A stretch of DNA of 64,000 bases, taken from assembly GCA_027023025.1 (NCBI GenBank), contig JALVXB010000001.1:3645-67644 (forward strand), written 5' to 3'. The position numbers and the translations under genes are program-made. Each line of letters begins with the position of its first letter. The first letter of the stretch is position 1. This DNA is from Caldisericaceae bacterium (GTDB taxonomy: Bacteria > Caldisericota > Caldisericia > Caldisericales > Caldisericaceae). Below the pieces are notes generated by a model that worked only from the letters and a program-made list of their open reading frames with translations, made no database searches and had not been told where the DNA came from. This document shows positions 1 to 64,000 of the stretch, one piece after another.

Positions 1-8
1 CGGACAGG

Positions 9-545
9 ATGCCAAAGGAATACAAAATTGCCCTGTATGCAATTTTTATAGGGATAACATACTTCTTTTTGTATTCTCTGGTGTTTTACGGAAAGTTTAA
101 GTATGTGCCGTTCTTTTTGATTTCGCTTGGAGTGGTGCTTTTGTTTGGGGTGCCGGCACTGTTTCTTTTGAAAAAAGCAAACTGGGCGCGCATACTTTTA
201 GGGATAACTTCTGCATTTTTTGCACTGCTCTTTGCAGGCATTTCCGTGCTGCTTATATTTTTTAAGCAAAGTACTATTATTCTTGCAAAAGCGCTCCACA
301 CGGGAGTGTTTACCTTTTATGTACTGCTAGGACAATTAAGGACGACGCCTGACAAAGGGGCGGTTGCGGCAATTCTCATTGCAGTGTGGAACGGGCTCGT
401 TGCGTATTTGCTGTTTCACAAAGAAACGCGCAGGTACACGGTTGAGAAAACTTACCCTGAGGTAGATACCCGCAAAGAAACGACCGCTGCAATTATCGTA
501 ATGTTTATCGTAATTGCCGCACTGTACACGCTGGTGCGTTTTTAA
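9..545 (+). CDS. hypothetical polytopic membrane protein
   Basis: 178-aa ORF made almost entirely of hydrophobic helical segments (ALYAIFIGITYFFLYSLVFY, FFLISLGVVLLFGVPALFLL, ILLGITSAFFALLFAGISVLLIFF). No family motif recognised. Upstream context is cut by the window edge. Confidence 0.5.
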   Translation: MPKEYKIALYAIFIGITYFFLYSLVFYGKFKYVPFFLISLGVVLLFGVPALFLLKKANWARILLGITSAFFALLFAGISVLLIFFKQSTIILAKALHTGVFTFYVLLGQLRTTPDKGAVAAILIAVWNGLVAYLLFHKETRRYTVEKTYPEVDTRKETTAAIIVMFIVIAALYTLVRF

Positions 546-1143
546 CTTTGGGCCTTGCCTAACAGAAGTTAAGGCTATTTTATAGCTGATTTGTAACCGT
601 CCGCTGGCTAATTCCTTTTTGAGTTTTCACCAGGATTTAATTACGGAGAGCATTATGTTGCTATTTTTTAGGCTGGGGCAAAAATCCTCCGCAAGGTGTT
701 ACACTTTACTTATGAATGAATAATTTCCTCCTTATAATATATATTACCTCCGTAAGTACACGGCATAAAGTGCATTGTAACTACGGACAAAATAGTTGGA
801 CACTGTGAAAATCTTACTCTACTATTTTTAAATCACAAAATTATAAGATTTCGGGTTTATATGCGGGTTGAGGGCAAAAGTTCAAAAATCTATGTCGTCT
901 TACTTTAGTTTTTGCCGAGAGTTTTTTTGTATAGTTTAATCAGGACAAATAAAAAATGAGTTTATTTGGGGGTTGTGATTCTTGCAGGTAGTTTGTAAAT
1001 TTAACAAACGGTGCAAAGCAAAACCGTTTTAAAGTTACTTTACATTCCGACAGAGAATAATTGATTATGGAAAGGGGAGTTTGTGGTGAAAGGTTGCCCT
1101 GCAAATTTTTGTTATCGTTTTAACAATATACATCTTCTAGTAG

Positions 1144-1409
1144 GTCCCTCTGAGCGCGGCGAAGAGTCTCTGCCTTAACGGCAAACCTTTTTGGTGGGTC
1201 ATGCTGAACTCAGCGAAGCATCTCTGCCTTAACAACCATACCTTTTGAAAAGTGTAACTAACAAGTCCCTCTGAGCGCAGCGAAGCATCTCTGCCTTAAC
1301 GGCAAACCTTTTTGGTGGGTCATGCTGAACTCAGTGAAGCATCTCTGCCTTAACGACGAACATCCCTCAGTGTGTCACTCTGAGTGCAGCGAAGCATCTC
1401 TGCCTTAAC
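1144..1409 (+). repeat. cluster of five 36-bp family-A repeats (about GTCNNNCTGAGYGMAGCGAAGMRTCTCTGCCTTAAC; positions 4-6 vary)
   Basis: Copies read directly at 1144-1179, 1198-1233, 1265-1300, 1319-1354 and 1374-1409. Segment 1144-1233 recurs almost perfectly at 1265-1354 (121-bp period), indicating a local tandem duplication. Confidence 0.9.
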
Positions 1410-1538
1410 AACTTTCCCTATAAATCCCTATTCCTATAGGTTTTCTATTCTTTCTCAAAACTTTTTTAAAAATTCTGCAAAATTCTTCCAAAATCGCGGA
1501 ACTTTTTCCTTTGAAATCCGTCTAATGTATAGAGGTGC
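1410..1538 (+). repeat. family-B repeat module (promoter-bearing), copy 1
   Basis: AACTTTCCCTATAAATCCCTATTCCTATAGGTTTTCTATTCTTTCTCAAAACTTTTTTAAAAATTCTGCAAAATTCTTCCAAAATCGCGGAACTTTTT..CCGTCTAATGTATAGAGGTGC. It is collinear with 3005-3117, 8719-8844 and the reverse complement of 55854-55940. Confidence 0.9.
1498..1522 (+). promoter_or_regulatory. ECF-sigma-type promoter candidate GGAAC-N16-CGTC
   Basis: GGAAC at 1498-1502, a 16-nt spacer at 1503-1518, CGTC at 1519-1522 followed by TAATGTATAG. It lies 110 nt upstream of ATG 1632. The same -35/-10 geometry occurs in all copies of the module. Confidence 0.6.
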
Positions 1539-1631
1539 GAAATTCTGCAGATGAAAATGAAGATTGTGCCGTTAAGTTGCACGAGTTTTTGCAGAGCAAA
1601 GTTTCAAAACAAACTTAATAGGAGGAAAATT

Positions 1632-2651
1632 ATGAAAAAGACTTCAAAAGTTCTTTTGCTGGCGCTATTGGTAAGTATATTTATTCTTCCCCTTGCAGGT
1701 TGCAGAGAAGTTAAGCAAAGCACAGGTAACGGGAATACACCTTTTACGAGCCCTCCAAAAGTAGAAGTGGAGAAGGTAGCGCTTCCTGAAAATGTTCTGC
1801 CTTTGTACATAAACGAGCAAAAGCACATTATTATCGCAGCAAAGCACCTTCCCGACACGGGGAAAAGCGACATCCTCAGAGGAAGCAGCATCCAGAACCT
1901 TAAAATAGTGCTAAAGGGAGTTGACTTTCCAGTATACGAACTTTTCGTAAGCTCGTTTAACGAAAGCGAAATGTGTTTGTTAGGCCTGAATAAAATTTAC
2001 TTCAGCAAAGACTTCGGGAAAAGCTGGAACTCAACGAACAACTCGTTTAACTTTTCAACTATGGGGTTTTCTCCTGAGCGGACGATGTACTTTGCAGGAC
2101 CTGGCGCAAGGAGGCCGTGCTACATCTACAAATCAACTGACGGCACACACTTTACGGAAGTTTACAAACCGCATCCGTACCACGATGTCGTATTCTTTAC
2201 ATTCAACCCTCGCGACGCGCACACTATCTGGACATTTGGGGAGTACGGAGTTTTTGTAAGCAAAGATTCTGGCAGGACATTCAAAAACTTAAACGCACCT
2301 GACAGGGCATACACTCCCGGCACACTCAACCCGTATAACTATAGTGAAGCGTATGTAGGGCTGGGTAACTACGGTTTATACAAAGTAAGTGAAAGTGGAA
2401 CAATAACGCCCGTTTATGTAGTAAAGCAGCCTCTGGAGCGTTTCGTATCCGTAGTAACGGACTTTCAGCGCAAGATTACTTATGCAATAGACGATAACGG
2501 CAATCTTTTCTGCATTTTGAAAGATAAAGCCTACAAACTCTACACGATGAAGAACATACATTCTATAAAACTGCTTCTGGAAAAAGATTCGGGCAATTTA
2601 TACATACTTTGCTATTCTGCTTACTACAAGGTAAAGGTTCAGCAACACTGA
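1632..2651 (+). CDS. BNR/Asp-box repeat lipoprotein (Ycf48-like beta-propeller)
   Basis: RBS TAGGAGGA precedes ATG 1632, which is the internal Met28 of track ORF 1551-2651. Signal peptide MKKTSKVLLLALLVSIFILPLAGC has a lipobox. Asp-box-like motifs are FSKDFGKSW, YKSTDGTHF and VSKDSGRTF. Confidence 0.7.
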   Translation: MKKTSKVLLLALLVSIFILPLAGCREVKQSTGNGNTPFTSPPKVEVEKVALPENVLPLYINEQKHIIIAAKHLPDTGKSDILRGSSIQNLKIVLKGVDFPVYELFVSSFNESEMCLLGLNKIYFSKDFGKSWNSTNNSFNFSTMGFSPERTMYFAGPGARRPCYIYKSTDGTHFTEVYKPHPYHDVVFFTFNPRDAHTIWTFGEYGVFVSKDSGRTFKNLNAPDRAYTPGTLNPYNYSEAYVGLGNYGLYKVSESGTITPVYVVKQPLERFVSVVTDFQRKITYAIDDNGNLFCILKDKAYKLYTMKNIHSIKLLLEKDSGNLYILCYSAYYKVKVQQH

Positions 2652-2756
2652 CGAAGTAATTTTGCTTGTTTATTTATAAGCAGTGTAGTATTGTTTCTCA
2701 AATTTACGGGAAGAAATAAACTTCGTGTGCTTTCCATTGGAAGTTACTTTGAGGAC

Positions 2757-3004
2757 GGAGAAGTATTTTGCCTTAACAACGATGTATTTAGGAAAGCGCA
2801 GCCAACAGATCTTTTATATTTTATTCTTTGTAAACCTGTTTTTCTTAGTCTTCTCTCGTTTTGTTTTCTACTTCCTGAGGAAGAAAAGTTAGAAAGGAAA
2901 CCTCGTGTCCGCTCTAACGATTAAGGTCCTTCGCTCGCTAACGCTCGCTCGAGGACGACCACCCCGCTGTCACTCTGAGTGCAGCGAAGAGTCTCTGCCT
3001 TAAC
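2757..3004 (+). repeat. composite repeat (degenerate A copy, T-rich module, module C, family-A copy)
   Basis: Module C (GGAAACCTCGTGTCCGCTCTAA..AGGTCCTTCGCTCGCTAACGCTCGCTCGAGGACGAC) is at 2896-2960 and a family-A copy at 2969-3004. The whole stretch is collinear with 8333-8718. Confidence 0.7.
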
Positions 3005-3117
3005 AACTTTCCCTATAAATCCTCGTTCTGACAGGTTTTCTGCCATCTTCCAAAAACTTTTTAAAAATTCTTATAAAATTGCGGAACTTTTTCCTTTGAA
3101 ATCCGTCTAATGTATAG
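3005..3117 (+). repeat. family-B repeat module, copy 2
   Basis: AACTTTCCCTATAAATCC...AAAACTTTTTAAAAATTCTTATAAAATTGCGGAACTTTTTCCTTTGAAATCCGTCTAATGTATAG. Confidence 0.9.
3083..3107 (+). promoter_or_regulatory. ECF-sigma-type promoter candidate GGAAC-N16-CGTC
   Basis: GGAAC at 3083-3087, a 16-nt spacer, CGTC at 3104-3107. The spacer is identical to the copy at 1498-1522. Confidence 0.55.
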
Positions 3118-3156
3118 TTAGGGAAAAGTTTAAGATGAAAATTGTGAATGTTTGAC

Positions 3157-3207
3157 AAAAAATCGTGAAACTTTTTGTTGAGTTTTCCGTCTATTGTATA
3201 GAGGTGC
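3157..3207 (+). repeat. family-B repeat, 3' (promoter) half only
   Basis: AAAAAATCGTGAAACTTTTTGTTGAGTTTTCCGTCTATTGTATAGAGGTGC is nearly identical to the 3' end of the 8719-8844 copy. Confidence 0.85.
3167..3191 (+). promoter_or_regulatory. ECF-sigma-type promoter candidate GAAAC-N16-CGTC
   Basis: GAAAC at 3167-3171, a 16-nt spacer, CGTC at 3188-3191. It lies 174 nt upstream of ATG 3365. Confidence 0.55.
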
Positions 3208-3364
3208 AAAAGTATGGACAGGAATTTTATGGGTAGAGCGATGTGCAAAAATGGCGTAAGGACAAGAAACGACCGTTTAAAGACGATATATGCGTACAAT
3301 TTATATTTTTGCGAAATCTATTGACGAGAGAGAGTATAAAATATAGATAAGGAGGCGAGCTGTT

Positions 3365-4171
3365 ATGAAAGGAAAGAAAATTGTTATTGCAGTGGTGATT
3401 GTCGTGGCTGTAGTTTCGCTTTCGTATTTTGCAGTGAAAGGCTTTGGCAGTGGATTTAGCAATTACGGAAGGGAATTGGGTGAAGTGATTGCTTCAAAGG
3501 ACAACCCGGTTGTTGCAACCGTAAACGGAATGCCCATATATCTGAGTGATGTTGCACTTCCGTACTTTTCGCAGGCTGTTTCCTATACGAGAAGCAAACC
3601 CGAATTAATGGATTACATTAACAGTCCAGGTACGAGCGAAGCAGAAAAAGAACAGGCAAAAGAGGCACTCTCCGATGTGCCAGATCCTGAAAGTGTAATG
3701 AACAGAGTGATAAACATAGCCCTGATAGACCAATATATGCTGAAAAAAGGCGTAAGAATTCCTGCTTCAGATATTACAGAGCAGGCCAAAAAAGCAGAAG
3801 CAGCAGTTAATAACTCAGGCGGTATGTGGAAAAAGTATCAGAGCGAACTGATAAAATCACTTGGGATAAGCGAGAGCGAATACTATTCAAAGTACTACAC
3901 GAGAATGTTAAAACAACTCTACCTGTGGAATATGTTTGAAAAGTCATTAAAGGTGCCACAGTTTACTGAAAGCGAGATAAAAAAAGAAATGACACAAACT
4001 CACGGAAATAGGGATATGGCAATTGCAATTCTAAGAAGTATCTATCTCGAAAAACAGACAGAACTCAAAGCAGAGACTCTCAGAAAAACGGCAAATATAA
4101 AAATCGTTAATAGAGATGTCGTTAAGGATCTTAAATCTTACTTCAGCAACTTATACGCGGCAAAACCGTAA
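3365..4171 (+). CDS. membrane-anchored SurA_N/PrsA-like chaperone-domain protein (no PPIase domain seen)
   Basis: RBS AAGGAGG. N-terminal TM anchor is KIVIAVVIVVAVVSLSYFAV. VATVNGMPIYLSDV resembles the SurA N-terminal domain opening. The rest is helical and charged. Confidence 0.5.
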   Translation: MKGKKIVIAVVIVVAVVSLSYFAVKGFGSGFSNYGRELGEVIASKDNPVVATVNGMPIYLSDVALPYFSQAVSYTRSKPELMDYINSPGTSEAEKEQAKEALSDVPDPESVMNRVINIALIDQYMLKKGVRIPASDITEQAKKAEAAVNNSGGMWKKYQSELIKSLGISESEYYSKYYTRMLKQLYLWNMFEKSLKVPQFTESEIKKEMTQTHGNRDMAIAILRSIYLEKQTELKAETLRKTANIKIVNRDVVKDLKSYFSNLYAAKP

Positions 4172-4187
4172 ATTTAAATTGCATGCA

Positions 4188-4209
4188 GGGGGGTGAAGAG
4201 CCCCTTTTT
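4188..4209 (+). terminator. rho-independent terminator candidate
   Basis: GGGG-GGTGAAGAG-CCCC followed by TTTTTA, 17 nt after the stop at 4171. The stem is short. Confidence 0.45.
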
Positions 4210-4456
4210 ATAAAGTCGAGTGAGCCCGTACATAAATTTATCATAGAGTGTAATTATCCTCCAGGCAAAAATTGCTACTTGCTCTGCAAATGTGCACCAA
4301 AACATACGATTAAATTGGCGCGTATCTGCAAAAAGTTCTCACCCACATAAAGTACATCGTTCTCAAAATTGCATAAATTCCACCACAGTTACTCGTGGAA
4401 CCCTTTTCAAAAAGCGAACTTACGGCAAAACTGCAAAATCTACAGAGAACATATAT

Positions 4457-4485
4457 TTGACAGCGGTTGAAATATCTGTTAAAAT
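4457..4485 (+). promoter_or_regulatory. sigma-70-type promoter TTGACA-N17-TAAAAT
   Basis: TTGACA at 4457-4462, a 17-nt spacer, TAAAAT at 4480-4485. It lies 47 nt upstream of ATG 4532. Confidence 0.7.
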
Positions 4486-4531
4486 CTTATGATGCCATAT
4501 GAGTAAAATTAATCAAAAGGAGGGGTATAAG

Positions 4532-5155
4532 ATGAACAACGCACTACTGTGGGTGCTCGGAGCGGTAGCAGTCGTAATTATCGTCCTGTTGCTCGTTCCA
4601 GGTAAAGAGTCTAAAGAAAAGAGGGAAGAGATTTACCATAGCGAGGGAGAAGAATCCGCACTAAGCAAGAAGATAGCATCTCTGCTCAAAAAGGCAAGAC
4701 AGGAATTTATTTTGCTGAATAACTTCACGCTAAAAGGGTGGATAAAGCACACAGCAACGATTCAGCACTTGCTTATTACTAAGAAAGGTCTTTACATATT
4801 CCACACATTTACTGGTGAGGGCACGAAGTCGCTTCGCGTTAAAGACGGCGAGTGGTTCGAACAGACTGAGAGCGGCGAAAAGAAAATCAAAAATCCGATC
4901 AACATGAACAACTACCGCATCAATGTGATCAGAAATATTTTGAAAAAGAAACTGGGCGCTCTTTACGACAAATTAGACTTCCGTTCCGTAATCGTGGTGA
5001 AGGACGACGCAGAGCTGCCCGTTTCGTCCGAAGAAAAAGGAAACACTATGCTCATAAAAGAGCAATTTATCCCGGACTTCGTCGACATGATCGCTCAGAT
5101 GGAAGACAAAATCACGATCGAGGAGATGCAAAAAGTTAAAGAAGCACTTACTTAA
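4532..5155 (+). CDS. membrane-anchored NERD-domain protein (catalytic residues apparently substituted)
   Basis: RBS AAAGGAGGGG lies 7 nt before ATG 4532 (Met12 of the track ORF). N-terminal TM is ALLWVLGAVAVVIIVLLLV. The NERD-like core is FILLNNFTLKGWIKHTATIQHLLITKKGLYIFHTFTGEG...NPINMNNYRINVIRNIL. Confidence 0.6.
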   Translation: MNNALLWVLGAVAVVIIVLLLVPGKESKEKREEIYHSEGEESALSKKIASLLKKARQEFILLNNFTLKGWIKHTATIQHLLITKKGLYIFHTFTGEGTKSLRVKDGEWFEQTESGEKKIKNPINMNNYRINVIRNILKKKLGALYDKLDFRSVIVVKDDAELPVSSEEKGNTMLIKEQFIPDFVDMIAQMEDKITIEEMQKVKEALT

Positions 5156-5625
5156 GCGTTCTGCAGTTCTTTCAGTTTTTCCAGTACGGCATCAACATGC
5201 CCCTTCACTCTTACTTTTCTCCAGACTGCCGCAACCTTTCCTCTGGGGTCGACGAGGAATGTGCTTCTCACGACGCCCATATATTCTCTGCCGTAAAGTT
5301 TTTTCTTCTGCCACACTCCGTACTTCGTCAGCACTTTGTGTTCGGGGTCGCTGAGCAGTAAAATTTCTAGGTCCTTTTTCTCTATAAAGCGTGCGTGCGA
5401 CGCGGGCGAATCCGGGCTTACACCGATAATCACGGCGCCTAACTTTTCAAATTCTGCTTTTTTCTCAGTGAAGCCTATTGCCTCTTTCGTGCACCCGGAT
5501 GTGTTGTCCTTCGGGTAGAAGTAAAGCACCACCCACTTTCCTGCAAAGTCCTTCAAACAGTGTTTCTTTTCGTCTTTGTCTTTCAGGCAAAAAGCAGGCG
5601 CCTTTTTTCCAACTTCGACTTCCAT
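5152..5625 (-). CDS. bcp: thiol peroxidase / peroxiredoxin Bcp (PrxQ type)
   Basis: Active-site context is VVLYFYPKDNTSGCTKEA. Length is 157 aa. RBS AAAGGAGG. Confidence 0.9.
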   Translation of the reverse strand: MEVEVGKKAPAFCLKDKDEKKHCLKDFAGKWVVLYFYPKDNTSGCTKEAIGFTEKKAEFEKLGAVIIGVSPDSPASHARFIEKKDLEILLLSDPEHKVLTKYGVWQKKKLYGREYMGVVRSTFLVDPRGKVAAVWRKVRVKGHVDAVLEKLKELQNA

Positions 5626-5628
5626 AAC

Positions 5629-5940
5629 TTACCTCCTTTGGTAGTTTTTAAACTTTACGATCTCGTCTATTTTATGATACAGATTTTTCAGCGAGGGGTA
5701 AACACTTTTGTAAACTTCCTCGTAAAGCGCATCTTGAGGAGCGCCTTTTACCACTTCCCTCATCGCTTTCTTTGCAAGGGCAAGATAAGATTCTGCGTCC
5801 TGCTCTGCAAAGTCCACTTTGCTTGAAGTGTACGGCACTGCGGGATAAATTTTCTCTGCACGCACGAAGCCGTTTGCATCAATTAAAAATGCTTTGACAT
5901 TCTGCGTGCCGCCGTCAAGCACGGCAAAAAGTTTGTCCAT
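5629..5940 (-). pseudogene. FGGY carbohydrate kinase remnant (N- and C-termini fused, core deleted)
   Basis: The 103-aa ORF starts like an FGGY kinase (LFAVLDGGTQNVKAFLIDANGFV...AEQDAESYLALAKKAMREV). It then jumps to the family's C-terminal tail (ALYEEVYKSVYPSLKNLY). About 350-400 aa of a normal roughly 500-aa enzyme are missing. Confidence 0.55.
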
Positions 5941-5969
5941 AGAAAAAGTATAGGCTCAATGTGAAAAAA

Positions 5970-6716
5970 TCAAAACTCTTTGCGCAGTAAGAGCACCAGG
6001 GAAAGAAGGACGAATATTAATGAGTAAACAATCGAAAGGGAAATTGCAGGCAAAAACTTGCCAAGGTAAAGGTACATAACGGAAACCCACTTCAGTGCGG
6101 AAACTTTCCCTATAAGAACCGTTGCAATGAGTGCGATAAGTGCAATGAGGCCGCCTTTTACGCGGTCGTTTATCACCACGGAGAACAAAAACGAAACGGA
6201 TACTACGGCGGCAGTTGCAAGTAGCGATTGAACGGCGAGCCTGTTAAAAACTGCCATATTTATCTTTTGAGGGATGGAGCGTGCAAGGAGCGGAATCGTG
6301 TAGGTGGATATTAAAATTGGTATTAAAGTTCCTAAGAGAATTACGGCGTACTTTACGAATAAAACCCGTGCGCGCGAAACGGGGCGCGAGAACAGGAATA
6401 TTGCGGTTTTCCTTTCCGTTTCTCCTGCAACTGCACCGATGCTGTTTATCACGCCAAAGAAAATTGCAAACTCAAAAAGGTTTTTTCCGAACCACTGCGA
6501 AACGACGAAAAAGTTCAGGTCGTTCAGTTTTGGAAGGAGTGCCTTTGCTTCTCCGTTAAGCCCTCCGCCTGGCAGGTTGCTGAGGAGCGGTGCAAGGTTT
6601 TTCATCATTCTGAACCCGTAAGGCACGAGGAATACTGCAACGGCCACTAAAATAGCAAACTCCACGACGAACTTTAAAAAGTTTTCCTTTAGTTCTTTTT
6701 TAAGCAGTGCGTCCAT
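5970..6716 (-). CDS. ABC-2 type transporter permease
   Basis: 248-aa protein with 6 TM helices. It overlaps the upstream ATPase gene by 17 nt. Confidence 0.7.
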   Translation of the reverse strand: MDALLKKELKENFLKFVVEFAILVAVAVFLVPYGFRMMKNLAPLLSNLPGGGLNGEAKALLPKLNDLNFFVVSQWFGKNLFEFAIFFGVINSIGAVAGETERKTAIFLFSRPVSRARVLFVKYAVILLGTLIPILISTYTIPLLARSIPQKINMAVFNRLAVQSLLATAAVVSVSFLFSVVINDRVKGGLIALIALIATVLIGKVSALKWVSVMYLYLGKFLPAISLSIVYSLIFVLLSLVLLLRKEF

Positions 6717-7605
6717 TTTCGCCTCCAGTTTCTCCGTTTATTGCATTCATAAATATCTCCTCAAAGGAAAGCGCGCGTTTTTCAAGAATTGTGCACCCGA
6801 GAGATTTAAGGCGCTCCAGCACCTCTTCAGCACCGCTTACGACGCTCAATGCGTAAAGCATCTTTTCTTTATTTAGAAGCTCTGCTCCGGGTACTTTTAC
6901 GGGCGCGTTCTTGCAGGTAAATGTAACGAAAAGTGAGTTTTCTTTCAGGGAGTCTATGTCGCCCTGTAAAACGAGTTTCCCTTTGTTTATCAAAATTGCG
7001 TAGTCTGCAACCTTTTCCACTTCGCTCAAAATGTGGGAAGAGAACAGCACCGTCGTTCCGTGTTCGCTCACGAAGTTAACCAGGAAGGAGAGGAAGCGGT
7101 CTCTAAAAATCGGGTCCAGTCCGTCCGTTGGCTCGTCCAAAATGAGAAGCTCTGGGTTTACGGAAACTGCAAGGTAAAGCGAAAGAAGTTTTTTCATACC
7201 CTTAGAGTACGAAGAGATTTTCCTATTCAAAGGCAAAGAAAATAGCCTCTGCAGTTCTGCAATCGTCCTGGTGTCAAATGCGCGGTAGATGGATGCGTTA
7301 AAGCTGAGGAGTTCTTCGCCGCTCATATACTCGTAAAGAGAAAATTCTTCAGGGACGAAACCGATTTTCTTCCGCACGGAAACTGCGTCGTAGTTGCTCG
7401 TTCCAAACAGCTTTACTGAGCCTTCGTCTTTGAACAAAAGCCCCAGCAAAATTTTTATCGTCGTCGTTTTTCCCGCACCGTTTGGCCCGACGAACCCGCC
7501 GATGTGCCCTTTCTCCAGCACGAACGAAAGGCCGTTCAGCGCTTTTACGCTTTTGTGCCTGTCTTTGTAAGACTTGCTGAGGCGCAAAACTTCTATAGCG
7601 TTCAT
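6700..7605 (-). CDS. ABC transporter ATP-binding protein
   Basis: Walker A is GPNGAGKTTT, the signature is YSKGMKK, and Walker B is LLILDEPTDGLD. Confidence 0.9.
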   Translation of the reverse strand: MNAIEVLRLSKSYKDRHKSVKALNGLSFVLEKGHIGGFVGPNGAGKTTTIKILLGLLFKDEGSVKLFGTSNYDAVSVRKKIGFVPEEFSLYEYMSGEELLSFNASIYRAFDTRTIAELQRLFSLPLNRKISSYSKGMKKLLSLYLAVSVNPELLILDEPTDGLDPIFRDRFLSFLVNFVSEHGTTVLFSSHILSEVEKVADYAILINKGKLVLQGDIDSLKENSLFVTFTCKNAPVKVPGAELLNKEKMLYALSVVSGAEEVLERLKSLGCTILEKRALSFEEIFMNAINGETGGENGRTA

Positions 7606-7925
7606 TTTTCCTCGGAAAGTTTTACTGCGGTGCCGTATGCAAAGAGTTCTGCTGCGCCCTGCATAACTGACGAAGTTGCAAAGCGCACATTAATCACGGC
7701 GTCTGCGCCGAGGCTTTCAGCGCTCTTTATCATACGGGCGATTGCTTCTTCCCGCGCGTCTTTCAAAAGTTCCGTGTACTCTTTGATTTCTCCGCCTGCA
7801 AGGTTTCTCAGCCCTGCAAGGATGTCTTTTCCGATGTTTTTAGCACGCACCACATTGCCCGTTGCAACGCCTAAAACTTTTTCTACCTTTTTGCCGGGCA
7901 CGAAGTCCGTAGTCGTGATAATCAT
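7602..7925 (-). CDS. YbjQ/UPF0145 family protein
   Basis: A 107-aa full-length match to the YbjQ pattern (TTTDFVPGKKVEKVLGVATGNVVRAKNIGKDI...GADAVINVRF). Confidence 0.8.
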   Translation of the reverse strand: MIITTTDFVPGKKVEKVLGVATGNVVRAKNIGKDILAGLRNLAGGEIKEYTELLKDAREEAIARMIKSAESLGADAVINVRFATSSVMQGAAELFAYGTAVKLSEEK

Positions 7926-8287
7926 CTTTTACCACCCCTTTCCTTTATTTTTTTAATAATTTCGTCAATGCTTAGATGTGCGCGTTCTGCTTCTATCAGG
8001 ATTGCGTCTATCAGTTTGTCTATGCGGGAGAGCGAAACTTCGCTTCTTTCCTTTGCAACGAATGTTCCTCTTCCAACAAATGTTTCTATTACGCCTTCTC
8101 TTTCTAATTCTCTGTACGCACGCGCAACGGTGTTCGGATTCACCGAGAGCATCTTAGCAACCTCGCGTACGGTGGGGAGTTTTTCTCCCTTTTCCAGTTC
8201 TCCAAGTGCTATCTGCTCTTTTATTCCTTCCATAATCTGCACATATATCGGAACGCCGCTGTGCACATTTATATATATCTTTAACAT
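7922..8287 (-). CDS. GntR-family transcriptional regulator, YtrA subfamily (short effector domain)
   Basis: wHTH region is PIYVQIMEGIKEQIALGELEKGEKLPTVREVAKMLSVNPNTVARAYRELEREGVIETFVGRGTFV. It is only 121 aa and is the first gene of an ABC operon. Confidence 0.85.
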   Translation of the reverse strand: MLKIYINVHSGVPIYVQIMEGIKEQIALGELEKGEKLPTVREVAKMLSVNPNTVARAYRELEREGVIETFVGRGTFVAKERSEVSLSRIDKLIDAILIEAERAHLSIDEIIKKIKERGGKR

Positions 8288-8324
8288 TGTATTAATACAA
8301 TACTACGATTTGGAAATTTGTCAA
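8286..8324 (-). promoter_or_regulatory. promoter (TTGACA-N17-ATTGTA) overlapped by a perfect 16-bp palindrome ATTGTATTAATACAAT (GntR-type operator candidate)
   Basis: The palindrome is at 8286-8301 and overlaps the ATG (8285-8287). The -35 TTGACA is the reverse complement of 8319-8324. There is no SD sequence between the -10 and the ATG. Confidence 0.55.
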
Positions 8325-8332
8325 GGGGAAGA

Positions 8333-8718
8333 GGGGAAGAGTTTCTGCCTTAATAACGAACTTTTAAGGTTGTCATTCTGAAGGAGCTTGCAAGTGAAGC
8401 ATCTCTGCCTTAAAAACGAAACATTAGGAAAAGTGCAGCCAGCGGCTTTTATCTTTTACCTTCTACCCCAATAGGAAGAAAAATTGGAAAGGAAACTCCG
8501 TGTCCGCTCTAAAGGGATGAGGTCCTTCGCTCGCTTGCGCTTGCTCGAGGACGACGGGGAGGGAGAAATCCTTCGCAAAGACGGCTCAGGACGACGGGAA
8601 GAGTAAGTACTCGTTAGCCCGACATATTGGGAGAAAACACTTCCAGAGTAAAAAAATAATTGAAAAAGGACGACCGCCACCCGTCACTCTGAGCGAAGCG
8701 AAGCATCTCTGCCTTAAC
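8333..8718 (+). repeat. composite repeat (partial A, A variant with insertion, T-rich module, module C, module D, A copy)
   Basis: The A variant is at 8372-8413 (GTCATTCTGAAGGAGCTTGCAAGTGAAGCATCTCTGCCTTAA). Module C is at 8491-8556. Module D is TCCTTCGCAAAGACGGCTCAGGACGAC. An A copy is at 8683-8718. Confidence 0.8.
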
Positions 8719-8844
8719 AACCTTCCCTATAAATCCCTATTCCTGTAGGTTTTCTATTCTTTTTCAAAACTTTTTTAAAAATTCTCGCAAAATTCTTTCA
8801 AAATCGTGAAACTTTTTGTTGAGTTTTCCGTCTAATGTATAGAG
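8719..8844 (+). repeat. family-B repeat module, copy 3
   Basis: AACCTTCCCTATAAATCCCTATTCCTGTAGGTTTTCTATTCTTTTTCAAAACTTTTTTAAAAATTCTCGCAAAATTCTTTCAAAATCGTGAAACTTTTTGTTGAGTTTTCCGTCTAATGTATAGAG. Confidence 0.9.
8808..8832 (+). promoter_or_regulatory. ECF-sigma-type promoter candidate GAAAC-N16-CGTC
   Basis: GAAAC at 8808-8812, a 16-nt spacer, CGTC at 8829-8832. Confidence 0.5.
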
Positions 8845-8960
8845 AGAAGGCACGGCAATCTGTGCTAAAGGCACTATAACGGGTGTAGGTTGTGCAAAGA
8901 AAAGTCCTTGATCTAAAAAAGGCAACGCTGCACCTGAAAAAAGCAAGGAGGTATGCGAAG

Positions 8961-9335
8961 GTGAATTTGAATGCGTATGTTGGAAAAGACAGTTTTAATG
9001 CTTTTACGCCTGATACACCGTCAGGCAGAAGCATTCTTTTAAGGAGCCTGCAGAGTGCACGAGTTGCACCTGTACTTTGGCGAAAGAGTAAGCGCTTTCT
9101 GAGCAAAAAGCAGTGTATCGTTACGCACCACATCCAATATAAACTGCACTGCTTGCAAAAAGAAAACTCTGGCAAAGTTTTTACGCAGGCTCTTTACAAG
9201 AGGGACATACGCACACCTGAAAATGCCGTTATTATTCGTCCACAACGAACTCCGTGCCTTCTCTCGAATCAGGCTTTCGCATATAAAAGCGTTTACAAAA
9301 GTAAAGCCGGCTTCGTCGCACTTTACCTGCAATAA
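8961..9335 (+). CDS. candidate very basic 124-aa protein of unknown function (weak call)
   Basis: AAGGAGG at 8945-8951 lies 9 nt before GTG 8961, in frame with track ORF 8892-9335. It is downstream of the ECF-type promoter. No family was recognised, and overlapping antisense ORFs of similar length exist. Confidence 0.25.
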   Translation: MNLNAYVGKDSFNAFTPDTPSGRSILLRSLQSARVAPVLWRKSKRFLSKKQCIVTHHIQYKLHCLQKENSGKVFTQALYKRDIRTPENAVIIRPQRTPCLLSNQAFAYKSVYKSKAGFVALYLQ

Positions 9336-9460
9336 CGGAAACGATAAGTTTGTGACGGACGGCAGTTAAAAGGCAGTTAAAAGCGTGAGTTGTGGCAACC
9401 ACGCCTGCACGGAATACAATTTTTATTGTAAGTAGTTGGCTGCCAAAAAGCACCCGTGAG

Positions 9461-10222
9461 TTATTCTTCCTCTATGCCTGCTTCCTTTCTAAGCCTTTCA
9501 AGAATTTCTGAAACATTGCCAAAGCGTGCGTTCTTTGCCTCTACCCGTTCAAGGTACTCGATTGCACCCTGCAAGTTGCCAAGTTTTGCAAGAGCAATTC
9601 CTATTCCAAACTGAATGGCAAGCTCGTCCTGCGTAAGTGCGAAACGCAAGGGGTCAAACTCTTTCAGCACATCGATTGACTCTTTGTATCTACCCAGGTC
9701 AAACAGGCAGGAACCAAGCAGACGCACCGTTTTAATGTCCCGTTTCTCCTCGGGAATTTTGCTGAGTATCTCCACAGCCTTTTTTACATTGCCTACATAG
9801 TAATACATCGCACCAACAATCAGGCGAAAGTAAGGCGTATCGAGTTGCGGGATTTTCTTCTCCAGAATTACGGCTGCCTTTTTATAGCTTGCAGGGTTCT
9901 TGCAGCGCCCACCAAAAAGTTTGGAAAGGTTATCCCTGTCCTGATTAAGTTTTGCAGATTCAAACAGAGCCTCTGCACCTTCTTTGCTCTTGCCCCTGTC
10001 CAGGTATGCTTTTGCCCGGGAAAGAAGCCGCGCACCTTTTTGTTCAGGTGAGAAAAGGTAAAGTATGTGGCCCGCAAATGTAACTACGAAAAGTATTATG
10101 CCAAGCTTTCGTTTGTCTGGAATAAGCGTCCCAAACACGGCAAAAATGTATCCTAAAATAATTAGCGTTGACGGAGAAACCGGTAAACTAAAACTTTTTA
10201 ACTTCTCTTTTAAATTTTCCAT
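9461..10222 (-). CDS. membrane-anchored TPR-repeat protein
   Basis: Two N-terminal TM helices (LIILGYIFAVFGTLI, LGIILFVVTFAGHILYLF) are followed by TPR-like helical repeats. RBS GGGAGGGAAG. Confidence 0.6.
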   Translation of the reverse strand: MENLKEKLKSFSLPVSPSTLIILGYIFAVFGTLIPDKRKLGIILFVVTFAGHILYLFSPEQKGARLLSRAKAYLDRGKSKEGAEALFESAKLNQDRDNLSKLFGGRCKNPASYKKAAVILEKKIPQLDTPYFRLIVGAMYYYVGNVKKAVEILSKIPEEKRDIKTVRLLGSCLFDLGRYKESIDVLKEFDPLRFALTQDELAIQFGIGIALAKLGNLQGAIEYLERVEAKNARFGNVSEILERLRKEAGIEEE

Positions 10223-10332
10223 TCTTCCCTCCCGTTTAAAGTTCGTTACTTTTTATTATAGCAAAACGCTCTGCATAAAAAACTTTCCTCGGAAGGTCGT
10301 CTCACCTGCATCCTTACGCTGAGAATTTCGTT

Positions 10333-10360
10333 TTGAAAATTCATTGCAAAATCGTAAAAT
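10333..10360 (+). promoter_or_regulatory. sigma-70-type promoter TTGAAA-N16-TAAAAT
   Basis: TTGAAA at 10333-10338 and TAAAAT at 10355-10360. The -10 ends 7 nt before ATG 10368 and overlaps the longer track start at 10344. Confidence 0.5.
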
Positions 10361-10367
10361 ACTTTTA

Positions 10368-13349
10368 ATGGATAAAAAGGAGATTGTGCTCAGTAAAAAA
10401 CCGCTACTTCCCGTGTACTTCGTGGACAGAGAAGCATTAAGGAGAAAAATCCTCTCTGCCGAACGCTTTGCCTTCATACAGGGAGGTGCTGGTTCTGGAA
10501 AGACGGTCCTTGCAGTTTCAGCCGTGCCCGACGATGCGATATATGTAAAAGTGGAAGAAGGGGCAAACGATACTGCACTGATCAAAACGGCAATTTCGAT
10601 CTCACGAATTCCGTTTTCCATAAGTGGCGCGTCACTTTCGCCTGACGAAAAACTCAGGGTGCTGCTTAAGTACTTCTTACAGAATGTAAAGAAAAGAAAA
10701 CGAAAGTTCTACCTCGTAGTTGACGACTTCCACAACTTAAAAAAGGGAAGCGAATCTTTGAAGTTCGTTAAACTTCTCGTTCAATATATGCCAGAAAATA
10801 TGAGGCTTATAATCATTTCCAGAAAAATGCCGCCCGTATTTATTATCAGGCACGGTGAAAGTGGTGTGATAATAACGGAAAGATCTTTAAGCTTCACTTT
10901 AAACGACACCGTAAAACTTGCAGAAAAAATGGACATAAACAATGCAAAAAACATTGCAGAAAAAGTTTTTGCGCTAACAAAAGGCTGGGCAGTTGGAACG
11001 GCACTTCTGCTCCGCACATACAGGGAAGAAGGCATCCTTAAAAAGGAATACCTGTTCGACTTTTTAATGGAGGAGGTATTCGAAAAACTTAGCCCCGGCG
11101 TACAGGACTTTCTTTTAAAAACAGTCCTCTTTAGTGAAATTTCACTGGACATTCTGCGAAACTATCAAAAGAGGATGCGCAAAGTTCTCGAGCAACTTTA
11201 CAAAAACGGCGTGTTCGTCTCAAAAACGGAAAACGGATTTATTTATCACGACCTGTTCAAAGAGTTCCTCATACGCAAATTGAAAGAAAACGGAACTTAC
11301 GAAAAAACGGTAAAGCGCACTGTCCTTACTTACCTGAAACTTGGCCGCAAGGAAGAAGCACTTGCCCTCTCTGGTGCGATAAACGACGCAAAAAGAATAA
11401 ACGAAATCCTTTCTCAGTTTCAAGAAAGAGAAGTTATTCTGTTTGCAGACACCGTTCTCAACGCAACCGAAAACCTTACGCAGGACACATTGAACGAATT
11501 TCCCAGAATTGCAATTGTGCGGGCGCGGGCGCTCCTCATAAAAAACAAACTGAATAGAGCACTCGCCCTTGCTTCTTCCGTTAAGTCCGACGAGAAAACA
11601 CTTGCAGACGCAGAGTTTTTGCTGCTGCAGATTTTAAACCGCACGGGCAGGTATAAAGAAGCAGTAAAAGAATTTATTCGTAGTAAGCCTCGTATTGACA
11701 AACTGAAAGAGGAAGGTAAGTATAAAGTTTACTACATGGGCTCTGAGGCTCTGTTTTACACGGGCAATTACGAAGAAGCACAGAAACTCGTAAGCGAAGC
11801 GTACAGACACAGAGAAAGCGTCTCTGACCCATTTTTAAAAACGCGTTTTATGAACGCTTACGCCGTGCTGATGTTCCACAACAAAGGAAAGTATAAAGAG
11901 GCAATAAACATTTACAGACAGATCATAGGAATAGCAAGAGAACGGAAAATTATTATTGACCCAATTATATTTACGAACATTGCATACTGTGAAATGGGTA
12001 TAGGGGACTACGAAAGTGCCGAGAAACACATAAAGCTTGCAATGGAGACATGCGAAAAGTTTGGGTGGAGCAAACGATTTACTTCCTCACAAATTGCATA
12101 CGGATACTTCCTTATAGAAAAACGCAACCTTGAAAAGGCGGAGTCGATCTTCAGTACGCTTGAAAAAGAAGAAGACATTTATGTGAAGTCTGCTGCACTT
12201 CTGGGTCTCTCTGAAACGCACAGAAAACAGGGAAAGTTTGACGAGGCCCTGACATACGAAGAAAAAGACTACAAAATATCAAAAGCACTGAAGAACGCGA
12301 TGTTCATTGCACAGTCTCTGATAGAAATCGGGCTAATTTACTGCGGAAAGAAGGAGTACAAAAAAGCAGAAGATGCACTTCGCAAAGCCGTCGAGTTTGC
12401 AAAAAAAGGCGAGAACATTTTTGAAGAGGCACGGGCACGGTTGTTTCTTGCGTGTACACTGTTTAAGAGGAAAAAGCGCTTTAAACGGGCGTTAAAAGAG
12501 GCAGAAAAACTCGTAAAAGAGAACGACTTCTACGGAATTTTGCACACTGAAAGGGAATACCTGGAGCAGTTTTTGAAAAAGGCATCTCCTTCGCTCAGCA
12601 CCCACATCGAAACGATGTTAAAGGAGCCTGTATACATAGAAACGCTCGGTACATTCTCCGTGAAGGTCAGCGGCACAGACGCTACGAAAACGCTTTTCAA
12701 AAGAGGAATGGAAAGAAAAATTTTTCAGTTTCTGCTGGTGAACTTTCCGCACCCCGTAAGTTACGACACTTTGATAGACACATTTTACAGAAGCGCAGAC
12801 TTCAAAAAGGCAAAGCACAACCTTAGCGTAATCGTGTCAAACATAAAAAACGCATTTGCACGCTTCGGCTGCGACATAATCAAGCGTCACGGAAACGGAT
12901 ATGTGCTAAATGTCTCTGCAGAGCAGGTGGACTTTACGGCGTTCGAGAAACTTTCAGAAAAAGGCCTTAAAGAAAAGGACGAAGAATTGCTGAAGAAAGC
13001 AGAGCAGCTGTACAAAGGCGACTTCCTTACGGAGCGCGTTTACGACGACTGGAGCACTGCAAAAAGAGAGATCCTATACACGCAGTACATGAAGGTGCTT
13101 ACAACGCTTTCTGAACTTACAGAAGGTGAGGAAAAGGAAGTTTACCTCACGAAGATTTTGCAAAAGGACAGTGCAAACGAAGAAGCGGCGTACGCACTGA
13201 TGCAGTATTATGTGTCTCAAGGAAAGACTAAAAAAGCACTGGATGTATACGGAAAAGTGAAAGCAGTGCTTAAAGGGGAATACGAGCTTGAGCCAGACGA
13301 AAAACTACAGACACTTTACGGAGAAATTGTAAAGAAAGAAGGCAGGTAA
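10368..13349 (+). CDS. STAND/MalT-like ATPase - TPR - C-terminal SARP (OmpR-type wHTH + BTAD) transcriptional regulator
   Basis: Walker A is GGAGSGKT and Walker B is FYLVVDDFH, followed by a long TPR region. The C-terminus has a wHTH (VYIETLGTFSVKVSG...GNGYVLNV) and a BTAD (LYKGDFLTERVYDDWSTAKREIL...ALMQYYVSQGKTKKALDVYGKVKAVLKGEYELEPDEKLQTLY). The start is uncertain: in-frame options are ATG 10344, ATG 10368 and GTG 10386. Confidence 0.8.
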   Translation: MDKKEIVLSKKPLLPVYFVDREALRRKILSAERFAFIQGGAGSGKTVLAVSAVPDDAIYVKVEEGANDTALIKTAISISRIPFSISGASLSPDEKLRVLLKYFLQNVKKRKRKFYLVVDDFHNLKKGSESLKFVKLLVQYMPENMRLIIISRKMPPVFIIRHGESGVIITERSLSFTLNDTVKLAEKMDINNAKNIAEKVFALTKGWAVGTALLLRTYREEGILKKEYLFDFLMEEVFEKLSPGVQDFLLKTVLFSEISLDILRNYQKRMRKVLEQLYKNGVFVSKTENGFIYHDLFKEFLIRKLKENGTYEKTVKRTVLTYLKLGRKEEALALSGAINDAKRINEILSQFQEREVILFADTVLNATENLTQDTLNEFPRIAIVRARALLIKNKLNRALALASSVKSDEKTLADAEFLLLQILNRTGRYKEAVKEFIRSKPRIDKLKEEGKYKVYYMGSEALFYTGNYEEAQKLVSEAYRHRESVSDPFLKTRFMNAYAVLMFHNKGKYKEAINIYRQIIGIARERKIIIDPIIFTNIAYCEMGIGDYESAEKHIKLAMETCEKFGWSKRFTSSQIAYGYFLIEKRNLEKAESIFSTLEKEEDIYVKSAALLGLSETHRKQGKFDEALTYEEKDYKISKALKNAMFIAQSLIEIGLIYCGKKEYKKAEDALRKAVEFAKKGENIFEEARARLFLACTLFKRKKRFKRALKEAEKLVKENDFYGILHTEREYLEQFLKKASPSLSTHIETMLKEPVYIETLGTFSVKVSGTDATKTLFKRGMERKIFQFLLVNFPHPVSYDTLIDTFYRSADFKKAKHNLSVIVSNIKNAFARFGCDIIKRHGNGYVLNVSAEQVDFTAFEKLSEKGLKEKDEELLKKAEQLYKGDFLTERVYDDWSTAKREILYTQYMKVLTTLSELTEGEEKEVYLTKILQKDSANEEAAYALMQYYVSQGKTKKALDVYGKVKAVLKGEYELEPDEKLQTLYGEIVKKEGR

Positions 13350-13664
13350 AGCATCCATCAAAGGCGAATACTTTTTTATGTCTCCTACTTTGCCTTTTAC
13401 CTTCACTCTGAAGTTTTTATTCCCCCGTTCTATTCTTTTAGTTATTCTGGAGATTTTTTCAATTGCTCTTTACAATCGCTCTGGCATTTTCTGGTACTCT
13501 GGTATTTTTTTCTTGTCCCTATTTTCTTGAGCGCTTCTATCAAACTTTCCATTTTACTTCTGTATTTTATCCAATCGCTTCTACACCTTTCCCGCACAGT
13601 CACATATTTTTTTGTTTCTCTTATTATACTTCGTCATCGAATAGCACAACTAATACTTATGGGA

Positions 13665-13903
13665 TCCTTCTCAAAAACGGCTCAGGACGACGGAGAGGAT
13701 GGTCACTCTTCGCTGCCCTAACGAAAACACATTTTGGCGGGTCATCCTGAACGAAGTGAAGGATCTCTACCTTAACGACCATACTTTTTGAAAAGCGTAA
13801 CTAACGAGTCGCTCTGAGCGAAGCGAAGAGTCTCTGCCTTAACAATCTTTGCTTTGTTTACATTGAAAACTGCATAAAATTTTGAAAAACGGCTCAGTAC
13901 GAC
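13665..13903 (+). repeat. repeat cluster (module D x2, degenerate A, two full family-A copies)
   Basis: Module D is at 13665-13693 (TCCTTCTCAAAAACGGCTCAGGACGACGG) and about 13885-13903. Family-A copies are at 13741-13776 and 13808-13843. The linker CCATACTTTTTGAAAAGCGTAACTAAC matches 1236-1262. Confidence 0.85.
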
Positions 13904-14018
13904 AAAATCACTACAAACAAACCCTGCATTTATCAGTGTTTATTTAAAAATCGCTAATTTAAGGTCCATAGACGCAAATCTTGAGAAAAATCGGGTAATT
14001 ATACCTGCAAAACGCGTT

Positions 14019-14073
14019 AAACGGCCTTATTTTAGGGCAAACGAAAATTGCAATAAAGCCTGTGTTTATCAGC
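14019..14073 (+). repeat. family-E repeat (AACGGCCTTATTTT..AAAATTGCAATAAAGCCTGTRTTTAT)
   Basis: A second copy lies at 56144-56207 on the same strand. A partial related motif CCTGCATTTATCAGTGTTT occurs at about 13923-13942. Confidence 0.7.
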
Positions 14074-14627
14074 ATTTCTCAAAAATTGCTCTGAAATTTT
14101 CAATTTGAATAAAATTAGCAAAAATAGAAACCCGCATAAATAAAGGTTTTTTAAAGGGTCGAAAGTGGGCAAAATCCAGCCGAAAAGCGAAAAATTGTTC
14201 GCATAAGGTAGAAAAACCAGCGAAGCAAGCAATTATAATGGCTAACGGCATTTTACATGCCTCTACATTACTGCACTATCCGGGACAATAGCAGATGCGT
14301 CCTTAATAACGCATTAGAACAATTACGATCTCACCAGGTATGCCACTGCAAGATACGAAATAAAAAATTAACTCACTCCGTAAAAACTTCTCTCTCCACC
14401 TTTTAAAGAAATTTCAGAACATTGCTGTAAAATACTCACACCACTTTGGTGTTCTTAACTGTAAAACTTTTTACGCTAAAGTGTAACTGCAATTTATAGC
14501 CAGGCACAAATCCAATTAACCGATACAATCTCGCTTTCAACGCGTCCAATAAAGAACGGTATTAATAACGGAAGATGCCTTACCTCCTTGGCAAAACACA
14601 GGTCGTCGATCGTATCCTCCACAGAGT

Positions 14628-17219
14628 TTACGGAACGGTAAAACTGTAGAGGATTTTTGAGAATCCTGCCCACGCCTTGCCGAAGTCTTCAGGGGTTGCG
14701 TCAAACTCAAGCGTGTAAATAATGTCGCCTTTTTTGAGAAAGAAAAGCGCAACTTTTAAGTCCATAGGATTGCCCTTTTCGTCTTCACCTTTTCCGCTTA
14801 CGACTAGTTTGTAAAAGTTTTGCCCGTTTATCTCAACGCTCTTTTCTTCCAGCACCTTTTCGTTGTCAAGAAATTGCGTTTTTATGTATTTCAAAAATTC
14901 CTCTTCGTCGATGCCTTCCTTTTTAAGGTCGTCGTGATAGATAAAAACTGATGCAACATATCCGTCTTTAAAGCCAGGGCTGTCTATCCTTATGTCCGTA
15001 TCTTCGTCGGGATTTTCTTCCAGCGTCCAGCCCTCTGGATAGTAAAACGCATATTGGTTATTTTTAAACTTTTTAACGGGGGTGATCTTTTTCAAAACCG
15101 CAGAGATAGTTTTATTGCCCTGCAGAGAGATTTGCTCCGCATAAGTTTCGTATCCCTCCTTTTTTAACTCCACGGTAAACTGCCCAAAAGAAAGCGTAAA
15201 GTCGTGCGGCGTTTTAAACCCCGTGTCCCTCCCGTTTATAAAAATCTCTGCACCCTGCGGGGTGGAATTCACTTTAAGCACATAGGTTGCTTTCTGCAAA
15301 CTCACATCCACGCTGGCCGTTTTGCCAGTGTTTACTTCCACTTTTACAGTTGCGCTTTTGTATCCTGCTTTCTTCAGCGTGATTGTGTGCACTCCGGTAG
15401 GCACGCCCTTAATCATATTTGGAGTTTTTACGCCCTTGTCGCGCCCGTCGACGAAAATCTCCGCACCGCTTGGATGCGAAACTATGCTGAGGTAACCTCC
15501 CAGCGCCTTCAGTTCAAAGTTTACGCTGACCGTTCCGCCGTTTTTCAGGTTTACCGTTTTGGTCGCACTTTCGTACCCTGCCTTTTTTACGGTCACTTCG
15601 TATGTGCCTTTCTGCGTTTCCTTTACTTTGTTCGGAGTTTTCAGCCCCGTGTCCCTCCCGTTTATGAAAATCTCTGCACCCTGCGGAGTGGAGTTTACGC
15701 TTATTACCATTGCCTTTTTAACGACGATTCCGCTGCCCGTGTTTTCGTTTGTGCTACCGCTTTGCGCGCTTTCTCCGCCTGTTGCACTGCCGCTGGTACC
15801 GTTAGAACCTCCGTTTGTTCCTATCTGCGAGGTCTGGGAAGTTCCGTTTCCACGGATTGCCACGCTGTTTCTGCGGTGTGCAGAAGCAAAAACTATAGTT
15901 CCAATAATTGCAACGAGGAGCGCCGCAATTATGCCGAGCACGACTTTGCTGCGGAACAAACTCTGGACGCTTACCTCGGGCAAACTTACCCTGGGAATTT
16001 TTCCGAAAGCGCTCTTTTTTGTTTTTCCGACACCTTCTATTATTTGTGTGCCTCCTTTTACTTCAGCGGGCACTTCCGGTGCACTTTCCTTTGCAATAGA
16101 CTTCTCGTCTTTTAACTTGCTGGCCTTTACATCTGGAGTTGCAGCTTTTCTCTTTGCAGCCGAAGCAGTAGCACCGTTGCCCAGGACGACAGTTTCACCG
16201 GGCTCATCGCTTTTTGCATTTTCCTTTGCTGCTCCAGATTCGCCCGAAGGAGCCACACTCGAAGAAGCCTTACCTTCACTTAAAACGACCGTCCCACTCT
16301 TTTCTGCGCCTTTAGCCTGCGGAACTTCCTCCTTTTTCAAAATTACGGTTTCGCCCTTTTCTACTTTGTGCTCCTTTTGCGGAATTGCTTTGCCCGCAGA
16401 AATTTCTGACAGGTCTTTCAGCAGCTCTTCTGGGTTCTGGTAGCGCTTTTTGGGATCTTTCTCGAGCAATTTAAAAATAACTTTCTTTAACTTTTCAGGC
16501 ACATCGCTTAAATTGATGGGCGGCACTTCTTTTGTAAGGTGCATACTGATAACGGACCACGGCGTTTCCCCGTCAAATGGCACTTTTCCCGTAAGCATCT
16601 GGTACATCGTGATGCCCAGCGCATACAGGTCGCTCCGAATGTCTGCTTTTTGTCCTTTTGCCTGCTCAGGCGACATATAAAAAGGCGTGCCCAGAATGGA
16701 GTCTGCAGCGGTAAGCCCTTCGCCTCCGCTGAGTTTTGCAATACCAAAGTCCATTACCTTTACTTTTCCGTTTGCAGTAAGCATAATGTTCTGCGGCTTG
16801 ATGTCGCGGTGCGCGATAAGCCCTTTGCTGCGGGCATAACCCAGAGCCTTTGCAACTTCCGATGCAATGCGCACCACTTCCTCGTACGGGAGCGAGCCTT
16901 TTTCCTCTAAAATCTGTGAAAGCGTTTTGCCCTGCACGAACTCCATTACGATAAAGTATGTTTCACCGTCTTTTCCAAAGTCGCGCACCCGTGCAATGTT
17001 TCCGTGCTTCATTCTTATTGCAATTTCTGCCTCTTTCAAAAAGCGCTTTACGAAGTTTTCGTTTTCTGCGTATTCTGAGTGCAGAACTTTAATTGCAACG
17101 ATTTCGTTCGTCTTGAGGTCGCGCGCAAGGTAAACGGTTGCCATACCCCCGCTTCCCACTTTGTCGTATATTTTGTACTTGCCGCTTATTACTTTGCCTA
17201 TGTACTTAATGTGTACCAC
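14628..17219 (-). CDS. Hanks-type Ser/Thr protein kinase with TM helix, PEGA-domain ectodomain repeats and C-terminal PsbP/DcrB-like domain
   Basis: Kinase motifs are GSGGMATVY, VAIKVL, HRDIKPQN, DFGIAK and SPEQ. The TM helix is VVLGIIAALLVAIIGTIVFA. At least three PEGA repeats are present (STPQGAEIFINGRDTG.KTP...KKAGYE). The start codon is GTG. Confidence 0.9.
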   Translation of the reverse strand: MVHIKYIGKVISGKYKIYDKVGSGGMATVYLARDLKTNEIVAIKVLHSEYAENENFVKRFLKEAEIAIRMKHGNIARVRDFGKDGETYFIVMEFVQGKTLSQILEEKGSLPYEEVVRIASEVAKALGYARSKGLIAHRDIKPQNIMLTANGKVKVMDFGIAKLSGGEGLTAADSILGTPFYMSPEQAKGQKADIRSDLYALGITMYQMLTGKVPFDGETPWSVISMHLTKEVPPINLSDVPEKLKKVIFKLLEKDPKKRYQNPEELLKDLSEISAGKAIPQKEHKVEKGETVILKKEEVPQAKGAEKSGTVVLSEGKASSSVAPSGESGAAKENAKSDEPGETVVLGNGATASAAKRKAATPDVKASKLKDEKSIAKESAPEVPAEVKGGTQIIEGVGKTKKSAFGKIPRVSLPEVSVQSLFRSKVVLGIIAALLVAIIGTIVFASAHRRNSVAIRGNGTSQTSQIGTNGGSNGTSGSATGGESAQSGSTNENTGSGIVVKKAMVISVNSTPQGAEIFINGRDTGLKTPNKVKETQKGTYEVTVKKAGYESATKTVNLKNGGTVSVNFELKALGGYLSIVSHPSGAEIFVDGRDKGVKTPNMIKGVPTGVHTITLKKAGYKSATVKVEVNTGKTASVDVSLQKATYVLKVNSTPQGAEIFINGRDTGFKTPHDFTLSFGQFTVELKKEGYETYAEQISLQGNKTISAVLKKITPVKKFKNNQYAFYYPEGWTLEENPDEDTDIRIDSPGFKDGYVASVFIYHDDLKKEGIDEEEFLKYIKTQFLDNEKVLEEKSVEINGQNFYKLVVSGKGEDEKGNPMDLKVALFFLKKGDIIYTLEFDATPEDFGKAWAGFSKILYSFTVP

Positions 17220-17245
17220 CTCTCTTTGCCGTGTGCCTTAACCAA

Positions 17246-18166
17246 TTAAAATGCCTTTTTTACGAACTTCAGGTAGTAAAGCGCTAAAAGCGCAAAAGCC
17301 AGCACGAGCACGAGTGTAATGTACATAAACTTCCTGCGTGACTTTTTCCCGCCGTCCTGCAAATTGCCCCGTTCCTTACGCATAGGAACGCTTTCTGCAA
17401 TAATCACTGTGATGTTGTCCTCTCCCCCATTTCTATTTGCACGGTCAATCAGCGCCCGCACCTTTTCCTCAGTTGAGAGCTTACTTTTCAGTACGCTCTC
17501 CATCGTTTTTTCACTGACCATATTGTAGAGCCCGTCGCTACAGAGGAGCACTTTGTTTTTTTCGTTAAGCGCAACTTCCGGATAGGTTTCAACTTCTACG
17601 CCCGCCTTTACCCCCAGGGCGCGCGTCAGCACATTTTTCTGCGTGCTCTCCCTTGCCTCTTTTTCACTGATCATCCCATTTTCCAACTGGTACGCAACGA
17701 GCGTGTGGTCGTGCGTAACTTGCGAAAGTTTACCGTCTTTTAACAGATAAACTCTACTGTCCCCCACATTGCCCGCAGACAAAACGCCGTTTTTTATAAA
17801 AGTAGCCGCTGCAGTCGTTCCCATTTTGCCGCTCAGATTGTGCGCTTCTGCGTACTGAAAAATTTTTTCGTTTGCTTTCTTCAGCACGCTAACGATGAAT
17901 GCCTCAGGGTTTGGAAAATCTGTCTGCTTTTCGAACACTTCTTTTGCAGTTTGTGCAGCAATGGTGCTTGCAACTTCCCCTTTTTCCATGCCCCCCATCC
18001 CGTCAAAAACGGCAAGGAAAACTGTTCCTCCTTTTTTGAGCACTACGAAGTCGTCTTCGTTGTTTGTCCTCTTTCTCCCTACATCTGTAAGTGCAGAGCA
18101 GGAGAGCCCCTCAATCTCTCCTGCATCCTCCTTTTTTGCAAGTTTCAGCGTTTTTGCCTGCTTCAT
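17246..18166 (-). CDS. PP2C-family Ser/Thr phosphatase with C-terminal TM anchor
   Basis: Motifs are RTNNEDDF, VFDGMGG, LLCSDGL and GGEDNITV. The C-terminal helix is FMYITLVLVLAFALLALYYL. Confidence 0.9.
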   Translation of the reverse strand: MKQAKTLKLAKKEDAGEIEGLSCSALTDVGRKRTNNEDDFVVLKKGGTVFLAVFDGMGGMEKGEVASTIAAQTAKEVFEKQTDFPNPEAFIVSVLKKANEKIFQYAEAHNLSGKMGTTAAATFIKNGVLSAGNVGDSRVYLLKDGKLSQVTHDHTLVAYQLENGMISEKEARESTQKNVLTRALGVKAGVEVETYPEVALNEKNKVLLCSDGLYNMVSEKTMESVLKSKLSTEEKVRALIDRANRNGGEDNITVIIAESVPMRKERGNLQDGGKKSRRKFMYITLVLVLAFALLALYYLKFVKKAF

Positions 18167-18173
18167 TACCCGT

Positions 18174-19838
18174 TTATGCCTTCTTGAATGTCATCTGCAC
18201 GCGTGCAAGTGTCACGGTGTCTCCGTCTTTTAACTCTTCACGCGTAATTTTATTACCGTTTACATAGGTGCCGTTCGTGCTTGCAAGGTCGTAAAGCACA
18301 AACTTGCCGTTTTCAAACTTTACCTTTGCGTGTTCCGACGAAACTGAAGGATCGTCCAAAACTATGTCGTTGTCCGCACTTCTTCCTATGTTCGTCGTGT
18401 TCCCTAACTTGAAGCTCTTTCCGTCACTGTTTCTTATAAGGTATGCAAGAGGCACGCTCTTTCCACCTAAAATTACCGTTTCGCCAGATGACGGAGCCTG
18501 TTTTTCGCGCACAGGTGCACCTTTTCTGGGCGTGCTCTTCCCGGGCGCGTTTGCTCTGCCTTTTTTGCTCATTAAAAGGAATGCGGCAAGCACCGCGATT
18601 ACTGCAATAAGCCCTAAAATTATCCAAAGCATTGGAACCTCCTTTTTGTCGTGTCCCTGGTCAATTTCGTAGCGGCACTTCTGAATGAACTGCTGGATGT
18701 ACGGATGGCCCGGATACATCTGCTCGACGATACCAAACTCCTTCAACGCCTTTGAGTAGTACCCGTTCCACATAAGTTCAAGCGCCTTTTTGTAGTGCTC
18801 GTCAAGAGAGCCCTGATGCGGAGTAACTCCCACTTCCTTCAAAAATTCCTTTGCAATGTTAATTGGGACGAGGAAGTTAAACCCCTCAATCGTCTGCCCG
18901 GTATTGTAGTCAATCGAGCCAAAGGTAGATATACCAATTACTTCGCCATTTTCGTTAAGAGCAGGTCCCCCTGAATTCCCGTGATAAATTGCAGCATCCG
19001 TCTGGATGACGCTCCAACCTCCTGGCATCTGCTTTATTGCACTGACGATACCTGAAGTTACAGTAGGAAGCGTAGCGCTTTCTCCCTTGAGGTACGGATG
19101 GAATGTGGCAACGCCCGGATAGCCGATGCAGTAGATTTTCTCGCCAACGACCGCCTTTGAGGAATCTCCCAGCGCAATCGTGGGCAGCTCTTCGTTCGTT
19201 TCAACTTTCAGGATTGCAACATCCTTTCCCGTGCCAACGCCCGACGGGTCGCCCACCTTTTTGATCTCACACTGCAAACCTTTCTCTGCAACGGCAATGC
19301 CCGGAATGGACTTTCCCTGAACTGCAAAAACGGTTTCCGTCACATTTGTAATCTGTGCGTGGTTCAGCAAAAACATAAAGAAGCCGTTCATAAACGCTTT
19401 TGCCTGCGCCTGCGTGATAGAGCCGTCTCCAAGTTGGTTTTCCGTCTCTTTCATCACGACCGTTTTGAGCAGCATAAACTTTTTGAACTGGTCAGTAAAC
19501 TTTACGACATGTGCGTTCGTCACGATGTAGCCGTCTGGCGTAACGATGAAACCGCTTCCTGATACGCCGGTTTTTGCGTGCTCTTTCCAGGTGCCGCCCT
19601 GTTTGTCCACTGTGAAGTGGAAGTTGTCGTCGTAGCTTGCAGACGGTGCAATCACATCGCCTTCAATAATCGTTTCTATGTACACCACTGCAGGCTCTGA
19701 CAACGCAATAATTTTGTCAGGAGACAGCGCCTTTCCGTTTTCCGCGCGGGCAACCTGTCCGTAGGGCAGTGCCGCAAGCGCAAAAAACAGTACGGCAATT
19801 AAAAGCACGACGCCTTTTTTAATGTTCGTTCTCTTCAT
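18174..19838 (-). CDS. secreted trypsin-like (S1/DegP-type) serine protease - TM helix - cytoplasmic FHA domain fusion
   Basis: Signal peptide is MKRTNIKKGVVLLIAVLFFALAALPYGQVARA. The catalytic triad context is TNAHVV, DVAILKV and GNSGGP. The TM helix is MLWIILGLIAVIAVLAAFLLM. The C-terminal FHA is IGRSADNDIVLDDPSVSSEHAKVKFENGKFVLYDLASTNGTYVNG. RBS AAAGGAGG. Confidence 0.85.
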   Translation of the reverse strand: MKRTNIKKGVVLLIAVLFFALAALPYGQVARAENGKALSPDKIIALSEPAVVYIETIIEGDVIAPSASYDDNFHFTVDKQGGTWKEHAKTGVSGSGFIVTPDGYIVTNAHVVKFTDQFKKFMLLKTVVMKETENQLGDGSITQAQAKAFMNGFFMFLLNHAQITNVTETVFAVQGKSIPGIAVAEKGLQCEIKKVGDPSGVGTGKDVAILKVETNEELPTIALGDSSKAVVGEKIYCIGYPGVATFHPYLKGESATLPTVTSGIVSAIKQMPGGWSVIQTDAAIYHGNSGGPALNENGEVIGISTFGSIDYNTGQTIEGFNFLVPINIAKEFLKEVGVTPHQGSLDEHYKKALELMWNGYYSKALKEFGIVEQMYPGHPYIQQFIQKCRYEIDQGHDKKEVPMLWIILGLIAVIAVLAAFLLMSKKGRANAPGKSTPRKGAPVREKQAPSSGETVILGGKSVPLAYLIRNSDGKSFKLGNTTNIGRSADNDIVLDDPSVSSEHAKVKFENGKFVLYDLASTNGTYVNGNKITREELKDGDTVTLARVQMTFKKA

Positions 19839-19998
19839 TTTTATCCTCCTTTAACATTTTTTCAATTGCACTTTGAATTTGTGCAAGCCCTCTTATCGGC
19901 CTTTCCACATTTTTCTGGATGTAGGAAACTGCTCCCACCCATACGCCTTTTTTCCGCTTCAACCTCACTAAAAACGACACAAATTTTTCTTCTTTCAT
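19819..19998 (-). CDS. candidate 59-aa small protein (below the ORF-track cutoff), overlaps the protease-FHA start by 20 nt
   Basis: Hand translation gives MKEEKFVSFLVRLKRKKGVWVGAVSYIQKNVERPIRGLAQIQSAIEKMLKEDKNEENEH. The RBS is weak (CTGAG). No family was recognised. Confidence 0.25.
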   Translation of the reverse strand: MKEEKFVSFLVRLKRKKGVWVGAVSYIQKNVERPIRGLAQIQSAIEKMLKEDKNEENEH

Positions 19999-20417
19999 CT
20001 CAGTTAAATTGTAAACTTGCCTGACAACAAAAAATCAACATTCAGAAAGTGCTGATAAACAGAGGGATGAAATAGAATTTGATTTCGGCTTTTTGAGGGA
20101 ATTAGTTTCTATTTTTTACGGAGCTTAGCAGCAGAAACGCTCAAGCAACTGGTAAAACATTTTGTCCACGCTTACGCATAAAGACGCAATCGAACCTATC
20201 TCGTGAACTTAATAACTCTGCCTCAAAATCTGCAGGGAGCACGGAAGAAAAAAAGGCCCTTCGCAGAAAAAACGCCCTTCGCAGGCGGGCATTGCTTATT
20301 CTCTGGAAACTAACCTAAACTGTAAAAAACAAATGGAATGTAAAAGTAAAGTTCGGTAAAGACTATCCAAAGTACATAAAAATATTCTAACAGCAATTCG
20401 CACAGCGCAGAAAAACT

Positions 20418-20790
20418 TCACTCGCTCTTTATTGCCTCAACGGGGTTTGTTTTAGATGCAAAGAGGGCAGGGAGGTATGAGAAGAGGAAACCTAAGAGAA
20501 GAGAGATCAGGGTAACGAGTATGAGGATGTTAATGGGGATGTAGTAGTTCCATCCTTTGAGTTTTTCTATTATAAGGGATACTGCAATGCCTGTGGGTAT
20601 GCCTATTGTTAGCGCTACGAGTGTCGTGTTTAATCCGTTCATAGTGAACTCTTTCGTTATGTCTTTTGCAGTTGCACCTATTGCTTTCTTTATGCCTATC
20701 TCTCTCGTTCTTCTAATTACTTCTATGAATAGCAGTGCTGATAGGGATAGGAATGCAGATAGTAATGCAAGGAGTATGAAGATGGAGAGG
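20418..20790 (-). repeat. near-identical 3' coding block shared by the three FtsX paralogs (copy 1)
   Basis: The last 123 codons (LSIFILLALLSAFLSLSALLFIEVIRRTREIGIKKAIGATAKDITKEF...NPVEAIKSE) are nearly identical at DNA level to 23056-23428 and 25630-26002. Confidence 0.9.
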
Positions 20791-22937
20791 ATGATGTAAG
20801 TGGAAAGTGCAGCTGACTTTATGTCCTTTATCTCTTCTTTGGGGTTAACGATGCTTCCAGGGTATCTGTCGGAATGTCTTTTGTTAAGAATGGAAAGTGC
20901 TTCTTTTGCAAGTTTAAGCGTATCGGTATAGCTTCCGTCTTTTGCTTTTATAAGGAATGTCCCGCTCCCTACGCCTTCCATTCCTGACACAACTCTGTAG
21001 TTGGGATTTTGTGCTCTTCCACTTACGAATACCGTCCTATCTATCAATGGATTGGTGGGAGATATAATACCCACTACTTTGTATAGAAGAAACATACTCC
21101 CTGTTTTAAGGTGAAGGAGCTGTGCCACTTTGCTACCTACTACACAGGTTCCGCTTTCTTTATCTTTTAAGAACCTTCCTGTTGAAATATTGAAGTTATA
21201 CAGATATGGGAACTGTTCCGTTGCTTCTGAGATCCTTACTGTAAGTTTTTTATCGTTTTTAAGCGGGATGATAGTTTCGTAGGGAAGGTCTTTTCTGAAG
21301 CCTATGTATGCGCTATCTCTAAGTGCATTCTTCAGGTATTCGTAGTCTGAAAGTGTATAATCGGCAAATACATCTGTGTGGACGCTTTTATTCTGAGGAA
21401 TTACTCTTAGCGTTTCTGGGGCAACTTCACTTTCAAGCTGCTTCATAGATTGGGCACGAGTATACCTCAGGGCAGATATAGAGAATGCGCCCATTACTGA
21501 TATGGTGAGTATCACGAGTATTGCCTTTGAGGAGAACCTACTCCTGATATTAGAATCTGAGTGTAACAAAAGGGCAGGAGGTACTTTGAATATACTGTGC
21601 AGGGCAACATACAGGGCAATTGCAACTGCAAGCACTGCAGTAAGGGATACGAAGGTAATCGTGTACTTCCCGACGATAAAGGGAGTACGGAGAGGCGTAA
21701 ATACAGAATTTGCAAATAAGAATGTGTGTATTCCAGCAAGGTTAAAACTTTTAAACAAGGGTATGGTAATGTATAGTACGAGCAAACTGAGCAGCGCAGA
21801 AACAATTGAAATGAAGATGTACTTGCGTAGTTCCTCTGCAAAGATGTGTCTTTTATTTGCTCCTATGCTGCGCTTTATCGAAACTTCCCTTTTCTTCCTC
21901 GTAATGTTTAGAATAATGAACTCTATGCACACGAGTACTGAAATAATAAGCACAAACAGTGCTGCATAGATAATGTTCCTTATGTTTTCCTCTATGCCTT
22001 TCGCACTGAGGGCATACTTAATTCTCTGGATTGTAGAGTCTATGTGGGGATAAAGAGTTTTACCATTCCCTTTGTTTTTCATTACTCTTTCAACGAGTTT
22101 CATCGCCTCGTTGTAGTAGCCTTTGCGGGGGATTATCCAGATAGTGTTGAGCAAATCCGGATGAGGTATTTTATAGTTAGGAAAGTGCATTATGTGCTTT
22201 CCCATCACATAGTCCGCAGGTAGTTTTCCAAATGCCCTGGTGAGGAAAAGATCGCCTGGTAGTGCGGATTGTTCTATGTCCGTATACGGTTTTAAAACAC
22301 CTATTATCGTATATGTGCCGTCACTTCCTTTCAGTGTTTTACCTACCGGATTTACATCTCCAAACAAGGTCTTACTTGCTTCGTAGGTAATAATAATGGA
22401 ATGTGGAGAATCTTTCGAGTTAAAGTAGCGCCCATAAAGAAGCGGGAGATGTAAATCTCTAAAGAACGATGGCGGGAAGCGGGCAATTTGCATTTGCAAG
22501 CCTTTTGCATAAACAAAATCCTGACACACCGTATCAAGCACAGTGCAGGCGAATGCATCTTTTATGTACGGAGAGTGCTTTAATCTGTCTACATCACTCG
22601 TCGTTATGGGGTTATACTTGCCGTAATCACTTCCAGGAGAACCTTTATATTTATACTTTTGTCCAGCAATTCCCTCAATCGAAAGCTCGTGTAGTTTTAT
22701 TAAAGCATTTTCTTCAGGTGTGTGAATCACGCTCGAGTAGTTTTTAATGATGTTTGCAGTGTACGAGTAAAGCAAATTGGCTTCGATAACGGGACTGATC
22801 GGGAGAGTTTTAAAGTAGTTGTTTACTCCAGTAGTTAACCCGTCAAGTGCTGAGAATGCAAAGCCTACTGAAAATAGAGAAAAGCATATTGCAGCAATGA
22901 GCAAGGTAAGAATTATTTTATTTAATTTTTTATTCAT
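20418..22937 (-). CDS. ABC-transporter permease, fused double FtsX/MacB-type (two FtsX TM modules, two large extracytoplasmic domains), paralog 1
   Basis: 839 aa with an N-terminal TM helix and two blocks of the type KREVSIKRSIGANKRHI / TREIGIKKAIGATAKDI, each preceded by an extracytoplasmic domain of roughly 180-310 aa. Confidence 0.85.
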   Translation of the reverse strand: MNKKLNKIILTLLIAAICFSLFSVGFAFSALDGLTTGVNNYFKTLPISPVIEANLLYSYTANIIKNYSSVIHTPEENALIKLHELSIEGIAGQKYKYKGSPGSDYGKYNPITTSDVDRLKHSPYIKDAFACTVLDTVCQDFVYAKGLQMQIARFPPSFFRDLHLPLLYGRYFNSKDSPHSIIITYEASKTLFGDVNPVGKTLKGSDGTYTIIGVLKPYTDIEQSALPGDLFLTRAFGKLPADYVMGKHIMHFPNYKIPHPDLLNTIWIIPRKGYYNEAMKLVERVMKNKGNGKTLYPHIDSTIQRIKYALSAKGIEENIRNIIYAALFVLIISVLVCIEFIILNITRKKREVSIKRSIGANKRHIFAEELRKYIFISIVSALLSLLVLYITIPLFKSFNLAGIHTFLFANSVFTPLRTPFIVGKYTITFVSLTAVLAVAIALYVALHSIFKVPPALLLHSDSNIRSRFSSKAILVILTISVMGAFSISALRYTRAQSMKQLESEVAPETLRVIPQNKSVHTDVFADYTLSDYEYLKNALRDSAYIGFRKDLPYETIIPLKNDKKLTVRISEATEQFPYLYNFNISTGRFLKDKESGTCVVGSKVAQLLHLKTGSMFLLYKVVGIISPTNPLIDRTVFVSGRAQNPNYRVVSGMEGVGSGTFLIKAKDGSYTDTLKLAKEALSILNKRHSDRYPGSIVNPKEEIKDIKSAALSTYIILSIFILLALLSAFLSLSALLFIEVIRRTREIGIKKAIGATAKDITKEFTMNGLNTTLVALTIGIPTGIAVSLIIEKLKGWNYYIPINILILVTLISLLLGFLFSYLPALFASKTNPVEAIKSE

Positions 22938-23055
22938 CGTAATAACGCCTTCTTTAACCCCTCGTTTTTATGTATACTTGCTTCTTCCTTACCTATGTTA
23001 TACCAATATAAATCTTTTGCAAGAATCTGTTTTCCGTTGTTCAATAATTTCATCT

Positions 23056-23428
23056 TCACTCGCTCTTTATTGCCTCAACGGGGTTTGTTTTTGATGCAAA
23101 GAGGGCAGGGAGGTATGAGAAGAGAAAGCCTAAGAGAATGGAGATCAGAGTAACGAGTATGAGGATGTTAATGGGGATGTAGTAGTTCCATCCTTTGAGT
23201 TTTTCTATTATAAGGGATACTGCAATGCCTGTGGGTATGCCTATTGTTAGTGCTACGAGTGTCGTGTTTAATCCGTTCATCGTGAACTCTTTCGTTATGT
23301 CTTTTGCCGTTGCACCTATTGCTTTCTTTATGCCTATCTCTCTCGTTCTTCTAATTACTTCTATGAATAGCAGTGCTGATAGGGATAGGAATGCAGATAG
23401 TAATGCAAGGAGTATGAAGATGGAGAGA
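23056..23428 (-). repeat. near-identical 3' coding block (copy 2)
   Basis: See 20418-20790. An extra roughly 85-nt identity tract at 23508-23590 matches 26086-26168. Confidence 0.9.
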
Positions 23429-25617
23429 AGAGTGTAAAGGGAGGTGTATACTCGTATTACTGGTTTTATGATTTTCTCTAAATCAATTATGGAGCCTGGA
23501 GATTTATCAGGATGCCTTTTGTTTAATAAGTCAAGTGCTTCTTTTGCAATGGTAAGTCGTTCGTCAGGATTGTTTGCTTTGATGAGAAATACTCCGTTAC
23601 CAGTAAACTTAGAAAACGCACTGTTAAATTTCTCATAAGGGAAAACGCCATTGGGTATAAAAACTGTATTGTCAATTAGTGAACAACATTGATTTAATAT
23701 TCCAACAACTACATACGGAGTCTTATTACCTCCAATAATTACTGATTTACCTACATCATTAATATTAAGCATCTTTGCAACTTTAGCCCCCACAACACAA
23801 ATGTGTTCGTTATAATCACTATCCTGTACAAATCTACCCTTTTTAATGCTCAATTTAAACATAGGTTTAAATGATGCGGTTGCTTCAGATATACGGACCT
23901 GTTTAAGCACATGCGAAGTAGTATTTCCTATAGTAGCCACGCTAAAGTATTCTGGGAGTTTTTCCCGAAAACCAATCAAGGAAGCCCTGGAAAAACGCCT
24001 TTCAAGCTCGACGTAATCGGCATAGGTATAATTCGCACCGTTAAAAACCGTCTGCATCACTGAAAGCGTATTAGTATAAGGAAACGAAGAAATTCGAACC
24101 ACATCTGGAGCAATACCTCTTATTACATCATTTATATTGCTTTTAATCTCAGCATTCAGTACAGCAGGAAATACCGTGCCTGCTACTGATAATGCAATTA
24201 CGGTGACTACGATGATTTTTGCCGCATTTATTTTACCGTTTTCAGAAGACAATAAACTACTTCTTATCCCTTCTGCAGGAGCTTTGCGTATCGTCATCCT
24301 TAAAGATATGAAGACTGCAATAGCAGGCATTATTAAAATAGCAATAAAGTTGAGTGTCACGCTAATTAACCCAAATTTCATAGAGTGCTCAGCTAAAAAA
24401 GCAGACATAGTAATCGTCTGGGAAGCACTAATTCCAGATATATTTAGCATCTTTAACTTTGGGAAAAGCATTATCAGTACAATGTCACCAATAACTGCTG
24501 AAATAGCAAATGAAAACATAGTTTTAAAATAATATTCGGTGAAAATCTTCCTTATACTCTCTCCAAGTGCGCGTTTAATTGCAATCTCTCTGCTTTTTTG
24601 AGAAAGATCAAATACGATAAGTCCTATCACTCCAAACAAAGCGATGAACAACATAAACAAAGCAGCAATAAGAATAAACTTTATCTTATCTTTTCGCGAA
24701 TTAATAGTTAATAAATCACCAATCCTTTTATAAGTAGATACGATAACGGGTTTTGCATTTTCCTCTGGGTTTCCCTTGTTCTTTATTTCTTTCTTCAACA
24801 ATGATAAAGCCTGATTGTAATAACCCTTTTTAGGTATAACAAGCATTACGAGAGACCTGTTAACAGAATCAGTTTTACCGGAAGGAATGTATCCGCCTCC
24901 GTAGAGAGGGCTCTGTAATAAAACAAGCATATCGGAACTAAGCGGCTTTAACACTCCTACTATTTTGTAATAAGTACCTTTTGATGAATCATTTTTGTCT
25001 GTACCAAACACACCATTAACACATAGAATTTTCTTTCCAACTGGATTAATGTTACCAAACATTTTCCTGCTCAGGTTATCAGTAATAACGACTGTATAAG
25101 GATCATTACCCGAAAAGTATCGTCCGTATTTTAATGGTAAATGAAGGTCTCTGAAAAACTTCGGAGGAACTTTCTTTAAAATCACATTAGTACCTTTGAA
25201 TTTAACAAAAGTATCAGAGGGGTAGGGTACGAGAAACGCATCTTTTATAAAAGGAGAGCGTAATAGGGCCTCTACATCTTTCTGAGTTATAAACTTTATA
25301 CTATTCCAATCCACTTGCGCTGGATACTTCAGAGTCTTTTTAGTGATTATTGTAGCAAAATCTACTTCCTTACTAATTTCCAGAAGTACCGCATCCGGAT
25401 TTTGAAATGTATTCTTAGTTAGCTCTCGTGCATATGCCTCAAATGGCGTTTCTATGTGAACGACGAAAAACGGAGTAAATGGAATGTTGTTAATTTCTTT
25501 TTTTAATTCGTTTCTGTTCCCATCGAGTACAGATGAAGAGAAACTCAACGAAAAGAAGAAACAACTTACGACGAGTAATACCATTATTCTCTTTATTTTA
25601 CCAGATTTTTTGTCCAT
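23056..25617 (-). CDS. ABC-transporter permease, fused double FtsX/MacB-type, paralog 2
   Basis: 853 aa with the same architecture. FFRDLHLPLKYGRYF and VGVLKP motifs are shared with paralog 1. Confidence 0.85.
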   Translation of the reverse strand: MDKKSGKIKRIMVLLVVSCFFFSLSFSSSVLDGNRNELKKEINNIPFTPFFVVHIETPFEAYARELTKNTFQNPDAVLLEISKEVDFATIITKKTLKYPAQVDWNSIKFITQKDVEALLRSPFIKDAFLVPYPSDTFVKFKGTNVILKKVPPKFFRDLHLPLKYGRYFSGNDPYTVVITDNLSRKMFGNINPVGKKILCVNGVFGTDKNDSSKGTYYKIVGVLKPLSSDMLVLLQSPLYGGGYIPSGKTDSVNRSLVMLVIPKKGYYNQALSLLKKEIKNKGNPEENAKPVIVSTYKRIGDLLTINSRKDKIKFILIAALFMLFIALFGVIGLIVFDLSQKSREIAIKRALGESIRKIFTEYYFKTMFSFAISAVIGDIVLIMLFPKLKMLNISGISASQTITMSAFLAEHSMKFGLISVTLNFIAILIMPAIAVFISLRMTIRKAPAEGIRSSLLSSENGKINAAKIIVVTVIALSVAGTVFPAVLNAEIKSNINDVIRGIAPDVVRISSFPYTNTLSVMQTVFNGANYTYADYVELERRFSRASLIGFREKLPEYFSVATIGNTTSHVLKQVRISEATASFKPMFKLSIKKGRFVQDSDYNEHICVVGAKVAKMLNINDVGKSVIIGGNKTPYVVVGILNQCCSLIDNTVFIPNGVFPYEKFNSAFSKFTGNGVFLIKANNPDERLTIAKEALDLLNKRHPDKSPGSIIDLEKIIKPVIRVYTSLYTLLSIFILLALLSAFLSLSALLFIEVIRRTREIGIKKAIGATAKDITKEFTMNGLNTTLVALTIGIPTGIAVSLIIEKLKGWNYYIPINILILVTLISILLGFLFSYLPALFASKTNPVEAIKSE

Positions 25618-25629
25618 TATCTTTTCCCT

Positions 25630-26002
25630 TCACTCGCTTTTTATTGCCTCAACGGGGTTTGTTTTTGATGCAAAGAGTGCAGGGAAATATGAGAAGAGGA
25701 AGCCTAAGAGAAGGGAGATCAGGGTAACGAGTATGAGGATGTTAATGGGGATGTAGTAGTTCCATCCTTTGAGTTTTTCTATTATGAGGGATACTGCAAT
25801 GCCTGTGGGTATGCCTATTGTTAGTGCTATAAGTGTCGTGGTTAATCCGTTCATCGTGAACTCTTTCGTTATGTCTTTTGCCGTTGCACCTATTGCTTTC
25901 TTTATACCTATCTCTCTCGTTCTTCTAATTACTTCTATGAATAGTAGTGCTGATAGGGATAGGAATGCAGATAGTAATGCAAGGAGTATGAAGATGGAGA
26001 GA
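25630..26002 (-). repeat. near-identical 3' coding block (copy 3)
   Basis: See 20418-20790. Confidence 0.9.
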
Positions 26003-28179
26003 AGAGTGTAAAGGGAGGTTGCGCTTCTCAGTATAATGTTTGCATACTTTTCAATGTCGTACATCACTCCCGGGTTTTTATCAGGATGTCTTTTGTTTAA
26101 TAAGTCAAGTGCTTCTTTTGCAAGGGTAAGCCGTTCGTCAGGATTGTTTGCTTTGATGAGGAAGATGCCGCTGCCCGTATACCTCTTCGTCGCGGAAAAC
26201 CATTCATTTGTAAGTTCTCTTTCTGACACTGCATAAAAAACCGTATTATCTACAAGTGAATTGGATTTGCCTGCTATGCCTATTATCCTGTAAAGGTTAT
26301 TAGAGGAACCGTACATGTGAATAGCGATAAAGCTGCCTACTTTAAGATGTTCTTTTTTTGCAACTTCTGCACCTATCACGCAAACTTTTTCTCCTATGTC
26401 CTTATCTTCTATAAAGCGCCCTTCTGACACCGTGAAATTATAGATTTTATCCGTATCAGGCGTTGCTTCTGCATAACGCACTCCTGACATTGGGTCAGAC
26501 ACGGGAACGCTATGTCTGAAGCCGATAAGCGCTCTTCCTTTTAGCGCATTCCTCAGTACAAAGTAGTCTTTAAGTGTATACTCAGGCGCGCTAATTGCAA
26601 CGGAAATTGTTTTTCCTTCGCTGAGAAATGTTTTTGCAGGAAGAATTCTCACGACCTGCGGCACGGTCTCTTTTTCGGAAAGTTCTATTTTCCTCTCAGT
26701 GTAGTACTTAATTGCATAAGAAGACATAAGTACGGATACGGATATTGCAATAAGTAATATCACAATGGCTTTATTAAGGTGTTTCTTTGCATTTTCTTTT
26801 CTAAAGTGAGGCGACATAGGCGGGAACCGAGAAAGCGCAGCAAAAGGAATTTTTACGGAAAAGGCGAATGTTGCAATAATAATGAGAAAAGCAGCAAGGA
26901 CACCTGATAATCCTATGTAAAGGGGATGTGCTCTTAAAGAATAACCAACAGGGACGAGGAAGCGGAAACTTCCGCCGATGTTTAAGGCAGAAAGTTTATG
27001 TCTGAGCAATACGAGAAGCAGAAAACTTACGAAAAAAGCAAGTACTGCATACACACCGTTTTGCAGTAAAAACTCGTAGAACAATTGCCTAACAGATGCG
27101 CCTATTGCACGCTTTATGGCAATTTCTCTTTGCCTCAACTTAATTAGAAGGTTTGCAAAAACTGCTGAATCAAATATCGAAAGCAGCAAAAGAAAGATAC
27201 CAACGAGAATAATGAACTTCAGTTTGTTTCTAATTGCATCGGTGGACATTATCGTTTCAAGCGAGCGGTATGTCGGAAGAATTTTTGGATATACTTCTTC
27301 CTGCTGAAGGTTGAACTTCTGCAAAAATGTGTTTATTACTTTAAGTGCTTCTTTGCTTTGCCCTTTTTCTGGAAGAACAAACAGCTCCTCTTCAGGGAAA
27401 AACGACTTATTATTTACCGCACCGAAAGACGGCCTCTCAGGAAGTGGAATGTAGTTTTCCGGTAATATACTGAACCCACCGCTTTCTCCAAATGTCACAT
27501 AAAAGAATTCGTCGGGGAGCGGTTTTAATACGCCGCACACGCGGTACTTCTTAGTGAAGTGGGCATTCTGGAACGGAGTAGTTTTCGCAGGATTCGTTCC
27601 GTAAACAAACTTTCCGACTGCAGAGTTACTGCCAAACAGGGCTTTTGCACCTCGGTATGTAAGAACGATTTCGTTAGAAGTTTTCGGTAGCCTTCCAGAA
27701 TAAAGAGGCAGATTAAGCCCCTTAAGAAAATTGTAAGGAAGCGGTGTGAACGGCACAATTACATCTTTACTCACTTTTATGTATTGAGAAGAAAGAATGA
27801 TGTCACTGAGGTATGTACTCTTTATGCACCGTTGCGCGGCCAAACTCTTTACATCTTTTGAGGTAATAATGCGAGGAGGGATGATGTACTTCGGAGCAAT
27901 GCGAGAGATGTTTACGAAACTGTCCACAGTTCTTTCTCTACTGACTACGAGGAGCATCCTGTCCGGGTCATTCAAAACGGAGTCGTACTTATGGAGCAAC
28001 TCCTGTTCGGACTTATCTGTAAACTGCACTTTTATGAGCCTGGATGCATATATGCGGGATTCAGCACTTTTAAGCTCCGCTTCAGTGCCCTGATAGACAG
28101 CACTCGTGAACAGAACAACGAACGAAGAGATAAGAAACACGAGTGCTACAAGAACCGCTAAAACACTTTTCCTTTGCAT
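25630..28179 (-). CDS. ABC-transporter permease, fused double FtsX/MacB-type, paralog 3
   Basis: 849 aa with the same architecture. Its stop lies 12 nt upstream of the paralog 2 start. Confidence 0.85.
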   Translation of the reverse strand: MQRKSVLAVLVALVFLISSFVVLFTSAVYQGTEAELKSAESRIYASRLIKVQFTDKSEQELLHKYDSVLNDPDRMLLVVSRERTVDSFVNISRIAPKYIIPPRIITSKDVKSLAAQRCIKSTYLSDIILSSQYIKVSKDVIVPFTPLPYNFLKGLNLPLYSGRLPKTSNEIVLTYRGAKALFGSNSAVGKFVYGTNPAKTTPFQNAHFTKKYRVCGVLKPLPDEFFYVTFGESGGFSILPENYIPLPERPSFGAVNNKSFFPEEELFVLPEKGQSKEALKVINTFLQKFNLQQEEVYPKILPTYRSLETIMSTDAIRNKLKFIILVGIFLLLLSIFDSAVFANLLIKLRQREIAIKRAIGASVRQLFYEFLLQNGVYAVLAFFVSFLLLVLLRHKLSALNIGGSFRFLVPVGYSLRAHPLYIGLSGVLAAFLIIIATFAFSVKIPFAALSRFPPMSPHFRKENAKKHLNKAIVILLIAISVSVLMSSYAIKYYTERKIELSEKETVPQVVRILPAKTFLSEGKTISVAISAPEYTLKDYFVLRNALKGRALIGFRHSVPVSDPMSGVRYAEATPDTDKIYNFTVSEGRFIEDKDIGEKVCVIGAEVAKKEHLKVGSFIAIHMYGSSNNLYRIIGIAGKSNSLVDNTVFYAVSERELTNEWFSATKRYTGSGIFLIKANNPDERLTLAKEALDLLNKRHPDKNPGVMYDIEKYANIILRSATSLYTLLSIFILLALLSAFLSLSALLFIEVIRRTREIGIKKAIGATAKDITKEFTMNGLTTTLIALTIGIPTGIAVSLIIEKLKGWNYYIPINILILVTLISLLLGFLFSYFPALFASKTNPVEAIKSE

Positions 28180-28212
28180 CGCTTTGCCCCTCTATTCGTA
28201 ATTTACTAAACT

Positions 28213-28233
28213 GGCGGGGATTGCCTCCCCGCC
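28213..28233 (-). terminator. stem-loop GGCGGGGA-GGCAA-TCCCCGCC after the BNR gene
   Basis: An 8-bp GC-rich stem lies 8 nt after the stop at 28241. The trailing AGTTTAGT on the transcribed strand is only a weak U-tract. Confidence 0.45.
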
Positions 28234-28240
28234 CAACAAT

Positions 28241-31063
28241 TTACGGTGCGTATGTAATCGTTATCGTCCGCGTTGACGCATCCCACTCCACAGTGCAGCC
28301 AAGATTTTCTGCAACAAAGCGAAGCGGCAGCATAGTTCTGGAATTTACAATAATCGGTTTTACATCGTGGTTACTCGGGTCTATCCACTTCATTTCGCCG
28401 TTTACCTTTGCCTGGGGTTTACCTATCCACAGTTCAATCGTCGTTCCGTTGAAGTTTATAGTAACTTTTCTTTCAGCCCCGTCCCACTCTATCGTCCCGT
28501 CAAGCGCTTCTACTATTGCACGGATTGGAACGACCGTTCTGCCCCACTTTGGAATGATAACGGGTTTTGTGCCTCTGCCAGGGTCTATTTCCTGCTGGAC
28601 ACCGTTTACAGTCATCGTCGAGTTGTCAGGCTGAAGTGTGATAACAGTTTCAGGATTGTAAGTTACGGTAATGCTCTTCGTCGTGGTATTGCCTGCTCTG
28701 TCCACTGCAACGAAAGTAATCACATTAGAAACACCGTTTAAAGCAATATTAACGGAGAAAGATCCGTCGGGCTGCACACTTACGGGAATTCCGTCCACAG
28801 TTAGGGAATCAATACCCGTTCCTTCGTCTTTTACGATACCTGAAACAGTAATAACTTTAGTGCGAACGACTTCAAAGTTCTTGGGAGAATTAACGGTAAG
28901 TTCTGGCGGCGTCGTATCTACCACATAACCAACCTTGACTTCGTTTGATGCCTGTGAATATTCTGGCTCGTTCTCGTTATCGAACGCTTTCACCACATAG
29001 TAGTATACATCCCCGCTTTTAACGGTATTATCCACATAGGTAAGTGTATCAGCGCTTACGGTTGCAATGGGTGTAGCACTTTCTTTGCTCTGCGCAGAAC
29101 TTCTGTACACCGCGTAACCCGCTATCGGGTATGTGCCCTGTTTTGCAGCATCCCAGTTAAGCACAATACTTTTGCCGCTGTAGTCGACTTTAGCGGTAAG
29201 ATTTTCAGGCGCAGAAGGCGGTAAAATGTCAAATTCCGTTTTTAGTATGCCATTTCCGTCTGTGCCAATGTAAATGGATTCTTTTCCTTTTTCTTTTGCA
29301 ATTTCTATACAACTTATAGGATTATAAAGTTTCGTCCCTTTGAGAAGATGCCAGTTCTTTCCTCCGTCAACAGATTTATAAATGCCGTCTCTAATAGTTC
29401 CCACATACATAACATTAGAATCGTAGGGATCAAGCGTAAAGGAGCTCGCAAAGAAATAAGGCCCGTTATAGGGACTCAGTATGCTTCCTTTCAGCTTCCA
29501 CTGTTTCCCCGAATCAGACGACTCGTATAAATTATTCTTTGAAATTGCATACAGGATGTTCGTATGCAACGGGTTGATCGTCATTAATACTATGTACTTA
29601 TCCTTAAATCCAATTAAATTCCAGTTTTTGCCCCCGTCAGTAGACTTGTAAAGGCCGTTGTCCGTTGTTGCGTAAAGCGTATCCGGATTATCTGGATCCA
29701 GAACGAGTGAGCCGAAAAACGATACGTCTGGCAGGCCGTTTCCGAGTTTTTCCCAGTTTTTGCCCCAGTCAGTAGACTTGTAAAGGCCTTTCCAGCACAG
29801 CATTGCATAAACTATCTGAGGGTTGGCTTGAGAGACGGCAACCGATAATGCATAATGGCCTCCGTTCGAAACTAAATGCCATGTACTTCCTGAATCTGAC
29901 GACTTAAAAACGCCCGCATTCGTTCCTATGTAAATATTCTCCGTTTTATCACGGTTAAATGCGATACTCGCTATTGAGATATTTGGCGGAATGCCGTTTG
30001 AAACGCGAACCCAACTTTTCCCGCCATTTACGGACTTAAGCAGTCCCATGTAGTTTGTGCCTGCATAAATTTCCTGCGGATTTTCTGGGTTAACTGCAAT
30101 AGTTTGAACACTTAAACTGGAAAGCCCGTTATTTATTGCCTTGCAGTCCTCGCCACTTTTAACTGACCTGAACACCCCCATATTGGCTGAACCAATGTAA
30201 ACAACATCGGGATTCTGCGAATCAATACTGATTGATTCAATCAAAATTGACTTATCAAGCCCGGCATTTACAGGATCCCAGCTTTTACCTCCGTCTGTAG
30301 ATCTGTAGAGTCCTTCTTCGTTAACGCTTGCATAAACTACACTTGAATTTTGCGGGTTTATCGCAAGAGCAGTTACTATCTTGCCGTCAAAACCACACGC
30401 TTTCCAGTTTTCGCCACCATCAGTGGACTTATAAAGGCCTTCTGAACCCATATTCGAGTACATTAACTCAGGATTGCGATCGTTAATTGTAATAAAATCA
30501 GTAATAAATAGGCGCTTATCTGTGCTATACTTTAGATTCCAATGAAGGCCGCCGTCTGTAGACTTGTACAATTTATAATTAGTTATTGCAAATAAGGTGT
30601 CAGGGTCTTTGGGGCTAATAGCAAGGGTCCGTATCCATTCTTTATTTGGAGAAGAACCTACATTATTCCAGCTTTCTCCTCCGTCAGTAGACTTATAGAT
30701 AGCTATTCCGTTACTTGCATAGAGGGTCTGTGGATTCTGAGGACTTAATACGAGAGTATTTACATAGAATTCGCCTTCTAATAATCCTTTACTTGCCGAA
30801 ACCCAGTTTTCGGCGCCGTTAGTTGTTTTGTATACATTATCCCGCGTAGCTGCGTAAATAACTTTTGTGTTTGATGGGTCAAAGACGAGGCAATAAACGG
30901 GGAGAAACTTCGGCAGTCCTTTACTTACCGAAACCCAGTGGTTCCCCTTATCAACGGACTTGAAAACTCCATTGTTCGTTGCAGCGTAAATCGTTGAAGG
31001 GTCGCCCGGGTCAATTGTAACCATATTCACCATTCCGCCGTAAAGCCCGTTATTTATGTCCAC
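28241..31063 (-). CDS. giant surface protein: BNR/Asp-box beta-propellers - FN3 - Ig-like - copper amine oxidase N-terminal-like domain (5' end disrupted, see 31102-31182)
   Basis: More than ten repeats of the YKSTDGGKNW / FKSVDKGNHW type. The FN3 region is PSAPENLTAKVDYSGKSIVLNWDA...YAVYRS. The C-terminal domain is PIRAIVEALDGTIEWDGAERKVTI...LPLRFVAENLGCTVEWDASTRTITI. The frame stays open upstream to 31147 without a start codon, and no signal peptide is in frame. Confidence 0.8.
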   Translation of the reverse strand: MDINNGLYGGMVNMVTIDPGDPSTIYAATNNGVFKSVDKGNHWVSVSKGLPKFLPVYCLVFDPSNTKVIYAATRDNVYKTTNGAENWVSASKGLLEGEFYVNTLVLSPQNPQTLYASNGIAIYKSTDGGESWNNVGSSPNKEWIRTLAISPKDPDTLFAITNYKLYKSTDGGLHWNLKYSTDKRLFITDFITINDRNPELMYSNMGSEGLYKSTDGGENWKACGFDGKIVTALAINPQNSSVVYASVNEEGLYRSTDGGKSWDPVNAGLDKSILIESISIDSQNPDVVYIGSANMGVFRSVKSGEDCKAINNGLSSLSVQTIAVNPENPQEIYAGTNYMGLLKSVNGGKSWVRVSNGIPPNISIASIAFNRDKTENIYIGTNAGVFKSSDSGSTWHLVSNGGHYALSVAVSQANPQIVYAMLCWKGLYKSTDWGKNWEKLGNGLPDVSFFGSLVLDPDNPDTLYATTDNGLYKSTDGGKNWNLIGFKDKYIVLMTINPLHTNILYAISKNNLYESSDSGKQWKLKGSILSPYNGPYFFASSFTLDPYDSNVMYVGTIRDGIYKSVDGGKNWHLLKGTKLYNPISCIEIAKEKGKESIYIGTDGNGILKTEFDILPPSAPENLTAKVDYSGKSIVLNWDAAKQGTYPIAGYAVYRSSAQSKESATPIATVSADTLTYVDNTVKSGDVYYYVVKAFDNENEPEYSQASNEVKVGYVVDTTPPELTVNSPKNFEVVRTKVITVSGIVKDEGTGIDSLTVDGIPVSVQPDGSFSVNIALNGVSNVITFVAVDRAGNTTTKSITVTYNPETVITLQPDNSTMTVNGVQQEIDPGRGTKPVIIPKWGRTVVPIRAIVEALDGTIEWDGAERKVTINFNGTTIELWIGKPQAKVNGEMKWIDPSNHDVKPIIVNSRTMLPLRFVAENLGCTVEWDASTRTITITYAP

Positions 31064-31101
31064 CCACTGGTAGCCGTCGTCTGCTTTTACGACTTTTGTG
31101 T

Positions 31102-31182
31102 TTACGGGAAAAGATAAAACGAGATAACGGAGAGTACAATCAACATACTAAGTAACATTGTTACTGCTTTTTTAATTTTCAT
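31102..31182 (-). other. orphaned signal-peptide mini-ORF, out of frame with the BNR protein
   Basis: GGAGGTAGGTGA precedes ATG 31182. Translation is MKIKKAVTMLLSMLIVLSVISFYLFP then stop. Adding one T in either T4 run (plus-strand A4 runs at 31109-31112 and 31116-31119) fuses it to ...FPVNTKVVKADDGYQWVDINNG of the main ORF. Confidence 0.75.
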
Positions 31183-31460
31183 TCACCTACCTCCTGTATA
31201 CTATTTTTTTCATTTTAACACTGATGTAAAAAATTTCCAGAAATGTAAAGAAGTTTTTGGAAAACGCGTCCACTTCGGCCTCTGAATTTTCGAGCACAAA
31301 TAATACGAATGTTTTTAATTTTAAGTTTCGTACCTTGCAGCAGGCTCAAAGTAGTTTTCGTAAATCGTCGCAAGATGTGATAAAAATACTTTGGTTTTTA
31401 CTACAACAACATTAATCCATTAAATCGTTCTAATCGTAAGAGGTAATTCATCTATAAATG

Positions 31461-31501
31461 AAAAAGCCGCCCGTGGCGTCTGGAATACTTACAGGGCGGC
31501 T
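31461..31501 (-). terminator. rho-independent terminator after the SBBP/SLH gene
   Basis: On the transcribed strand: AGCCGCCC, a 21-nt loop, GGGCGGCT, then TTTTT. It lies 31 nt after the stop at 31532. Confidence 0.6.
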
Positions 31502-31531
31502 TCTGCAAATCTTACAAGGCGGCTTTTATTT

Positions 31532-34500
31532 TTACGGCGTTCCGGTGTTTATTATCCTGACGATCACTTTTCGAGGTGTCGGGTCTTTTCCGTCCTGCAA
31601 ACCGTCGACGGGCACGATTACCTTTTCGGGAACTCCAATCTTTGGGAATTTAATTTCTGACTTCGTGGACGCAAGGTAAACAGGTATCGTTTTTGTAGGC
31701 AGTATAAGATTTATCGGTGCACGCAGTGCATTCGTTACGATGTGCGGGACTGCCGCTTCAATGATGTACCTGTACGCCCAATAACTCGCACTCACATCAG
31801 TAAATGGAACTTTAGGAAGGTTCTTTAAGTTCTCTGCCTGAGGTACATCTTCCCTGTAAAGTGCCCTGCTAAGCAATGTAACAAATTCTGCACGCGTAAC
31901 GGGTTTGTTCGGGCGAAATGTGTGGTCTTTGTATCCCTGGAGCAAGCCTGCTTTAACTGCCGTATAAATGTATCCGTTAAACCAATCAGTGGGTTTTACA
32001 TCCGTAAAGAGTTGCTCCTGCGGCTCCTCAGGCTTTAACCCCCTGATACGCACGAGTATTGCAGCAACTTCAGCACGCGTTGCAGGCGCATTGGGGTAGA
32101 AGTCGTATTGTGAGCGCCCTTTCATAAGTTTTTCGATATTGATCGTTTTTACGAAACGGAAGTACCACTTACCTGCACTCACATCCTTAAACGGTGAGAT
32201 GTGGTTCAGCACATTCGCATTGAAGCCGAGCGCGCGTGAAAGCATCGTTGCAACTTCTGCACGGGTGACCATTTTTTCAGGGCGGAATAAACCGTCCGGG
32301 TATCCAATGATAAAGTTCTGATGATACACGAGCAGCACGACTCTGCAATCTTTTGCCTCCACGGAGCGGGTAAGCACAGAAGTCGTACCTTTGCTGTCAG
32401 TAACCTCTATGCTCACTGTGTAGAGTCCCGCTTTTGCAAATGTGTGGAGCAGCGTTATAAACTTTCCGCTTTCTTTTCCAGTTATCTCATCTGTTCCGTC
32501 GCCAAAGCTTATTTTATAGTCATACGGAGGGACGCCGCCAGTAAATGTGAACACGAATTTTGATTCAGAGTTTATACAGATTTTCTCAGGCGGGTTAATC
32601 GTAATGTTAATTGGATTTGGTTTCGGCGGGTTTGGCTTAGGTGGAGGATTCGTCGCACAGACGAGCGTACTGAAAGAAGTCTCTGCTTTATCCGCATTGT
32701 CGGCCGTTAAAACAGCTCTATTTGTGAAACTCATACAGCCACTCATTACCAGCGGTACAGACACTTTATAGGTAAAAACGAGTGTTTTGTCCGGGTCAAA
32801 ACTTCCTACATTCCAGACGACTTTAGTGCCGTAAGCATTCACGGTTACCGAGTCCGGTGCAGGCGTTCCCGATATAAAGTGTTCCCCAGCAGGAAGGTAA
32901 TCCGTGAGGATGGTATTGTACGCCGTGCCGTTTCCCGTATTTTTAATCGTTATTTTATACATTGCAACGCTTCCAGATGTAGCATTACCAGGGCCAGTTT
33001 TCGAAATCCTTAAAATAGGCTGAGGTTCTGTAAGCAAGTCCGTTAACTTTAATACGAATGCATCACCCCCACCCCACGCATTCGGTGTAGTTGCACCGCC
33101 ATTATAATCAGTATCGTAGGCACCGTTAGTCACGGGAAAGTCAGTAGAGTATGTATTACCTGCAACATAAACATAAGAATCTTTAATAAATATTGCACCA
33201 GAATTATCCTGTTTTGTTCCACCAAAGTAAGTGGATAGTTCCAGATTTGATAGGTCGTTAGATACTACGGCTATAAACCCGTCACCTTCACCATTATATG
33301 TCTTATCAAAAGTATCTCCATTAATGGGAAAGTTGCCTGACTTCGTGTCGCCTGCAGCAAAAACTTTATTGCCTTCAACTTTTATGGCACTTACGGAGTC
33401 GTCTGCACTCCCTCCAAGATATGTAGAATTTTTCAAAGTGTTCAGGCCGAAACTCAACTCAGAAATAAAACCGTCACCGCCGTAGCTCCAGGACGAACTT
33501 GCTCCTCCGTAGGTCTTCTGCAGTGCGTTAGAAGTTACCGGGAAGTTGCCTGAAAAAGTGCCGCCCGCTACATAAACTCCGTCAGAGCCAAATGCAAGGT
33601 CGTAGGCAAATTCGTAACTACTGCCTCCAAGATAGGTAGACGCTTCGAGTTGAGTAAGATTTAAATTTAGTTTTGAAACAAATGCGTCAAATGCTCCGTT
33701 ATTTGACGGCTGATAGGCATTTACTACGGGAAAGTTAGAAGAGTAAGTATACCCTGCAACATACACAGAGTTATCGTAAATTCCAAGCGCATAAATTACA
33801 TCATAACTTGAACCTTCCAAGAATGTGGACGCTTCCAGGGTTGAAAGGTCTTCACTCAACTTCGAGACAAAACCGTCTAACTTATACTGGTTCGTACTTA
33901 CGGCCTCGCTCGTGCGGTCGTACGCACCGTTAGTCGTAGGAAAATCAGCAGAATATGTTCCACCCGCAATGTATACTGAGTTATTATAAACCGCTATTGC
34001 GTACGGACGATCGTTTGCAGAACCGCCAAGATATGTTGCGTACTTAAGCTCACTTAGGTCACTGCTCAGTTCCGCTACGAAAACATCTTCTCCTCCTCTA
34101 TTTTGAGCCTGGTACGCGTTAGAAGTTACAGGAAAACTCTGAGGCGTCGACTTCGTGTATCCTGCAATGTAAACCGTGCCATTTGAAACTGTAATTTTAT
34201 TTACACCGTCTTCTCCACTTCCACCAATAAAAGTTGATGCTATAAGCGTGGATAAATCACTGCTTAGTAAAGAAACGAATCCATCCTGGTTTCCACCGTA
34301 GTTTTCGTCGTAAGAGCCGGGAACCGTTGGGAAGTGCGGCGAATTCGTATAGCCTCCAACATATACGCCTTTGTCAGTTACGAACTCCGTGTAGGCAACA
34401 TCTTCGCCTTCACCGCCCAGATATGTCGCAGGGTCAATCAAAACGGATTTTGCCGCGCTCTCAAAAGTAACGACATTACCGTCTAAAACTTTATAATTCA

Positions 34501-35095
34501 CGGAAACTTTCCTGCCGTACGAAAACGAACTGGCTGTTTTTTCTGTAATACTTCCGTCAGGCCAGCTTATTTTTAGCACATTCCCGTAAGCCTTTAATCG
34601 TCCATTTTTGCCAGGGTCGTACCTCAGTTTTACGCTTGAGATATTTTTTGATACTATATTCCACTCAAGTTTTCCGTCTTTGCTGAAAAATGCAAGACTG
34701 TAGTTCCCGCAGTCGTAAAATATCTTTCCAAATGCTGGTGCACGCAGATACTTTGACCTATTGATCATATAACTTATCTGCGTTTTCAAAGGTATACTGC
34801 TTTCCGGTTTCCCGTCCACATAAACTCTGTAAACAAATCTCTTTCCGTTCTTTCGTGTGGAGAACCCAAAGAAGCCTTTTCCAAAGAACGCGATGCCGTC
34901 TTTTAAGTATGCGTAGTATTCAACTGACTTATCTGCCTGTCCTACATTCTTCACGAAGTAAACGGAGTTTGCTTTTGCAAAGGTCTGGCTCGCAAGCGTC
35001 TTCGCAGAAGTGTGAGGCACACTACCCGAAAGGTAAGAAGCACTCAAACCAAGTATCAAAACCAACGACAAAAATATGGTAAATATTTTCTTCAT
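31532..35095 (-). CDS. S-layer-homology anchored surface protein: SBBP beta-propeller repeats - DUF11-like - PKD - SLH domains
   Basis: Signal peptide is MKKIFTIFLSLVLILGLSA. About 8 repeats match the pattern YLGGS..D.......VYVAG.T.S.NFP.T..A.....G..DGFVSKL. The PKD region is PPYDYKISFGDGTDE...YTVSIEVTDSKG. The C-terminal SLH motifs are GYPDGLFRPEKMVTRAEVATML, FKDVSAGKWY and FTDVKPTDWF...FRPNKPVTRAEFVTLL. Confidence 0.85.
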   Translation of the reverse strand: MKKIFTIFLSLVLILGLSASYLSGSVPHTSAKTLASQTFAKANSVYFVKNVGQADKSVEYYAYLKDGIAFFGKGFFGFSTRKNGKRFVYRVYVDGKPESSIPLKTQISYMINRSKYLRAPAFGKIFYDCGNYSLAFFSKDGKLEWNIVSKNISSVKLRYDPGKNGRLKAYGNVLKISWPDGSITEKTASSFSYGRKVSVNYKVLDGNVVTFESAAKSVLIDPATYLGGEGEDVAYTEFVTDKGVYVGGYTNSPHFPTVPGSYDENYGGNQDGFVSLLSSDLSTLIASTFIGGSGEDGVNKITVSNGTVYIAGYTKSTPQSFPVTSNAYQAQNRGGEDVFVAELSSDLSELKYATYLGGSANDRPYAIAVYNNSVYIAGGTYSADFPTTNGAYDRTSEAVSTNQYKLDGFVSKLSEDLSTLEASTFLEGSSYDVIYALGIYDNSVYVAGYTYSSNFPVVNAYQPSNNGAFDAFVSKLNLNLTQLEASTYLGGSSYEFAYDLAFGSDGVYVAGGTFSGNFPVTSNALQKTYGGASSSWSYGGDGFISELSFGLNTLKNSTYLGGSADDSVSAIKVEGNKVFAAGDTKSGNFPINGDTFDKTYNGEGDGFIAVVSNDLSNLELSTYFGGTKQDNSGAIFIKDSYVYVAGNTYSTDFPVTNGAYDTDYNGGATTPNAWGGGDAFVLKLTDLLTEPQPILRISKTGPGNATSGSVAMYKITIKNTGNGTAYNTILTDYLPAGEHFISGTPAPDSVTVNAYGTKVVWNVGSFDPDKTLVFTYKVSVPLVMSGCMSFTNRAVLTADNADKAETSFSTLVCATNPPPKPNPPKPNPINITINPPEKICINSESKFVFTFTGGVPPYDYKISFGDGTDEITGKESGKFITLLHTFAKAGLYTVSIEVTDSKGTTSVLTRSVEAKDCRVVLLVYHQNFIIGYPDGLFRPEKMVTRAEVATMLSRALGFNANVLNHISPFKDVSAGKWYFRFVKTINIEKLMKGRSQYDFYPNAPATRAEVAAILVRIRGLKPEEPQEQLFTDVKPTDWFNGYIYTAVKAGLLQGYKDHTFRPNKPVTRAEFVTLLSRALYREDVPQAENLKNLPKVPFTDVSASYWAYRYIIEAAVPHIVTNALRAPINLILPTKTIPVYLASTKSEIKFPKIGVPEKVIVPVDGLQDGKDPTPRKVIVRIINTGTP

Positions 35096-35123
35096 ATCGC
35101 CTCCTCTATGTAAATTATCTTAT

Positions 35124-35153
35124 ATTATAATACATCTCAAAAAAATAGTCCAA
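35124..35153 (-). promoter_or_regulatory. sigma-70-type promoter TTGGAC-N18-TATAAT
   Basis: TTGGAC is the reverse complement of 35148-35153 and TATAAT of 35124-35129. It lies about 29 nt upstream of ATG 35095, which has RBS GAGGAGG. Confidence 0.6.
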
Positions 35154-35545
35154 CTTGTCCAGATTTAAGAATCCAAAATTAACGGCATTTTCGTAAAAGA
35201 CTTTTTGCTTTTTATGTGTGGCAGGTAGTAAACAAATTTATAAGATCAGGCAAATTAATCCGTATTGTTCTTAAAAATCACTTAAAAATACCTATTTTTT
35301 CATAATACACACGCAGTTTGCTCCCTGCAAGGATTGTCGAAATTCTTGTCAGCAGAATAAATTTAAGGAATAATAGAATCACATGCCCATCACTCAAGAA
35401 AAATGTAATTACTACTCACTCCACTAACATCGTGTCCATAGGTAAATCCAGAACATTAGGAATTACATAGTACTTTATGCACATTTTGAATTCTTGTACG
35501 ATCAGTGTTCAAAAACAAACGCTGCGGAGCAATATTTTAATTAAC

Positions 35546-36628
35546 TTATAACTTTCTTACAAAGCGCCTGTCCAGGCTGCTTACGCCAAGGCCGTTACCC
35601 TTGCTTACGAACAAACGCCCATCTTTTAGATATGCGCCACCCGTAACGGGGCTTCCGTCAAATGTTAAGAATCCGTCGAGGTCTGCAAAGTCAAAGCCGC
35701 CTGCATTAAACACGGAGAATGCAGCAGAGATGAGCAAAGGGCTGGAAAGCATACACCCCAGCATCGCCTTTCGGTTAAATGTGTGCACAAGGTTTACGAG
35801 TTTCAGGGATTCCTCGATGCTGCCCTCTTTGGTCATCTTTACATTTATAAAGTCCGCTGCATCTGCCCGTAAAATCGTAAGCGCATCCTTACTGCTTTTC
35901 ACCGCTTCGTCTGCCATAATGGGAACGGGCGAGCGTTCCTTTACATACCTCAGCACAAGAATGTCGTTTGCACTGACGGGCTGCTCGATAAACGAAATGC
36001 GGTAATTCTTCACGGCGTTTGCAAATTTTACTGCTTCTTCCTTTGAATACCCCTGGTTTGCGTCGAGATATATCTTTACAACACTTGAAAGGGCGCGCAC
36101 TTCCTTTACGCGTTTTTCGTCCTTTTCAAGGTCCAGCCCAACCTTCATTTTCAGTGCTTTGAAGCCTGCATTTATAAGTTTCTCTGCGCTTTCAATCGTG
36201 TGCTTTTCGCTGCCTATGCTAATCGTCGCAGAGGTAAAAATCGGTTTTCCTTTTGCGCCAAGCAGGTCAGCAAGCGGAAGGTTTGCGTGCTTTCCCAGTA
36301 CATCCCAGAGCGCCATACTTACGGCAAGTTTTGCAGAGTGCGGAGCAGAAATTTGCTCCATCTTTTTCAGAATTTCTAACCGCAAAAACGGGTTTTTCCC
36401 GAGCAGGAACTCTCTAAACTCCAGCAAAAAAGTAGAAACGCCTTCAATTGTTTCCCCAAGCACATACGGAACGGGCACCGCTTCTCCGTAGCCCGTAATT
36501 CCGCTTTTCGTTTTTACTTCTATTATTAAACCCCTGTATGCGTCCCTTTTGCCCGTTGCAATTGCAAATGTTTCCTTCAGGGGCACTTCTGCATAATACA
36601 CATTAACTGCGTCTATTCTATCTTGCAT
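35546..36628 (-). CDS. L-Ala-D/L-Glu (dipeptide) epimerase, enolase superfamily (YkfB/YcjG-like)
   Basis: MR/MLE-type TIM barrel layout: ...LKMKVG..., YLDANQGY, FIEQP, IMADE and ADFINVKMTK. I chose ATG 36628 (RBS AAGGAAGGG) rather than the track's TTG 36637. Confidence 0.75.
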   Translation of the reverse strand: MQDRIDAVNVYYAEVPLKETFAIATGKRDAYRGLIIEVKTKSGITGYGEAVPVPYVLGETIEGVSTFLLEFREFLLGKNPFLRLEILKKMEQISAPHSAKLAVSMALWDVLGKHANLPLADLLGAKGKPIFTSATISIGSEKHTIESAEKLINAGFKALKMKVGLDLEKDEKRVKEVRALSSVVKIYLDANQGYSKEEAVKFANAVKNYRISFIEQPVSANDILVLRYVKERSPVPIMADEAVKSSKDALTILRADAADFINVKMTKEGSIEESLKLVNLVHTFNRKAMLGCMLSSPLLISAAFSVFNAGGFDFADLDGFLTFDGSPVTGGAYLKDGRLFVSKGNGLGVSSLDRRFVRKL

Positions 36629-37736
36629 CGTACACAACCCTTCCTTTTACGATCGTTAACTTCACATTAAAGCCTTCGTCTAAAAGCACGAAGTCCGCAT
36701 ACGCACCGCTTTTTATTACTCCCATACGAGTTTCGCCAACGCTCAGTGCGGGAATTTCCGTTGCAGAGCGGATTGCTTCTTCTCTGGAAAACCCGCCGTA
36801 GCGGATCAGGTTGCGCACGCCCCTGTCCATCGTAAGCACGGACCCTGCAAGCGTCCCGTCCTTTAAGCGGGCAGAAATTCCGTCGCTGTAAATTTCAAAG
36901 TCGCCTAACATATAGTGCCCCTCTGGCATACCGCCTGCTTCAGTGCAGTCCGTAATAAGCGCGAGGCGTTCCTTTGCAAGGTGCACCATCTTAATCACTT
37001 CCTTTGAGGTGTGCACGCCGTCCCCTATAAACTGCAAAAAGAAAGGAAGTGCAAACGCTGCGCCGATGAGCCCCGTGTTTCTGTGGTGGAAGTGCGGCAT
37101 TGCGTTGAATAGGTGCGTGACGGATGAAGCACCGCTGTAAAACGCTTTTTGCGCAGTTTCAAAGTCCGTTTTCGTGTGTCCAAGGGAAACGAACACACTT
37201 CGCTCTGAAAGGTACCTTATCACTTCCATTGCACCTGGAAGCTCGGGGGCAACGGTAAACATCCGTATGTTTCCAGAAGAAGTTAATTCTTCTGCCTTCG
37301 AGAGCGAGGGGGCGATAAAGTACTCTGGATTCATCGCCCCGCATACCTCTTTGTTTACAAAGCCGCCCTCTATGTGAAAGCCGAAAGGAGTTGCCCCTTT
37401 TGCCTGATTAAGCAGGTGAGTCAAAGAAGAAACTACACGCTTGAGTTCGTCAAAAGGCATTGAAACAAATGTCGGAAGGAAGTTTGCAGTGCCCGTTTTT
37501 ACAAGGTGCTCAGATATTTTAAAAAGTGCTTCTTTCGTCCCTTCTGAAATGTCTGAGCCTGCAAACCCGTGTATGTGCACATCAACGAACCCCGGTGCAA
37601 CGAAATAGTTTTTTGCGTTGAGCGCATCGCTGCAAAATCCGTTTTTCACTTCTTTTATAACGCCTTTTTCTGTTTCAATGCAAAATTTGCCTTCTGAAAA
37701 TGCCGGTGCAAAAATTTGCTCTGCGTTTATCCTCAT
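36618..37736 (-). CDS. nagA: N-acetylglucosamine-6-phosphate deacetylase
   Basis: Motifs are GFVDVHIHGFAG, SLGHT and THLFNAM. Confidence 0.9.
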   Translation of the reverse strand: MRINAEQIFAPAFSEGKFCIETEKGVIKEVKNGFCSDALNAKNYFVAPGFVDVHIHGFAGSDISEGTKEALFKISEHLVKTGTANFLPTFVSMPFDELKRVVSSLTHLLNQAKGATPFGFHIEGGFVNKEVCGAMNPEYFIAPSLSKAEELTSSGNIRMFTVAPELPGAMEVIRYLSERSVFVSLGHTKTDFETAQKAFYSGASSVTHLFNAMPHFHHRNTGLIGAAFALPFFLQFIGDGVHTSKEVIKMVHLAKERLALITDCTEAGGMPEGHYMLGDFEIYSDGISARLKDGTLAGSVLTMDRGVRNLIRYGGFSREEAIRSATEIPALSVGETRMGVIKSGAYADFVLLDEGFNVKLTIVKGRVVYDAR

Positions 37737-37737
37737 A

Positions 37738-38766
37738 TCATACTCCCCTCGTTATTTTGTGTAAAAACTGCGGTTTGTCCGGATTTTTCTTTTTCGTTAC
37801 GGCAATGCCGTATGCAAGAAGCTGCGCAAACACGATGTTTACGAGCGGATAGTAAAGCGTATCCTGATGCGGAATTTCAAAAGACACATCGCCCATTTCG
37901 AGTGCACTCTTTTCGTCTGAAACGACGAGTACATCGCCGCCTTTCTCCTTTATCTTTTTAAGCACTTCCACATTGGAGCGGAATGTTTCGTCACCGGGGA
38001 TAAAAAACACGACGGGTATAAGCGGGGTGAGGCTTGCAAGCGGCCCGTGCAGAAAGTCGATTGCAGAAAAACTCACCGCATTGATCTGAGAGGTTTCCCG
38101 CATCTTCAGCGCCGTTTCGTCGGAAGTTGCGTAGTTAAAGCCTCTGCCTATCGATATAAAGTCGTTTGCAAACCTGTATCGCTCTGCAATTTCGTAGATC
38201 GCTTTTTCGCGTTTCAAGACGCTTTCCACGCCGCGGATTAGTTTGCCAAAGTCCGCCTTTACGCCGAAGAGCACTGCTAGTTCCGAAAGCACCATAAGCG
38301 TTGCGCTGTAAGTTTTCGTTGCAGCAATGCTCCGCTCTTCCCCTGCGTTAAGCAGAAGGGCAAGTTTGCTTCCCCTGTGGAGCGTGCTTCCCTCTGTGTT
38401 CGTTATCCCGAGCGTTAGCGCGCCTTCCTTGTTTGCAATGCGCACCACTTTGCAGACATCTTCCGTTTCCCCTGACTGCGATATCCCTATAACGAGCGTG
38501 TTTTTCAGGTTTGGATAGCGCCCGTACCAGGTGTACAAAGAAAATGCGGCAAGAGAAACGGGCAAACCCGCTGCGTATTCGATCGCGTACCTTCCAAATG
38601 TCGCGGCGTTGTCCGATGTGCCTCTTGAAACGGCCATAACGGAGAGAGGGCTGAACTGTGCAATCTGCTCAAACACTTTTTCCGTGCGTTTCCCGTTTCT
38701 GTGTATGCGCTCCAACACCTCTGGAGTTTCAAATATTTCTTTGTGCATAAAGTATTCACTTTGCAT
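37738..38766 (-). CDS. SIS-domain sugar-phosphate deaminase/isomerase (GlmS isomerase-domain-like, NagB-II/AgaS type)
   Basis: Two SIS modules are present (VSRGTSDNAA, GISQSGETEDV). The N-terminus MHKEIFETPEVL is typical of GlmS-like isomerase-only proteins. Confidence 0.75.
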   Translation of the reverse strand: MQSEYFMHKEIFETPEVLERIHRNGKRTEKVFEQIAQFSPLSVMAVSRGTSDNAATFGRYAIEYAAGLPVSLAAFSLYTWYGRYPNLKNTLVIGISQSGETEDVCKVVRIANKEGALTLGITNTEGSTLHRGSKLALLLNAGEERSIAATKTYSATLMVLSELAVLFGVKADFGKLIRGVESVLKREKAIYEIAERYRFANDFISIGRGFNYATSDETALKMRETSQINAVSFSAIDFLHGPLASLTPLIPVVFFIPGDETFRSNVEVLKKIKEKGGDVLVVSDEKSALEMGDVSFEIPHQDTLYYPLVNIVFAQLLAYGIAVTKKKNPDKPQFLHKITRGV

Positions 38767-39877
38767 AGGTGATAACCCCCAGGACAGTTTCTTTCGATGC
38801 GCCTGTTGCTTTTTTCACATTGGAGGGCAGTTTGTAAAGCGTCCTCAGTGCGTAAAGCGCAAATGCAGCGGACTCCTTTGCTTCGGCAGGAATGTTAAAT
38901 TTATCGGAGAGGTACACGGGAACTTCGATATACTCCTTTATGTTGTCTACGAGCGTTTTGTTAAATACGCCACCACCTGAAAGCACGGCGTAGTCCAATT
39001 TCCCGACGAAGCGTTTGTATGCATCAAATATAGTAAAAGCAACGAACTTATTCAGCGTTGCAATAATGTCTTTTTTGCGTGCGTTTTCAAAGCCTTTAAG
39101 CGTCTCTTTCAAAAACGCATCTCCAAACTCTGCGCGGCCTGCGCTCTTTGGCGGCCGTTTTTTCAAATACGGCGTTTTTGCAAGTTTGTTAAACAACTCG
39201 TCTATCACCTTCCCGGAGTGCGCAATCGCGCCGTTCCTGTCGTAACTTTTCCCGTACAAAAGCCTCGTTGCGCCGTCTAAAACCATATTGCACGGGCCCG
39301 TGTCGAACGCAAACACGCTGCCAATGTCCGTTCCGCTGAGCACTGTGACATTCCCTATGCCTCCTAAGTTCTGCACTGCGATGCGCTTATTCTTGCGCGC
39401 AAACACAAGAAAGTCGAACATCGGGATGAGCGGCGCACCCTGCCCTGAAAAAGCAATGTCCTTTGCACGGAAGTTGGATACCACGGTAACGCCCGTTTCT
39501 GCTGCAACGAACGCAGGCTCCCCTATCTGGAGTGTGTGGCTTAAAGAAAACTGCCCAAAACGCTTTTTATCCGCAGTGTGGAAAACCGTCTGCCCGTGCA
39601 TTCCGATTACTTTTACATCACTCGGACTTATGGAAAATTCTTTCAAAAACTTTTTTGCAGTTTCTGCGTAGAGTTTCCCGATAAAGAAGTTGAGGAACGA
39701 AACTTCCCGCACCCCACCGCTTGCAATCGTGTCTAAAATAAGTTTCTGCACGCGCTTTGTGTAGGGGTAGGTTTTGTATGCGAGTACTTTCAAGTTTTTC
39801 CCGCTCACGCCCGTTTCAACGAGTGCTGCCGTTATTCCGTCAAGCGAAGTGCCGCTCATCATCCCGATTGCTTTCAT
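38756..39877 (-). CDS. anmK: anhydro-N-acetylmuramic acid kinase
   Basis: The N-terminus is GMMSGTSLDGI. Length is 373 aa. NLGGIGNVT is also present. Confidence 0.9.
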   Translation of the reverse strand: MKAIGMMSGTSLDGITAALVETGVSGKNLKVLAYKTYPYTKRVQKLILDTIASGGVREVSFLNFFIGKLYAETAKKFLKEFSISPSDVKVIGMHGQTVFHTADKKRFGQFSLSHTLQIGEPAFVAAETGVTVVSNFRAKDIAFSGQGAPLIPMFDFLVFARKNKRIAVQNLGGIGNVTVLSGTDIGSVFAFDTGPCNMVLDGATRLLYGKSYDRNGAIAHSGKVIDELFNKLAKTPYLKKRPPKSAGRAEFGDAFLKETLKGFENARKKDIIATLNKFVAFTIFDAYKRFVGKLDYAVLSGGGVFNKTLVDNIKEYIEVPVYLSDKFNIPAEAKESAAFALYALRTLYKLPSNVKKATGASKETVLGVITYAK

Positions 39878-40929
39878 AGAAACTCCCCGTAAATTGCGTT
39901 GCTCAGGGTGCGGCGCAAACGGATGTGTTTTTTGTTGTCCCGTCCGTAGTACACTCTGTTGGTAAGTATTACGATTGCGGCATCCGCGTCAAAGTCTATA
40001 AAAATTGATGTCCCGGTAAATCCGGAATGCCCTATGGAATTTTGCGAGGCAAAGTCTGGCGCCCCGCTAAAGTCCAAACCAGAAATCCACCCCACCGTCC
40101 TTCCTGGCGAGAGGTTTCCCGTGCGCGCAGAACGCATAAGCGAAATTGAGTGCCTTGAAAGTATGCGCCTTCCCGAAAGCGTGCCTTCGCTCAGCAACAT
40201 TTTCGCAAAGAGCGATGCATCTTTCAGCGAAGAAAATAGCCCTGCATTCGTGCTTACACCGCCGAGCGCGCGCGCGTTTTCGTCGTGCACGAGGCCCTTT
40301 ATGTTTTCCGTCGCAGCAATGCTTTTTGCAGAACCTTTTAACGGGTTAAACATCGTCTCTCTCATCCCCGCTTCTGCGAAAAACTCTGATGCGATTTGCT
40401 CTAATTTTTTTCCAGAAACTTTTTCCATCACTGCGCCGAGCAAAATGTAGTTCATACAGCTGTATTCCACCTTTTCAAACGGTTTCCGCACGATGCCAAA
40501 TTCCCGTATTTTCCGGACCGCTTCACTCAGCGTAATGCGGGGCACCTTATCGAGGTGCTGCGGCACGCCGACGGGCGGGTTTTTGTAAAGAGGAAGCCAT
40601 GCCGTTATGCCTGATGTGTGCGTAAGGAGCACTTCGAGCGTAATTTCAGGAGGGAAGTTTTCAAGGTATAGGTTCAGCGGGTCTCTTATGGAGAGCAGTC
40701 CTCTTTCTGCAAAGCGCAGAACGATTGGTGTAGTGAACACCACTTTCGTAAGGGAGGCAAGGTCGAAAAGCGTATGTGTGGTAATATTTTTTCCGCCCTC
40801 TTCCTCTTTTCCTTCGGCAATCTCAAATACCGTGCCGTCTTTTTTAACGAGCGAAACGGCAACTGCAGTTGCAACTTTTTCTTTTATCGCACTCTGGACG
40901 AGCGCTTTTATTCCTTTTATTCTGTCCAT
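39874..40929 (-). CDS. beta-lactamase-fold serine hydrolase, likely MurNAc-L-Ala amidase (AmiE/YbbE-like)
   Basis: Motifs are SxxK (ASLTKV), YxN (YSCMNY) and HSGFTG. There is no signal peptide. It sits next to nagZ, as amiE does in the B. subtilis murQ-amiE-nagZ-ybbC locus. Confidence 0.6.
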   Translation of the reverse strand: MDRIKGIKALVQSAIKEKVATAVAVSLVKKDGTVFEIAEGKEEEGGKNITTHTLFDLASLTKVVFTTPIVLRFAERGLLSIRDPLNLYLENFPPEITLEVLLTHTSGITAWLPLYKNPPVGVPQHLDKVPRITLSEAVRKIREFGIVRKPFEKVEYSCMNYILLGAVMEKVSGKKLEQIASEFFAEAGMRETMFNPLKGSAKSIAATENIKGLVHDENARALGGVSTNAGLFSSLKDASLFAKMLLSEGTLSGRRILSRHSISLMRSARTGNLSPGRTVGWISGLDFSGAPDFASQNSIGHSGFTGTSIFIDFDADAAIVILTNRVYYGRDNKKHIRLRRTLSNAIYGEFL

Positions 40930-42329
40930 AAAATCTCCTCTGAAACGGGCAAACGCCCTTTTGCCTCTGCTTTTCCCTGAATAACGCGCAGCGCAAAACG
41001 GATAACTTCCTTTAACGGGGAGAGCGTAAGGACGATGCAGTCAGCAAAGCCAAACAAAGGAATGTCCGCAGGGTCGCCTGCAACTATCACGCAGACGCGT
41101 TTGCCGTTTTCCTTCATCTGTTTTGCAAGGGCAACCTGCCCCCTGTGCCTGAACGCGTTGTAAGAAACAAACACGGCACTTTTTTGAGGGAATGCGGCGA
41201 GGCGCTGAATATCCGTACCTTTTACATCAAGCGGGTAGTCGCCCTGCTGAGCTTCCGTTTCCTCAACCTGCACTTCCTGCACGATTTGCGGGAAGAGGAA
41301 GCGAAACTCCCTTTCTTTTAGCGGGATAAAACCGCTGTTTTTAAAAACTGAAACGAACTTTTCCGTAACTTCCTTTTCGGCACTTTCTGCTTTGCGTATT
41401 TTTTCTTTTGCTTTTTCTATGCGGGCAATTTTATCAGAAAGGTCCACGCCGCTTTTGTTAAGGCTGCTCTTTTCCACAGACTGAAGCATCGCCTTTTGAA
41501 TCTCAAGTGTGTGCGAAACGATGAGCAGGTCGTTCCCAGCGCTCAAAGCCTTTAATGCAATTTCCTCTTTCGGGAAAATCATCGCACCGCCCATTTCCAG
41601 GCAGTCCGTAATAATTGGCCCGTTGAAAGAAACGGCTCCCCTTAAAAACTGCAGGGCGTCTTTTGAAAAAGTGACGGGCAGTTTTTCGTCCAGAAACGGC
41701 ACTATAATGTGGGCGCTCATTACGAAGTCCGCACTTTTTGCAGTGTGCTTAAAAGGCAAAACTGCTTTCTCGAGCGCACCCTTAGAACCTTCAAAAACTG
41801 GCAGCCCTTTATGAGGGTCTTTTGCCGCTGCGCCGTATCCTATAAAGTGTTTCACTGCGGACAATACGCCCGCTTCGTGCAAACCGGAAATTGCTGCATC
41901 GCTGAAGCGCGCAACCGAAAGCGGGTCGCTTCCAAAACTCCTTATTCCGATTGAATTGCCTTTTTTGAGGTATACATCTACAACAGGCGCAAGGTTCAGG
42001 TTTACGCCGTTTTCCCTTAGCACATCTCCGATTTTTCTGTATAGATCCTTTATGTAATTTTCATCTCCGCTCATTGCGGCGTTCATATTCCCAAAGAAAA
42101 ACGCATCCGTCTGCGGAAACCTGCGGACGATCCCCCCTTCCTGGTCCACTGCAATAAGGGGATCCTCAAACTCGTTTTTCAGGATTTCGACATTTTCCTT
42201 TATGCGTGCAATGTTTTTCCTGAACAGGATAAAACTGTTTACTCCAGAAGACTTGAAAAATTCCAGGCGCTCTTTTGAAATAACTTCTTCAGTAAAGCCG
42301 AACATAAAAACTTTTCCCGCTTCACTCAT
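40917..42329 (-). CDS. nagZ: beta-N-acetylhexosaminidase, GH3
   Basis: Motifs are VDQEGGIVRRF and KHFIGYG. No signal peptide. Confidence 0.85.
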   Translation of the reverse strand: MSEAGKVFMFGFTEEVISKERLEFFKSSGVNSFILFRKNIARIKENVEILKNEFEDPLIAVDQEGGIVRRFPQTDAFFFGNMNAAMSGDENYIKDLYRKIGDVLRENGVNLNLAPVVDVYLKKGNSIGIRSFGSDPLSVARFSDAAISGLHEAGVLSAVKHFIGYGAAAKDPHKGLPVFEGSKGALEKAVLPFKHTAKSADFVMSAHIIVPFLDEKLPVTFSKDALQFLRGAVSFNGPIITDCLEMGGAMIFPKEEIALKALSAGNDLLIVSHTLEIQKAMLQSVEKSSLNKSGVDLSDKIARIEKAKEKIRKAESAEKEVTEKFVSVFKNSGFIPLKEREFRFLFPQIVQEVQVEETEAQQGDYPLDVKGTDIQRLAAFPQKSAVFVSYNAFRHRGQVALAKQMKENGKRVCVIVAGDPADIPLFGFADCIVLTLSPLKEVIRFALRVIQGKAEAKGRLPVSEEILWTE

Positions 42330-43053
42330 ACAGTTCCCTCGTTTTTTCTACTTCGTTTTTAAAAAAAACAGTAAAGTCGCTTATGTTTCTTGGCACCGCT
42401 TCGTTAATGAGCGGCACGCTAAACTCTTTCAAAAAAGCAGAAATTTCTGAAAGGGGTAAAACGCCTTCGTGAAGCGGAAGGTGCAGGTCCTTTCCGTCCG
42501 TCGTGTCGCTGATGTGGATTTTTGCAATTTTTTCTTTGAAGCGGTCCTTTAGGGAGAAAAGATTTTTAAGATTTCCCTCGTTTGCAAATATGTGTGCAAT
42601 GTCCAGACACACGAAAAGGTCGTCAAAGCGCATTACGAAGTCAAAAAATGCGTTTATGTCGGGAAAGTAAGAAGAGGGCGTGACATTTTCGAGAAGAATC
42701 GTCCCTTTACTGGACAAACGATGCAAGAGTTTTTCCATTCTGCCAAAAGAAACACTTTTCCAATCGTCAAATCCCGTAATGCTCCGTCCCTCGTGCACCA
42801 CGATAGAAAGGTGAAACTTAAAGAGTTTTTCCACTTCGCTCTCTGTAAAGGAAAGTGCAGAATCGTTTAGCGCCGCAATGTTTGTGTAGTGGTGAGACGC
42901 GTGGAGCGATTTTTCAAAATTGCCTTCTATGGGGCCTTTTTCGTTAAACTCCATAACGAATTCCACCTCGTCAGGTGCAATGTCCCGCACGATACTTACA
43001 CTTTTGTGGTGTAGCAGAATGCCGATCGTGGAAATTCCTACCCTTTTGTTCAT
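42322..43053 (-). CDS. xylose-isomerase-like TIM-barrel protein (sugar phosphate isomerase/epimerase family)
   Basis: Family hallmarks are ILLEN, CLDIAHIF and IHISD...HLPLHEG. Confidence 0.55.
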   Translation of the reverse strand: MNKRVGISTIGILLHHKSVSIVRDIAPDEVEFVMEFNEKGPIEGNFEKSLHASHHYTNIAALNDSALSFTESEVEKLFKFHLSIVVHEGRSITGFDDWKSVSFGRMEKLLHRLSSKGTILLENVTPSSYFPDINAFFDFVMRFDDLFVCLDIAHIFANEGNLKNLFSLKDRFKEKIAKIHISDTTDGKDLHLPLHEGVLPLSEISAFLKEFSVPLINEAVPRNISDFTVFFKNEVEKTRELYE

Positions 43054-43065
43054 CTATCACGCATC

Positions 43066-43974
43066 TCACATAAACATTTTCGGGTCCATTGCGTCGCGCA
43101 GGCCGTCTCCGAGAAAGTTAAAGAGAAGCGTAACGAGTAGAATGGAGAGCCCCGGCCACCACACGAGCCACTGAGAAGTCCAAATGTAGGTTTGAGCGCC
43201 GAGCAGCATATTGCCCCAGCTTGGCGTGGGCGGCTGAACACCCAGCCCGAAGAAGGAAAGCGTTGCCTCTGCGATGATCACCCTTCCTATCCTCAAAGTT
43301 GCCCACACGATACTTACCGCCATCGTGTTTGGCAGGAGGTGTTTCCACACGACCGTCCTATCTCGCATTCCGATTGCCTTCGTCGCCTCGACATACTCCT
43401 CTTCCCTTATGGAGAGCGTTTCTCCACGAATCAGCCTTGCAATGCCCACCCATCCAAAGGCAGACATAATTACGATAAGTTTTACGACGCTGTTTGGTAT
43501 AAAACGCATCTTTGCTGCAACGATAAGCAGCGGAAGTTCGGGAATCGTCATCATCATTTCGTCTACGCGCATCAGGAAGTTATCCCAGAAGCCGCGTTTG
43601 TAGCCTGCCCAGATACCCATCAAGATTCCGAGCAAACCGCTGAAGAATGTCACTGCAAACCCAACGAGCAGAGAAATACGCCCGCCGTAAAGAAGCCGTG
43701 CAAATTCGTCTCTGCCGTTGTCGTCTGTGCCCATTAAGTGGTGGATGGAAGGCGGCTGAAGCGCCTGCGCAAGGTCCACCTTGTCCGGGTCAATGTGCAT
43801 AAACATCGGAACGAACACCACGATAAGGATAATTGCAATAAGTATAAATAAACTTACCATTGCGAGTTTGTGCCTGCGAAGTCTTCTAAAAACTTTTCCC
43901 CAGTAAGAAAACGATTCCTGGTTCTCTAAAGCTGCATCTTTATCTTTTTTTGAAATAGTCGTATCTTTTACCAT
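43066..43974 (-). CDS. ABC peptide-type transporter permease (OppC/DppC-like)
   Basis: Six TM helices with an EAA-like loop (YVEATKAIGMRDRTVVWKHLLPN). I chose ATG 43974 (GAGG 6 nt upstream) rather than the track's GTG 43986. Confidence 0.85.
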   Translation of the reverse strand: MVKDTTISKKDKDAALENQESFSYWGKVFRRLRRHKLAMVSLFILIAIILIVVFVPMFMHIDPDKVDLAQALQPPSIHHLMGTDDNGRDEFARLLYGGRISLLVGFAVTFFSGLLGILMGIWAGYKRGFWDNFLMRVDEMMMTIPELPLLIVAAKMRFIPNSVVKLIVIMSAFGWVGIARLIRGETLSIREEEYVEATKAIGMRDRTVVWKHLLPNTMAVSIVWATLRIGRVIIAEATLSFFGLGVQPPTPSWGNMLLGAQTYIWTSQWLVWWPGLSILLVTLLFNFLGDGLRDAMDPKMFM

Positions 43975-43982
43975 ATTTAACC

Positions 43983-44948
43983 TCACGAATACTTAATTCT
44001 CGGGTCTATGTAGGCATACATTACGTCTGCAATAACTAAACTCAACAAAAGTATAAACGAGTACATAATGATACCACCCATTGCAACCATGTAGTCGTTG
44101 TTCATAACGGCCTGAATGAGTAAACGACCCATTCCAGGAATGGAAAAGACCTGTTCGACTACTGCAGAGCCGCCTAAAAGTCCCGGCAGAGAAAGGAAAA
44201 ACAGCGTGATAATGGGGTTTAAAGAATTCCTGAATACATGTTTTTTCAGGACATCTTTTTCTTTAAGCCCCTTTGCACGGGCAGTGCGCACATAATCCTT
44301 TCTCAGCATCTCTAAGACGGACGAGCGAGTGTAGCGTGCCCACACGGCAATGCTACCCAGACTGATCACGATGATCGGCATTATGAGGTATTTTGCCCTG
44401 TCCAGTATCCGCGCAAGGAGCGGAGCTGTGTCCATTCCCGGCGTCATTATCCCACCCGGTGGTAGAAGGTGCAGTTTTACAGAAAAAAGAATCATCAGCA
44501 TAAGGCCGAACCAGAAGTGTGGCATCGCAATGCCGAAGTATGAAATTCCGGTAAAGAAGTGGTCAAAAAAAGAATACTGCTTTACCGCAGACTTAAACCC
44601 GATCCAGATGCCGACGAAAAGGGAAATTGTGAATGTAAAAATGTTAATTGAAAGCGTAATTGGGAGCGCGCGGCCAATCATCTTCAATACGGGTTCGCCC
44701 GTTACCGCCGACAAACCGAAGTTCCCCCTAAGTAGAGAAAAAAACCAGTAGAAGTACCTCAGCACGACGGGTTTGTCGAAACCGTACATGTGCTTTAGCG
44801 CTGCAATGTCAGCAGGACTTATAAACGGGTTTGTCTGTAGTTCAGCAAACGGATCTCCGAGCAAACTGAACAGAAAAAACGCAATAATCGTTATACCGAT
44901 AAACTCAGGAATAATTATTAAAAGCCTTCTCAGTATGTAGTTTCTCAT
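43983..44948 (-). CDS. ABC peptide-type transporter permease (OppB/DppB-like)
   Basis: The loop YVRTARAKGLKEKDVLKKHVFRNSL is present. RBS GGAGGAAAG. Confidence 0.85.
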   Translation of the reverse strand: MRNYILRRLLIIIPEFIGITIIAFFLFSLLGDPFAELQTNPFISPADIAALKHMYGFDKPVVLRYFYWFFSLLRGNFGLSAVTGEPVLKMIGRALPITLSINIFTFTISLFVGIWIGFKSAVKQYSFFDHFFTGISYFGIAMPHFWFGLMLMILFSVKLHLLPPGGIMTPGMDTAPLLARILDRAKYLIMPIIVISLGSIAVWARYTRSSVLEMLRKDYVRTARAKGLKEKDVLKKHVFRNSLNPIITLFFLSLPGLLGGSAVVEQVFSIPGMGRLLIQAVMNNDYMVAMGGIIMYSFILLLSLVIADVMYAYIDPRIKYS

Positions 44949-44962
44949 CTTTCCTCCAAAAC

Positions 44963-44985
44963 AGGGGAGGGGAATTCCCCTCCCT
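44963..44985 (-). terminator. intra-operon stem-loop (attenuator/partial terminator) between the binding-protein and permease genes
   Basis: GGGAGGGG-AATT-CCCCTCCC gives an 8-bp perfect stem. On the transcribed strand it is followed by GTTTTGG and then the RBS of the next gene. Confidence 0.55.
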
Positions 44986-44994
44986 CTTCAGTTT

Positions 44995-47199
44995 CTACTT
45001 CTTTTCAAAGTACCAGTAGGAAGCGTTCCAGGCGTATCTGTTTACTCCGCCCTTCGTGCCTACATAGTTCACGAGGTTTGCTTTCTTTGCAGTAATCCTG
45101 ATTCTCTCAAGCCACGGAATTTCAGGGATTTCGTCTGCAAAGATCTGCTGGAATCTCCAGTAGTGTTTCCTTCTTTCTGCACGGCTCAAAGAAGCGTTTG
45201 CAAGGATCGTTTCTTTCGTTGCTTCTTCGTTTCTCCACCTGCTCCAGTTCAGTCCTTTCCAACCGTTTTCTGCCGTGGGGATCTGGTCGATTCTGTAGGA
45301 AAGCAGAGTGCCAGGGAACAACGGGTCTTCGATCCATCCTGCACGGTACAGGTCAACCTGTCCGCGTGGAACGATCCTCGTGTAGTATGTAACGAGCGGA
45401 TACGCTTTGATTATTGCTTTAATACCGATCTGCTTCAAATTTGCCTGCACGAATGTGACGATCTTCATTGAAGAGCTGCCCGTCGTGGAGCCAAGCGTCA
45501 CGATGAACTTCTTCCCTTCTTTGTTTACGAGTATTCCGTCAGGGCCCATTGTCCAGCCTGCTTCTTTAAGAAGCTGCCTTGCTTTGTCGGGCTGATATGT
45601 GTAAACTTTCATCTTTGGGTAGAATGCCCAGCTGCTCTTCATAATCGGGCCTCTGCAGAGCCCTGCTTTTCCGTCGTAAACTTCTTTGGAGTATTCTTCT
45701 CTGTTGATTGCGTATGCAATTGCCTGCCTCACGCGTTTGTCTGCAAGGAACGGATTGCTGCAGTTTACTCCGATGTATGTCATACCTTTTTCTGTTTCCT
45801 GCCAGGTAACGACGAAGTTCTTGTTCTTTGAGAGGACTTTTGCCTGTTCAGGGTTCAGGTCGCCTACATCTACCGTTCCTGCAATGAGGTTTGCAAGACG
45901 CGTGTTTGCGTCAGGAATGTACTTCACGACGACGCTCTTAATGAGCGGTTTGCCCCACGGGTAGTAAGGATTTGCAACGAGCCTTACATAGGAGCCCCTT
46001 ACCCACTTGTCCACCATGTACGGACCGTCTGTTACCGGCTTTTCGTTGAAGCTGCAGCTGTTCAAAGCAGCAGGGTCTTTATCGTAAATAGGTTTTAAAA
46101 TGTGCGCCGGGAGAAGCCCTCTTCCAAGGACGAACTTCGGGTCAATTTTCTTGTAGTAGTAAACGATCGTGTACTTATCCGGAGTTTCAACTTTGGCAAT
46201 AACGGTTGACGCAGTTCTGTTAACGACTCTCACCTTCGGGTCTGCAAGCATCTTTTCGGTAAATACGGCGTCTGCAGATGTAACGGGCGTTCCGTCAGAC
46301 CACTTGAGCCCTTTTCTAAGGTGCACGGTTACCTTTAATCTCTTCTCTCCGTTAATCGTGTAAACTTCAGCAGTACCGTTGTCAACGGACGGAACTTCAG
46401 TAATTGCATACGGGAACACTTCTTCTTTGTTGTTTAAACCCACCATTGGCGCGTTGGTAAATGTCAGGATGTCAACAGATGCGCCGACCGTTGCAAGCGG
46501 CTGGAACAGTGTATCCGGTTCTGCGCCAGATGCAAGGTTAATAACTGCTGATTCAGTAGGAGGAACGAGTATCATGTAGATCGCTTTTGCAACTTCTGCT
46601 CTCGTTGCAGTATCCATAGGAGCAGCCATTCTGCCCGTTCTGTAGTTAAGTAGCTGGTAGTGGTTGTTGTATGCAAGCGTCATTGCGCCAACTGCATAGC
46701 TCGGAATCTTGTTTTCGTCGTTTGCAAAGCACACGGGTTCAGTAATTTTTGCTGCTTCTGCCTGTTTTCCTAAGACTCTGATTAAAAGAACTGCAAGGTC
46801 GCACCTTCTAATTCCAAGCGTCGGGCCAAACTTTCCTCCACCAATACCCTTAATGTAGCCTGCTTTTGCTGCTGCTTCTACATAAGGATAAGACCACCTT
46901 GACGGGCTCACATCGCTGAATGTTGGAGTAGCAGGTTTAACGAGAGGTAACTTCTTTGCTACCACCACGAGTTTTGCAAACTGTTCCCTCGTAACGCCCT
47001 GTTCTGGTTTGAATGTGCCATCCGGGAATCCGTTGATAATACCTTTTGCTGCAAGGTAATTGATCTGTTTTGCTGCCCAATAATTGGACGGCACGTCTTT
47101 AAAACCGTTTCCTGCGTATGCAACTGGCTTTACTGCAAACAGCATAACCAGAAGCATAGCGGCAAGTACTACTGAGAGTACTCTTGTTTTTGCTTTCAT
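44995..47199 (-). CDS. SLH-domain-anchored ABC substrate-binding protein, family 5 (OppA/DppA/MppA-like)
   Basis: RBS AAAGGAGG precedes ATG 47199 (Met16 of the track ORF). The signal peptide is followed by SLH motifs FKDVPSNYWAAKQINYLAAKGIINGFPDGTFKPEQGVTREQFAKL and FSDVSPSRWSYPYVEAAAKAGYIKG. A roughly 500-aa SBP_bac_5-like body follows. Confidence 0.8.
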   Translation of the reverse strand: MKAKTRVLSVVLAAMLLVMLFAVKPVAYAGNGFKDVPSNYWAAKQINYLAAKGIINGFPDGTFKPEQGVTREQFAKLVVVAKKLPLVKPATPTFSDVSPSRWSYPYVEAAAKAGYIKGIGGGKFGPTLGIRRCDLAVLLIRVLGKQAEAAKITEPVCFANDENKIPSYAVGAMTLAYNNHYQLLNYRTGRMAAPMDTATRAEVAKAIYMILVPPTESAVINLASGAEPDTLFQPLATVGASVDILTFTNAPMVGLNNKEEVFPYAITEVPSVDNGTAEVYTINGEKRLKVTVHLRKGLKWSDGTPVTSADAVFTEKMLADPKVRVVNRTASTVIAKVETPDKYTIVYYYKKIDPKFVLGRGLLPAHILKPIYDKDPAALNSCSFNEKPVTDGPYMVDKWVRGSYVRLVANPYYPWGKPLIKSVVVKYIPDANTRLANLIAGTVDVGDLNPEQAKVLSKNKNFVVTWQETEKGMTYIGVNCSNPFLADKRVRQAIAYAINREEYSKEVYDGKAGLCRGPIMKSSWAFYPKMKVYTYQPDKARQLLKEAGWTMGPDGILVNKEGKKFIVTLGSTTGSSSMKIVTFVQANLKQIGIKAIIKAYPLVTYYTRIVPRGQVDLYRAGWIEDPLFPGTLLSYRIDQIPTAENGWKGLNWSRWRNEEATKETILANASLSRAERRKHYWRFQQIFADEIPEIPWLERIRITAKKANLVNYVGTKGGVNRYAWNASYWYFEKK

Positions 47200-47218
47200 A
47201 GTAACCTCCTTTGATTTT

Positions 47219-48319
47219 TTAGTATATAAAATATTTTGAAGCATCGTTTAAAAACGCCTTTCCTTTTTTGCGTTCTTCCTCGTAAAATTTCTCGACTCCC
47301 TCGCTTCTTATTCTTGATAAAATTTTTTCATTATACAGCAGTTCAATAAAATTTCCACTTCCTCGTGTATTAGCAAGTGTAATAAGTGGCGCACTTACTC
47401 TTGCAAAGAAGTCCACGAGGTAAAAAGCGAGTTTCGTAAAAGGAAACCTCCTTACATCGCCCACAAAAAGTTCCACACCGTAACAGCGCTCCCCTTTAAA
47501 GAAGTTATCAGTCGGTATGAAAACGGCAGGTTTAACGAGCAGTCCGTCGAGACGGAGAGACTTAACGAATGTGTAGAGTTCCGTTTCTCCAAGGTACGGC
47601 GCACCTATTAACCTGAACGGTTTTTGCGTTCCCCTGCCTATTGAAACTTTAAAACCTTCGAGTAGCACGAGTGCAGGATACAGGTAAATGGATTGCTCAG
47701 TGCTCAGGTTGGGCGAGGGTGAGGAAAACGGCAAACCTGTGTCTTCGTAGTACAGATTCCGTGAGTAATTGCTCATCTTTACTACTTCCACTTCCGTGTT
47801 TAACCTGTCACCGTAGTAAAGCGCAAGTTCTCCTATCGTAAACGGATAGACGAACGGCAAAAACGGTGCAAGCACATCCACTTCACTTTCAGCAGAAACT
47901 GAGCCAAAACTGTTACTTCCTGAAAGAGGGTTCGGCCTGTCCAGTACGATCACTTTATAACTGTTTTTCACGGATTCTTTTATTAAGCGGAACAGGTTGC
48001 TCAAGTAGGTAAATGTCCGCACGCCTGCATCCTGGATGTCTACATACAGCAGTGAAATTTTAGATAGTTCTTCCACATCTGCTTTTCTGTACACGGTAAC
48101 TACCGGAACACTTAAAAAGGCATCCCTGTAGTCGTAGTACTTTTCACCGGGCTGGTATTCTTCGTAGTAACCGTGTTCGCCAGTAAAAATAACATCAGGC
48201 TTTATGATGTCCACGCTCCTATCCCACTGGGAAGTCACCCCTGAGATGTTCGTGTAGATTCCTATTGTACCTTCTCTCTTTACTTCTTTTAAGTTGTCTA
48301 TTCCAAATTTAACTTTCAT
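47219..48319 (-). CDS. namZ: DUF1343 family exo-beta-N-acetylmuramidase (NamZ/YbbC-like)
   Basis: The family-typical N-terminus is FGIDNL....GTIGIYTNISGV. Length is 366 aa. It is adjacent to murQ. No signal peptide. Confidence 0.7.
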   Translation of the reverse strand: MKVKFGIDNLKEVKREGTIGIYTNISGVTSQWDRSVDIIKPDVIFTGEHGYYEEYQPGEKYYDYRDAFLSVPVVTVYRKADVEELSKISLLYVDIQDAGVRTFTYLSNLFRLIKESVKNSYKVIVLDRPNPLSGSNSFGSVSAESEVDVLAPFLPFVYPFTIGELALYYGDRLNTEVEVVKMSNYSRNLYYEDTGLPFSSPSPNLSTEQSIYLYPALVLLEGFKVSIGRGTQKPFRLIGAPYLGETELYTFVKSLRLDGLLVKPAVFIPTDNFFKGERCYGVELFVGDVRRFPFTKLAFYLVDFFARVSAPLITLANTRGSGNFIELLYNEKILSRIRSEGVEKFYEEERKKGKAFLNDASKYFIY

Positions 48320-49151
48320 ATGCCTCCACGAAGTTAAACTCTTTTTCTTTTAATAGTCTAAACGCTTCTTCCGCTGATAGATTTTTCTTTATCATAAGGC
48401 AGGCAACCCGCGCATCCTTCGTTTCCACAACGAGCGCCTCTGCCCTGCCAATTGGCACACCCGTTATTTTAGAAACGATTTCAGCCGCTCTTTTTACGAG
48501 TTTTTTGTTCGTCGGGACGACCGCAACCATTAAGTTATCGTAGGTCCTCCCGAGCTTCACCATTGAGATCGTAGAAACGATGTTAAGTATGAGTTTTTCT
48601 GCCGTTCCTGCGTTGAGGCGCGTGGAACCTTTTATAAACTCTTCGCCTGTCTCTGCTACGGCAATCGTGTCAACGAATGCGTAATTTACCTTTCTGCAGG
48701 CAACGAGTGCAGTTTTTGCGCCGATTTTATTTGCGTACTTCAGTGCGCCCAGTACATAAGGCGTTTTCCCGCTTGCAGATACGCCAATTGCAATGTCGGA
48801 AGCAGTAAATCCTGCCTTTTTCAAGTCGGCTTCGCCCATGTCAGAGAAGTCCTCCACCTGCTCTTTTGCCTTTATAAGCGCGTCTTTTCCACCCGCAATA
48901 ATTCCGTTAAACAGAGCTTCTTCGTGGAATGTCGGGAAGATTTCGGATGCATCGAGCACGCCTATCCTTCCGCTCGTTCCTGCACCTATGTAGAACACCT
49001 TTCCTCTGCCCTTTATCGTGTTTATCACCGCTTCGGTGAGCGCTAAAACTTCTGGCAGTGCGCTTTCTACCGCATCAAATGCACTTTTCCCGTGCTGAAA
49101 CATTAAGTACACGAGTTTTTTCGTGTCAAAGTGGTTAATGAGTTTTTTCAA
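48309..49151 (-). CDS. murQ: N-acetylmuramic acid 6-phosphate etherase
   Basis: The SIS motif is YIGAGTSGRIGVLDASE. The tail is the MurQ-typical LSAEEAFRLLKE. The start codon is TTG, with GGAGG 6 nt upstream. Confidence 0.9.
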   Translation of the reverse strand: MKKLINHFDTKKLVYLMFQHGKSAFDAVESALPEVLALTEAVINTIKGRGKVFYIGAGTSGRIGVLDASEIFPTFHEEALFNGIIAGGKDALIKAKEQVEDFSDMGEADLKKAGFTASDIAIGVSASGKTPYVLGALKYANKIGAKTALVACRKVNYAFVDTIAVAETGEEFIKGSTRLNAGTAEKLILNIVSTISMVKLGRTYDNLMVAVVPTNKKLVKRAAEIVSKITGVPIGRAEALVVETKDARVACLMIKKNLSAEEAFRLLKEKEFNFVEAYES

Positions 49152-50013
49152 TTGTTTCCTCCGCTATTTTTCTTTCTGCTAACTTTATCAGTGCTTCTCC
49201 AAAACTCGTTTTTTGAGGAACGAACTCAGTATTTTTTAAAAGATCGTTCAAGTGTCTTTCGAACGCATCTTTGAAAAAGTGCGAGTGCTGGAACATTCCG
49301 CCAAAGAGCCCCACTTTCACAGGCATTTCTTCGCGTATTCCTGCTGCCTTTACCGCCGTATAAACGCTGCGCGAAAGCAGTTTTGCGCCTTCTTCGAGGA
49401 TCTGTTTTGCACTTTCCGTTTTAATAACCGTTTTTCCGAAGTCTGCAATAAGCTTTGACGGCAAAGAGGCAGTGTAAATCTTTTGCAGCACTTCTGCGAA
49501 GTCACTCTCTTTGAAAAAGTCTGCTACCGCTTCTGAAAACTCCGTCTTTTTTCCTGTTTGCAGATCGGAAAGTCCGCGCCTGAGGAACTCTTTTCCAAAC
49601 CAGAAACCGCTGCCTTCGTCGCCCAGAAGGTATCCAAGCCCTCCGAAGTGCACCGCCTTCCCGTTAAACTTCGCAAGGATGTTTGAGCCCGTTCCTGCAA
49701 TTACGAGGACGCCGTCCTCATCTTCAAAGAATGCGTAGTGCACTGCATCAATGTCAGAAAAAACTTCGACGAAGCGTGCGACTTTGCTTAACCCGTCTTT
49801 CACGAGTTTTTTCACGGTTTCCGAACTGCCGCCCGAAACTGCACAGCCCAGAATGTCCACTTTTTTTGCGCTGAGTTTTTCTTTTACGAAGTCCAGCACG
49901 ATTTTATTTACGAGTGGGTTTCCGCTGACTTTATATTCGTCCGTTGAAAGGGTACCACTTGTTTCGTAAAAGATCCTTACCGTGCTTCCGCCGAGGTCTA
50001 TTCCTGCATTCAT
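49135..50013 (-). CDS. BadF/BadG/BcrA/BcrD-type sugar kinase (GlcNAc/MurNAc kinase, MurK-like)
   Basis: Motifs are GIDLGGSTVRI, VIAGTGSN and LGDEGSGFWFG. The start is either ATG 50013 or GTG 50028. Confidence 0.7.
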   Translation of the reverse strand: MNAGIDLGGSTVRIFYETSGTLSTDEYKVSGNPLVNKIVLDFVKEKLSAKKVDILGCAVSGGSSETVKKLVKDGLSKVARFVEVFSDIDAVHYAFFEDEDGVLVIAGTGSNILAKFNGKAVHFGGLGYLLGDEGSGFWFGKEFLRRGLSDLQTGKKTEFSEAVADFFKESDFAEVLQKIYTASLPSKLIADFGKTVIKTESAKQILEEGAKLLSRSVYTAVKAAGIREEMPVKVGLFGGMFQHSHFFKDAFERHLNDLLKNTEFVPQKTSFGEALIKLAERKIAEETIEKTH

Positions 50014-50020
50014 TTTACGC

Positions 50021-50761
50021 TCACACACGCCTCAAGTTTAGTGTAATTCTGTAAATGTCTGCCCTGTAAACTGCGTGGACGAACTCAATCAGTTCTCCGC
50101 TTTTTATAAAAGTCCTTCTCTCAATTCTGAAAATTGGCTGGCTTTTCGATATTTGGAGGAGTTCTGCTTCTTCTTTCGTGGGAAGCGCAGCTTCTATCGT
50201 TTCAGTTGCGTAGTACGGCACCAGGCCAAACTTCCTTTTCAGGGTTTCGTATAAGGAGCTTTTGTCTGTGAAATTTTCGAAAAGGTTAGGAAATTTATCA
50301 AACGGAAGGTAAGCATCTTCTATTGCAATGGGTTTTTCCCCCGTAAAACGGAGCCGCTTTAGTCTATAAACCGTGTCTGTTTTAAGCGCTTCCTGCACGC
50401 ATTCTGGTGGTTTTAAAACGGTTTTCTCAAGAATTTTCGAAGACGGGCGCGCGCTTTTACGCTTCATTTCTTCAGTAAAGCCGAAGAGCCGCTCTGACGG
50501 ATGGTTGAACATTTTTTGCGAAACAAATGTGCCTTTGCCGTGTTCGATGTACAGGACACCTTCTTCTATGAGGTCACTGATTGCTTTCCTTATCGTGTTT
50601 CTACTGACATCGAACATTTTACAGAGTTCAGCTTCTGATGGAATTTTCTCTCCGTTTTTTAGCGCTCCTTTTTCAATACTTTTCTTTATCAGGTTCTCTA
50701 CCTGAAAGTACAACGGTACTGCACTGTCCTTATCTACCGATACATCACTAAGTAATGACAT
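50021..50761 (-). CDS. GntR-family regulator, HutC subfamily (wHTH + UTRA), probable locus repressor
   Basis: The wHTH region is VPLYFQVENLIKKSIEKGALKNGEKIPSEAELCKMFDVSRNTIRKAISDLIEEGVLYIEHGKGTFV. I chose ATG 50761 (RBS GGGAGG), which lies downstream of the promoter at 50782-50809. The track start 50878 lies upstream of that promoter. Confidence 0.85.
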   Translation of the reverse strand: MSLLSDVSVDKDSAVPLYFQVENLIKKSIEKGALKNGEKIPSEAELCKMFDVSRNTIRKAISDLIEEGVLYIEHGKGTFVSQKMFNHPSERLFGFTEEMKRKSARPSSKILEKTVLKPPECVQEALKTDTVYRLKRLRFTGEKPIAIEDAYLPFDKFPNLFENFTDKSSLYETLKRKFGLVPYYATETIEAALPTKEEAELLQISKSQPIFRIERRTFIKSGELIEFVHAVYRADIYRITLNLRRV

Positions 50762-50781
50762 ACCAACCTCCCTATGTTTGG

Positions 50782-50809
50782 AGTATAATACGAATATTTT
50801 CTCTGTCAA
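50782..50809 (-). promoter_or_regulatory. sigma-70-type promoter TTGACA-N16-TATACT
   Basis: TTGACA is the reverse complement of 50804-50809 and TATACT of 50782-50787. Confidence 0.65.
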
Positions 50810-50941
50810 GTAAAAGTCGTCTTCGTTTTGCGGGATGTTACTTCCACGCGCTTGCTTTGCCTCAATTTCTTTATTCAAACTTCACACCTTTTACAGGGAA
50901 TTTCTCACGCCGTTTCGCAGTTTGTCCGCTCGTTTTCCGTT

Positions 50942-50970
50942 GTTTCTTAAAAGTGCACAATCAATATAAT
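50942..50970 (+). promoter_or_regulatory. promoter with perfect -10 TATAAT placed 7 nt before ATG 50978 (leaderless transcript candidate)
   Basis: TATAAT is at 50965-50970. The -35 region is weak (GTTTCT at 50942-50947). There is no SD sequence before the ATG. Confidence 0.45.
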
Positions 50971-50977
50971 AGATAAA

Positions 50978-52156
50978 ATGGACATAACGGATAAAAAAGT
51001 CTGGCTTAAAACGATTAAAAGTGCGGATAAAGTGCTCTTTTCAAAAGATAGGATAGAGCAATTTAACGGCACGGTAAACAAAAATATCTTTGCTACTTCA
51101 AAAGAAAACATCCCTGACTTTGACATGCTTATCTCTTCTTTAAGAACGCTTACTGCTCGCTATAAAAAGGTGGACATTTCAAGTGTGGAATCCGAAATAA
51201 GAAACGCCTCTTATGCAGACGAGTTTGCACTTACGATAAACCGCACGGCGATGCGTGCCCTCCCAATAAAAAACTTTCTTTTTTCTGGGGAAGAAAGGGA
51301 CATTGACAGAATGCAGGAAACGGGCCTTGAAATCGGCGAGGCACTTCGTATCCTGCTGAAAGGAAAGCGCTGGGCATATACAGAGTCGCCCTTTTACGGT
51401 GGTTGGGTAAAACTCGCTGACATTGCAATTGGAGATAAGGAAACAGTTAAGCAATTTGCAGGTGCAAAGGAATTTTTCGTCGTAACTGGCAACTATGTTT
51501 ACACGATCCCATCGATTAACAAAAAGATCTCTATGCGTATGTTCGGTATGGGCGCAAAACTCGTAAAAGCAGAGGGCAGAATTGCAGTTTCAGGGGAAGT
51601 GCAAACTGTGCAGCGTGTAGTAAAACTGCCCGTTAAAAAGCACGGGAAACTTGCCTTTGAAAGTGCACTTGTTTCGCACAACGCAGATGTTTCTGACGGA
51701 TACCTTGCACCCACGCGGAGAAACATTTTAGAAGAGGCGCTAAAACTCGTGGGGGAGCGGTACGGATGGGGCGACAGCTTCGGCGCAAGGGACTGCTCGA
51801 GCACGATAAGGAGTATTTACGAAACGATGGGCATTCTCCTTCCAAGGGACGCAAAAGAACAGGAGAAAATCATGCTCGGAAAAAGGTTTGACTTTTCTCA
51901 AATGAGCCTTAAAGAAAAACTCAAAGCGCTGGATAAGTTTCAGCTTGGAGACCTGCTGTTTATGAAAGGGCATGTGATGATGTACTTTGGTAAGGTAAAT
52001 GGGACGCACTACATATTTCACAACTTCCACAGGACTTACGCAAACGGCAGGAGTATTCCCGTAAATTCTGCACTTATCACGCCGATAAGCGTACCGTTTT
52101 CAGCTGAAAAAACGGCACGCTCAGAAATCAGGACGGGGATCGTAATGGAGGAGTAA
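50978..52156 (+). CDS. SH3b + NlpC/P60 gamma-D-glutamyl-L-diamino acid endopeptidase (YkfC-like), cytoplasmic
   Basis: The NlpC/P60 core is GERYGWGDSFGARDCSSTIRSIYETMGILLPRDAKEQ...GDLLFMKGHVMMYFG. No signal peptide. Confidence 0.75.
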   Translation: MDITDKKVWLKTIKSADKVLFSKDRIEQFNGTVNKNIFATSKENIPDFDMLISSLRTLTARYKKVDISSVESEIRNASYADEFALTINRTAMRALPIKNFLFSGEERDIDRMQETGLEIGEALRILLKGKRWAYTESPFYGGWVKLADIAIGDKETVKQFAGAKEFFVVTGNYVYTIPSINKKISMRMFGMGAKLVKAEGRIAVSGEVQTVQRVVKLPVKKHGKLAFESALVSHNADVSDGYLAPTRRNILEEALKLVGERYGWGDSFGARDCSSTIRSIYETMGILLPRDAKEQEKIMLGKRFDFSQMSLKEKLKALDKFQLGDLLFMKGHVMMYFGKVNGTHYIFHNFHRTYANGRSIPVNSALITPISVPFSAEKTARSEIRTGIVMEE

Positions 52157-52264
52157 TTTTACTTCTACGGCAAATTCTTAAAGTTTGCACCCGCAAAACG
52201 CACAGCGGCATTCCGCAGGTGCACTTGAAGTTCAAACAAGAAACGCTTTTGCAGTTTTAGTTTT

Positions 52265-53608
52265 CTACTCAGGCTTAACTAAAAGCAGCGTCCAGAAACC
52301 TTTTAGCCTTTCTGCTTTTCCGGGGTAGTCAAATTTCGGGATAGGGAAGAAGAGGTCGTATTCGTACTTCGGCACGAGGAAAGTGCCAGAGTGGTAGAAG
52401 TCGTTACTTACGATAGGCCCGGTGCTTATCGCTCTGCCTTCCTTATAACTGTAAAAGTAGTGCGCTTCTGTGCCTTTCCCCGTTATGTAGTATGCAAAGC
52501 CTTCGTTAGCCGCAAGCGCAACGCCTACATATTCGTCGGATTCTGTAAACTTTTTAATGTGGACGAAGCAGCGCAGAGTTTTCTTTTTTGTATCCAGAAT
52601 CCAGATGTCGTAAGAACCGTCTTCCGGGTAAGCAATCAGCGCAACCTTTCCGTTTACTGCATCTGCGATACTGAAGTTAAACTCTTCTGGAACGAGCACC
52701 GTTTCTGAGTGGCTGCTGAGGTTTACCTCTACCACTTCGCCTGGGCCTTTACCGTCGGGTTTCTTTTTATTTGTGTACACCACGCCGTCGTACTCGGATG
52801 CGCCGTAGTATTGATGTGTGCTGCTCGAAACAACGGGCAAAAGCGTCCTGCTTTTCAGGTCGTACACTGATATGCCACTTTCCGTATTGCCGTTTTTCTC
52901 TCTGGTGTACCACAAACAGAGTTCGTCGGGGTCGTCAGGGAAGAAACGAGAAGCAGGCTCCTCAGCACCGTAGTCTGTATAGGAGAGTACTTTGAAGGTG
53001 TTTCCTGTGCGTATGTCGTACGCCCAGAGCGTCCAGTCAGTACAGGCAGAGCTGGAAGAAGCATTCCACACGACGAAGTCTTTCGACACTTTTCCTTCCT
53101 GGTTTTGAGGCATAGGCCCGCTTCTGGGTGCTTTGTCCAGAGTAGCAACGAGGGTATAGTCAGAAGGTGTTAACTCTTTTGGAAGTTTGCCGTTTGCATT
53201 TTTCCGCTCGTAGAGTTTCAGCACACCTACTTTGCCGTCCACATCCTGCTGGAGTATGTAGTTTTTCGTAAAGCAGTAAGGCCCAGAAGTATACCACTTG
53301 AGTGAGCCAATAATCCAATTGTTCGGGATGTTCCTCTCCACGGGAAAGGTGTACGGCTTTTTAGGCTGGGGCATATTGGCAAAGGTTACGGCAGGTGCAT
53401 ACTCCACCGTGATGCCTTTTTTTGCGAAGTACTCCGAAAGGCTTTTTACATAAGCGGGCGCACTCTGCGTGCTTTTGCCGTTCTGCATGCTTTTACCGCT
53501 GGGCTGAGAAACATTGCACCCTGCTGAAAGGACGAGTGCAAGCAAGAGCAGCACAACCGTTAAAAGTTTGTACTTTTCTTTTGTAATTTTTAAATACGCG
53601 TTTTTCAC
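52265..53608 (-). CDS. hypothetical lipoprotein, beta-propeller-like
   Basis: GTG start with AAGGAGG 6 nt upstream. The signal peptide ends LALVLSAGC. The rest is beta-rich with no motif recognised. Confidence 0.55.
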   Translation of the reverse strand: MKNAYLKITKEKYKLLTVVLLLLALVLSAGCNVSQPSGKSMQNGKSTQSAPAYVKSLSEYFAKKGITVEYAPAVTFANMPQPKKPYTFPVERNIPNNWIIGSLKWYTSGPYCFTKNYILQQDVDGKVGVLKLYERKNANGKLPKELTPSDYTLVATLDKAPRSGPMPQNQEGKVSKDFVVWNASSSSACTDWTLWAYDIRTGNTFKVLSYTDYGAEEPASRFFPDDPDELCLWYTREKNGNTESGISVYDLKSRTLLPVVSSSTHQYYGASEYDGVVYTNKKKPDGKGPGEVVEVNLSSHSETVLVPEEFNFSIADAVNGKVALIAYPEDGSYDIWILDTKKKTLRCFVHIKKFTESDEYVGVALAANEGFAYYITGKGTEAHYFYSYKEGRAISTGPIVSNDFYHSGTFLVPKYEYDLFFPIPKFDYPGKAERLKGFWTLLLVKPE

Positions 53609-53642
53609 TTTTTGCCTCCTTGCGTTATGCGTAAATTTTTAA

Positions 53643-54509
53643 TTATCCGCTGTGAGCCCTGAGAATTGCGCCGTCAAAGATAAAAAGCAGCAGCACCGTA
53701 AAAACTACTACATCAGTTATCCCCGAAATTCTCACCTGAAATGCAAGCGAGTTGTTGTCTCCTATGCTTACGGCGTACCTGTTCCAACCTCTGAGCAGCA
53801 AAATATAAGTTAGGGATAAAAGCGCTGGAATCAGAGAAATCAGCAGAGAATAAGCAAAGTGCCGTGCGGAGAAAACGGCGCTTTTCAGAAACCCGCTCAA
53901 AAATTTTTCTTTTGTAACAAAGTAAGGTGAATACATAAACAGTACAAAAAACAAAAACACAGCAATGTCTACAAAGTCTTCCACATAAAACAGGAAAGCG
54001 GGCATAGGGCCTGTGCCCTTCATCACTCTGATAAAGAAGTCGTTTGCCGCTGTTAATGTAAGCGTAGCTATAAACACCAGCAGGACGACGGCAAAGAATG
54101 GCTTGCCCTTTGCTTTCGTAATCCTGTTTGCCTCACTTCCTGCTATAAAGAGCGGCACATCCGTCAGCGTAAAAAGGAGAAAAGAAAATAACTCCGTCCG
54201 CCTGAAAGAAGTTTGTTTTCCAAACAGCATAAACGGCAAAAGTAAAATGATAAAAACGGCATAAGGCGCAAGCGTATTATTTTTTCTTAGCGCATCAAAA
54301 GCAGCAAGCGCAAGTAGGGTAATAACGGCCAATGCGATTGAACTTTTTATGCCGTAGTAAATCCCGATAGGAATAAACGAGATGCAAGAAATAGCAACGG
54401 CGATTAAAAGTTTAGCTACTGCATCAATACTAAAAACTCCTTTCAAAAGCGCAAGCAGAATTGAGTTTCCAGAGTTTTCGTCCACTACCAACCTCGTGCT
54501 CTTTCTCAA
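53643..54509 (-). CDS. hypothetical polytopic membrane protein
   Basis: 288 aa with about 8 hydrophobic helices. The start codon is uncertain (the track uses TTG directly after the upstream stop). Confidence 0.5.
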   Translation of the reverse strand: MRKSTRLVVDENSGNSILLALLKGVFSIDAVAKLLIAVAISCISFIPIGIYYGIKSSIALAVITLLALAAFDALRKNNTLAPYAVFIILLLPFMLFGKQTSFRRTELFSFLLFTLTDVPLFIAGSEANRITKAKGKPFFAVVLLVFIATLTLTAANDFFIRVMKGTGPMPAFLFYVEDFVDIAVFLFFVLFMYSPYFVTKEKFLSGFLKSAVFSARHFAYSLLISLIPALLSLTYILLLRGWNRYAVSIGDNNSLAFQVRISGITDVVVFTVLLLFIFDGAILRAHSG

Positions 54510-55379
54510 TTAAGGAAACGCAATCCTCTGCGGGGTGCTATGCAATAAGTTGTTTAAAAAGTCCTGTACTAATGCTCCTCGTGCATAAAAAACATCCATA
54601 CCCGTGCCTTTAACGGTTACTTCCTGCACATCGTACAGATAAATCGTGTTATCTGCTACGGTAGGATGCCCTTCAAAGAGTGTTGCAAGGCCTACATTGT
54701 TGATATTGAGGGACTTTTTGCGCACCGTAATTGGAGGTGCAACGCTTGCTTCAACTTCAGCCTTTGCAAATAAACCGGTCGGCATAACGAGCGCGCCGCA
54801 GTAGTAATTACCTCCTGCTTTACCTGTGCCTTTGTAAGGAATCTCAGTAAACACGAATTTTACTTTTTGCGCCTTTCCTTTTGTCTGAATAATACTTGAA
54901 TAGCATACCACGCTCCCGTTGGCAAACCTCAATGGTTTTATCGTTACCTCGCTCCTTCCTTTTGATGCACTTTGCAGTATTTTCTCTGCAACGCTCTTTG
55001 CCAGTTCCTCCTCGTTAACGGTGCCGTTTGTGTGTAAAACGAGTTCTATCGCACTTCCGCTAAATGCTTTCCCAATTGAATAAACTTTTATAATTCTGTT
55101 TTCGAGTAACTGCTTTGCAAGAGCTTCGTCCTTTGCCTGTTCAGACGAAAAGTATGCGTTCCCACTATTGCCTGACGGAAGCACGGTAACTGCAGGATTT
55201 TCTGCAACAAAGCTCCAGAAAACCCAGAAAGCAATTACAGCGATGATAATAAAAATCACCGTAAAGAAAATCACCTTTGACTTTTTGCTCCACTTCTTAA
55301 AGTGCTTTGCAGTAAAAGAAAGAAATGCAAGGTACTTAAATTCGTCCATTCTCTGGTCAGAACCTGGTATTGGATACAT
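54510..55379 (-). CDS. hypothetical single-pass membrane protein with extracytoplasmic domain
   Basis: RBS GGAGG lies 5 nt before ATG 55379. The TM helix is VIFFTVIFIIIAVIAFWVFWSFV. Confidence 0.5.
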   Translation of the reverse strand: MYPIPGSDQRMDEFKYLAFLSFTAKHFKKWSKKSKVIFFTVIFIIIAVIAFWVFWSFVAENPAVTVLPSGNSGNAYFSSEQAKDEALAKQLLENRIIKVYSIGKAFSGSAIELVLHTNGTVNEEELAKSVAEKILQSASKGRSEVTIKPLRFANGSVVCYSSIIQTKGKAQKVKFVFTEIPYKGTGKAGGNYYCGALVMPTGLFAKAEVEASVAPPITVRKKSLNINNVGLATLFEGHPTVADNTIYLYDVQEVTVKGTGMDVFYARGALVQDFLNNLLHSTPQRIAFP

Positions 55380-55461
55380 ACTTACCTCCTTTCAACTTTA
55401 CTTTATTTTTCAATTTTGCCGTAGCCCAAATTTATCGATGTAGTTTTTACCTACACAAAAG

Positions 55462-55776
55462 TCACAGCGGAAACAGAAGCGAAGTCAATATAACGGCAAG
55501 GTCAAGCACGAGTGGTGTAGTTGCGAGTAGTGTAGTTTTTACTTTTTCGTTATTTTTGTTAATCAGGAACAGTACCACTTTTATCAGGAATACGCCGAGA
55601 TATAGAAGTGCGGATACCTTTAAAACGGAAGATGCAGTGTACACAAAGGGCTGGTTCAACTTTGTAACCCTTAAGAAGTGGCCGAACAGAAAGTACAGAA
55701 TAATTGAAACCATAACAGAAACGCACAAACCTGCAAGAATCCAGTCAATCTTTAGTTTTTCTATACTTTTTTCCAT
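55462..55776 (-). CDS. hypothetical small membrane protein (3 TM)
   Basis: GGAGG lies 5 nt before ATG 55776 (Met5 of the track ORF, whose first codon is GTG and contains the SD). Confidence 0.5.
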   Translation of the reverse strand: MEKSIEKLKIDWILAGLCVSVMVSIILYFLFGHFLRVTKLNQPFVYTASSVLKVSALLYLGVFLIKVVLFLINKNNEKVKTTLLATTPLVLDLAVILTSLLFPL

Positions 55777-55853
55777 TTTCGCCTCCACTATTTGTACTTA
55801 CATCCTAACATATTCTTAAATTAAGTCCAGCAAAAATTTGTCAAAAATTTTTC

Positions 55854-55940
55854 TCTACTATACAATAGACGGAAAACTCGACAAAAAGTTCCGCGATTTT
55901 GGAAGAATTTTGCAAGATTTTTTAAAAAAGTTTACAAAAG
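55854..55940 (-). repeat. family-B repeat module, copy 4 (reverse orientation)
   Basis: The reverse complement reads CTTTTGTAAACTTTTTTAAAAAATCTTGCAAAATTCTTCCAAAATCGCGGAACTTTTTGTCGAGTTTTCCGTCTATTGTATAGTAGA. Confidence 0.85.
55868..55892 (-). promoter_or_regulatory. ECF-sigma-type promoter candidate GGAAC-N16-CGTC
   Basis: GGAAC is the reverse complement of 55888-55892, followed by a 16-nt spacer. CGTC is the reverse complement of 55868-55871. It lies 92 nt upstream of ATG 55776. Confidence 0.55.
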
Positions 55941-56059
55941 GGTGTAACACAGATAAAGAAACTTATTTATAGCAGGGTTTTTCCCGTGTAAAAAACTTCC
56001 CAGTGAATTGCGTTCTGGATCGCAAAAAGTTCTCGTAAAGAAAGACTTAATGCGGAGCA

Positions 56060-56094
56060 TTTAAGGCAGAGATTCTGCGCTGTGCTCAGAGTGA
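56060..56094 (-). repeat. family-A repeat, reverse orientation
   Basis: TTAAGGCAGAGATTCTGCGCTGTGCTCAGAGTGAC. Confidence 0.85.
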
Positions 56095-56143
56095 CTTGCA
56101 TAGTGAGGATCGTGTAGATAGAGATGCTCCTACAAAATGTATT

Positions 56144-56207
56144 GAACGGCCTTATTTTTAATTATTTTAAGGGATGTAAAAATTGCAATAAAGCCTGTAT
56201 TTATAAG
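56144..56207 (+). repeat. family-E repeat, second copy
   Basis: AACGGCCTTATTTTTAATTATTTTAAGGGATGTAAAAATTGCAATAAAGCCTGTATTTATAAGG matches 14019-14073. Confidence 0.7.
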
Positions 56208-56268
56208 GTATTATTAAATATAGTTTAATGATTGTGGAAAGGTCCTGGAGCTACTTGCAGGGCTTATT

Positions 56269-56549
56269 TTATTTATAGATATCACCTCTACTACCAATTT
56301 TTACGATAAGGATTAAAAGTTTTTCCTGTTCGAAAAGGTATATTATTCTTATACTTCCTACTCTTATCCTGCGTAACTCTTTAAGTTCTCCCGAAAGGGG
56401 TTTTCCTGCAAGAGGATTCTCTACGAGCGATTCTACTGCTTTAATAGTATTCATAATATTCTTTCTAATATTTTTTGGTATGATTTAGCGGTTTTGACGG
56501 CACTCTTTTTCCACTCAATCTGATAAGATTTCTTTCTTTGCTTCTTCAT
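56269..56549 (-). pseudogene. RelE/ParE-family toxin interrupted by a -1 shift in an A6 run
   Basis: Frame A from ATG 56549 gives [32 protein letters not shown] then stop. Frame B (the track ORF) gives [61 protein letters not shown]. One extra A in the run (plus-strand T6 at 56471-56476) yields a canonical 93-aa RelE. Confidence 0.75.
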
Positions 56550-56739
56550 GGCTGATTACGGCATCTCTTTTATCAACGAGAATTCTTTTTGCTTCTTCGA
56601 TGTCGTAAAGTTCCTCCAGATAGTTTTCAAGAACTTCTCTAATTACCCAGTTCTTCGAACGCTTCAACTTTTTGGATACTGTTTCTATTTCTTTAATTAA
56701 TTTTTCATCGAACCTTACTGTTAGCACTTTGCTTCCCAT
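56515..56739 (-). CDS. ribbon-helix-helix (CopG/RelB-like) antitoxin
   Basis: RBS GGAGGTGG precedes ATG 56739 (Met13 of the track ORF). The RHH opening is KVLTVRFDEKLIKEIETVSKKLKRSKNWVIREVLENYL. Confidence 0.75.
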   Translation of the reverse strand: MGSKVLTVRFDEKLIKEIETVSKKLKRSKNWVIREVLENYLEELYDIEEAKRILVDKRDAVISHEEAKKEILSD

Positions 56740-56837
56740 TAAAACCACCTCCATTTGTATTATATTATAATACAAAGTAATCTAAATGGAAAATATAACT
56801 TCATTGTTTGATTTTCGGATGTTATTTCCGCTAAACT

Positions 56838-58037
56838 TTATATAACTCCGAGTTTTTTGCCTGCCTTTTCGAAGATTTCCAGCGCGCGGTCGATTTGCTC
56901 TTCCGTGTGGGTTGCAATGTAACTCGTCCTGAGCAGCGACTCCGTCGGTGGCACGGCAGGCGGCAGCACGGGGTTGCAGTAAACACCGTTATCAAACAGC
57001 TCTTTCCACATCAGAACGGTTTTCATCCTGTCGCGTATGTAAACGGGGATAATCGGCGTGTTGCTCGTGCCCACATCAAAACCTAACTGCTTCAGCCCGT
57101 TCCTCATTCTGTCTGCGATTTTCCAGAGGTGCTCTATGCGTTCGGGCTCGCTTTTTATAACTTCCAGAGCGGCAATTGCAGCACCCGTGTTTGCTGGTGA
57201 CATACTTGCGCTGAAAATAAACGAGCGCGCAGTATGCTTTACATAAAAGATTACATCTTCGTTGCCAGCGATAAATCCGCCCAGACTTGCAAACGACTTG
57301 CTGAATGTGCCCATAATGATGTCCGTCTCTTTGTCCATGTGGAAGTAGTTAGAAGTGCCGCGTCCATTTTCCCCGAGCACGCCAATTGAGTGCGCATCGT
57401 CCACCATAACGCGCACGCCAAATTCCTTTGCGATTTTCATAATTTCAGGTAGAGGCGCAATGTCGCCCGCCATTGAGTAAACGCCGTCGATTATTAGGAG
57501 CTTGCCCGCATCTTTTGGTGCACTTTCCAGCACGCGGCGGAGGTCTGCCATATCGTTGTGCTTGAAGCGGAGCATTCGTCCGTAGGACATCCGCACTCCG
57601 TCAATGATTGATGCGTGGTCTTCTCTGTCTGTTATTGCGATGTCGTTTCGCCCTATCAATGAGGAAATCGTCCCGACATTTGCCTGATATCCTGTGGAGA
57701 AAACGATGCACGCCTCTCTGTGGAGGAATTCTGCAAGTTTGTCCTCTAATTCTCTGTGGATTTTCAGAGTGCCGTTCATAAAACGCGAACCGGTTGAACT
57801 CGTGCCGTATTTTTTAACTGCTTCTATTGCAGCTTCTTTTACCTTTGGGTGGGTGGTGAGCCCTAAATAGTTGTTAGAGCCCAGCATAATGAGCTTTCGC
57901 CCGTTTATTTTTACTTCCGTCCCTTCCGTCTCTTCAAGCGGCAGGAAAAATGGGTATATGCCTGCTTTTATTGCTTCGCGCGCTTCCACTACAAGGCGCG
58001 CCTTGCTTAAATCTCTAAATTTATCGAAAATATCCAT
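56838..58037 (-). CDS. PLP-dependent alpha-oxoamine synthase (BioF/Kbl/serine palmitoyltransferase family)
   Basis: Motifs are GSNNYLGL, GSRFMNGT, DDAHS and the PLP-lysine context GTFSKSFASLGG. I chose ATG 58037, with GAGG 5 nt upstream. Confidence 0.8.
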   Translation of the reverse strand: MDIFDKFRDLSKARLVVEAREAIKAGIYPFFLPLEETEGTEVKINGRKLIMLGSNNYLGLTTHPKVKEAAIEAVKKYGTSSTGSRFMNGTLKIHRELEDKLAEFLHREACIVFSTGYQANVGTISSLIGRNDIAITDREDHASIIDGVRMSYGRMLRFKHNDMADLRRVLESAPKDAGKLLIIDGVYSMAGDIAPLPEIMKIAKEFGVRVMVDDAHSIGVLGENGRGTSNYFHMDKETDIIMGTFSKSFASLGGFIAGNEDVIFYVKHTARSFIFSASMSPANTGAAIAALEVIKSEPERIEHLWKIADRMRNGLKQLGFDVGTSNTPIIPVYIRDRMKTVLMWKELFDNGVYCNPVLPPAVPPTESLLRTSYIATHTEEQIDRALEIFEKAGKKLGVI

Positions 58038-58205
58038 ACACACCTCTTTTCACTAAATCTTTCACATTTTACTATTTTACAGTTTATTTCCAAGCAGTTT
58101 TGCAACTTTTAGGGAGAAGGGTGAGGGTTGGCAGGTGAGAGGAAAAGTTTTAGGGATAGCAAAATCAATTTTAGTTCCAACTTTTTATAGAATAAAGGTA
58201 AGTTC

Positions 58206-58526
58206 TTAAGGCAGAGGCGTTTCGCTTCGCTCAACACGACACACCTAGGAGGGAAAGGTGGTTAAGGCAGAGATTCTTCACTCGCAAGCTCCTTCAGAAG
58301 GACGGGTTTTCTGTCGTCCTCGAGCGAGCGTCAGCGAGCGAAGGACCTTACCTTGGAAAGGACACGAAGTTTCCTTTCTAGCTTTTCTTTCTGTGGAGTT
58401 GGAAAATGAATTGGCAGGTAAGTTACAAAAATACCTTTCTGCACACTAAAGGGTAAAATTTCTGCTGCACTTTTTCAAAGGTAAGATAGTTAGGGCAGAG
58501 ACTCTTCGCTCCGCTCAGAGTGGCAC
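58206..58526 (-). repeat. composite repeat in reverse orientation (A, A variant with insertion, module C, T-rich module, A)
   Basis: An A copy is at 58206-58240. The A variant at 58261-58303 is the reverse complement of the 8372-8413 subtype. Module C is at 58313-58374. Another A copy is at 58489-58526. Confidence 0.85.
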
Positions 58527-59179
58527 AAAAAGCACAGGCATCGTTAAGCAATGAATCTTTTAGTATATCTAAAATACCTGAAAAGGTAAAAGCAATACAA
58601 AAGCACCCTTCGTGAGGCAAGAGGCAGGAAACTTTTAGGCGAGCCCGTTAAAGCAGTGTAAAGGTGTCCGTTACTTCCCTTAAAATACAAGCAAAAACAA
58701 ATTAGCAGGGAGTGAGGTAAAAGATACACTTTAGCAAAACGACTAAAAACTGTAAGGCAAATGCACATTAACAGACATCAGGGCAAAACCTCATCAGCCA
58801 TTGCGCACAAAAAGCCGTTGGGAAGCCTCAGTAGGCGCTTTCCTTAAACCTTTGAAATTTCCGTTTTTGTGATAAACTTATTGTGTATGCATATTAGAGG
58901 GCAACTTTACTTTGTGAATTTTTCCAGTGCCTCTTGCCGTTTCGCGGAGGGCGGGTTTTTTAGTATCCGCCGCAAAACATTCACTTCTTTTACGCCTTTC
59001 GGAGGCATCTATGTTTGAGTACTTTAAAAAGCGTCTGCGTCAAAGTTCATTTTCAGGACAATTAAATACGCAGGTAGCCTGTCACGAAGGTACTTCATAC
59101 GAGTTTTTAAAGATAACGGAAAGCTCAGGAACGCTGGAAAATAAAAACGACTTTTCTAAGGAGGAAACAAAAAGGAAAT

Positions 59180-60253
59180 ATGGAAAAAATTCTGGTAATT
59201 AACCCTGGCTCAACTTCCACGAAAATTGCAATTTTTGACGGAGAAAAGCCTATTTTCGAAAAAACGGTGCGGCACACGAGCGAAGAGCTCAAACAGTTTC
59301 CGCACATTGCAGACCAGTACGAATTTAGAATGAAGAAAATCCTCGAGGCCTTACAAGAGGCGCACTTCTCTCTTGAAGACTTCGATGCATTTGGTGCGCG
59401 TGGAGGATTGCTGCATCCACTTCCCTCGGGCACTTACATCGTAAACGACGACATGCTGAAAGATTTAAAAGAAGCACGCTACGGAGAGCATGCCTCTGCG
59501 CTCGGAGCAATTATCGCAAAGGTTTTTGCAGACAAAACAGGAAAGAAGGCGTACATCGTAGACCCGGTAATCGTAGACGAAATGATTCCCATAGCAAAAA
59601 TTTCCGGGCTGAAAGGCGTCGAGCGAAAGGCAATCTGGCACGCGCTGAACCAGAAAGCAACGGCAAGAAAACTTGCAAAAGACCTGGGCAAAAAGTACGA
59701 AGAAGTAAATCTCGTCATTGCGCACCTCGGAGGTGGAATTTCAGTTGCAGCGCACAGAAAAGGTAAAACAATTGATGTAAATAACGCGCTGAACGGCGAC
59801 GGCCCGTTTTCGCCTGAGCGTGCAGGGGAATTGCCCACCGTGAGCCTTGCAAAGCTCTGCTATTCTGGGAAGTACACATTTGAAGAAATGAAAAAGAACC
59901 TTGCAGGAAGAGGCGGGCTCGTTTCGCACCTTGGCACAAACTCTGCAATTGAGGTGGAAAAACGCATTGCAGAGGGAGACGCGCATGCAAAACTCATATA
60001 CGAGGCGATGGCATACCAGATTGCAAAGTACATCGGGCAGATGGCAGCTGTCCTCGAAGGAAAGGTAGACGCAATCGGCATTACCGGCGGAGTTGCCCAC
60101 TCTGAAATGCTCGTTGACTGGATAAAGGAACGCGTGTCATTCATTGCGCCCGTAAAGGTATATCCCGGTGAAAACGAAATGGAAGCAATCGCGCAGGGCG
60201 TTTTAAGAGTATTGAGAGGAGAAGAAACAGAAAAAGTATATGAAAGAGTTTAA
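59180..60253 (+). CDS. buk: butyrate kinase
   Basis: The N-terminus is KILVINPGSTSTKIAIFDG. Length is 357 aa. HLGGGISV is also present. Confidence 0.9.
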   Translation: MEKILVINPGSTSTKIAIFDGEKPIFEKTVRHTSEELKQFPHIADQYEFRMKKILEALQEAHFSLEDFDAFGARGGLLHPLPSGTYIVNDDMLKDLKEARYGEHASALGAIIAKVFADKTGKKAYIVDPVIVDEMIPIAKISGLKGVERKAIWHALNQKATARKLAKDLGKKYEEVNLVIAHLGGGISVAAHRKGKTIDVNNALNGDGPFSPERAGELPTVSLAKLCYSGKYTFEEMKKNLAGRGGLVSHLGTNSAIEVEKRIAEGDAHAKLIYEAMAYQIAKYIGQMAAVLEGKVDAIGITGGVAHSEMLVDWIKERVSFIAPVKVYPGENEMEAIAQGVLRVLRGEETEKVYERV

Positions 60254-60944
60254 TGTAAAAGAGTTGCTGGACGAAGAATTCCAGATTTTTGTGGGGCGCA
60301 TCGGTTCTGGAAAAACGGAAATTTCAATAAATGTTGCGCTTAAAATGAACGAGCAGGGGATAAAGAACACCCTGTTTGATATGGATATCGTAAAACCTTA
60401 TGTAAGAATCAGGGACATTAAAGGCACTTTGATTGGAAAGTACCACCTTAACATCGTGTCGCCCCCTGATGTAACGCGTATGCTGGACCTTCCGATATTT
60501 CCGAAGTTCATCATCGGTAAACTGATGGAGAAGAATGTGCAGAAAATTTTAGATGTTGGAGGCGACGCGTACGGTGCAGGCTCTATTGCACAGTTCAGGC
60601 CGTACATACCTGAAGGGTCGTACAATCTGTTTTTCATCGTGAATACTTTCAGGCCAGAAACATCCACAAAGGACGAAATTTTGAAGGCAATGGCCGTCGT
60701 GCAGAATGCATCAAAGATGAAAATCACGGGCCTTGTTTTTAACTCAAACCTGCGCTGGGAAACGACAGAAGACGATGTAAAGAAAGGCTTTGAAATCGTA
60801 AAGAGCGTGTCCGAATACACGAAACTTCCCATTGTGTTCGGGTGCGTTGACGAAAAAAATGCGTCTATTGCAGAATCTCTTAACATACCTGTTTTGCCGT
60901 TAAAACTATTTGTGAATCCGCTCCCTCCGCTGGGGGCAAGATAA
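60240..60944 (+). CDS. P-loop NTPase of unknown function (MinD/CooC-like SIMIBI fold suspected)
   Basis: Walker A is GRIGSGKTE. A DVGGDAYGA motif is present. It overlaps the buk stop by 14 nt. Confidence 0.5.
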   Translation: MKEFNVKELLDEEFQIFVGRIGSGKTEISINVALKMNEQGIKNTLFDMDIVKPYVRIRDIKGTLIGKYHLNIVSPPDVTRMLDLPIFPKFIIGKLMEKNVQKILDVGGDAYGAGSIAQFRPYIPEGSYNLFFIVNTFRPETSTKDEILKAMAVVQNASKMKITGLVFNSNLRWETTEDDVKKGFEIVKSVSEYTKLPIVFGCVDEKNASIAESLNIPVLPLKLFVNPLPPLGAR

Positions 60945-60953
60945 GGAGGCGTT

Positions 60954-61181
60954 ATGGAGAAAAAAGTAATTATCAACGAGGAGAGGTGTAAAAGCTGCGG
61001 ACTCTGCGTAAGCGTGTGTCCAAAGCATGTGTTGAGAATCTCTGACAGGATTAACTCAAAAGGTTACCATCCTGCTGAACTGTTTGACAACGAGAACTGT
61101 ATTTCTTGCGGGTTCTGTTACCTGATCTGCCCTGACATGGCAATTGAAGAGGTCAGGCGTCCTGAACCCGTGAAAAAGTAA
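60954..61181 (+). CDS. 2-oxoacid:ferredoxin oxidoreductase delta subunit (2x[4Fe-4S] ferredoxin)
   Basis: Cluster motifs are CKSCGLCVSVCP and CISCGFCYLICP. RBS AAGGAGG. Confidence 0.85.
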   Translation: MEKKVIINEERCKSCGLCVSVCPKHVLRISDRINSKGYHPAELFDNENCISCGFCYLICPDMAIEEVRRPEPVKK

Positions 61182-61192
61182 GGAGGTCGGTT

Positions 61193-62257
61193 ATGGGTGA
61201 AAAAGTATTGATGAAAGGTGCAGAGGCAATTGCGGAGGCTGCAATCCGCGCGGGATGTATGGCGTTTTTCGGTTATCCAATTACTCCGCAGAACGAAACG
61301 CCAGAATACTTCTCAAGAAGGATGCCTGAACTTGGCAGGGTGTTCCTTCAGGCAGAAAGCGAAGTTGCAGCGATTAACATGGTTTACGGTGCGGCCTGCA
61401 CGGGCACGCGCGTTATCACGACTTCTTCCAGCCCGGGAATCAGTTTGATGCAGGAAGGCTTCAGTTACATTGCAAACTCCAATGTGGGCTGCGTCGTCGT
61501 AAACGCAATGCGTGGCGGCCCGGGACTTGGAGACATTGCACCTGCACAGGCAGACTACTTCCAGGCGACGAAGGGCGGCGGGCACGGAGACTACCACTCC
61601 ATCGTGCTTGCACCGCACACGATCCAGGAAACGGTGGACCTGATGTACGACGCATTTGACCTTGCCGACAAGTACAGAATTATGGTGGTAATGCTCGTTG
61701 ACGGTTTAATGGGGCAGATGATGGAGCCTGTCGAGTTCAAGGAATGGGTGGATGTGAAGAAGTTCAAAACTCCCGAATGGGCAACGGTCGGACAGGGTGA
61801 CAGAGACCACAGGAATATCATTACATCGCTCGAAATTCTACCTGAGGGCCTCGAGAAGATGAACCTTGCCCTGCAGGCAAAGTACAAAAAGATAAAGGAA
61901 AACGAAGTGCGCCTTGAAGAGTACGAAATGGACGATGCAGAATACGCACTCACCGCGTTTGGGACGGTTGCCCGTATTGCAAAAACCGTCGTTGAAATGG
62001 CGCGTAAAGACGGCATAAAATTGGGACTTATCCGTCCGATAACCGTGTGGCCTTTCCCTGAAAAAGAAGTTGCAAAGCGTGCAGACCAGGTGAAGTTCTT
62101 CTTTGATGTAGAGATGAACGAAGGACAGATGCTTGAGGATGTAAAGCTTGCAGTTAACGGAAAGAAACCCGTCCATTACTACGGAAGGCTGGGCGGCGTT
62201 GTGCCGACTGCCGAAGAAATTTACGGAGAGTTCAAAAAATTGGTGGGAGGTAAATAA
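61193..62257 (+). CDS. 2-oxoacid:ferredoxin oxidoreductase alpha subunit (VorB/KorA-like)
   Basis: Motifs are GYPITPQNE, ESEVAAINMVYGAA and GGGHGDY. RBS AAGGAGG. Confidence 0.85.
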   Translation: MGEKVLMKGAEAIAEAAIRAGCMAFFGYPITPQNETPEYFSRRMPELGRVFLQAESEVAAINMVYGAACTGTRVITTSSSPGISLMQEGFSYIANSNVGCVVVNAMRGGPGLGDIAPAQADYFQATKGGGHGDYHSIVLAPHTIQETVDLMYDAFDLADKYRIMVVMLVDGLMGQMMEPVEFKEWVDVKKFKTPEWATVGQGDRDHRNIITSLEILPEGLEKMNLALQAKYKKIKENEVRLEEYEMDDAEYALTAFGTVARIAKTVVEMARKDGIKLGLIRPITVWPFPEKEVAKRADQVKFFFDVEMNEGQMLEDVKLAVNGKKPVHYYGRLGGVVPTAEEIYGEFKKLVGGK

Positions 62258-63003
62258 TGAAACTTATATATAAGAAACCGGATACAATTACAGAAAGAGA
62301 CACGACATACTGCCCGGGCTGCCCGCACGGTATTGCGCACAGGCTTATTGCAGAGCTTCTTGAAGAAATGGACCTCGTGAAAAAGACGGTAATCGTCTGG
62401 CCTGTCGGATGCTCTGTATTTGGGTACTACTTCATTGCAACCGACGCAGTGGAGGCAGCACACGGCCGCGCGTGTGCAATGGCAACCGGAATAAAAAGGG
62501 CACATCCTGAGTCGTTCGTAATTTCTTATCAGGGTGACGGAGACCTTGCGTCTATCGGTATTGCAGAAGCGGTGCACGCAGCGGCAAGAGGCGAGCGCAT
62601 TTCCGTCGTTTACATCAACAACGGAAACTACGGTATGACGGGCGGACAGATGGCGCCCACCACGCTGATTGGACAGGTTACCACGACTACACCTTACGGA
62701 AGAAAGCCCGAACTCAACGGATTCCCTATGCATGTTCCTGAAATGTTTGCAGCACTGGACGGCCCTGCATACATTGCAAGGGCAGCGCTGGACAGCCCTC
62801 AGCACATTATTCAGGCAAAGAAGTTCCTGAGAAAGGCATTTACTGCACAGAAGAACAACCTGGGATTCTCTCTCGTCGAATTGATTTCTGCCTGCCCTAC
62901 GAACTGGAAGATGACGCCGGTTGAAGCAATGGAACGCATCAGGAAACAGGTTCTTCCCGTGTTCCCAATTGGTGAGTTCAAGGTTGCAAAGGGGGTAGAG
63001 TAG
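62257..63003 (+). CDS. 2-oxoacid:ferredoxin oxidoreductase beta subunit (TPP-binding)
   Basis: Motifs are YCPGCPHG and the TPP motif GDGD...NNGNYGMTGGQ. Confidence 0.85.
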   Translation: MKLIYKKPDTITERDTTYCPGCPHGIAHRLIAELLEEMDLVKKTVIVWPVGCSVFGYYFIATDAVEAAHGRACAMATGIKRAHPESFVISYQGDGDLASIGIAEAVHAAARGERISVVYINNGNYGMTGGQMAPTTLIGQVTTTTPYGRKPELNGFPMHVPEMFAALDGPAYIARAALDSPQHIIQAKKFLRKAFTAQKNNLGFSLVELISACPTNWKMTPVEAMERIRKQVLPVFPIGEFKVAKGVE

Positions 63004-63005
63004 TT

Positions 63006-63560
63006 ATGGAAAAGAAATTGGTTATTGCAGGGTTTGGCGGACAGGGCGTAATGCTTGCAGGCGAACTACTTGCAGAGGCGGCAAAGGACGAAGGAAAGTT
63101 CGTTACATTCCTTCCCTCTTACGGCCCTGAAATGAGAGGCGGAACGGCAAACTGCGATGTGATCGTTTCTGACAAACCCATTGCATCGCCCGTTATCGCG
63201 CACCCGCAGGCAGCAATTATTATGAACCTGCCCTCTCTTGACAAGTTTGAGCCGCTTATGGAAAAAGACGGCCTGCTTATCCTCAACAAAACGCTTATCC
63301 CAAGGGAAGTTAAAAGGACTGATCTGAGAGTTTTGCAGATAGACGCGCAGACGGTTGCGCGAGAACTTGGAAACGAAAAAGCAACGAATATGATTCTGCT
63401 CGGCGCGTATGCAGAGATAGAAAAACCTGTGAAGTTAGAATCTCTGAAAAATGCGCTGAAGCACTTCCTTACCGGTAAAAAAGAGGTGCTAATTCCTCTT
63501 AACGAAAAGGCACTTGAGAAGGGTGCTGAAATTGCGCGCGAGTTTTTAGGAGGAAAGTAA
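63006..63560 (+). CDS. 2-oxoacid:ferredoxin oxidoreductase gamma subunit
   Basis: The N-terminus is IAGFGGQGVMLAGELLA. YGPEMRGGTANC is also present. Confidence 0.85.
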   Translation: MEKKLVIAGFGGQGVMLAGELLAEAAKDEGKFVTFLPSYGPEMRGGTANCDVIVSDKPIASPVIAHPQAAIIMNLPSLDKFEPLMEKDGLLILNKTLIPREVKRTDLRVLQIDAQTVARELGNEKATNMILLGAYAEIEKPVKLESLKNALKHFLTGKKEVLIPLNEKALEKGAEIAREFLGGK

Positions 63561-63908
63561 ATGAAAGTCGTAAAGCCGCTGGACCTTAAACCAGAGCCGG
63601 TTGAATTTAACGGCAGTATAATACCGGGCGTTACGATCAGGTGGCTGATTAAAAAGGAAGACGGTGCCCCAAACTACGCGATGCGGTACTTTGAAATGGA
63701 GAAAGGGGCAAGCATTCCTGAGCACCACCATCCGTGGGAGCACGAGATTTACTTTTTGCAGGGGCGGTGCCTGCTTACAGAAGACGACGAAGAGCGCGTT
63801 GTAGATGCAGGCACGGCGGTTTTCATTAAACCGAACGCACGCCACTCCTACAAAAATGTTGGGGACGAAAAGTGCGTTTTCCTCTGCATTATTCCTCACC
63901 ACGGCTGA
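63561..63908 (+). CDS. cupin-domain protein
   Basis: Cupin motifs are IPEHHHPWEHEIYFLQG and the second motif AVFIKPNARHSYKN. Its start abuts the gamma-subunit stop. Confidence 0.75.
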   Translation: MKVVKPLDLKPEPVEFNGSIIPGVTIRWLIKKEDGAPNYAMRYFEMEKGASIPEHHHPWEHEIYFLQGRCLLTEDDEERVVDAGTAVFIKPNARHSYKNVGDEKCVFLCIIPHHG

Positions 63909-63952
63909 GGTTTTTGCGACGCTTTTGATGGCTTAATGGCGTTTTTGCATAA

Positions 63953-64000
63953 ATGGCGGACTTTGACGGAAAAATAGTCGTAATTACAGGGGGCTCTTCC
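63953..64000 (+). CDS. short-chain dehydrogenase/reductase, 5' fragment (runs off the window)
   Basis: MADFDGKIVVITGGSS carries the SDR Rossmann motif TGGSS. Only 16 codons are visible. Confidence 0.5.
   Translation, partial: MADFDGKIVVITGGSS

Follow-up and report, generated by a model that had tools for sequence, protein, structure and literature searches.

The window, the whole 64,000-nt stretch of DNA analysed here, harbours five copies of a dispersed module that very likely belong to a family of ECF-dependent promoters spread by duplication. The explanation that probably accounts best for the data as a whole is that these promoters are read by an ECF sigma factor, that this sigma is a 170-aa protein encoded in the lineage, that the genes behind them form an envelope regulon, and that all copies derive from one copied 5′ region. 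An earlier note on the window had proposed an ECF-sigma-type promoter on a duplicated module, mostly aimed at envelope genes, and every sequence-based test run here supported that proposal.

A search of the window for GRAAC-N16-CGTCTA recovered the five copies at the positions previously given, all with 0 mismatches and all reading GRAAC-N16-CGTCTAWTGTATAG, plus a single 1-mismatch match at 47085-47111 (− strand) within a coding region. These six matches compare with 1.78 ± 1.47 expected, a number attained in 0 of 100 shuffles. Repeat finding (direct families and inverted pairs) and alignment confirmed a module of 80-130 nt around the motif and agreed that the copy at 3157-3207 is a 3′ half alone, with ~12 nt of its upstream flank left. 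The module copies and the repeat units next to them are as follows.

1410-1538, + strand: module copy 1, with the −35 GGAAC at 1498-1502, a 16-nt spacer, the −10 CGTCTA at 1519-1524 and then ATGTATAG
1453-1497, + strand: upstream flank of copy 1, rich in A-tracts
3005-3117, + strand: module copy 2, motif at 3083-3109, spacer the same as in copy 1, predicted distal promoter of a tandem pair
3157-3207, + strand: module copy 3, motif at 3167-3193, predicted proximal promoter of the pair, 84 nt past copy 2
8719-8844, + strand: module copy 4, motif at 8808-8834
55854-55940, − strand: module copy 5, motif at 55866-55892
1374-1408, + strand: REP-like 35-nt unit GTCAYTCTGAGNGNAGCGAAGNNTCTCTGCCTTAA, immediately 5′ of copy 1
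2969-3003: REP-like unit GTCAYTCTGAGNGNAGCGAAGNNTCTCTGCCTTAA, 5′ of copy 2
8683-8717: REP-like unit GTCAYTCTGAGNGNAGCGAAGNNTCTCTGCCTTAA, 5′ of copy 4
56061-56095, − strand: REP-like unit GTCAYTCTGAGNGNAGCGAAGNNTCTCTGCCTTAA, ~170 nt 5′ of copy 5

The REP-like unit is itself dispersed, with eight copies in the window versus 0 expected. No tRNAs were found in the window. Alignment of the five module copies revealed an invariant block of AAAATYGY-GRAACTTTTT-(6 variable nt)-WTTTC-CGTCTA-W-TGTATAG. Consistent with the two spacer versions described before, including a one-base variant in the reverse copy, the spacer reads TTTTTCCTTTGAAATC in copies 1 and 2 and TTTTTGTTGAGTTTTC in copies 3 and 4, with a GTCGAG variant in the reverse-strand copy 5; among the copies compared, the version of copies 1 and 2 is confined to the present genome. 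The −35 and −10 blocks and the 16-nt distance between them, singled out earlier as the fixed parts, are fixed in all copies, but the conserved block is wider than the two hexamers.

By analogy with known ECF sigmas, each copy would act as a promoter for an RNA polymerase holoenzyme with an ECF (group 4) sigma: region 4.2 of the sigma would contact the −35 GRAAC(TTTTT), region 2 would contact CGTCTA past the rigid 16-nt spacer, and transcription would start ~5-8 nt past the −10, within the conserved TGTATAG. The copies are predicted to be actually transcribed, and an inducing signal would act through them. A housekeeping-promoter reading was rejected, as a sigma-70 scan of positions 1-14500 found no site overlapping the modules, while good sites lie at 4457, 8324 and 10333 beside other genes, among them the canonical TTGACA-17-TAAAAT at 4457 and TTGACA-16-TATTGT at 8324. 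A promoter for a single-subunit phage polymerase, to whose initiation block TATAG bears some likeness, was also dropped, given the two conserved blocks with a variable spacer and the presence of the motif at ECF operons.

Caldisericales contigs add 22 distinct copies, which together with those of the window make a family of 27. The spacer is 16 nt long in 27 of 27 copies though six of its positions vary in sequence, and CGTCTA is likewise found in all 27, with GRAAC in 26. For an ascertainment-free set, 22 copies were retrieved by the upstream flank alone. Among these, CGTCTA was changed at 0 of 132 site-copies versus 35 of 132 in the middle of the spacer, with 147 of 528 changed in the downstream DNA; the minor-allele rate per site was 0 for both CGTCTA and TTTTT and 0.04 for TGTATAG, with 0.27 in the mid-spacer and 0.28 over the following 24 nt. 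This is the selection-like pattern that the earlier note had read from the window copies. Orthologous copies point the same way: the ortholog of copy 4 in the Caldisericales contig L023 keeps the −35 and −10 next to an unrelated upstream flank, and that of copy 5 in L018 differs in spacer and flanks with both elements unchanged. The invariance extends to ~20 nt 5′ of the −35 and 8 nt beyond the −10, and since the copies share a common descent, recent copying and not selection accounts for some of this conservation.

Such descent is what would be expected if the module were a young dispersed repeat, for example cargo carried with REP-like elements, with an accidental likeness to ECF promoters and no transcription start. 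Homology among the copies does extend well past the −35 and −10, several copies lie directly 3′ of the dispersed REP-like unit, and the derived spacer common to copies 1 and 2 indicates recent copying. However, variation within the same copies is uneven, at ~0.27 per site in the mid-spacer and the downstream DNA but nil in CGTCTA and AACTTTTT, and in other species orthologous copies retain the elements with their flanks replaced. Moreover, wherever the neighbour of a copy could be read, in the window or in relatives, the copy is co-oriented with a downstream gene encoding a signal peptide or membrane anchor, the motif of L015 ends 27 nt ahead of a ribosome binding site, and the same motif is borne by ECF sigma/anti-sigma operons of unrelated phyla. 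A young repeat with a fortuitous motif is thus quite improbable, and the promoter reading is followed below.

The copies appear to have arisen by duplication, as judged from their common flanks, derived spacers, frequent tandems and a presence that differs between relatives. Across the copies of the window and of relatives, the shared core extends from ~45 nt 5′ of the −35 to ~8 nt 3′ of the −10; around it, at least three kinds of upstream extension and five kinds of downstream continuation occur, giving ragged limits. Presence or absence differs at orthologous sites: the SurA_N-like gene has a tandem module upstream in the window, its 94%-identical relative lies on a contig that ends inside the module, and relatives at 82-83% identity have no module upstream, one of them (L003) carrying a tandem copy downstream of the gene instead, at a place occupied in the window by a sigma-70-type promoter. 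An ancestral 5′ region of at least ~80 nt, often a tandem P1-P2 pair, would be the source of all copies; it would have spread from locus to locus by duplication or conversion, with gains or losses among related species. Natural variants of the elements are AGC in place of AAC at L073:1758 and, in P2, CATC in place of CGTC. A transposon or MITE was rejected, because no terminal inverted repeats consistently bracket copies 1, 4 or 5 and the repeat unit appears to have no defined ends. What the earlier note called a ‘portable' cassette therefore holds for duplication and turnover, but neither terminal inverted repeats nor other transposon marks were found with it.

Downstream of the copies, the predicted targets in the window are the following.

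1632-2651, + strand: target of copy 1, a lipoprotein gene encoding a signal peptide with lipobox LAGC and weak Sortilin/BNR-like beta-propeller matches
3365-4171, + strand: target of copies 2 and 3, encoding a membrane-anchored SurA_N_3-domain protein (PpiD/SurA-like chaperone)
8961-9335, + strand: candidate target of copy 4, a putative 124-aa basic ORF with a GTG start and AAGGAGG 9 nt upstream
52265-55776, − strand: target operon of copy 5, four co-directional genes (55462-55776, 54510-55379, 53643-54509 and 52265-53608)

From the end of CGTCTA to the gene start, the distances of copies 1, 3 and 5 (108, 172 and 90 nt) are within the 90-175 nt given earlier for copies upstream of envelope genes, but copy 2 lies 256 nt from the ATG at 3365. 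The product of that gene was correctly recognized as a SurA_N-like membrane protein. For the ‘BNR lipoprotein' at 1632, the lipoprotein signal LAGC is clear, but the BNR part is weak, with Sortilin-Vps10 at 26.9 bits and under the family cut-off. In the copy 5 operon, of which genes 1 and 2 were examined, the first encodes a membrane protein and the second an N-terminus with a membrane-anchor-like hydrophobic stretch; no informative Pfam match was found in any of the four genes. Copy 4, with its motif at 8808, had been described as facing no confident gene, yet it faces the ORF at 8961-9335, which has no Pfam match and is conserved in L023. The interval 8840-9268 is ~95% identical between the window and this MAG contig, with an in-frame 6-nt indel and 3, 5 and 9 substitutions at codon positions 1, 2 and 3, respectively, and the protein-coding status of the ORF is uncertain.

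Pfam matches among the targets include SurA_N_3, Amidase_6 and an Rv2525c-like domain, and the targets in relatives include putative cell-wall amidases and beta-propeller lipoproteins. The predicted promoters would drive lipoprotein, membrane-protein and SurA-like chaperone genes in the window, and putative amidase and beta-propeller lipoprotein genes in relatives. Taken together, these genes resemble a single envelope or secretome regulon. The density of sites, at 4 per 64 kb in the window and 4 in 20.5 kb of L077, is high for a stress regulon and counts against this reading.

The regions between promoter and gene raise another alternative, in which a non-coding leader or small RNA would be the chief product and the promoter heads a cis-regulatory 5′ RNA (~450 nt in relatives) acting by attenuation. 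In relatives, P1 is followed by P2, a tiny ORF (MNVGG[VI]K...) and conserved leader blocks, with an inverted repeat GCTTTGCAAA...TTTGCAAAGT and then TTTT just before the ribosome binding site; in the window, copy 4 is followed by a ~430-nt conserved stretch of unclear coding status. Against this, only CTATTGACGAGAGAGAGTATAA (at 3318) of the relatives' leader occurs in the window, no Rfam family was matched in the window or in six related loci, and the alifold energy is weak (−17). The leaders of copies 1 and 5 and of L015 are short and unrelated, which leaves the promoter core as the shared unit. A leader as the main product is extremely improbable, and it would add to the promoter reading, not replace it.

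The earlier note had found no ECF sigma or anti-sigma gene in the window, and the present searches agree: an iterated six-frame ORF search seeded with an approximate E. coli RpoE sequence found neither in the window, and Pfam scans of 20 window proteins revealed no sigma domains. The note had also made its proposal depend on an ECF sigma being encoded in the genome; such a sigma is encoded by the Caldisericales lineage, in 11 loci that all come from assemblies other than that of the window. This RpoE-like ECF sigma of 170 aa matches TIGR02937 at 85 bits (cut-off 42.9) as well as Sigma70_r2 and Sigma70_r4_2. Its identity across the 11 loci is at least 90% in nine and 85% in L074/L075, and its operon is the same each time, in the order dcd, a 187-aa multi-pass membrane protein, degV, degV and sigma. 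The sigma gene is followed by ~1 kb of non-coding DNA with DnaA boxes, and in L017, L073 and L077 a module copy is located 0.7-1 kb downstream of it. A protein search with the sigma found a single close family in the lineage, the next matches being at most 32% identical. Among the sequences compared, its closest is E. coli RpoE (29.5% identity), with which it shares RIA(V/T)NTAK in region 2 and (K/R)x(K/R)(L/I)FRxR in region 4.2; the −35 consensus of RpoE is GGAACTT. The sigma that reads the module copies is most likely this single RpoE-like protein.

The earlier expectation of an autoregulated sigma/anti-sigma pair preceded by the same motif failed on both counts. In L017, L074, L076 and L077, the 300 nt before the sigma gene contain no AAC-N16/17-CGT motif, and a broader motif scan of the whole loci L073-L077 found no copy upstream of the sigma operon. 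In L077, the 320 nt before dcd end in a TATAAT that resembles a sigma-70 −10 element and directly precedes the start codon. In the operon neighbourhoods of the lineage loci, neither zf-HC2 nor any other anti-sigma domain was found beside the sigma gene. Both the missing autoregulation and the missing adjacent anti-sigma are unusual for an ECF system and count against the promoter reading.

A dcd-degV-linked sigma with neither motif autoregulation nor an anti-sigma partner would fit better if the promoter were real but had another reader, be it a second ECF sigma, another alternative sigma, or the housekeeping sigma aided by an activator on the AAAATTCTTCCAAAATCG flank. The conserved flank 5′ of the −35 could mark an activator site or UP element, and the lineage is known from loci and not from a whole genome, so that it may encode further sigmas. 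On the other hand, GRAAC-N16-CGTC is an ECF signature unlike TTGACA/TATAAT, the sigma-70 scan is silent at the modules, and the protein search places one close sigma family in the lineage. In addition, the L074/L075 sigma has Thr in place of Ile in its region 4.2 helix (LFR[I/T]RKR), and in L003/L004, which come from the same samples, both copies read GGGAC in place of GGAAC, a hint from a single lineage that this sigma and the −35 are matched. Another reader is unlikely, and the 170-aa sigma is retained as the candidate.

A further-reaching version of the promoter reading is rather doubtful. It holds that the promoter core, frequently accompanied by a second promoter and a ~450-nt leader, is a self-propagating 5′ regulatory cassette that may have brought a large share of the secretome of a small thermophile genome, possibly at 100 or more sites, under one orphan ECF sigma, serving constitutively as ‘envelope housekeeping' and not as a stress switch. 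If true, regulon growth by promoter copying would have been caught in progress. The orphan sigma of this version, with no autoregulation or anti-sigma, would be encoded beside a cluster of DnaA boxes, possibly the origin of replication.

A scan of a genome collection located the extended motif GRAACTTTTT-N10-CCGTCTAWTG in 46 non-Caldisericales genomes, mostly Clostridia, as compared with a chance expectation of ~4 genomes by our own estimate. In 42 of the 46, an ORF preceded by a ribosome binding site begins 48-182 nt downstream on the same strand; 26 of these ORFs encode a signal-peptide or membrane protein, eight a zf-HC2 anti-sigma and two an ECF sigma. The motif is attached to an ECF sigma gene in 10 of the 46 genomes (directly upstream of a zf-HC2 anti-sigma gene in eight and upstream of the sigma gene in two), and likewise in the metagenome locus L012. 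In the eight anti-sigma cases it overlaps the end of the sigma gene, falling in all three frames; it is therefore not conserved as coding sequence, and coding conservation at the 3′ end of the Clostridial sigma genes was rejected as its cause. L027 and L066 carry an additional GGAAC-N16-CGTCTGA 26 nt upstream of the sigma gene. The motif-using Clostridial sigmas are 21-29% identical to the Caldisericales sigma, at which level a specificity common to both is not proven.

Caldisericota have a single cultured species. The window comes from an uncultured heat-loving bacterium of the order Caldisericales. In the searchable literature, neither transcription signals or sigma factors of Caldisericota nor ECF promoters on dispersed repeats were found described. 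For this phylum, the present analysis offers a testable promoter class together with candidates for its sigma and for an envelope regulon. Regulon growth by the copying of whole promoter regions, and not by point mutation, also has a clean natural example here, one traceable across close MAGs. The module is an ordinary type of switch, an ECF promoter, in the unusual form of a duplicated cassette, and knowledge of how ECF sigmas work is unchanged by it.

Promoters of E. coli sigma-E read GGAACTT-N16-TCAAA/TCTGA, and those of B. subtilis sigma-W/M/X read xGAAAC/xxAAC-N16-17-CGTA/CGTC. Validated envelope-stress promoters of S. coelicolor sigma-E read GGxAAC-N17/18-CGTCTx (PMC6767563), and ECF sigmas need near-consensus elements and a rigid spacer (PMC6411747). 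As in the envelope-stress systems of these three species, the module features an AAC core with a T-rich 3′ side, a CGTC(TA) −10 and a fixed 16-nt spacer; its targets are mostly lipoproteins, membrane proteins and cell-wall enzymes, and the lineage sigma is RpoE-like in regions 2 and 4.2. In those systems, however, only two short elements are common among promoters, whereas Caldisericales copies share at least ~80 nt, often over 130 nt and often in tandem. The Caldisericales sigma gene, unlike theirs, has neither such a promoter nor a neighbouring anti-sigma, and the density of sites seems much higher.

The EcfG general-stress promoters of Alphaproteobacteria read GGAAC-N16-17-CGTT, and EcfG is controlled by NepR/PhyR partner switching. 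The module resembles them in its GGAAC −35, 16-17-nt class of spacer and CGT-type −10, but its −10 is CGTCTA and not CGTT, no sign of NepR/PhyR was seen here, and its targets are exported proteins and not general stress genes.

The module copies are similar to the Correia repeat-enclosed elements of Neisseria (PMC2649163), as well as to other small repeats or MITEs that bear promoters: each is a short repeat dispersed among intergenic regions that supplies a complete promoter to genes unrelated to one another, and each may be present in one genome and missing from a related one. The Correia elements carry an IHF site, terminal inverted repeats and a TA target duplication, and the promoters at their ends are of the sigma-70 type, whereas the module has ragged limits without terminal inverted repeats, a single orientation relative to the gene and an ECF-type promoter.

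The closest likeness in sequence is with the ECF sigma/zf-HC2 operons of Clostridia (Oscillospiraceae, Lachnospiraceae and others), where the identical extended motif GGAACTTTTT-N10-CCGTCTAATG precedes many signal-peptide genes as well as the sigma or anti-sigma gene. These systems belong to a different phylum, have sigmas of 21-29% identity, carry the motif outside any longer repeat, and have sigma and anti-sigma genes paired in the classical way, which is not so for the Caldisericales sigma. As a cross-phylum signature that in Clostridia stands between ECF sigma and zf-HC2 anti-sigma genes, GGAACTTTTT-N10-CCGTCTAATG should be useful for regulon annotation in gut and rumen MAGs.

A motif search of the window for GRAAC (-35), a 16-nt spacer and CGTCTA (-10) returned, without mismatch, all five sites claimed in an earlier note, plus an intragenic match with one mismatch at 47085-47111. 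This total of six compares with 1.78 +/- 1.47 expected, and six or more were reached in 0 of 100 shuffles of the window. A repeat finder and alignment upheld the surrounding 80-130-nt module, its shortened copy at 3157-3207 and its two spacer versions; the -35 and -10 blocks are fixed, as claimed, but the true invariant block is longer (AAAATYGY-GRAACTTTTT-(6 variable nt)-WTTTC-CGTCTA-W-TGTATAG).

Module copies in the window and what lies downstream
1410-1538 (+), copy 1, motif at 1498: lipoprotein gene (lipobox LAGC)
3005-3117 (+), copy 2, motif at 3083: gene for a membrane-anchored SurA_N_3 protein
3157-3207 (+), copy 3, motif at 3167: same gene as copy 2
8719-8844 (+), copy 4, motif at 8808: conserved 124-aa ORF, strong ribosome binding site
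55854-55940 (-), copy 5, motif at 55892-55866: four-gene operon, first gene encoding a membrane protein

Judged from sequence comparison, the module is likely an ECF-sigma-dependent promoter family of a Caldisericales bacterium. The envelope targets proposed earlier hold for copies 1, 2, 3 and 5, yet copy 4, said to face no confident gene, precedes the 124-aa ORF. Among relatives, all downstream proteins have a signal peptide or a membrane anchor at the N-terminus; among them are two Amidase_6 proteins, one Rv2525c-like glycoside-hydrolase-like protein, one PQQ-type beta-propeller lipoprotein and several lineage-specific ones. At one relative's locus (L015), only 27 nt separate the motif end from the ribosome binding site, leaving scant room for another promoter. 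The SurA_N-like protein (3365-4171) has only 3 homologue clusters among 5.8 billion proteins, and an identical protein is encoded in MAG GCA_027082015.1 (3.9-kb contig). The Caldisericales titles of related MAGs, the ~95% identity of window 8840-9268 to L023 and a reverse gyrase encoded by one relative point to a member of Caldisericota that is uncultured and probably thermophilic.

Across the window, metagenome contigs and MAG contigs, 27 distinct full copies were found, all with a 16-nt spacer. A scan of species-representative genomes placed copies in Caldisericales/Caldisericaceae MAGs (L022, L023, L033, L040 and L044); a 'Bacteroidales' contig with the module (L071) is probably mis-binned. 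As a guard against circularity, copies were re-collected by the upstream flank AAAATTCTTCCAAAATCG alone (at most 3 substitutions; n=22), and minor alleles were counted per site.

Minor-allele calls across the 22 flank-collected copies
CGTCTA: 0 of 132 site-copies
TTTTT after AAC: 0 of 110
TGTATAG: 6 of 154
Spacer middle: 35 of 132
Next 24 nt: 147 of 528

The -35 element reads CG-GGAAC or TG-GAAAC, except for GGAGC in one copy (L073:1758) and GGGAC in L003/L004, which belong to a relative at greater distance. Pairs of orthologs likewise show -35 and -10 elements kept in changing surroundings: copy 4 and its L023 ortholog have both elements in common with unrelated upstream flanks, and copy 5 differs from its L018 ortholog in spacer and flanks only. 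A housekeeping promoter was ruled out, since other parts of the window have good TTGACA/TAAAAT sites. At 4457-4485 (+), before the NERD gene, lies a canonical extended -10 sigma-70 promoter (TTGACA-17-TG-TAAAAT); a relative with 83% identity instead has, at the corresponding place after the SurA_N gene, a tandem module of the GGGAC variant (L003:1755-1933), and the contig end truncates the gene that follows it. The predicted promoter type has turned over at this intergenic position.

Beyond Caldisericota, GRAACTTTTT-N10-CCGTCTAWTG matched 46 species-representative genomes, chiefly Clostridia, against a chance expectation that we roughly estimate at ~4 (19 specified bases, 1.2e12 positions). 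In 42 of the 46, the same strand carries, 48-182 nt downstream, the start of an ORF preceded by a ribosome binding site; this ORF has an N-terminal signal peptide or membrane segment in 26, and is a zf-HC2 anti-sigma factor in 8 (Pfam E-values 1e-6 to 1e-14) and an ECF sigma factor in 2. In the anti-sigma cases (Clostridia MAGs L027, L035, L037, L046, L050, L052, L056 and L066), the gene directly upstream encodes an ECF sigma, and its final codons overlap with the motif. Across these cases the overlap falls in three different reading frames, which marks the motif as a DNA signal and rules out a protein motif. A termite-gut contig (L012) has sigma, motif and anti-sigma in the same layout. In L027 and L066 a further element, GGAAC-N16-CGTCTGA, precedes the sigma gene by 26 nt. 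Such a predicted sigma-dependent promoter right before the anti-sigma gene would constitute built-in negative feedback in Clostridia. In three Acidobacteriaceae/Terracidiphilus MAGs (L025, L057 and L064), the same motif, in the form GAAACTTTTT-N10-GCCGTCTAATGAAGAA, precedes a Lon-protease-like gene by 56 nt, with a long sigma-70-family ORF just upstream in L025 and L057.

The fixed spacer, the invariant CGTCTA and the same extended motif at ECF sigma/anti-sigma loci bear out the ECF-promoter reading of the earlier note. Chance resemblance alone would hardly account for this conservation pattern, the exported-protein genes downstream or those loci.

No sigma-like ORF was found in the window, in agreement with the earlier note. 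An ECF sigma factor, whose absence would have spoken against the promoter reading, was found in relatives' assemblies rather than in the window's own: in L017, a gene for a 170-aa sigma precedes a module copy by 0.8 kb, and the protein belongs to a 24-member cluster at >=90% identity. Its operon (dcd, a 187-aa multi-pass membrane protein, degV, degV, sigma) is the same in all relatives' assemblies examined. Among the sequences compared, E. coli RpoE is closest (29.5% identity), with RIA(V/T)NTAK in region 2 and a (K/R)x(K/R)(L/I)FRxR helix in region 4.2 in common. The expected autoregulated sigma/anti-sigma pair did not materialize: this sigma deviates twice from the textbook ECF pattern, having no motif upstream of gene or operon and no adjoining anti-sigma gene; before dcd, a TATAAT just ahead of the start codon resembles a sigma-70 -10 element. 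The GGGAC relative (two copies) shares samples with the L074/L075 sigma, which has Ile-to-Thr in the region 4.2 helix, a single co-occurrence hinting at a link between sigma and motif. Another sigma may act at the module, or an activator that binds the conserved flank. Directly downstream of the sigma gene, 220 nt of non-coding DNA (L077:10497-10718; also L017 and L073) hold 6 DnaA boxes (TGTGGAWAA / TTATCCACA), a candidate replication origin of the lineage.

The promoter family was very likely multiplied, judging by shared flanks, by copying of whole promoter regions before exported-protein genes. Homology among copies extends over at least ~80 nt (>130 nt in subsets); tandem pairs recur 63-85 nt apart (copies 2 and 3 in the window); and module presence at the SurA_N locus differs among relatives in both directions. 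Copies 1 and 2, 1.6 kb apart, have a spacer found nowhere else, indicating recent sequence movement between both sites. The proposed 'portable cassette' is supported to this extent, but the ends are ragged and no consistent terminal inverted repeats were found around copies 1, 4 or 5, which speaks against a transposon; a search for an empty site that would reveal target duplication turned up none. In a 94%-identical relative (GCA_054011935.1), the contig start (L002:1) falls exactly inside a module (TAGAGGTGCAAAAG...); short-read assembly evidently fails at this repeat, and MAG copy numbers in the clade are therefore underestimates.

A REP-like 35-nt unit, GTCAYTCTGAGCGNAGCGAAGNNTCTCTGCCTTAA, has 8 window copies (<=3 mismatches; 0 expected), exclusively intergenic and co-oriented with the adjoining module. 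It abuts the 5' side of copies 1, 2 and 4, builds higher-order 121-nt repeats at 1137-1357 and, as a guess, may take part in module shuffling.

REP-like units and companion repeats
1144-1408, REP-like
2969-3003, REP-like
8372-8413, REP-like
8683-8717, REP-like
13755-13864, REP-like
56061-56095 (-), REP-like
58197-58520 (-), REP-like
2922-2959, companion AGGTCCTTCGCTCGCT..GCTCGAGGACGAC
8520-8555, same companion
58313-58350, same companion
8568-8597, companion GGCTCAGGACGACGG

Elsewhere, three tandem paralogous genes (20416-28179, -; 839-853 aa; start-to-start 2638 and 2574 nt) have 3' ends (300 nt) 96-97% identical, suggesting that they were tandemly duplicated, or homogenized by gene conversion, not long ago. 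Next to them, a 940-aa gene (28241-31063) contains a 39-nt unit nine times, at intervals of mostly 126-135 nt.

In relatives, the promoter pair fronts a ~450-nt composite 5' region that recurs before different genes (L073:1786-2447, L011:1635-2136, L013:2487-2946, L022, L023, L077:11548-12076), of which the window has part only (3318-3341). In order, it contains a weaker, second copy resembling the promoter (GAAACATTTTT..CATCTATATAAGTG), CTATTGACRAGAGAGAGTATAA, a tiny ORF (MNVGG[VI]K...) preceded by a ribosome binding site, and conserved leader blocks. Its end is an inverted repeat (GCTTTGCAAA...TTTGCAAAGT) with TTTT behind it, immediately ahead of the ribosome binding site of the gene, and may act as an attenuator or as a proximal promoter (TTGCAA-N16-TAAAAT). 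The region had no Rfam match. A leader-RNA device would supplement the promoter, not replace it.

Structural work explains the dependence of ECF sigmas on a rigid spacer and on elements close to consensus (PMC6411747). In the S. coelicolor sigma-E regulon, of which about half is envelope genes, validated targets include GGGAAC-N17-CGTCTA (PMC6767563). Independent ECF promoters share much less sequence than the module copies do. The promoter type is textbook; what is unusual is its repeated-cassette form, its high density and an orphan, non-autoregulated sigma.

What the first reader, a model, noticed from the sequence alone, without database searches (positions are those of the whole stretch)
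14628..19998. Signalling operon pairing a PEGA-ectodomain Ser/Thr kinase and PP2C phosphatase with a secreted protease-TM-FHA fusion
The three genes are tightly linked on the minus strand with gaps of 7 and 26 nt. The first encodes a signal peptide and a trypsin/DegP-like protease with an intact triad (TNAHVV, DVAILKV, GNSGGP). A helical TPR-like segment, one TM helix and a cytoplasmic FHA domain follow. FHA domains read phosphothreonine, and the adjacent kinase and phosphatase write and erase it. The topology therefore predicts inside-out control. Cytoplasmic phosphorylation status would be coupled through the FHA-TM link to a protease acting in the envelope, while the kinase senses the envelope through PEGA and PsbP-like ectodomains. 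I know of no characterised system in which an extracytoplasmic S1 protease is tethered to a cytoplasmic FHA reader.
Basis: partly seen in the sequence, partly recalled or inferred. Interest (0 to 1): 0.72.

Follow-up and report, generated by a model that had tools for sequence, protein, structure and literature searches.

The report
Envelope protease tethered to phosphothreonine reader
A bacterial operon encodes a membrane kinase, its phosphatase and an outward-facing protein-cutting enzyme whose inward-facing tail is a phosphothreonine-binding (FHA) domain; the arrangement is uncharacterised, occurs in at least four phyla, and could let phosphorylation inside the cell steer proteolysis outside it.

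Summary
On the minus strand lie a type-I membrane protein (signal peptide, HtrA/DegS-like protease, TPR-like helices, one TM helix, disordered linker, canonical FHA domain), a PP2C phosphatase and a Hanks kinase with three PEGA domains and a PsbP-like ectodomain. The gaps are 7 and 26 nt.

Topology puts protease and FHA on opposite sides. The catalytic triad and the FHA pThr-binding residues are invariant in 18 homologues. All 16 FHA-fused loci with sequence downstream of the protease gene (four phyla) carry a PP2C gene and 15 a kinase gene. None of about 70 FHA-less relatives has PP2C nearby.

The FHA tail was acquired at least twice. A T-V-[IV]-[IL] motif (pT+3 hydrophobic) recurs 1-5 times in the kinase juxtamembrane linkers, once before the FHA domain and once at the phosphatase N-terminus.

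Most likely the FHA tail docks on phospho-motifs, recruiting or clustering the protease at the active kinase. A disordered 37-residue linker argues against rigid transmembrane coupling. Direction and effect are untested. I found no characterised example; this is a new variant of FHA-output signalling.

The parts
19819..19998 (-). Small ORF (59 aa), first gene of the unit. It overlaps the protease start codon by 20 nt. Function unknown.
   Evidence: Homologues sit in the same position in L003, L004/L087, L084 and L089; it is absent in L085. Only 4 hits among 1.84 billion representative proteins. No Pfam or NCBIfam match.
18174..19838 (-). Gene for the type-I membrane protein: signal peptide, HtrA/DegS-like S1 protease, TPR-like helices, TM helix, disordered linker, FHA domain (554 aa).
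19743..19838 (-). Signal peptide (residues 1-32: MKRTNIKKG, hydrophobic core, A-R-A|E).
   Evidence: Hydropathy peak at 6-24 and sequence inspection. No dedicated signal-peptide predictor was available.
18819..19721 (-). Extracytoplasmic protease domain (residues 40-340) with a helical insertion (116-160) between the catalytic His and Asp. Triad H110 (19509-19511), D206 (19221-19223), S289 (18972-18974).
   Evidence: The triad is invariant in A1 and A2. PDB profile hits to DegP/MucD/HtrA1/DegS, E 1e-30. Foldseek to DegS/HtrA1/Deg1/DegQ, E 1e-15, target TM about 0.75. AF2 pLDDT above 90.
18660..18809 (-). Three-helix TPR-like segment (residues 344-393) replacing the PDZ domain of classical HtrA proteases.
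   Evidence: AF2 helices 344-357, 361-374 and 381-393. Weak BamD-TPR hit at 341-383. A TPR_2 hit at the equivalent place in homologue P0027.
18570..18632 (-). Transmembrane helix (residues 403-423).
   Evidence: Hydropathy 3.05. AF2 helix 403-423. A TM helix about 115 aa after the catalytic Ser occurs in nearly all family members.
18459..18569 (-). Cytoplasmic disordered, basic linker (residues 424-460) containing E-T454-V-I-L (18468-18482), a candidate phospho-acceptor and FHA ligand.
   Evidence: pLDDT below 50. G-E-T-[VI]-I-[LM] (N-E-T-V-I-L in L003) lies exactly 30 residues before the FHA 'IGR' in all Caldisericaceae orthologues, while the rest of the linker varies.
18180..18446 (-). Cytoplasmic FHA domain (residues 465-553). 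Conserved G485-R486, S500-x-x-H503, S520-T-N522-G-T.
   Evidence: Pfam FHA E 1e-22. Residues invariant. AF2 beta-sandwich with pLDDT above 90. The TM-plus-FHA module hits the FhaB/FipA profile at 60 bits, below its 125-bit cut-off.
17246..18166 (-). PP2C Ser/Thr phosphatase (306 aa). It has an N-terminal extension carrying K-T6-L-K-L and a C-terminal TM anchor (residues 281-299).
   Evidence: NCBIfam Stp1/IreP equivalogue, 245 bits against a 230-bit cut-off. Pfam PP2C. The N-terminal T-[LV]-x-L motif is conserved in all eight distinct orthologues.
14628..17219 (-). Hanks-type receptor Ser/Thr kinase (863 aa). Kinase domain 15-264 (16428-17177), juxtamembrane linker 269-425 (15945-16415), TM 426-444 (15888-15944), three PEGA repeats about 503-715 (15075-15713), PsbP-like domain 716-863 (14631-15074).
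   Evidence: K44, HRD and DFG are present. The best PDB relatives are S. aureus PknB, StkP and Mtb PknB (E 1e-57 to 1e-64).
16038..16358 (-). Repeated juxtamembrane motifs: G-E-T291-V-I-L, S-G-T310-V-V-L, G-E-T343-V-V-L and the weaker G-G-T391-Q-I-I. These are candidate autophosphorylation and FHA-docking sites.
   Evidence: 1-5 copies occur in each of seven distinct orthologous kinases whose linkers are otherwise unalignable. In the five tested, 14 were observed against 0.42 expected from shuffling; 0 of 20,000 shuffles reached 14. T291 aligns with the juxtamembrane 'KMKTI' of S. aureus PknB.
10344..13349 (+). Tentatively associated gene: STAND-type AAA/MalT-like NTPase, TPR, OmpR-type winged helix and BTAD (SARP-like) regulator, 1001 aa, convergent with the operon.
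   Evidence: Pfam and NCBIfam. An orthologue lies next to the operon in L003 and L004 (convergent) and L084 (directly upstream, same direction), but not in L085. No conserved T-V-I-L motif. The link is by synteny only.

Best explanation
This is a Hanks-kinase/PP2C/FHA phospho-threonine signalling module. Its FHA 'output' protein is a membrane-anchored, outward-facing HtrA/DegS-like protease.

Shown. The protease domain (intact triad, no PDZ) lies outside the membrane. A single TM helix and a disordered basic linker connect it to a canonical cytoplasmic FHA domain. The kinase has its catalytic domain inside and PEGA x3 plus a PsbP-like domain outside. The phosphatase is cytoplasmic and membrane-tethered. 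The genes form one tight operon, and the fusion-plus-linkage recurs in four phyla and arose at least twice.

Inferred.
(1) An envelope cue acting on the PEGA/PsbP ectodomain activates the kinase.
(2) The kinase phosphorylates the T-V-[IV]-[IL] motifs in its own juxtamembrane linker (1-5 copies), in the protease's linker (T454) and perhaps at the phosphatase N-terminus (T6).
(3) The protease's FHA domain binds these pThr-x-x-[L/I] sites.
(4) This recruits the protease next to the active receptor and/or cross-links protease molecules through FHA-to-pT454 contacts in trans.
(5) Local concentration or oligomeric state of the ectoprotease therefore changes. HtrA proteases work as trimers or higher oligomers, so envelope proteolysis would follow.
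(6) PP2C erases the marks and resets the system.

Control is by proximity and multivalency, not by a conformational change passed through the membrane.
For: Architecture and topology.

Canonical FHA residues and catalytic triad are invariant.

Linkage. All 16 FHA-fused loci with sequence downstream of the protease gene have an adjacent PP2C gene, and 15 of 16 have an adjacent kinase gene. None of about 70 FHA-less family members has PP2C within 8 kb.

Independent acquisition. In a neighbour-joining tree of the ectodomain, the Caldisericaceae and the Acidobacteria-type fusions are each monophyletic (20/20 bootstraps) and never sisters (0/20). 73 FHA-less sequences lie inside their common clade. 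The window's FHA is nearer to the stand-alone Zn-ribbon FHA protein of the other class (phmmer 1e-15 to 1e-18) than to that class's protease-borne FHA (1e-5 to 1e-7).

Docking motifs. T-V-[IV]-[IL] is enriched about 30-fold in the juxtamembrane linkers. It is present in all orthologues in the protease linker and at the PP2C N-terminus. A similar [RK]-T-V-[LVI]-[LIF] precedes the FHA domain of the stand-alone FHA protein in the second class.

The motif lies in a predicted disordered segment, not in the FHA fold.

Precedents. The phosphorylated PknB juxtamembrane domain binds FhaA (cited in PMC12077195). A conserved juxtamembrane Thr (PrkC T290) is required for signalling (10.1101/2025.11.01.686061). 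The FHA-bearing ABC transporter Rv1747 is positively regulated by its operonic kinase PknF through Thr sites in an unstructured linker (PMC3138270, PMC8339232). FHA output proteins with variable effector domains and a phospho-Thr in a disordered region occur in the Esr pathway (PMC13622651).
Against: There are no phosphorylation, binding or protease data; everything past the architecture is inference.

The T-V-I-L motifs could simply reflect kinase substrate preference, or beta-strand-forming linear motifs unrelated to FHA.

The Acidobacteria-type protease-FHA proteins lack the motif in their own linker, so self-association through a linker pThr cannot be general.

One FHA-fused locus (L027) has PP2C but no adjacent kinase.

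Most family members work with only a short tail, so the protease does not need cytoplasmic input to function.

Trimerisation, substrates and the effect of clustering on activity are unknown.

The kinase's positive-inside signal is weak (2 vs 3 K/R). Its topology rests on the absence of a signal peptide and the extracytoplasmic nature of PEGA domains.
Confidence: 0.5

Rival explanations
1. Information flows the other way (outside-in, or scaffold). The protease-FHA protein is a co-sensor or activator of the kinase. An HtrA-like trimer with three FHA tails binds juxtamembrane pThr sites of several kinase molecules and promotes their trans-autophosphorylation. Alternatively, the ectoprotease processes the kinase's ectodomain or its ligand. 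Either way the protease tunes kinase signalling rather than being its output.
For: Juxtamembrane Thr phosphorylation promotes trans-autoactivation in PrkC (10.1101/2025.11.01.686061). Multiple docking motifs per kinase suit multivalent scaffolding. Both ectodomains would be brought side by side. A SARP-like regulator is a conserved neighbour and could be the real transcriptional output.
Against: FHA domains are readers that usually mark downstream targets or adaptors of kinases. A disordered linker cannot report the ectodomain's state to the FHA domain. There is no evidence that the protease cuts PEGA or PsbP domains. The regulator has no conserved Thr motif.
Confidence: 0.22
2. There is no regulatory coupling of proteolysis. 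The tail is an FhaB/FipA-like membrane FHA adaptor (cell-envelope growth or division scaffold) that became fused to a neighbouring housekeeping envelope protease. The fusion only ensures co-expression and membrane co-localisation, and protease activity is constitutive.
For: Residues 404-541 match the FhaB/FipA profile (E 2e-16). The second-class operons (protease-FHA, small FHA, PP2C, kinase, kinase) mirror the mycobacterial fhaA-fhaB-pstP-...-pknA-pknB order. Most family members act without any cytoplasmic domain.
Against: There were two independent FHA acquisitions by the same protease family, each inside a kinase/phosphatase operon. The association between fusion and kinase/phosphatase neighbours is perfect. 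Both are hard to explain without selection for coupling. The FhaB score is below the family cut-off (60 vs 125 bits).
Confidence: 0.15
3. The ectodomain is a pseudo-protease or chaperone-like binding module, and the protein is simply a single-pass receptor-like FHA adaptor.
For: Some HtrA-family members have chaperone functions (general knowledge). No PDZ domain is present.
Against: His, Asp, Ser and the GNSGGP oxyanion-hole motif are invariant across 99 family members. The fold matches active DegS/HtrA1 structures.
Confidence: 0.05

Closest known systems
Mycobacterial/actinobacterial fhaA-fhaB(fipA)-pstP-rodA-pbpA-pknA-pknB cluster
   Same: It is an operon of FHA protein(s), a PP2C phosphatase and PknB-type receptor kinase(s). 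The FHA domain docks on the phosphorylated juxtamembrane domain of the kinase (PknB-FhaA, cited in PMC12077195). FhaB/FipA is a TM-anchored FHA protein, and the window's TM-plus-FHA module hits its profile. The second-class loci have the same gene order: large FHA protein, small FHA protein, PP2C, kinase, kinase.
   Different: The large FHA protein here carries an extracytoplasmic HtrA-like protease. There are no rodA or pbpA genes. The kinase ectodomain is PEGA x3 plus PsbP-like, not PASTA. The FhaB profile score is below its cut-off.
Rv1747 (FHA-bearing ABC exporter) with its operonic kinase PknF, Mycobacterium tuberculosis
   Same: A membrane effector that acts towards the envelope is fused to cytoplasmic FHA domain(s), encoded next to its kinase, with phospho-acceptor Thr residues in an unstructured linker. 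Phosphorylation positively regulates the effector (PMC3138270, PMC8339232). This is the best functional precedent for inside-out control through a fused FHA.
   Different: The effector there is an ABC transporter with cytoplasmic ATPase domains that FHA can influence directly. Here the catalytic domain is on the far side of the membrane, so only position or oligomeric state can be controlled.
HtrA/DegP/DegS family (MEROPS S1C)
   Same: Chymotrypsin-fold protease domain with a His-Asp-Ser triad and envelope location. The best sequence and structural matches are DegP-like, MucD, HtrA1 and DegS. DegS is a membrane-anchored signalling protease.
   Different: There is no PDZ domain; three TPR-like helices take its place. 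A 45-residue helical insertion lies between His and Asp. The anchor is a C-terminal TM helix (type I) rather than N-terminal. All NCBIfam HtrA/DegS equivalogue scores are far below cut-off (127 vs 416 bits at best).
EsrG-type FHA output proteins of kinase/phosphatase threat-sensing pathways in Actinomycetales (PMC13622651, 2026 preprint)
   Same: A kinase/phosphatase pair sets the phosphorylation of a Thr in a disordered region next to a C-terminal FHA domain. The FHA protein carries variable effector domains (at least 13 configurations) that define the output.
   Different: Those outputs are cytoplasmic (pseudophosphatase, zinc fingers) and depend on MoxR/vWA/beta-propeller sensors. No extracytoplasmic protease output is described there.
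Type III secretion YscD/PrgH-type and type VI secretion Fha/PpkA/PppA systems
   Same: YscD-type proteins combine a cytoplasmic FHA-like domain, one TM helix and a periplasmic domain, and the window's FHA hits Pfam Yop-YscD_cpl (E 7e-15). In T6SS a kinase/phosphatase pair controls assembly of an envelope machine through an FHA protein (general knowledge; 10.1101/2023.12.21.572528 listed).
   Different: Those are structural parts of secretion machines. No secretion-system genes are present here, and the outer domain is an enzyme.
FHA-FHA-Trypsin protein of Bacteroides thetaiotaomicron (NP_811686.1)
   Same: It is the only FHA-plus-trypsin architecture I found in the literature, listed in a 2008 domain survey (PMC2605481).
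   Different: The FHA domains are N-terminal and doubled. No topology, kinase linkage or function was discussed, and I did not test whether it is homologous to this family.

Membership tests
HtrA/DegP/DegS (S1C) proteases | Chymotrypsin-fold domain with His-Asp-Ser triad and GNSGGP-type oxyanion hole | tested here: met
   H110, D206 and S289 are invariant. Foldseek to DegS/HtrA1, E 1e-15. PDB profile, E 1e-30.
HtrA/DegP/DegS (S1C) proteases | One or two C-terminal PDZ domains | tested here: not met
   No PDZ hit in Pfam or NCBIfam. AF2 shows three helices and then the TM helix.
HtrA/DegP/DegS (S1C) proteases | Score above the curated family cut-off | tested here: not met
   degP_htrA_DO 126.9 vs 416 bits; DegS 90 vs 423 bits.
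HtrA/DegP/DegS (S1C) proteases | Trimeric or higher-order assembly | not testable with these tools
   Only monomer prediction was available.
FHA domain (PF00498) | Conserved G-R, S-x-x-H and N residues of the pThr-binding loops, and a beta-sandwich fold | tested here: met
   G485, R486, S500, H503 and N522 are invariant. Pfam E 1e-22. AF2 strands 465-553, pLDDT above 90.
FHA domain (PF00498) | Binds phosphothreonine peptides | not testable with these tools
   Needs ITC, SPR or a phospho-aware structure prediction.
FhaB/FipA (Rv0019c) membrane FHA adaptors | TM helix followed by a cytoplasmic FHA domain, encoded with PP2C and PknB-type kinase | tested here: met
   Residues 404-541 align to profile positions 16-148 of 158. 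Operon context.
FhaB/FipA (Rv0019c) membrane FHA adaptors | Equivalogue score and small size with no ectodomain | tested here: not met
   60 bits against a 125-bit cut-off. A 400-residue ectodomain is present.
Hanks-type PknB/Stk1 receptor kinases | Catalytic Lys, HRD, DFG, activation-loop Thr, and a juxtamembrane Thr about 20 residues after the kinase domain | tested here: met
   K44, AHRDIK and MDFG confirmed. The alignment to S. aureus PknB extends to T291, which matches 'KMKTI'.
Hanks-type PknB/Stk1 receptor kinases | PASTA repeats in the ectodomain | tested here: not met
   PEGA x3 plus PsbP-like instead. PknB_PASTA_kin scores 370 bits against a 450-bit cut-off.
Stp1/IreP PP2C phosphatases | NCBIfam equivalogue score above cut-off; PP2C metal-binding motifs | tested here: met
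   245 vs 230 bits. The motifs NED, DGMGG, GDSR, SDG and GGEDN are visible in the sequence.
FHA-regulated membrane effectors (Rv1747/PknF type) | FHA fused to a membrane effector, an operonic kinase, and Thr acceptor(s) in a disordered linker | tested here: met
   Architecture and linkage. The conserved T454 lies in a linker with pLDDT below 50. Phosphorylation itself was not testable.
FHA-regulated membrane effectors (Rv1747/PknF type) | The effector is an ABC transporter | tested here: not met
   The effector is an S1 protease.

The most novel reading that the evidence does not exclude
Cytoplasmic threonine phosphorylation controls proteolysis on the outer face of the membrane. The active receptor kinase builds a multivalent pThr platform on its juxtamembrane linker. 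That platform captures and clusters a single-pass HtrA-like protease through its FHA tail. Envelope or surface-layer proteins next to the sensor are then cut only while the kinase is on. This would be a bacterial inside-out signalling route with no characterised counterpart, and it evolved at least twice.
Probability: 0.35. Interest if true: 0.8.

Novelty: new variant of a known kind. Interest (0 to 1): 0.62.

Why it matters
Bacterial Hanks kinase/PP2C/FHA modules are known to regulate cytoplasmic targets, transporters and secretion machines. No case is known in which the FHA reader is physically joined to an enzyme working outside the membrane.

If the model holds, it shows how a cell can switch extracytoplasmic proteolysis on and off with a reversible cytoplasmic mark. 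It also gives a defined, testable peptide code (pT-V-[IV]-[IL]) for FHA docking.

It would assign a function to a widespread but unstudied family of C-terminally anchored, PDZ-less HtrA-like proteases found in Chitinophagaceae, Clostridia, Paenibacillus, Acidobacteria and others.

The double origin of the fusion is a natural experiment arguing that the coupling is selected.

Tried and rejected
(1) Searching the large protein database with the kinase ectodomain (residues 445-863) returned only generic PEGA proteins. The C-terminal domain alone returned nothing, so no alignment could be built for it.

(2) Single-sequence AF2 of the kinase ectodomain was poor (pLDDT 52.7; the C-terminal domain below 50). 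I ran no fold search on it. The PsbP assignment rests on Pfam.

(3) Rfam gathering scan of the whole window: no hits.

(4) Promoter and terminator scan of 14000-20500: counts not above shuffles. The only convincing hairpin is at 20273-20287(-), after the upstream permease gene.

(5) I clustered the neighbours of FHA-less family members to guess a substrate or partner. Only lineage-specific synteny emerged (for example housekeeping genes in Chitinophagaceae), with no shared partner.

(6) I looked for the T-V-I-L motif in the SARP-like regulator: none is conserved.

(7) I tested whether 'ETVIL' is a strand of the FHA fold. AF2 places it in the disordered linker, so that idea was rejected.

(8) FHA percent-identity comparison between classes was inconclusive (35-37%). 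The independent-origin argument rests on the ectodomain tree and the phmmer scores.

(9) The metagenome scan for more close orthologues gave only two loci.

(11) Pseudo-protease, same-side topology and chance juxtaposition were considered and rejected on the evidence above.

Full report
OBSERVATION. The three ORFs lie on the minus strand as described: 18174..19838 (554 aa), 17246..18166 (306 aa) and 14628..17219 (863 aa). The gaps are 7 and 26 nt. Pfam assigns Trypsin_2 (94-303, E 1e-26) plus FHA (483-544, E 1e-22) to the first protein. It assigns PP2C to the second, and Pkinase plus three PEGA repeats to the third. The PsbP hit was sub-threshold on the whole kinase. It passes Pfam's cut-off when the last 150 residues are scanned alone (27.8 vs 23.5 bits). 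Four of the five sequences scanned (window plus four orthologues) pass, and one hits PsbP_2 at 46.7 bits.

The finding's upper coordinate, 19998, is the start of a separate 59-aa ORF (19819..19998). It is in another frame and overlaps the protease ATG by 20 nt. A G+C-rich hairpin followed by a T-run at 20273-20287(-) follows the upstream permease gene. The unit is therefore most simply a four-gene operon with its own upstream boundary.

THE PROTEASE-FHA PROTEIN. Hydropathy shows two peaks, at residues 6-24 and 404-422. The first has a basic n-region and an A-R-A|E motif typical of a cleaved signal peptide. The second is flanked by 3 K/R plus 4 D/E on the N-side and 5 K/R plus 0 D/E on the C-side.

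AlphaFold2 on a 99-sequence alignment gave mean pLDDT 86. It models:
- a confident ectodomain (40-400);
- a long helical insertion (116-160) between the catalytic His and Asp;
- three helices (344-393) instead of a PDZ domain;
- a TM helix (403-423);
- a disordered stretch (424-460, pLDDT below 50);
- a confident FHA beta-sandwich (465-553).

Foldseek against the PDB returns DegS, HtrA1, Deg1 and DegQ protease domains (E about 1e-15, target TM-score about 0.75). A profile search of PDB sequences returns DegP-like, MucD and HtrA1 (E 1e-27 to 1e-30).

In an 18-sequence alignment of FHA-bearing homologues, H110, D206 and S289 are invariant. So are the FHA residues G485, R486, S500, H503 and N522. 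The TM-plus-FHA module resembles mycobacterial FhaB/FipA (E 2e-16, but 60 bits against a 125-bit cut-off). Protease outside and FHA inside is therefore well supported, and both domains look functional.

THE FAMILY. The ectodomain belongs to a large, unnamed family (1344 hits at E below 1e-5). In nearly all of the 99 aligned family members it has a signal peptide and a TM helix about 115 residues after the catalytic Ser. Most members have cytoplasmic tails of only 7-50 residues. Some carry zinc-ribbon tails. 22 of the 99 aligned members carry FHA.

Members occur in Chitinophagaceae, Clostridia, Paenibacillus, Thermoleophilia, Pyrinomonadaceae and others. FHA fusions occur in Caldisericaceae (the window's lineage, 60-99% identity), Acidobacteriaceae, Methylomirabilota and a Geobacter MAG.

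LINKAGE. I called ORFs in 83 related loci and searched them with the window's kinase, PP2C and FHA segments. I added eight more contexts.
- Every FHA-fused locus with sequence downstream of the protease gene carries a PP2C gene next door. These are the window, L001-L004, L013, L021, L026, L027, L082-L085 and L088-L090.
- All but L027 also carry one or two kinase genes.
- None of about 70 FHA-less loci has PP2C within 8 kb. One (L024) has a weak kinase-like ORF.
- Independent clustering of neighbouring ORFs gave the same split: the PP2C cluster is in 9 of 9 FHA loci and the kinase cluster in 9 of 10.

Caldisericaceae loci read sORF, protease-FHA, PP2C, kinase(PEGA, PsbP-like). The other class reads protease-FHA, a 163-aa zinc-ribbon FHA protein, PP2C, kinase, kinase. 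That order recalls fhaA-fhaB-pstP-...-pknA-pknB.

TWO ORIGINS. In a neighbour-joining tree of the ectodomain columns, each class of FHA fusion is monophyletic in 20 of 20 bootstraps. They are never sisters (0 of 20), and 73 FHA-less sequences fall inside their common clade. The window's nearest ectodomain relatives outside its own clade are FHA-less (44-45% identity against 34-39% for the other class). Its FHA domain scores far better against the stand-alone FHA protein of the other class (1e-15 to 1e-18) than against that class's protease-borne FHA (1e-5 to 1e-7). The same protease family therefore acquired an FHA tail at least twice, each time inside a kinase/phosphatase operon.

A SHARED THREONINE MOTIF. 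This was not in the original finding. The kinase juxtamembrane linkers of the Caldisericaceae orthologues are unalignable and range from 70 to 157 residues. Yet each contains 1-5 copies of T-V-[IVL]-[IL]:
- window: GE-T291-VIL, SG-T310-VVL, GE-T343-VVL, plus GG-T391-QII;
- L085: five copies;
- L084, L088 and L090: three or more each.

Shuffling the five linkers tested gives 0.42 expected matches against 14 observed. None of 20,000 shuffles reached 14.

T291 aligns with the juxtamembrane 'KMKTI' of S. aureus PknB. This is the position of the conserved PrkC Thr290-type phosphosite that is required for signalling in B. subtilis (10.1101/2025.11.01.686061).

The same motif, G-E-T-[VI]-I-[LM] (N-E-T-V-I-L in L003), lies exactly 30 residues before the FHA 'IGR' in every Caldisericaceae protease, within an otherwise variable and predicted-disordered linker. 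A T-[LV]-x-L motif sits at residues 5-8 of every cognate PP2C. In the other class the motif ([RK]-T-V-[LVI]-[LIF]) precedes the FHA domain of the stand-alone FHA protein rather than that of the protease.

From general knowledge of FHA specificity, a hydrophobic residue at pT+3 is the classic preference of many FHA domains. Acidic residues before the Thr and hydrophobic residues after it suit PknB-type kinases.

MECHANISM. The shown parts are architecture, topology, conservation and linkage. The inferred chain is as follows. An envelope cue activates the kinase. The T-V-I-L sites are phosphorylated. The protease's FHA docks on the kinase linker and/or on pT454 of neighbouring protease molecules. 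The ectoprotease is then concentrated or oligomerised beside the sensor's ectodomain, and PP2C resets the system.

The linker between the TM helix and the FHA domain is disordered and variable. I therefore consider conformational transmission through the membrane unlikely and favour proximity or multivalency.

Precedents:
- FhaA binding to the phosphorylated PknB juxtamembrane domain (cited in PMC12077195);
- Rv1747, an FHA-bearing ABC transporter positively regulated by its operonic kinase PknF through Thr sites in an unstructured linker (PMC3138270, PMC8339232);
- EsrG-type FHA output proteins with variable effector domains (PMC13622651).

Rival readings cannot be excluded without experiments. 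They are the protease-FHA protein as a scaffold or co-sensor that activates the kinase, a passive fusion of an FhaB-like adaptor to a housekeeping protease, and a pseudo-protease. The last is disfavoured by invariant catalytic residues.

OTHER COMPONENTS. The PP2C is an Stp1/IreP equivalogue (245 vs 230 bits). It has a C-terminal TM anchor in six of eight distinct orthologues. The kinase catalytic domain is PknB/Stk1-like (E 1e-57 to 1e-64 against PDB) but lacks PASTA. Kinase-plus-PEGA architectures are common elsewhere.

The small ORF is conserved in four of the five distinct loci that include sequence upstream of the protease gene. It has only four hits in 1.84 billion representative proteins, so it is lineage-specific and of unknown role.

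A 1001-aa STAND-NTPase/TPR/winged-helix/BTAD (SARP-like) regulator (10344..13349) is a neighbour of the operon in four distinct Caldisericaceae loci, the window included, and absent in one. By analogy with AfsK/AfsR and PknH/EmbR (general knowledge) it could be a transcriptional output. It has no conserved Thr motif, and the link is synteny only.

LITERATURE AND NOVELTY. Seven full-text searches found no characterised protein with an extracytoplasmic S1 protease tethered to a cytoplasmic FHA domain. The nearest mention is an FHA-FHA-Trypsin architecture in Bacteroides thetaiotaomicron in a 2008 survey (PMC2605481). Database names for the homologues are generic, such as 'trypsin-like peptidase domain-containing protein' and 'serine protease Do'. 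The library lacks most subscription journals, so absence of evidence is not proof.

I rate this a new variant of a known kind. It is an FHA-output kinase/phosphatase module, the effector is new, and it lies on the far side of the membrane.

VERDICT. Interest 0.62. The strongest new evidence is the perfect fusion/linkage association, the double origin of the fusion, and the shared pT-x-x-hydrophobic motif on all three partners.

Noticed in passing
window 19819-19998 (-): A 59-aa ORF overlaps the protease start by 20 nt. It has a conserved F-x-S-F-L-[IV]-R-[IL]...W-[VI]-G core in Caldisericaceae relatives. Only 4 hits in 1.84 billion representative proteins, no family match, function unknown.
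   Followed up: yes
window 10344-13349 (+): A 1001-aa AAA/MalT-like NTPase, TPR, OmpR-type winged-helix and BTAD (SARP-like) regulator. It is a conserved neighbour of the operon in L003, L004 and L084 and a possible transcriptional output of the kinase (AfsK/AfsR-like). No conserved Thr motif was found.
   Followed up: partly
window 20416-20715, 23054-23353, 25628-25927: Three tandem MacB/FtsX-like permease genes (839, 853 and 849 aa) share 96-97% identical 300-nt 3' ends, although the rest of the genes have diverged. This suggests gene conversion or recent partial duplication. A MacB/FtsX gene also lies downstream of the operon in L084.
   Followed up: partly
window 13350-14627: A 1.28-kb A+T-rich stretch between the regulator and the kinase genes has no ORF of note and no Rfam match. 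In L003 a radical-SAM gene occupies the equivalent position, so this may be a decayed gene.
   Followed up: partly
window 28241-31063 (-) and 31532-35095 (-): Large surface-protein genes lie just upstream. One has BNR/Sortilin beta-propeller, Glucodextran_B and Cu_amine_oxidN1 domains. The other has DUF11, PKD and three SLH domains. L084 also has a Cu_amine_oxidN1 surface protease next to the operon, so the neighbourhood is rich in cell-surface genes.
   Followed up: no
L001 7334-7825, L002 9904-10398, L013 2044-2532 (and other class-2 loci): The stand-alone zinc-ribbon FHA protein of the Acidobacteria-type operons has G-S in place of the canonical G-R of the pThr-binding loop. It carries an [RK]-T-V-[LVI]-[LIF] motif about 15 residues before the domain. 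It may be a non-canonical FHA domain.
   Followed up: partly
window 19359-19493 (-) (protease residues 116-160): A two-helix insertion of about 45 residues lies between the catalytic His and Asp of the chymotrypsin fold and is conserved across the family. Faint Pfam Peptidase_S46 hits suggest a distant parallel with the helical insertion of S46 dipeptidyl peptidases.
   Followed up: no
protein P0162: A metagenomic protein combines Trypsin_2 with PEGA domains in a single chain. These are the two ectodomain types that this operon places on separate proteins.
   Followed up: no
window 9461-10222 (-): A 253-aa TPR protein with an N-terminal hydrophobic segment lies divergent from the SARP-like regulator gene. 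Its relation to the system is unknown.
   Followed up: no

Follow-up and report, generated by a model that had tools for sequence, protein, structure and literature searches.

We identified a recurrent threonine motif, T-V-[IV]-L, in the predicted disordered linkers of two membrane proteins encoded in one operon, a Ser/Thr kinase and a protease that carries a cytoplasmic FHA domain. The operon lies on the minus strand of the window, the whole 64,000-nucleotide stretch of DNA that was analyzed, and all coordinates refer to that stretch. It is probable, judging from sequence and structure prediction, that the motifs are marks that the kinase writes, a PP2C phosphatase erases and the FHA domain reads, and that the site in the FHA protein, T454, is bound in trans rather than serving self-inhibition. 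The kinase-FHA motif pair is most likely a well-defined instance of a known bacterial signaling principle.

The operon and its three membrane proteins

The three genes are ordered protease-TM-FHA (18174..19838, minus strand), PP2C phosphatase (17246..18166, minus strand) and kinase (14628..17219, minus strand), with the kinase gene two downstream of the FHA gene. The kinase is the sole Pkinase match in a Pfam profile search of this small Caldisericota genome (1.66 Mb, 99.9% complete). The sole FHA domain of the genome is within the protease-TM-FHA protein, with the kinase adjacent. Hydropathy indicates that all three products are single-pass membrane proteins, and their topology places the catalytic, motif-bearing and FHA parts in the cytoplasm.

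The kinase (863 aa; Pfam Pkinase 1.2e-55, PEGA x3 8.5e-51) consists of a cytoplasmic Hanks domain, a disordered linker, one TM helix and, outside, three PEGA domains and a PsbP-like domain. The catalytic domain (residues 15-264; 16428..17177, minus strand) was placed by its Pfam match and catalytic motifs. It retains the RD motifs GSGGMATV (22), VAIK (41), HRDIKPQN (137), DFG (157) and SPE (183), and the activation segment has Thr within GLTAAD and GTP. The protein is thus predicted to be an active Hanks-type (RD) Ser/Thr kinase. The juxtamembrane linker (residues 277-419; 15963..16391, minus strand) is rich in K, A, E, G and S, and AlphaFold2 gives residues 277-425 a pLDDT of 23-29 with no secondary structure. 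The TM helix (residues 425-447; 15879..15947, minus strand) is supported by both hydropathy and AlphaFold2.

The phosphatase (306 aa; Pfam PP2C_2 5.7e-19) has its TM segment at the C-terminus (278-303). Its gene is found between the FHA and kinase genes in every related operon, and it is presumed to be the eraser of the phospho-marks.

The FHA protein (554 aa; Pfam Trypsin_2 1.3e-26, FHA 1.2e-22) consists of a signal peptide, an extracytoplasmic trypsin-like protease, a helical segment, a TM helix, a cytoplasmic linker and the FHA domain. The linker (residues 424-464; 18447..18569, minus strand) is predicted to be disordered, with a pLDDT below 50 over 425-460, and it varies among orthologs except at the motif. 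As both linkers stay below a pLDDT of 50, the motifs are expected to lie outside any fold. The FHA fold itself (residues 465-553; 18180..18446, minus strand) is modeled as a beta-sandwich with pLDDT 83-92, and its Pfam match (PF00498, residues 483-544) scores 80.6 bits, where the curated cut-off is 20.7. The residues of the fold that bind pThr are R486, S500, H503 and N522, and in 22 aligned protease-FHA proteins G485, R486, S500, H503, N522, G523 and T524 are invariant. The domain therefore has the G-R, S-x-x-H and N-G-T residues expected of a pThr-binding FHA domain. Its nearest solved relatives are GarA and OdhI (E ~1e-13). In more distant protease-FHA proteins, found in other phyla (P0074 and relatives), the linker element is P-x-V-[IL]-D-A, and not every copy contains Thr.

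The kinase and the FHA domain are gained and lost together. Among the 11 genomes checked for co-occurrence this is all-or-none: two genomes, G010 and G024, have both and three, G011, G027 and G033, have neither. The protease ortholog of G033 stops directly after the TM helix. Within the genomes checked, the motif was found solely in those with the kinase, PP2C and FHA domain.

A role in anti-phage defense was considered and rejected, as the PADLOC matches are to generic kinase, PP2C and protease domains. Most matches to the anti-phage kinase PD-T4-6, the best included, span the catalytic domain alone (residues 7-319); a few extend into the linker and TM helix (to ~540), and none spans the full ectodomain. 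Because the matches fall short of the ectodomain and the gene is part of a conserved FHA/PP2C/kinase signaling operon, we did not adopt the PD-T4-6 assignment.

Threonine motifs of the two linkers

Translation of the minus strand confirmed the four kinase motifs and the T454 site at the positions originally predicted. The first kinase motif is GETVIL (16338..16355), with T291 in KGETVILK (codon 16347-16349). It is followed by GTVVL (16281..16295; T310 in SGTVVLSE, codon 16290-16292), GETVVL (16182..16199; T343 in PGETVVLG, codon 16191-16193) and GTQII (16038..16052; T391 in GGTQIIEG, codon 16047-16049). The residue at +3 is Leu after T291, T310 and T343, and Ile after T391. The residue preceding the Thr varies (E, K or G), and the motifs account for most of the linker's Leu and Ile. 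The motif of the FHA protein is GETVIL (18468..18485, minus strand), with T454 in SGETVILGG (codon 18477-18479) and L457 at +3. The original prediction described a heptapeptide shared by the two proteins; the identical string is the hexapeptide GETVIL. Strings such as NITVII in the PP2C protein and other T-V-I-I occurrences were set aside as unrelated, since they are inside folded domains or TM helices.

The motifs are strongly enriched in this operon. Of the 2314 ORFs (608 k residues), only the kinase and the FHA protein contain GETV[VI]L, with three copies between them, and these two proteins hold five of the ten occurrences of the looser GE?T[VQ][VI][LI]. Shuffling of the kinase linker gives an expectation of 0.26 copies of T-x-[VIL]-[LIVM] against the four observed, and none of 20000 shuffles reached four (P <5e-5). 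The same test gives P <=1e-3 in 8 of 11 orthologs. The motif is also about 40-fold denser in the linkers of the orthologs (36 in 986 residues) than in the juxtamembrane linkers of the remaining kinases from the homology search (5 in 5486), and in that comparison the array is specific to this type of operon.

Motifs are kept in all 11 orthologous kinases while the linkers diverge. These kinases, down to 39% identity, have one to five copies in linkers of 67-156 aa, and for seven of them, those of the window, L015 and L016 included, the protease-FHA partner is on the same contig. T291 is invariant (11/11), T343 is near-invariant (at least 90% of the orthologous kinases), and TQII of the T391 motif is kept in the four closest orthologs. 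Among those four, identity is 94% in motif columns and 51% in other linker columns. The motifs are also retained where the same operon encodes a kinase whose ectodomain differs (no PEGA match). Thr is nearly exclusive at the first motif position, with 36 Thr to a single Ser across the ortholog linkers, in which the two residues are equally frequent. Such a bias is consistent with FHA domains recognizing pThr only. The four kinase sites accordingly look like docking sites of the PknB-FhaA type, with Thr rather than Ser, an aliphatic residue at +3 and a predicted disordered cytoplasmic linker.

The motifs could have recurred by chance in low-complexity sequence, as the linker composition is biased to K, A, E, G and S. 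The shuffling tests, genome-wide counts, ortholog conservation and 40-fold excess in density refute this, and its probability is negligible. A repeat in the DNA was likewise rejected as the origin of the motifs. Tandem Repeats Finder identified no tandem repeat, and the sole direct repeat is a 24-nt pair with 71% identity under sites 1 and 2. With no tandem repeat in the DNA, the repetition is kept at the protein level.

T454 is 11 residues ahead of the first FHA strand (465-469) and 29 ahead of the Pfam match (483-544); the prediction had put it about 20 residues before the domain. The motif is not an additional beta-strand of the FHA fold, as residues 425-460 have pLDDT <50 and the strands begin at 465 in the AlphaFold2 model, which was built on a shallow 22-sequence alignment. 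E453-T454 is invariant in 15/15 FHA proteins from Caldisericota operons of this type, as is the E-T-φ-[IV] core, and the spacing to strand 1 is fixed. Three related operons (G005, G006 and G007) keep the FHA-proximal site and have no kinase-linker motifs, so the kinase-linker array is not essential to kinase-FHA pairing. The older and most deeply conserved element is thus the FHA-proximal E-T-φ-[IV] site, which appears to be ancestral, rather than the kinase array.

The residue at +3 varies together with the FHA residue Ser-2. In the protease-FHA clade Ser-2 is Ser or Ala and the motif +3 is L or M (9/9). In other Caldisericota clades Ser-2 is Lys and +3 is D, E, S or A (6/6), although this co-variation is essentially one evolutionary split. 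The preference for Leu or Ile at pT+3 that was originally proposed thus holds for the protease-FHA clade and fails in the related FHA proteins with D, E, S or A. The kinase motifs of a third clade have Gly at +3, and no simple rule accounts for the Gly. In Rad53 FHA1 the Ser-2 position holds Arg83, the residue that selects Asp at +3 (PMC4037201). When FHA domains were sampled broadly, the rule pairing a basic Ser-2 with an acidic +3 was not significant (2/8 vs 12/90, p = 0.32). Ala at Ser-2 occurs with a hydrophobic +3 in 12/16 cases, compared with 18/62 (p = 0.0012, kinship ignored), an association that is suggestive only.

Possible functions of the motifs

From the presence, predicted disorder, conservation, enrichment and Thr-specificity of the motifs, the co-occurrence of the genes, and the intact catalytic and pThr-binding residues, we infer a sequence of phosphorylation, binding and an effect on the protease. 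The PEGA/PsbP-like ectodomain would sense something extracellular, and the kinase would autophosphorylate up to four juxtamembrane Thr residues. The resulting array of phosphothreonines could offer multivalent docking to the membrane-anchored protease through its FHA domain. Next, the kinase would phosphorylate T454, at the invariant E-T site ahead of the FHA fold. Binding of pT454 by the FHA domain of another protease molecule may lead to self-association or to release from the kinase. Overall, the pathway would exert inside-out control over an extracytoplasmic trypsin-like protease, setting its position or its oligomeric state. The original view of the motifs as autophosphorylation and docking sites is thus supported in part, by predicted disorder, ortholog conservation, the use of Thr, co-inheritance, the +3/Ser-2 relation and mycobacterial precedents. 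Its general +3 rule, its focus on the kinase array and the intramolecular role it allowed for T454 fared less well.

Docking is not the only function that such sites could have. The motifs may simply be the (auto)phosphorylation sequence preferred by the kinase, tuning its activity, localization or choice of partner through electrostatic or conformational effects, with the FHA domain docking elsewhere, such as on the activation loop. Such tuning has been proposed for the juxtamembrane domain of S. pneumoniae StkP, whose phosphothreonines function although the organism lacks FHA domains, and kinase preference alone predicts much of the same motif conservation. M. tuberculosis kinases themselves prefer a hydrophobic pT+3 and pT+5 (PMC3138270). 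The variable residue (E, K or G) before the kinase-linker Thr is what loose substrate sites would show, and three related operons lack kinase-linker motifs altogether. However, Hanks kinases usually accept both Ser and Thr, and the ortholog linkers have 36 Thr to one Ser. The identical hexapeptide is also found beside the FHA domain, where its +3 changes along with Ser-2, and the kinase and FHA domain are strictly co-inherited. Taken together, we consider a role as kinase substrate alone unlikely. We find it very unlikely that the motifs act independently of phosphorylation, as hydrophobic beta-prone T-V-I-L strands by which the linkers would pair with each other or with some other partner. 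The motif is built of beta-branched residues, and most linker Leu and Ile residues are within it. However, were Thr used for its beta-propensity, Val, Ile or Ser would serve equally well, yet the Thr is invariant. AlphaFold2 predicts neither strand nor packing, and the motif is confined to genomes with the kinase, PP2C and FHA domain.

T454 could also form an intramolecular switch of the GarA/OdhI type, in which pT454 would occupy the pocket of its own FHA domain and turn off binding to the kinase linker. GarA and OdhI, the nearest solved relatives, have an N-terminal E-T-T-S phospho-motif before the FHA domain (PMC12321487). The invariant E-T pair and its invariant spacing to the fold suggest a geometric relation to the domain. 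However, only 6-7 residues separate the +3 position from the first FHA strand, compared with a gap of ~30 in GarA. The termini of FHA domains are opposite the pThr-binding loops. With so short a gap and this arrangement of the termini, folding back in cis looks sterically strained, and the segment is undocked in the AlphaFold2 model (a phosphate-free model). The role of intramolecular competitor originally suggested for T454 is therefore quite unlikely, and the short spacing to strand 1 makes binding in trans, as in Rv1747 and Chk2, the likelier arrangement.

A Thr motif is found at an equal distance before strand 1 in many unrelated bacterial FHA domains, and a general rule may be extractable from them. 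A doubtful but possible extension is that T454-type T-x-φ-φ sites, ~10-14 residues before strand 1 and with a +3 that co-varies with Ser-2, are a general and as yet unnamed feature of bacterial FHA domains that drives head-to-tail self-association. If so, such a site together with a multivalent kinase linker would give phosphorylation-dependent clustering at the membrane, through which cytoplasmic signaling could turn the activity of an extracytoplasmic protease on or off. Kinases and FHA readers tend to be numerous and promiscuous, which makes bacterial Ser/Thr kinase networks difficult to decipher. With its single kinase, PP2C and FHA domain and a sharp motif, this genome offers a clean minimal system for studying the co-evolution of writer and reader. 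It could also reveal the role of multivalent juxtamembrane phosphosites and of cytoplasmic control of a protease across the membrane.

Relation to known systems

One close parallel comes from M. tuberculosis, where FhaA (Rv0020c) binds the phosphorylated juxtamembrane domain of PknB through its FHA domain (Roumestand et al. 2011, cited in PMC12077195). In the PknB linker phosphopeptide, Leu is three residues after both terminal Thr residues (PMC4322841), and a hydrophobic +3 is preferred by M. tuberculosis kinase motifs and by the FHA domains of Rv1827 and Rv0020c (PMC3138270). A membrane Hanks kinase whose juxtamembrane linker is disordered is common to both systems. In PknB-FhaA, linker phosphothreonines dock an FHA protein encoded near a PP2C; docking is predicted in the operon described here. 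In contrast to PknB-FhaA, the motifs here are regular, near-identical repeats in one to five copies, the FHA protein is a single-pass membrane protein with an extracytoplasmic protease, and the organism has a single kinase and a single FHA domain.

Rv1747 reportedly self-associates in trans through Thr-150 and Thr-208. These residues (also T152/T210) are in a disordered linker, where PknF writes and the FHA domains read (PMC3138270, PMC8339232). T454 and L457 would correspond to such an arrangement, with a putative acceptor Thr just upstream of the FHA domain, a hydrophobic +3 and a neighboring kinase. However, in Rv1747 a single polypeptide carries two FHA domains along with two sites, compared with one FHA domain and one proximal site here, where the multivalency is on the kinase and the output is a protease outside the membrane rather than an ABC transporter.

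The E-T pair ahead of the FHA domain, invariant here as E453-T454, is shared with GarA and OdhI. GarA is a small soluble protein with ~30 residues from motif to fold, enough for intramolecular binding, whereas here 11 residues connect T454 to strand 1 in a 554-aa membrane-anchored protease protein, and no metabolic enzyme targets are implied. [quoted passage not shown] Chk2 differs in that it is a checkpoint kinase of eukaryotes, ATM writes its TQ motif, and the kinase itself carries the FHA domain.

In the Agrobacterium T6SS, Fha reportedly binds a phosphothreonine of the membrane protein TssL (PMC3953482). That system differs in having a single site on a secretion-system component, a soluble FHA protein, no repeated motif and no protease. 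It is alike in that a Hanks kinase and a PP2C steer an FHA protein to a cytoplasmic pThr of a membrane protein.

A kinase, phosphatase and FHA operon with shared threonine motifs

Three minus-strand genes, arranged head to tail, encode an FHA protein, a PP2C phosphatase and a Hanks-type Ser/Thr kinase (domains assigned with Pfam, TM helices from hydropathy). The FHA protein (18174–19838, minus strand; 554 aa) begins with a signal peptide followed by an extracytoplasmic trypsin-like protease; a helical segment and a single TM helix lead into a cytoplasmic linker of 40 residues and the FHA domain. The phosphatase (17246–18166, minus strand; 306 aa) has a C-terminal TM anchor, and in the kinase (14628–17219, minus strand; 863 aa) a linker of approximately 145 residues connects the catalytic domain to a single TM helix, beyond which lie three PEGA domains and a PsbP-like domain. 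The kinase retains a full set of catalytic signatures, and the phosphothreonine-contacting G-R, S-x-x-H and N-G-T of the FHA domain are present and invariant in 22 protease-FHA proteins. The 1.66 Mb genome (99.9% complete) encodes one Hanks kinase and one FHA domain, both in this operon. More than 20 PADLOC PD-T4-6 models also match the kinase gene (14631–17219; E-values down to 1e-105); most of these matches, including the best, cover the catalytic domain alone, and any Hanks kinase will score against these defence models.

The original prediction held that threonines in the kinase and FHA-protein linkers are autophosphorylation and docking sites. All five are present at the predicted codons: GETVIL (T291), GTVVL (T310), GETVVL (T343) and GTQII (T391) in the kinase, and GETVIL (T454) in the FHA protein. 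The two proteins do share an identical string, but it is six residues long rather than the heptapeptide proposed, and T454 lies 11 residues from the first FHA strand of the AlphaFold2 model rather than about 20. Among 2314 ORFs in the genome GETV[VI]L occurs three times, always in these two proteins, which also hold half of the 10 matches to a looser motif. The kinase linker contains four instances of T-x-[VIL]-[LIVM] compared with 0.26 expected from linker shuffling, and none of 20,000 shuffled linkers reached four. Chance is therefore ruled out as the source of the pattern.

No DNA repeat underlying the motif array was found. The DNA below motifs 1 and 2 (16339–16362 and 16282–16305, encoding E-K-G-E-T-V-I-L and E-K-S-G-T-V-V-L) is 71% identical across 24 nt, and may be what is left of an ancient internal duplication from which the array arose.

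AlphaFold2 models, built from shallow alignments of 11 orthologous kinase and 22 FHA-protein sequences, place kinase residues 277–425 at pLDDT 23–29 without secondary structure. In the FHA protein, residues 425–460 fall below 50, compared with 83–92 in the FHA sandwich from residue 465 onward. Because the motifs lie in predicted disorder, they appear to be short linear motifs rather than parts of a fold.

Conservation of the motifs and of the module

The order protease-FHA, PP2C, kinase is seen again on other contigs, in one case with a kinase whose different ectodomain has no PEGA match. Eleven FHA-protein orthologs (60–99% identity) carry G/N-E-T-[VIM]-I-[LM] at fixed spacing, while the rest of the post-TM linker is variable. 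The linkers of 11 kinase orthologs (39–99% identity) range from 67 to 156 residues and are barely alignable, yet each contains one to five copies of T-[VQAMI]-[VIL]-[LIVM]; T291 is conserved in all of them and T343 in nearly all. Conservation of the TxxL motifs among orthologs is thus borne out, the sites being kept while the linkers diverge (94% identity in motif columns versus 51% in the remaining linker for the four closest sequences). Motif density is approximately 40-fold higher than in the linkers of other kinases retrieved (36 in 986 residues versus 5 in 5486). The first position is threonine in 36 cases and serine in one, with serine as common as threonine in these linkers, which fits the strict phosphothreonine selectivity of FHA domains.

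Genomes G010 and G024 each encode a single kinase and a single FHA domain, and neither a Hanks kinase nor an FHA domain was found in G011, G027 or G033. The protease ortholog in G033 (95% complete; L035, contig C39, 3204–4508) is 66% identical and stops a few residues past the TM helix, without linker, FHA domain, or adjacent PP2C or kinase. The protease can exist without its signalling tail, and given this all-or-none gene content the cytoplasmic FHA tail, PP2C and kinase behave as a single module.

The protease-FHA fusion is sporadic, occurring in three of 26 genomes of the family including this one, and was not found elsewhere in the phylum; G033, with its FHA-less protease ortholog, is a fourth genome with the protease. 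Other Caldisericota share the operon, but its FHA protein there is a different one of approximately 300 aa, in which a lipoprotein-like ectodomain without Pfam matches is joined through one TM helix and a linker to an FHA domain 46–55% identical. In the operons at L029 (1293–2192), L031 (5439–6365), L030 and L032–L034 this ectodomain of approximately 120 residues replaces the protease, and many of these FHA proteins have a second upstream threonine motif in the linker (S-T-M-M-D, E-T-F-V-S-E or S-T-I-I-S-E). All lipoprotein-like FHA proteins carry E-T-[VIF]-[IV] ahead of the FHA fold, its distance from the fold unchanged, and E-T is kept without exception in 15 of 15 Caldisericota FHA sequences of the operon. 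Kinases of G080 and G082 have Q-T-[MIF]-I-G repeats; no linker motifs were found in those of G005, G006 and G007, where a cytoplasmic PEGA domain makes up the juxtamembrane region. Since E-T is kept throughout while the kinase motifs vary or are missing, the FHA-proximal site is the ancestral, indispensable element, and the T-V-I-L kinase array is an elaboration limited to the protease-FHA clade.

Although PEGA is normally extracytoplasmic, many Caldisericia kinases (P0132–P0161; L030, 2770–5475; L031, 2072–4600) have a PEGA-like domain in the cytoplasm between kinase domain and TM helix, then N-Q-T-[IVMF]-[IVM]-[GN] repeats. In G009 (contig C1, 269002–269742; L032) the kinase adjoining the FHA gene may be a pseudogene, since its Pkinase match exists only when read through three stops (one TAG, two TAA); the FHA protein there is intact, with an E-T-V-I-E motif. 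Several related genomes encode tandem kinase domains, in single ORFs of 600–1000 aa with two Pkinase matches each, on G080:C17, G079:C65, G082:C2, G080:C31 (three consecutive genes) and G079:C26. Distant protease-TM-FHA proteins of other phyla (P0074, P0079, P0081 and approximately 10 more; 34–39% identical) have P-x-V-[IL]-D-A approximately 45 residues ahead of the FHA G-R, where threonine is not always present.

Co-variation between the FHA domain and the +3 residue

The predicted preference for leucine or isoleucine at +3 holds in the protease-FHA clade but not in the other Caldisericota FHA proteins. In the Caldisericota alignment, the residue two positions ahead of the conserved FHA serine (Ser-2) is serine or alanine in all nine protease-FHA proteins, each with L/M at +3, and lysine in all six others, with D, E, S or A at +3. 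At the matching position, Arg83 of Rad53 FHA1 selects aspartate at pT+3 (PMC4037201). Such co-variation would be expected of an FHA domain that reads the motif, although within the phylum it amounts to essentially one split.

We searched residues 441–554 against 1.84 billion representative proteins and, from the top 150 matches, inspected 291 FHA domains. T-x-phi-phi (phi, hydrophobic) peaks sharply 31–35 residues before G-R, with 53 instances versus roughly 10–30 in most other five-residue bins; T454 is at −31. An upstream threonine of this kind also occurs in unrelated FHA families of the phylum (e.g., T-R-I-I, T-R-V-M, T-K-V-I, T-T-I-V). Alanine at Ser-2 accompanies a hydrophobic +3 in 12/16 versus 18/62 cases (Fisher p = 0.0012, uncorrected for ancestry), and a rule linking basic Ser-2 to acidic +3 was not significant in this sample.

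A proposed phosphothreonine circuit

We consider it reasonably probable that the motifs are phosphothreonine sites written by the kinase, erased by PP2C and read by the FHA domain. The kinase linker would serve as a multivalent landing pad for the FHA domain of the protease, and T454 as a second-step site. Phosphorylated T454 would be bound in trans by the FHA domain of another protease molecule, or would compete with the kinase for it, and the output would be control of the location or oligomeric state of the extracytoplasmic protease.

Six M. tuberculosis kinases favour a hydrophobic residue at both pT+3 and pT+5. A hydrophobic +3 is also what the Rv1827 and Rv0020c FHA domains select, so the preferences of writer and reader overlap (PMC3138270). 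That the motifs are purely kinase substrates without FHA docking seems unlikely. Slightly less likely is a GarA-type switch in which T454 inhibits its own FHA domain in cis: only 6–7 residues separate +3 from strand 1, and the termini of FHA domains are on the opposite side from the binding loops. We therefore favour binding of T454 in trans. A hydrophobic motif acting independently of phosphorylation is improbable, and chance recurrence is negligible given the shuffled linkers and the confinement of GETV[VI]L to the two proteins.

The closest solved relatives of the operon's FHA domain are GarA and OdhI. Docking of FHA domains on phosphothreonines of kinases is already known in principle; in M. 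tuberculosis, the juxtamembrane domain of PknB, when phosphorylated, binds FhaA, an FHA protein (cited in PMC12077195). The present case offers a minimal setting of one kinase, one phosphatase and one FHA domain, in which the motif repeats with unusual regularity and a membrane protease carries the FHA domain.
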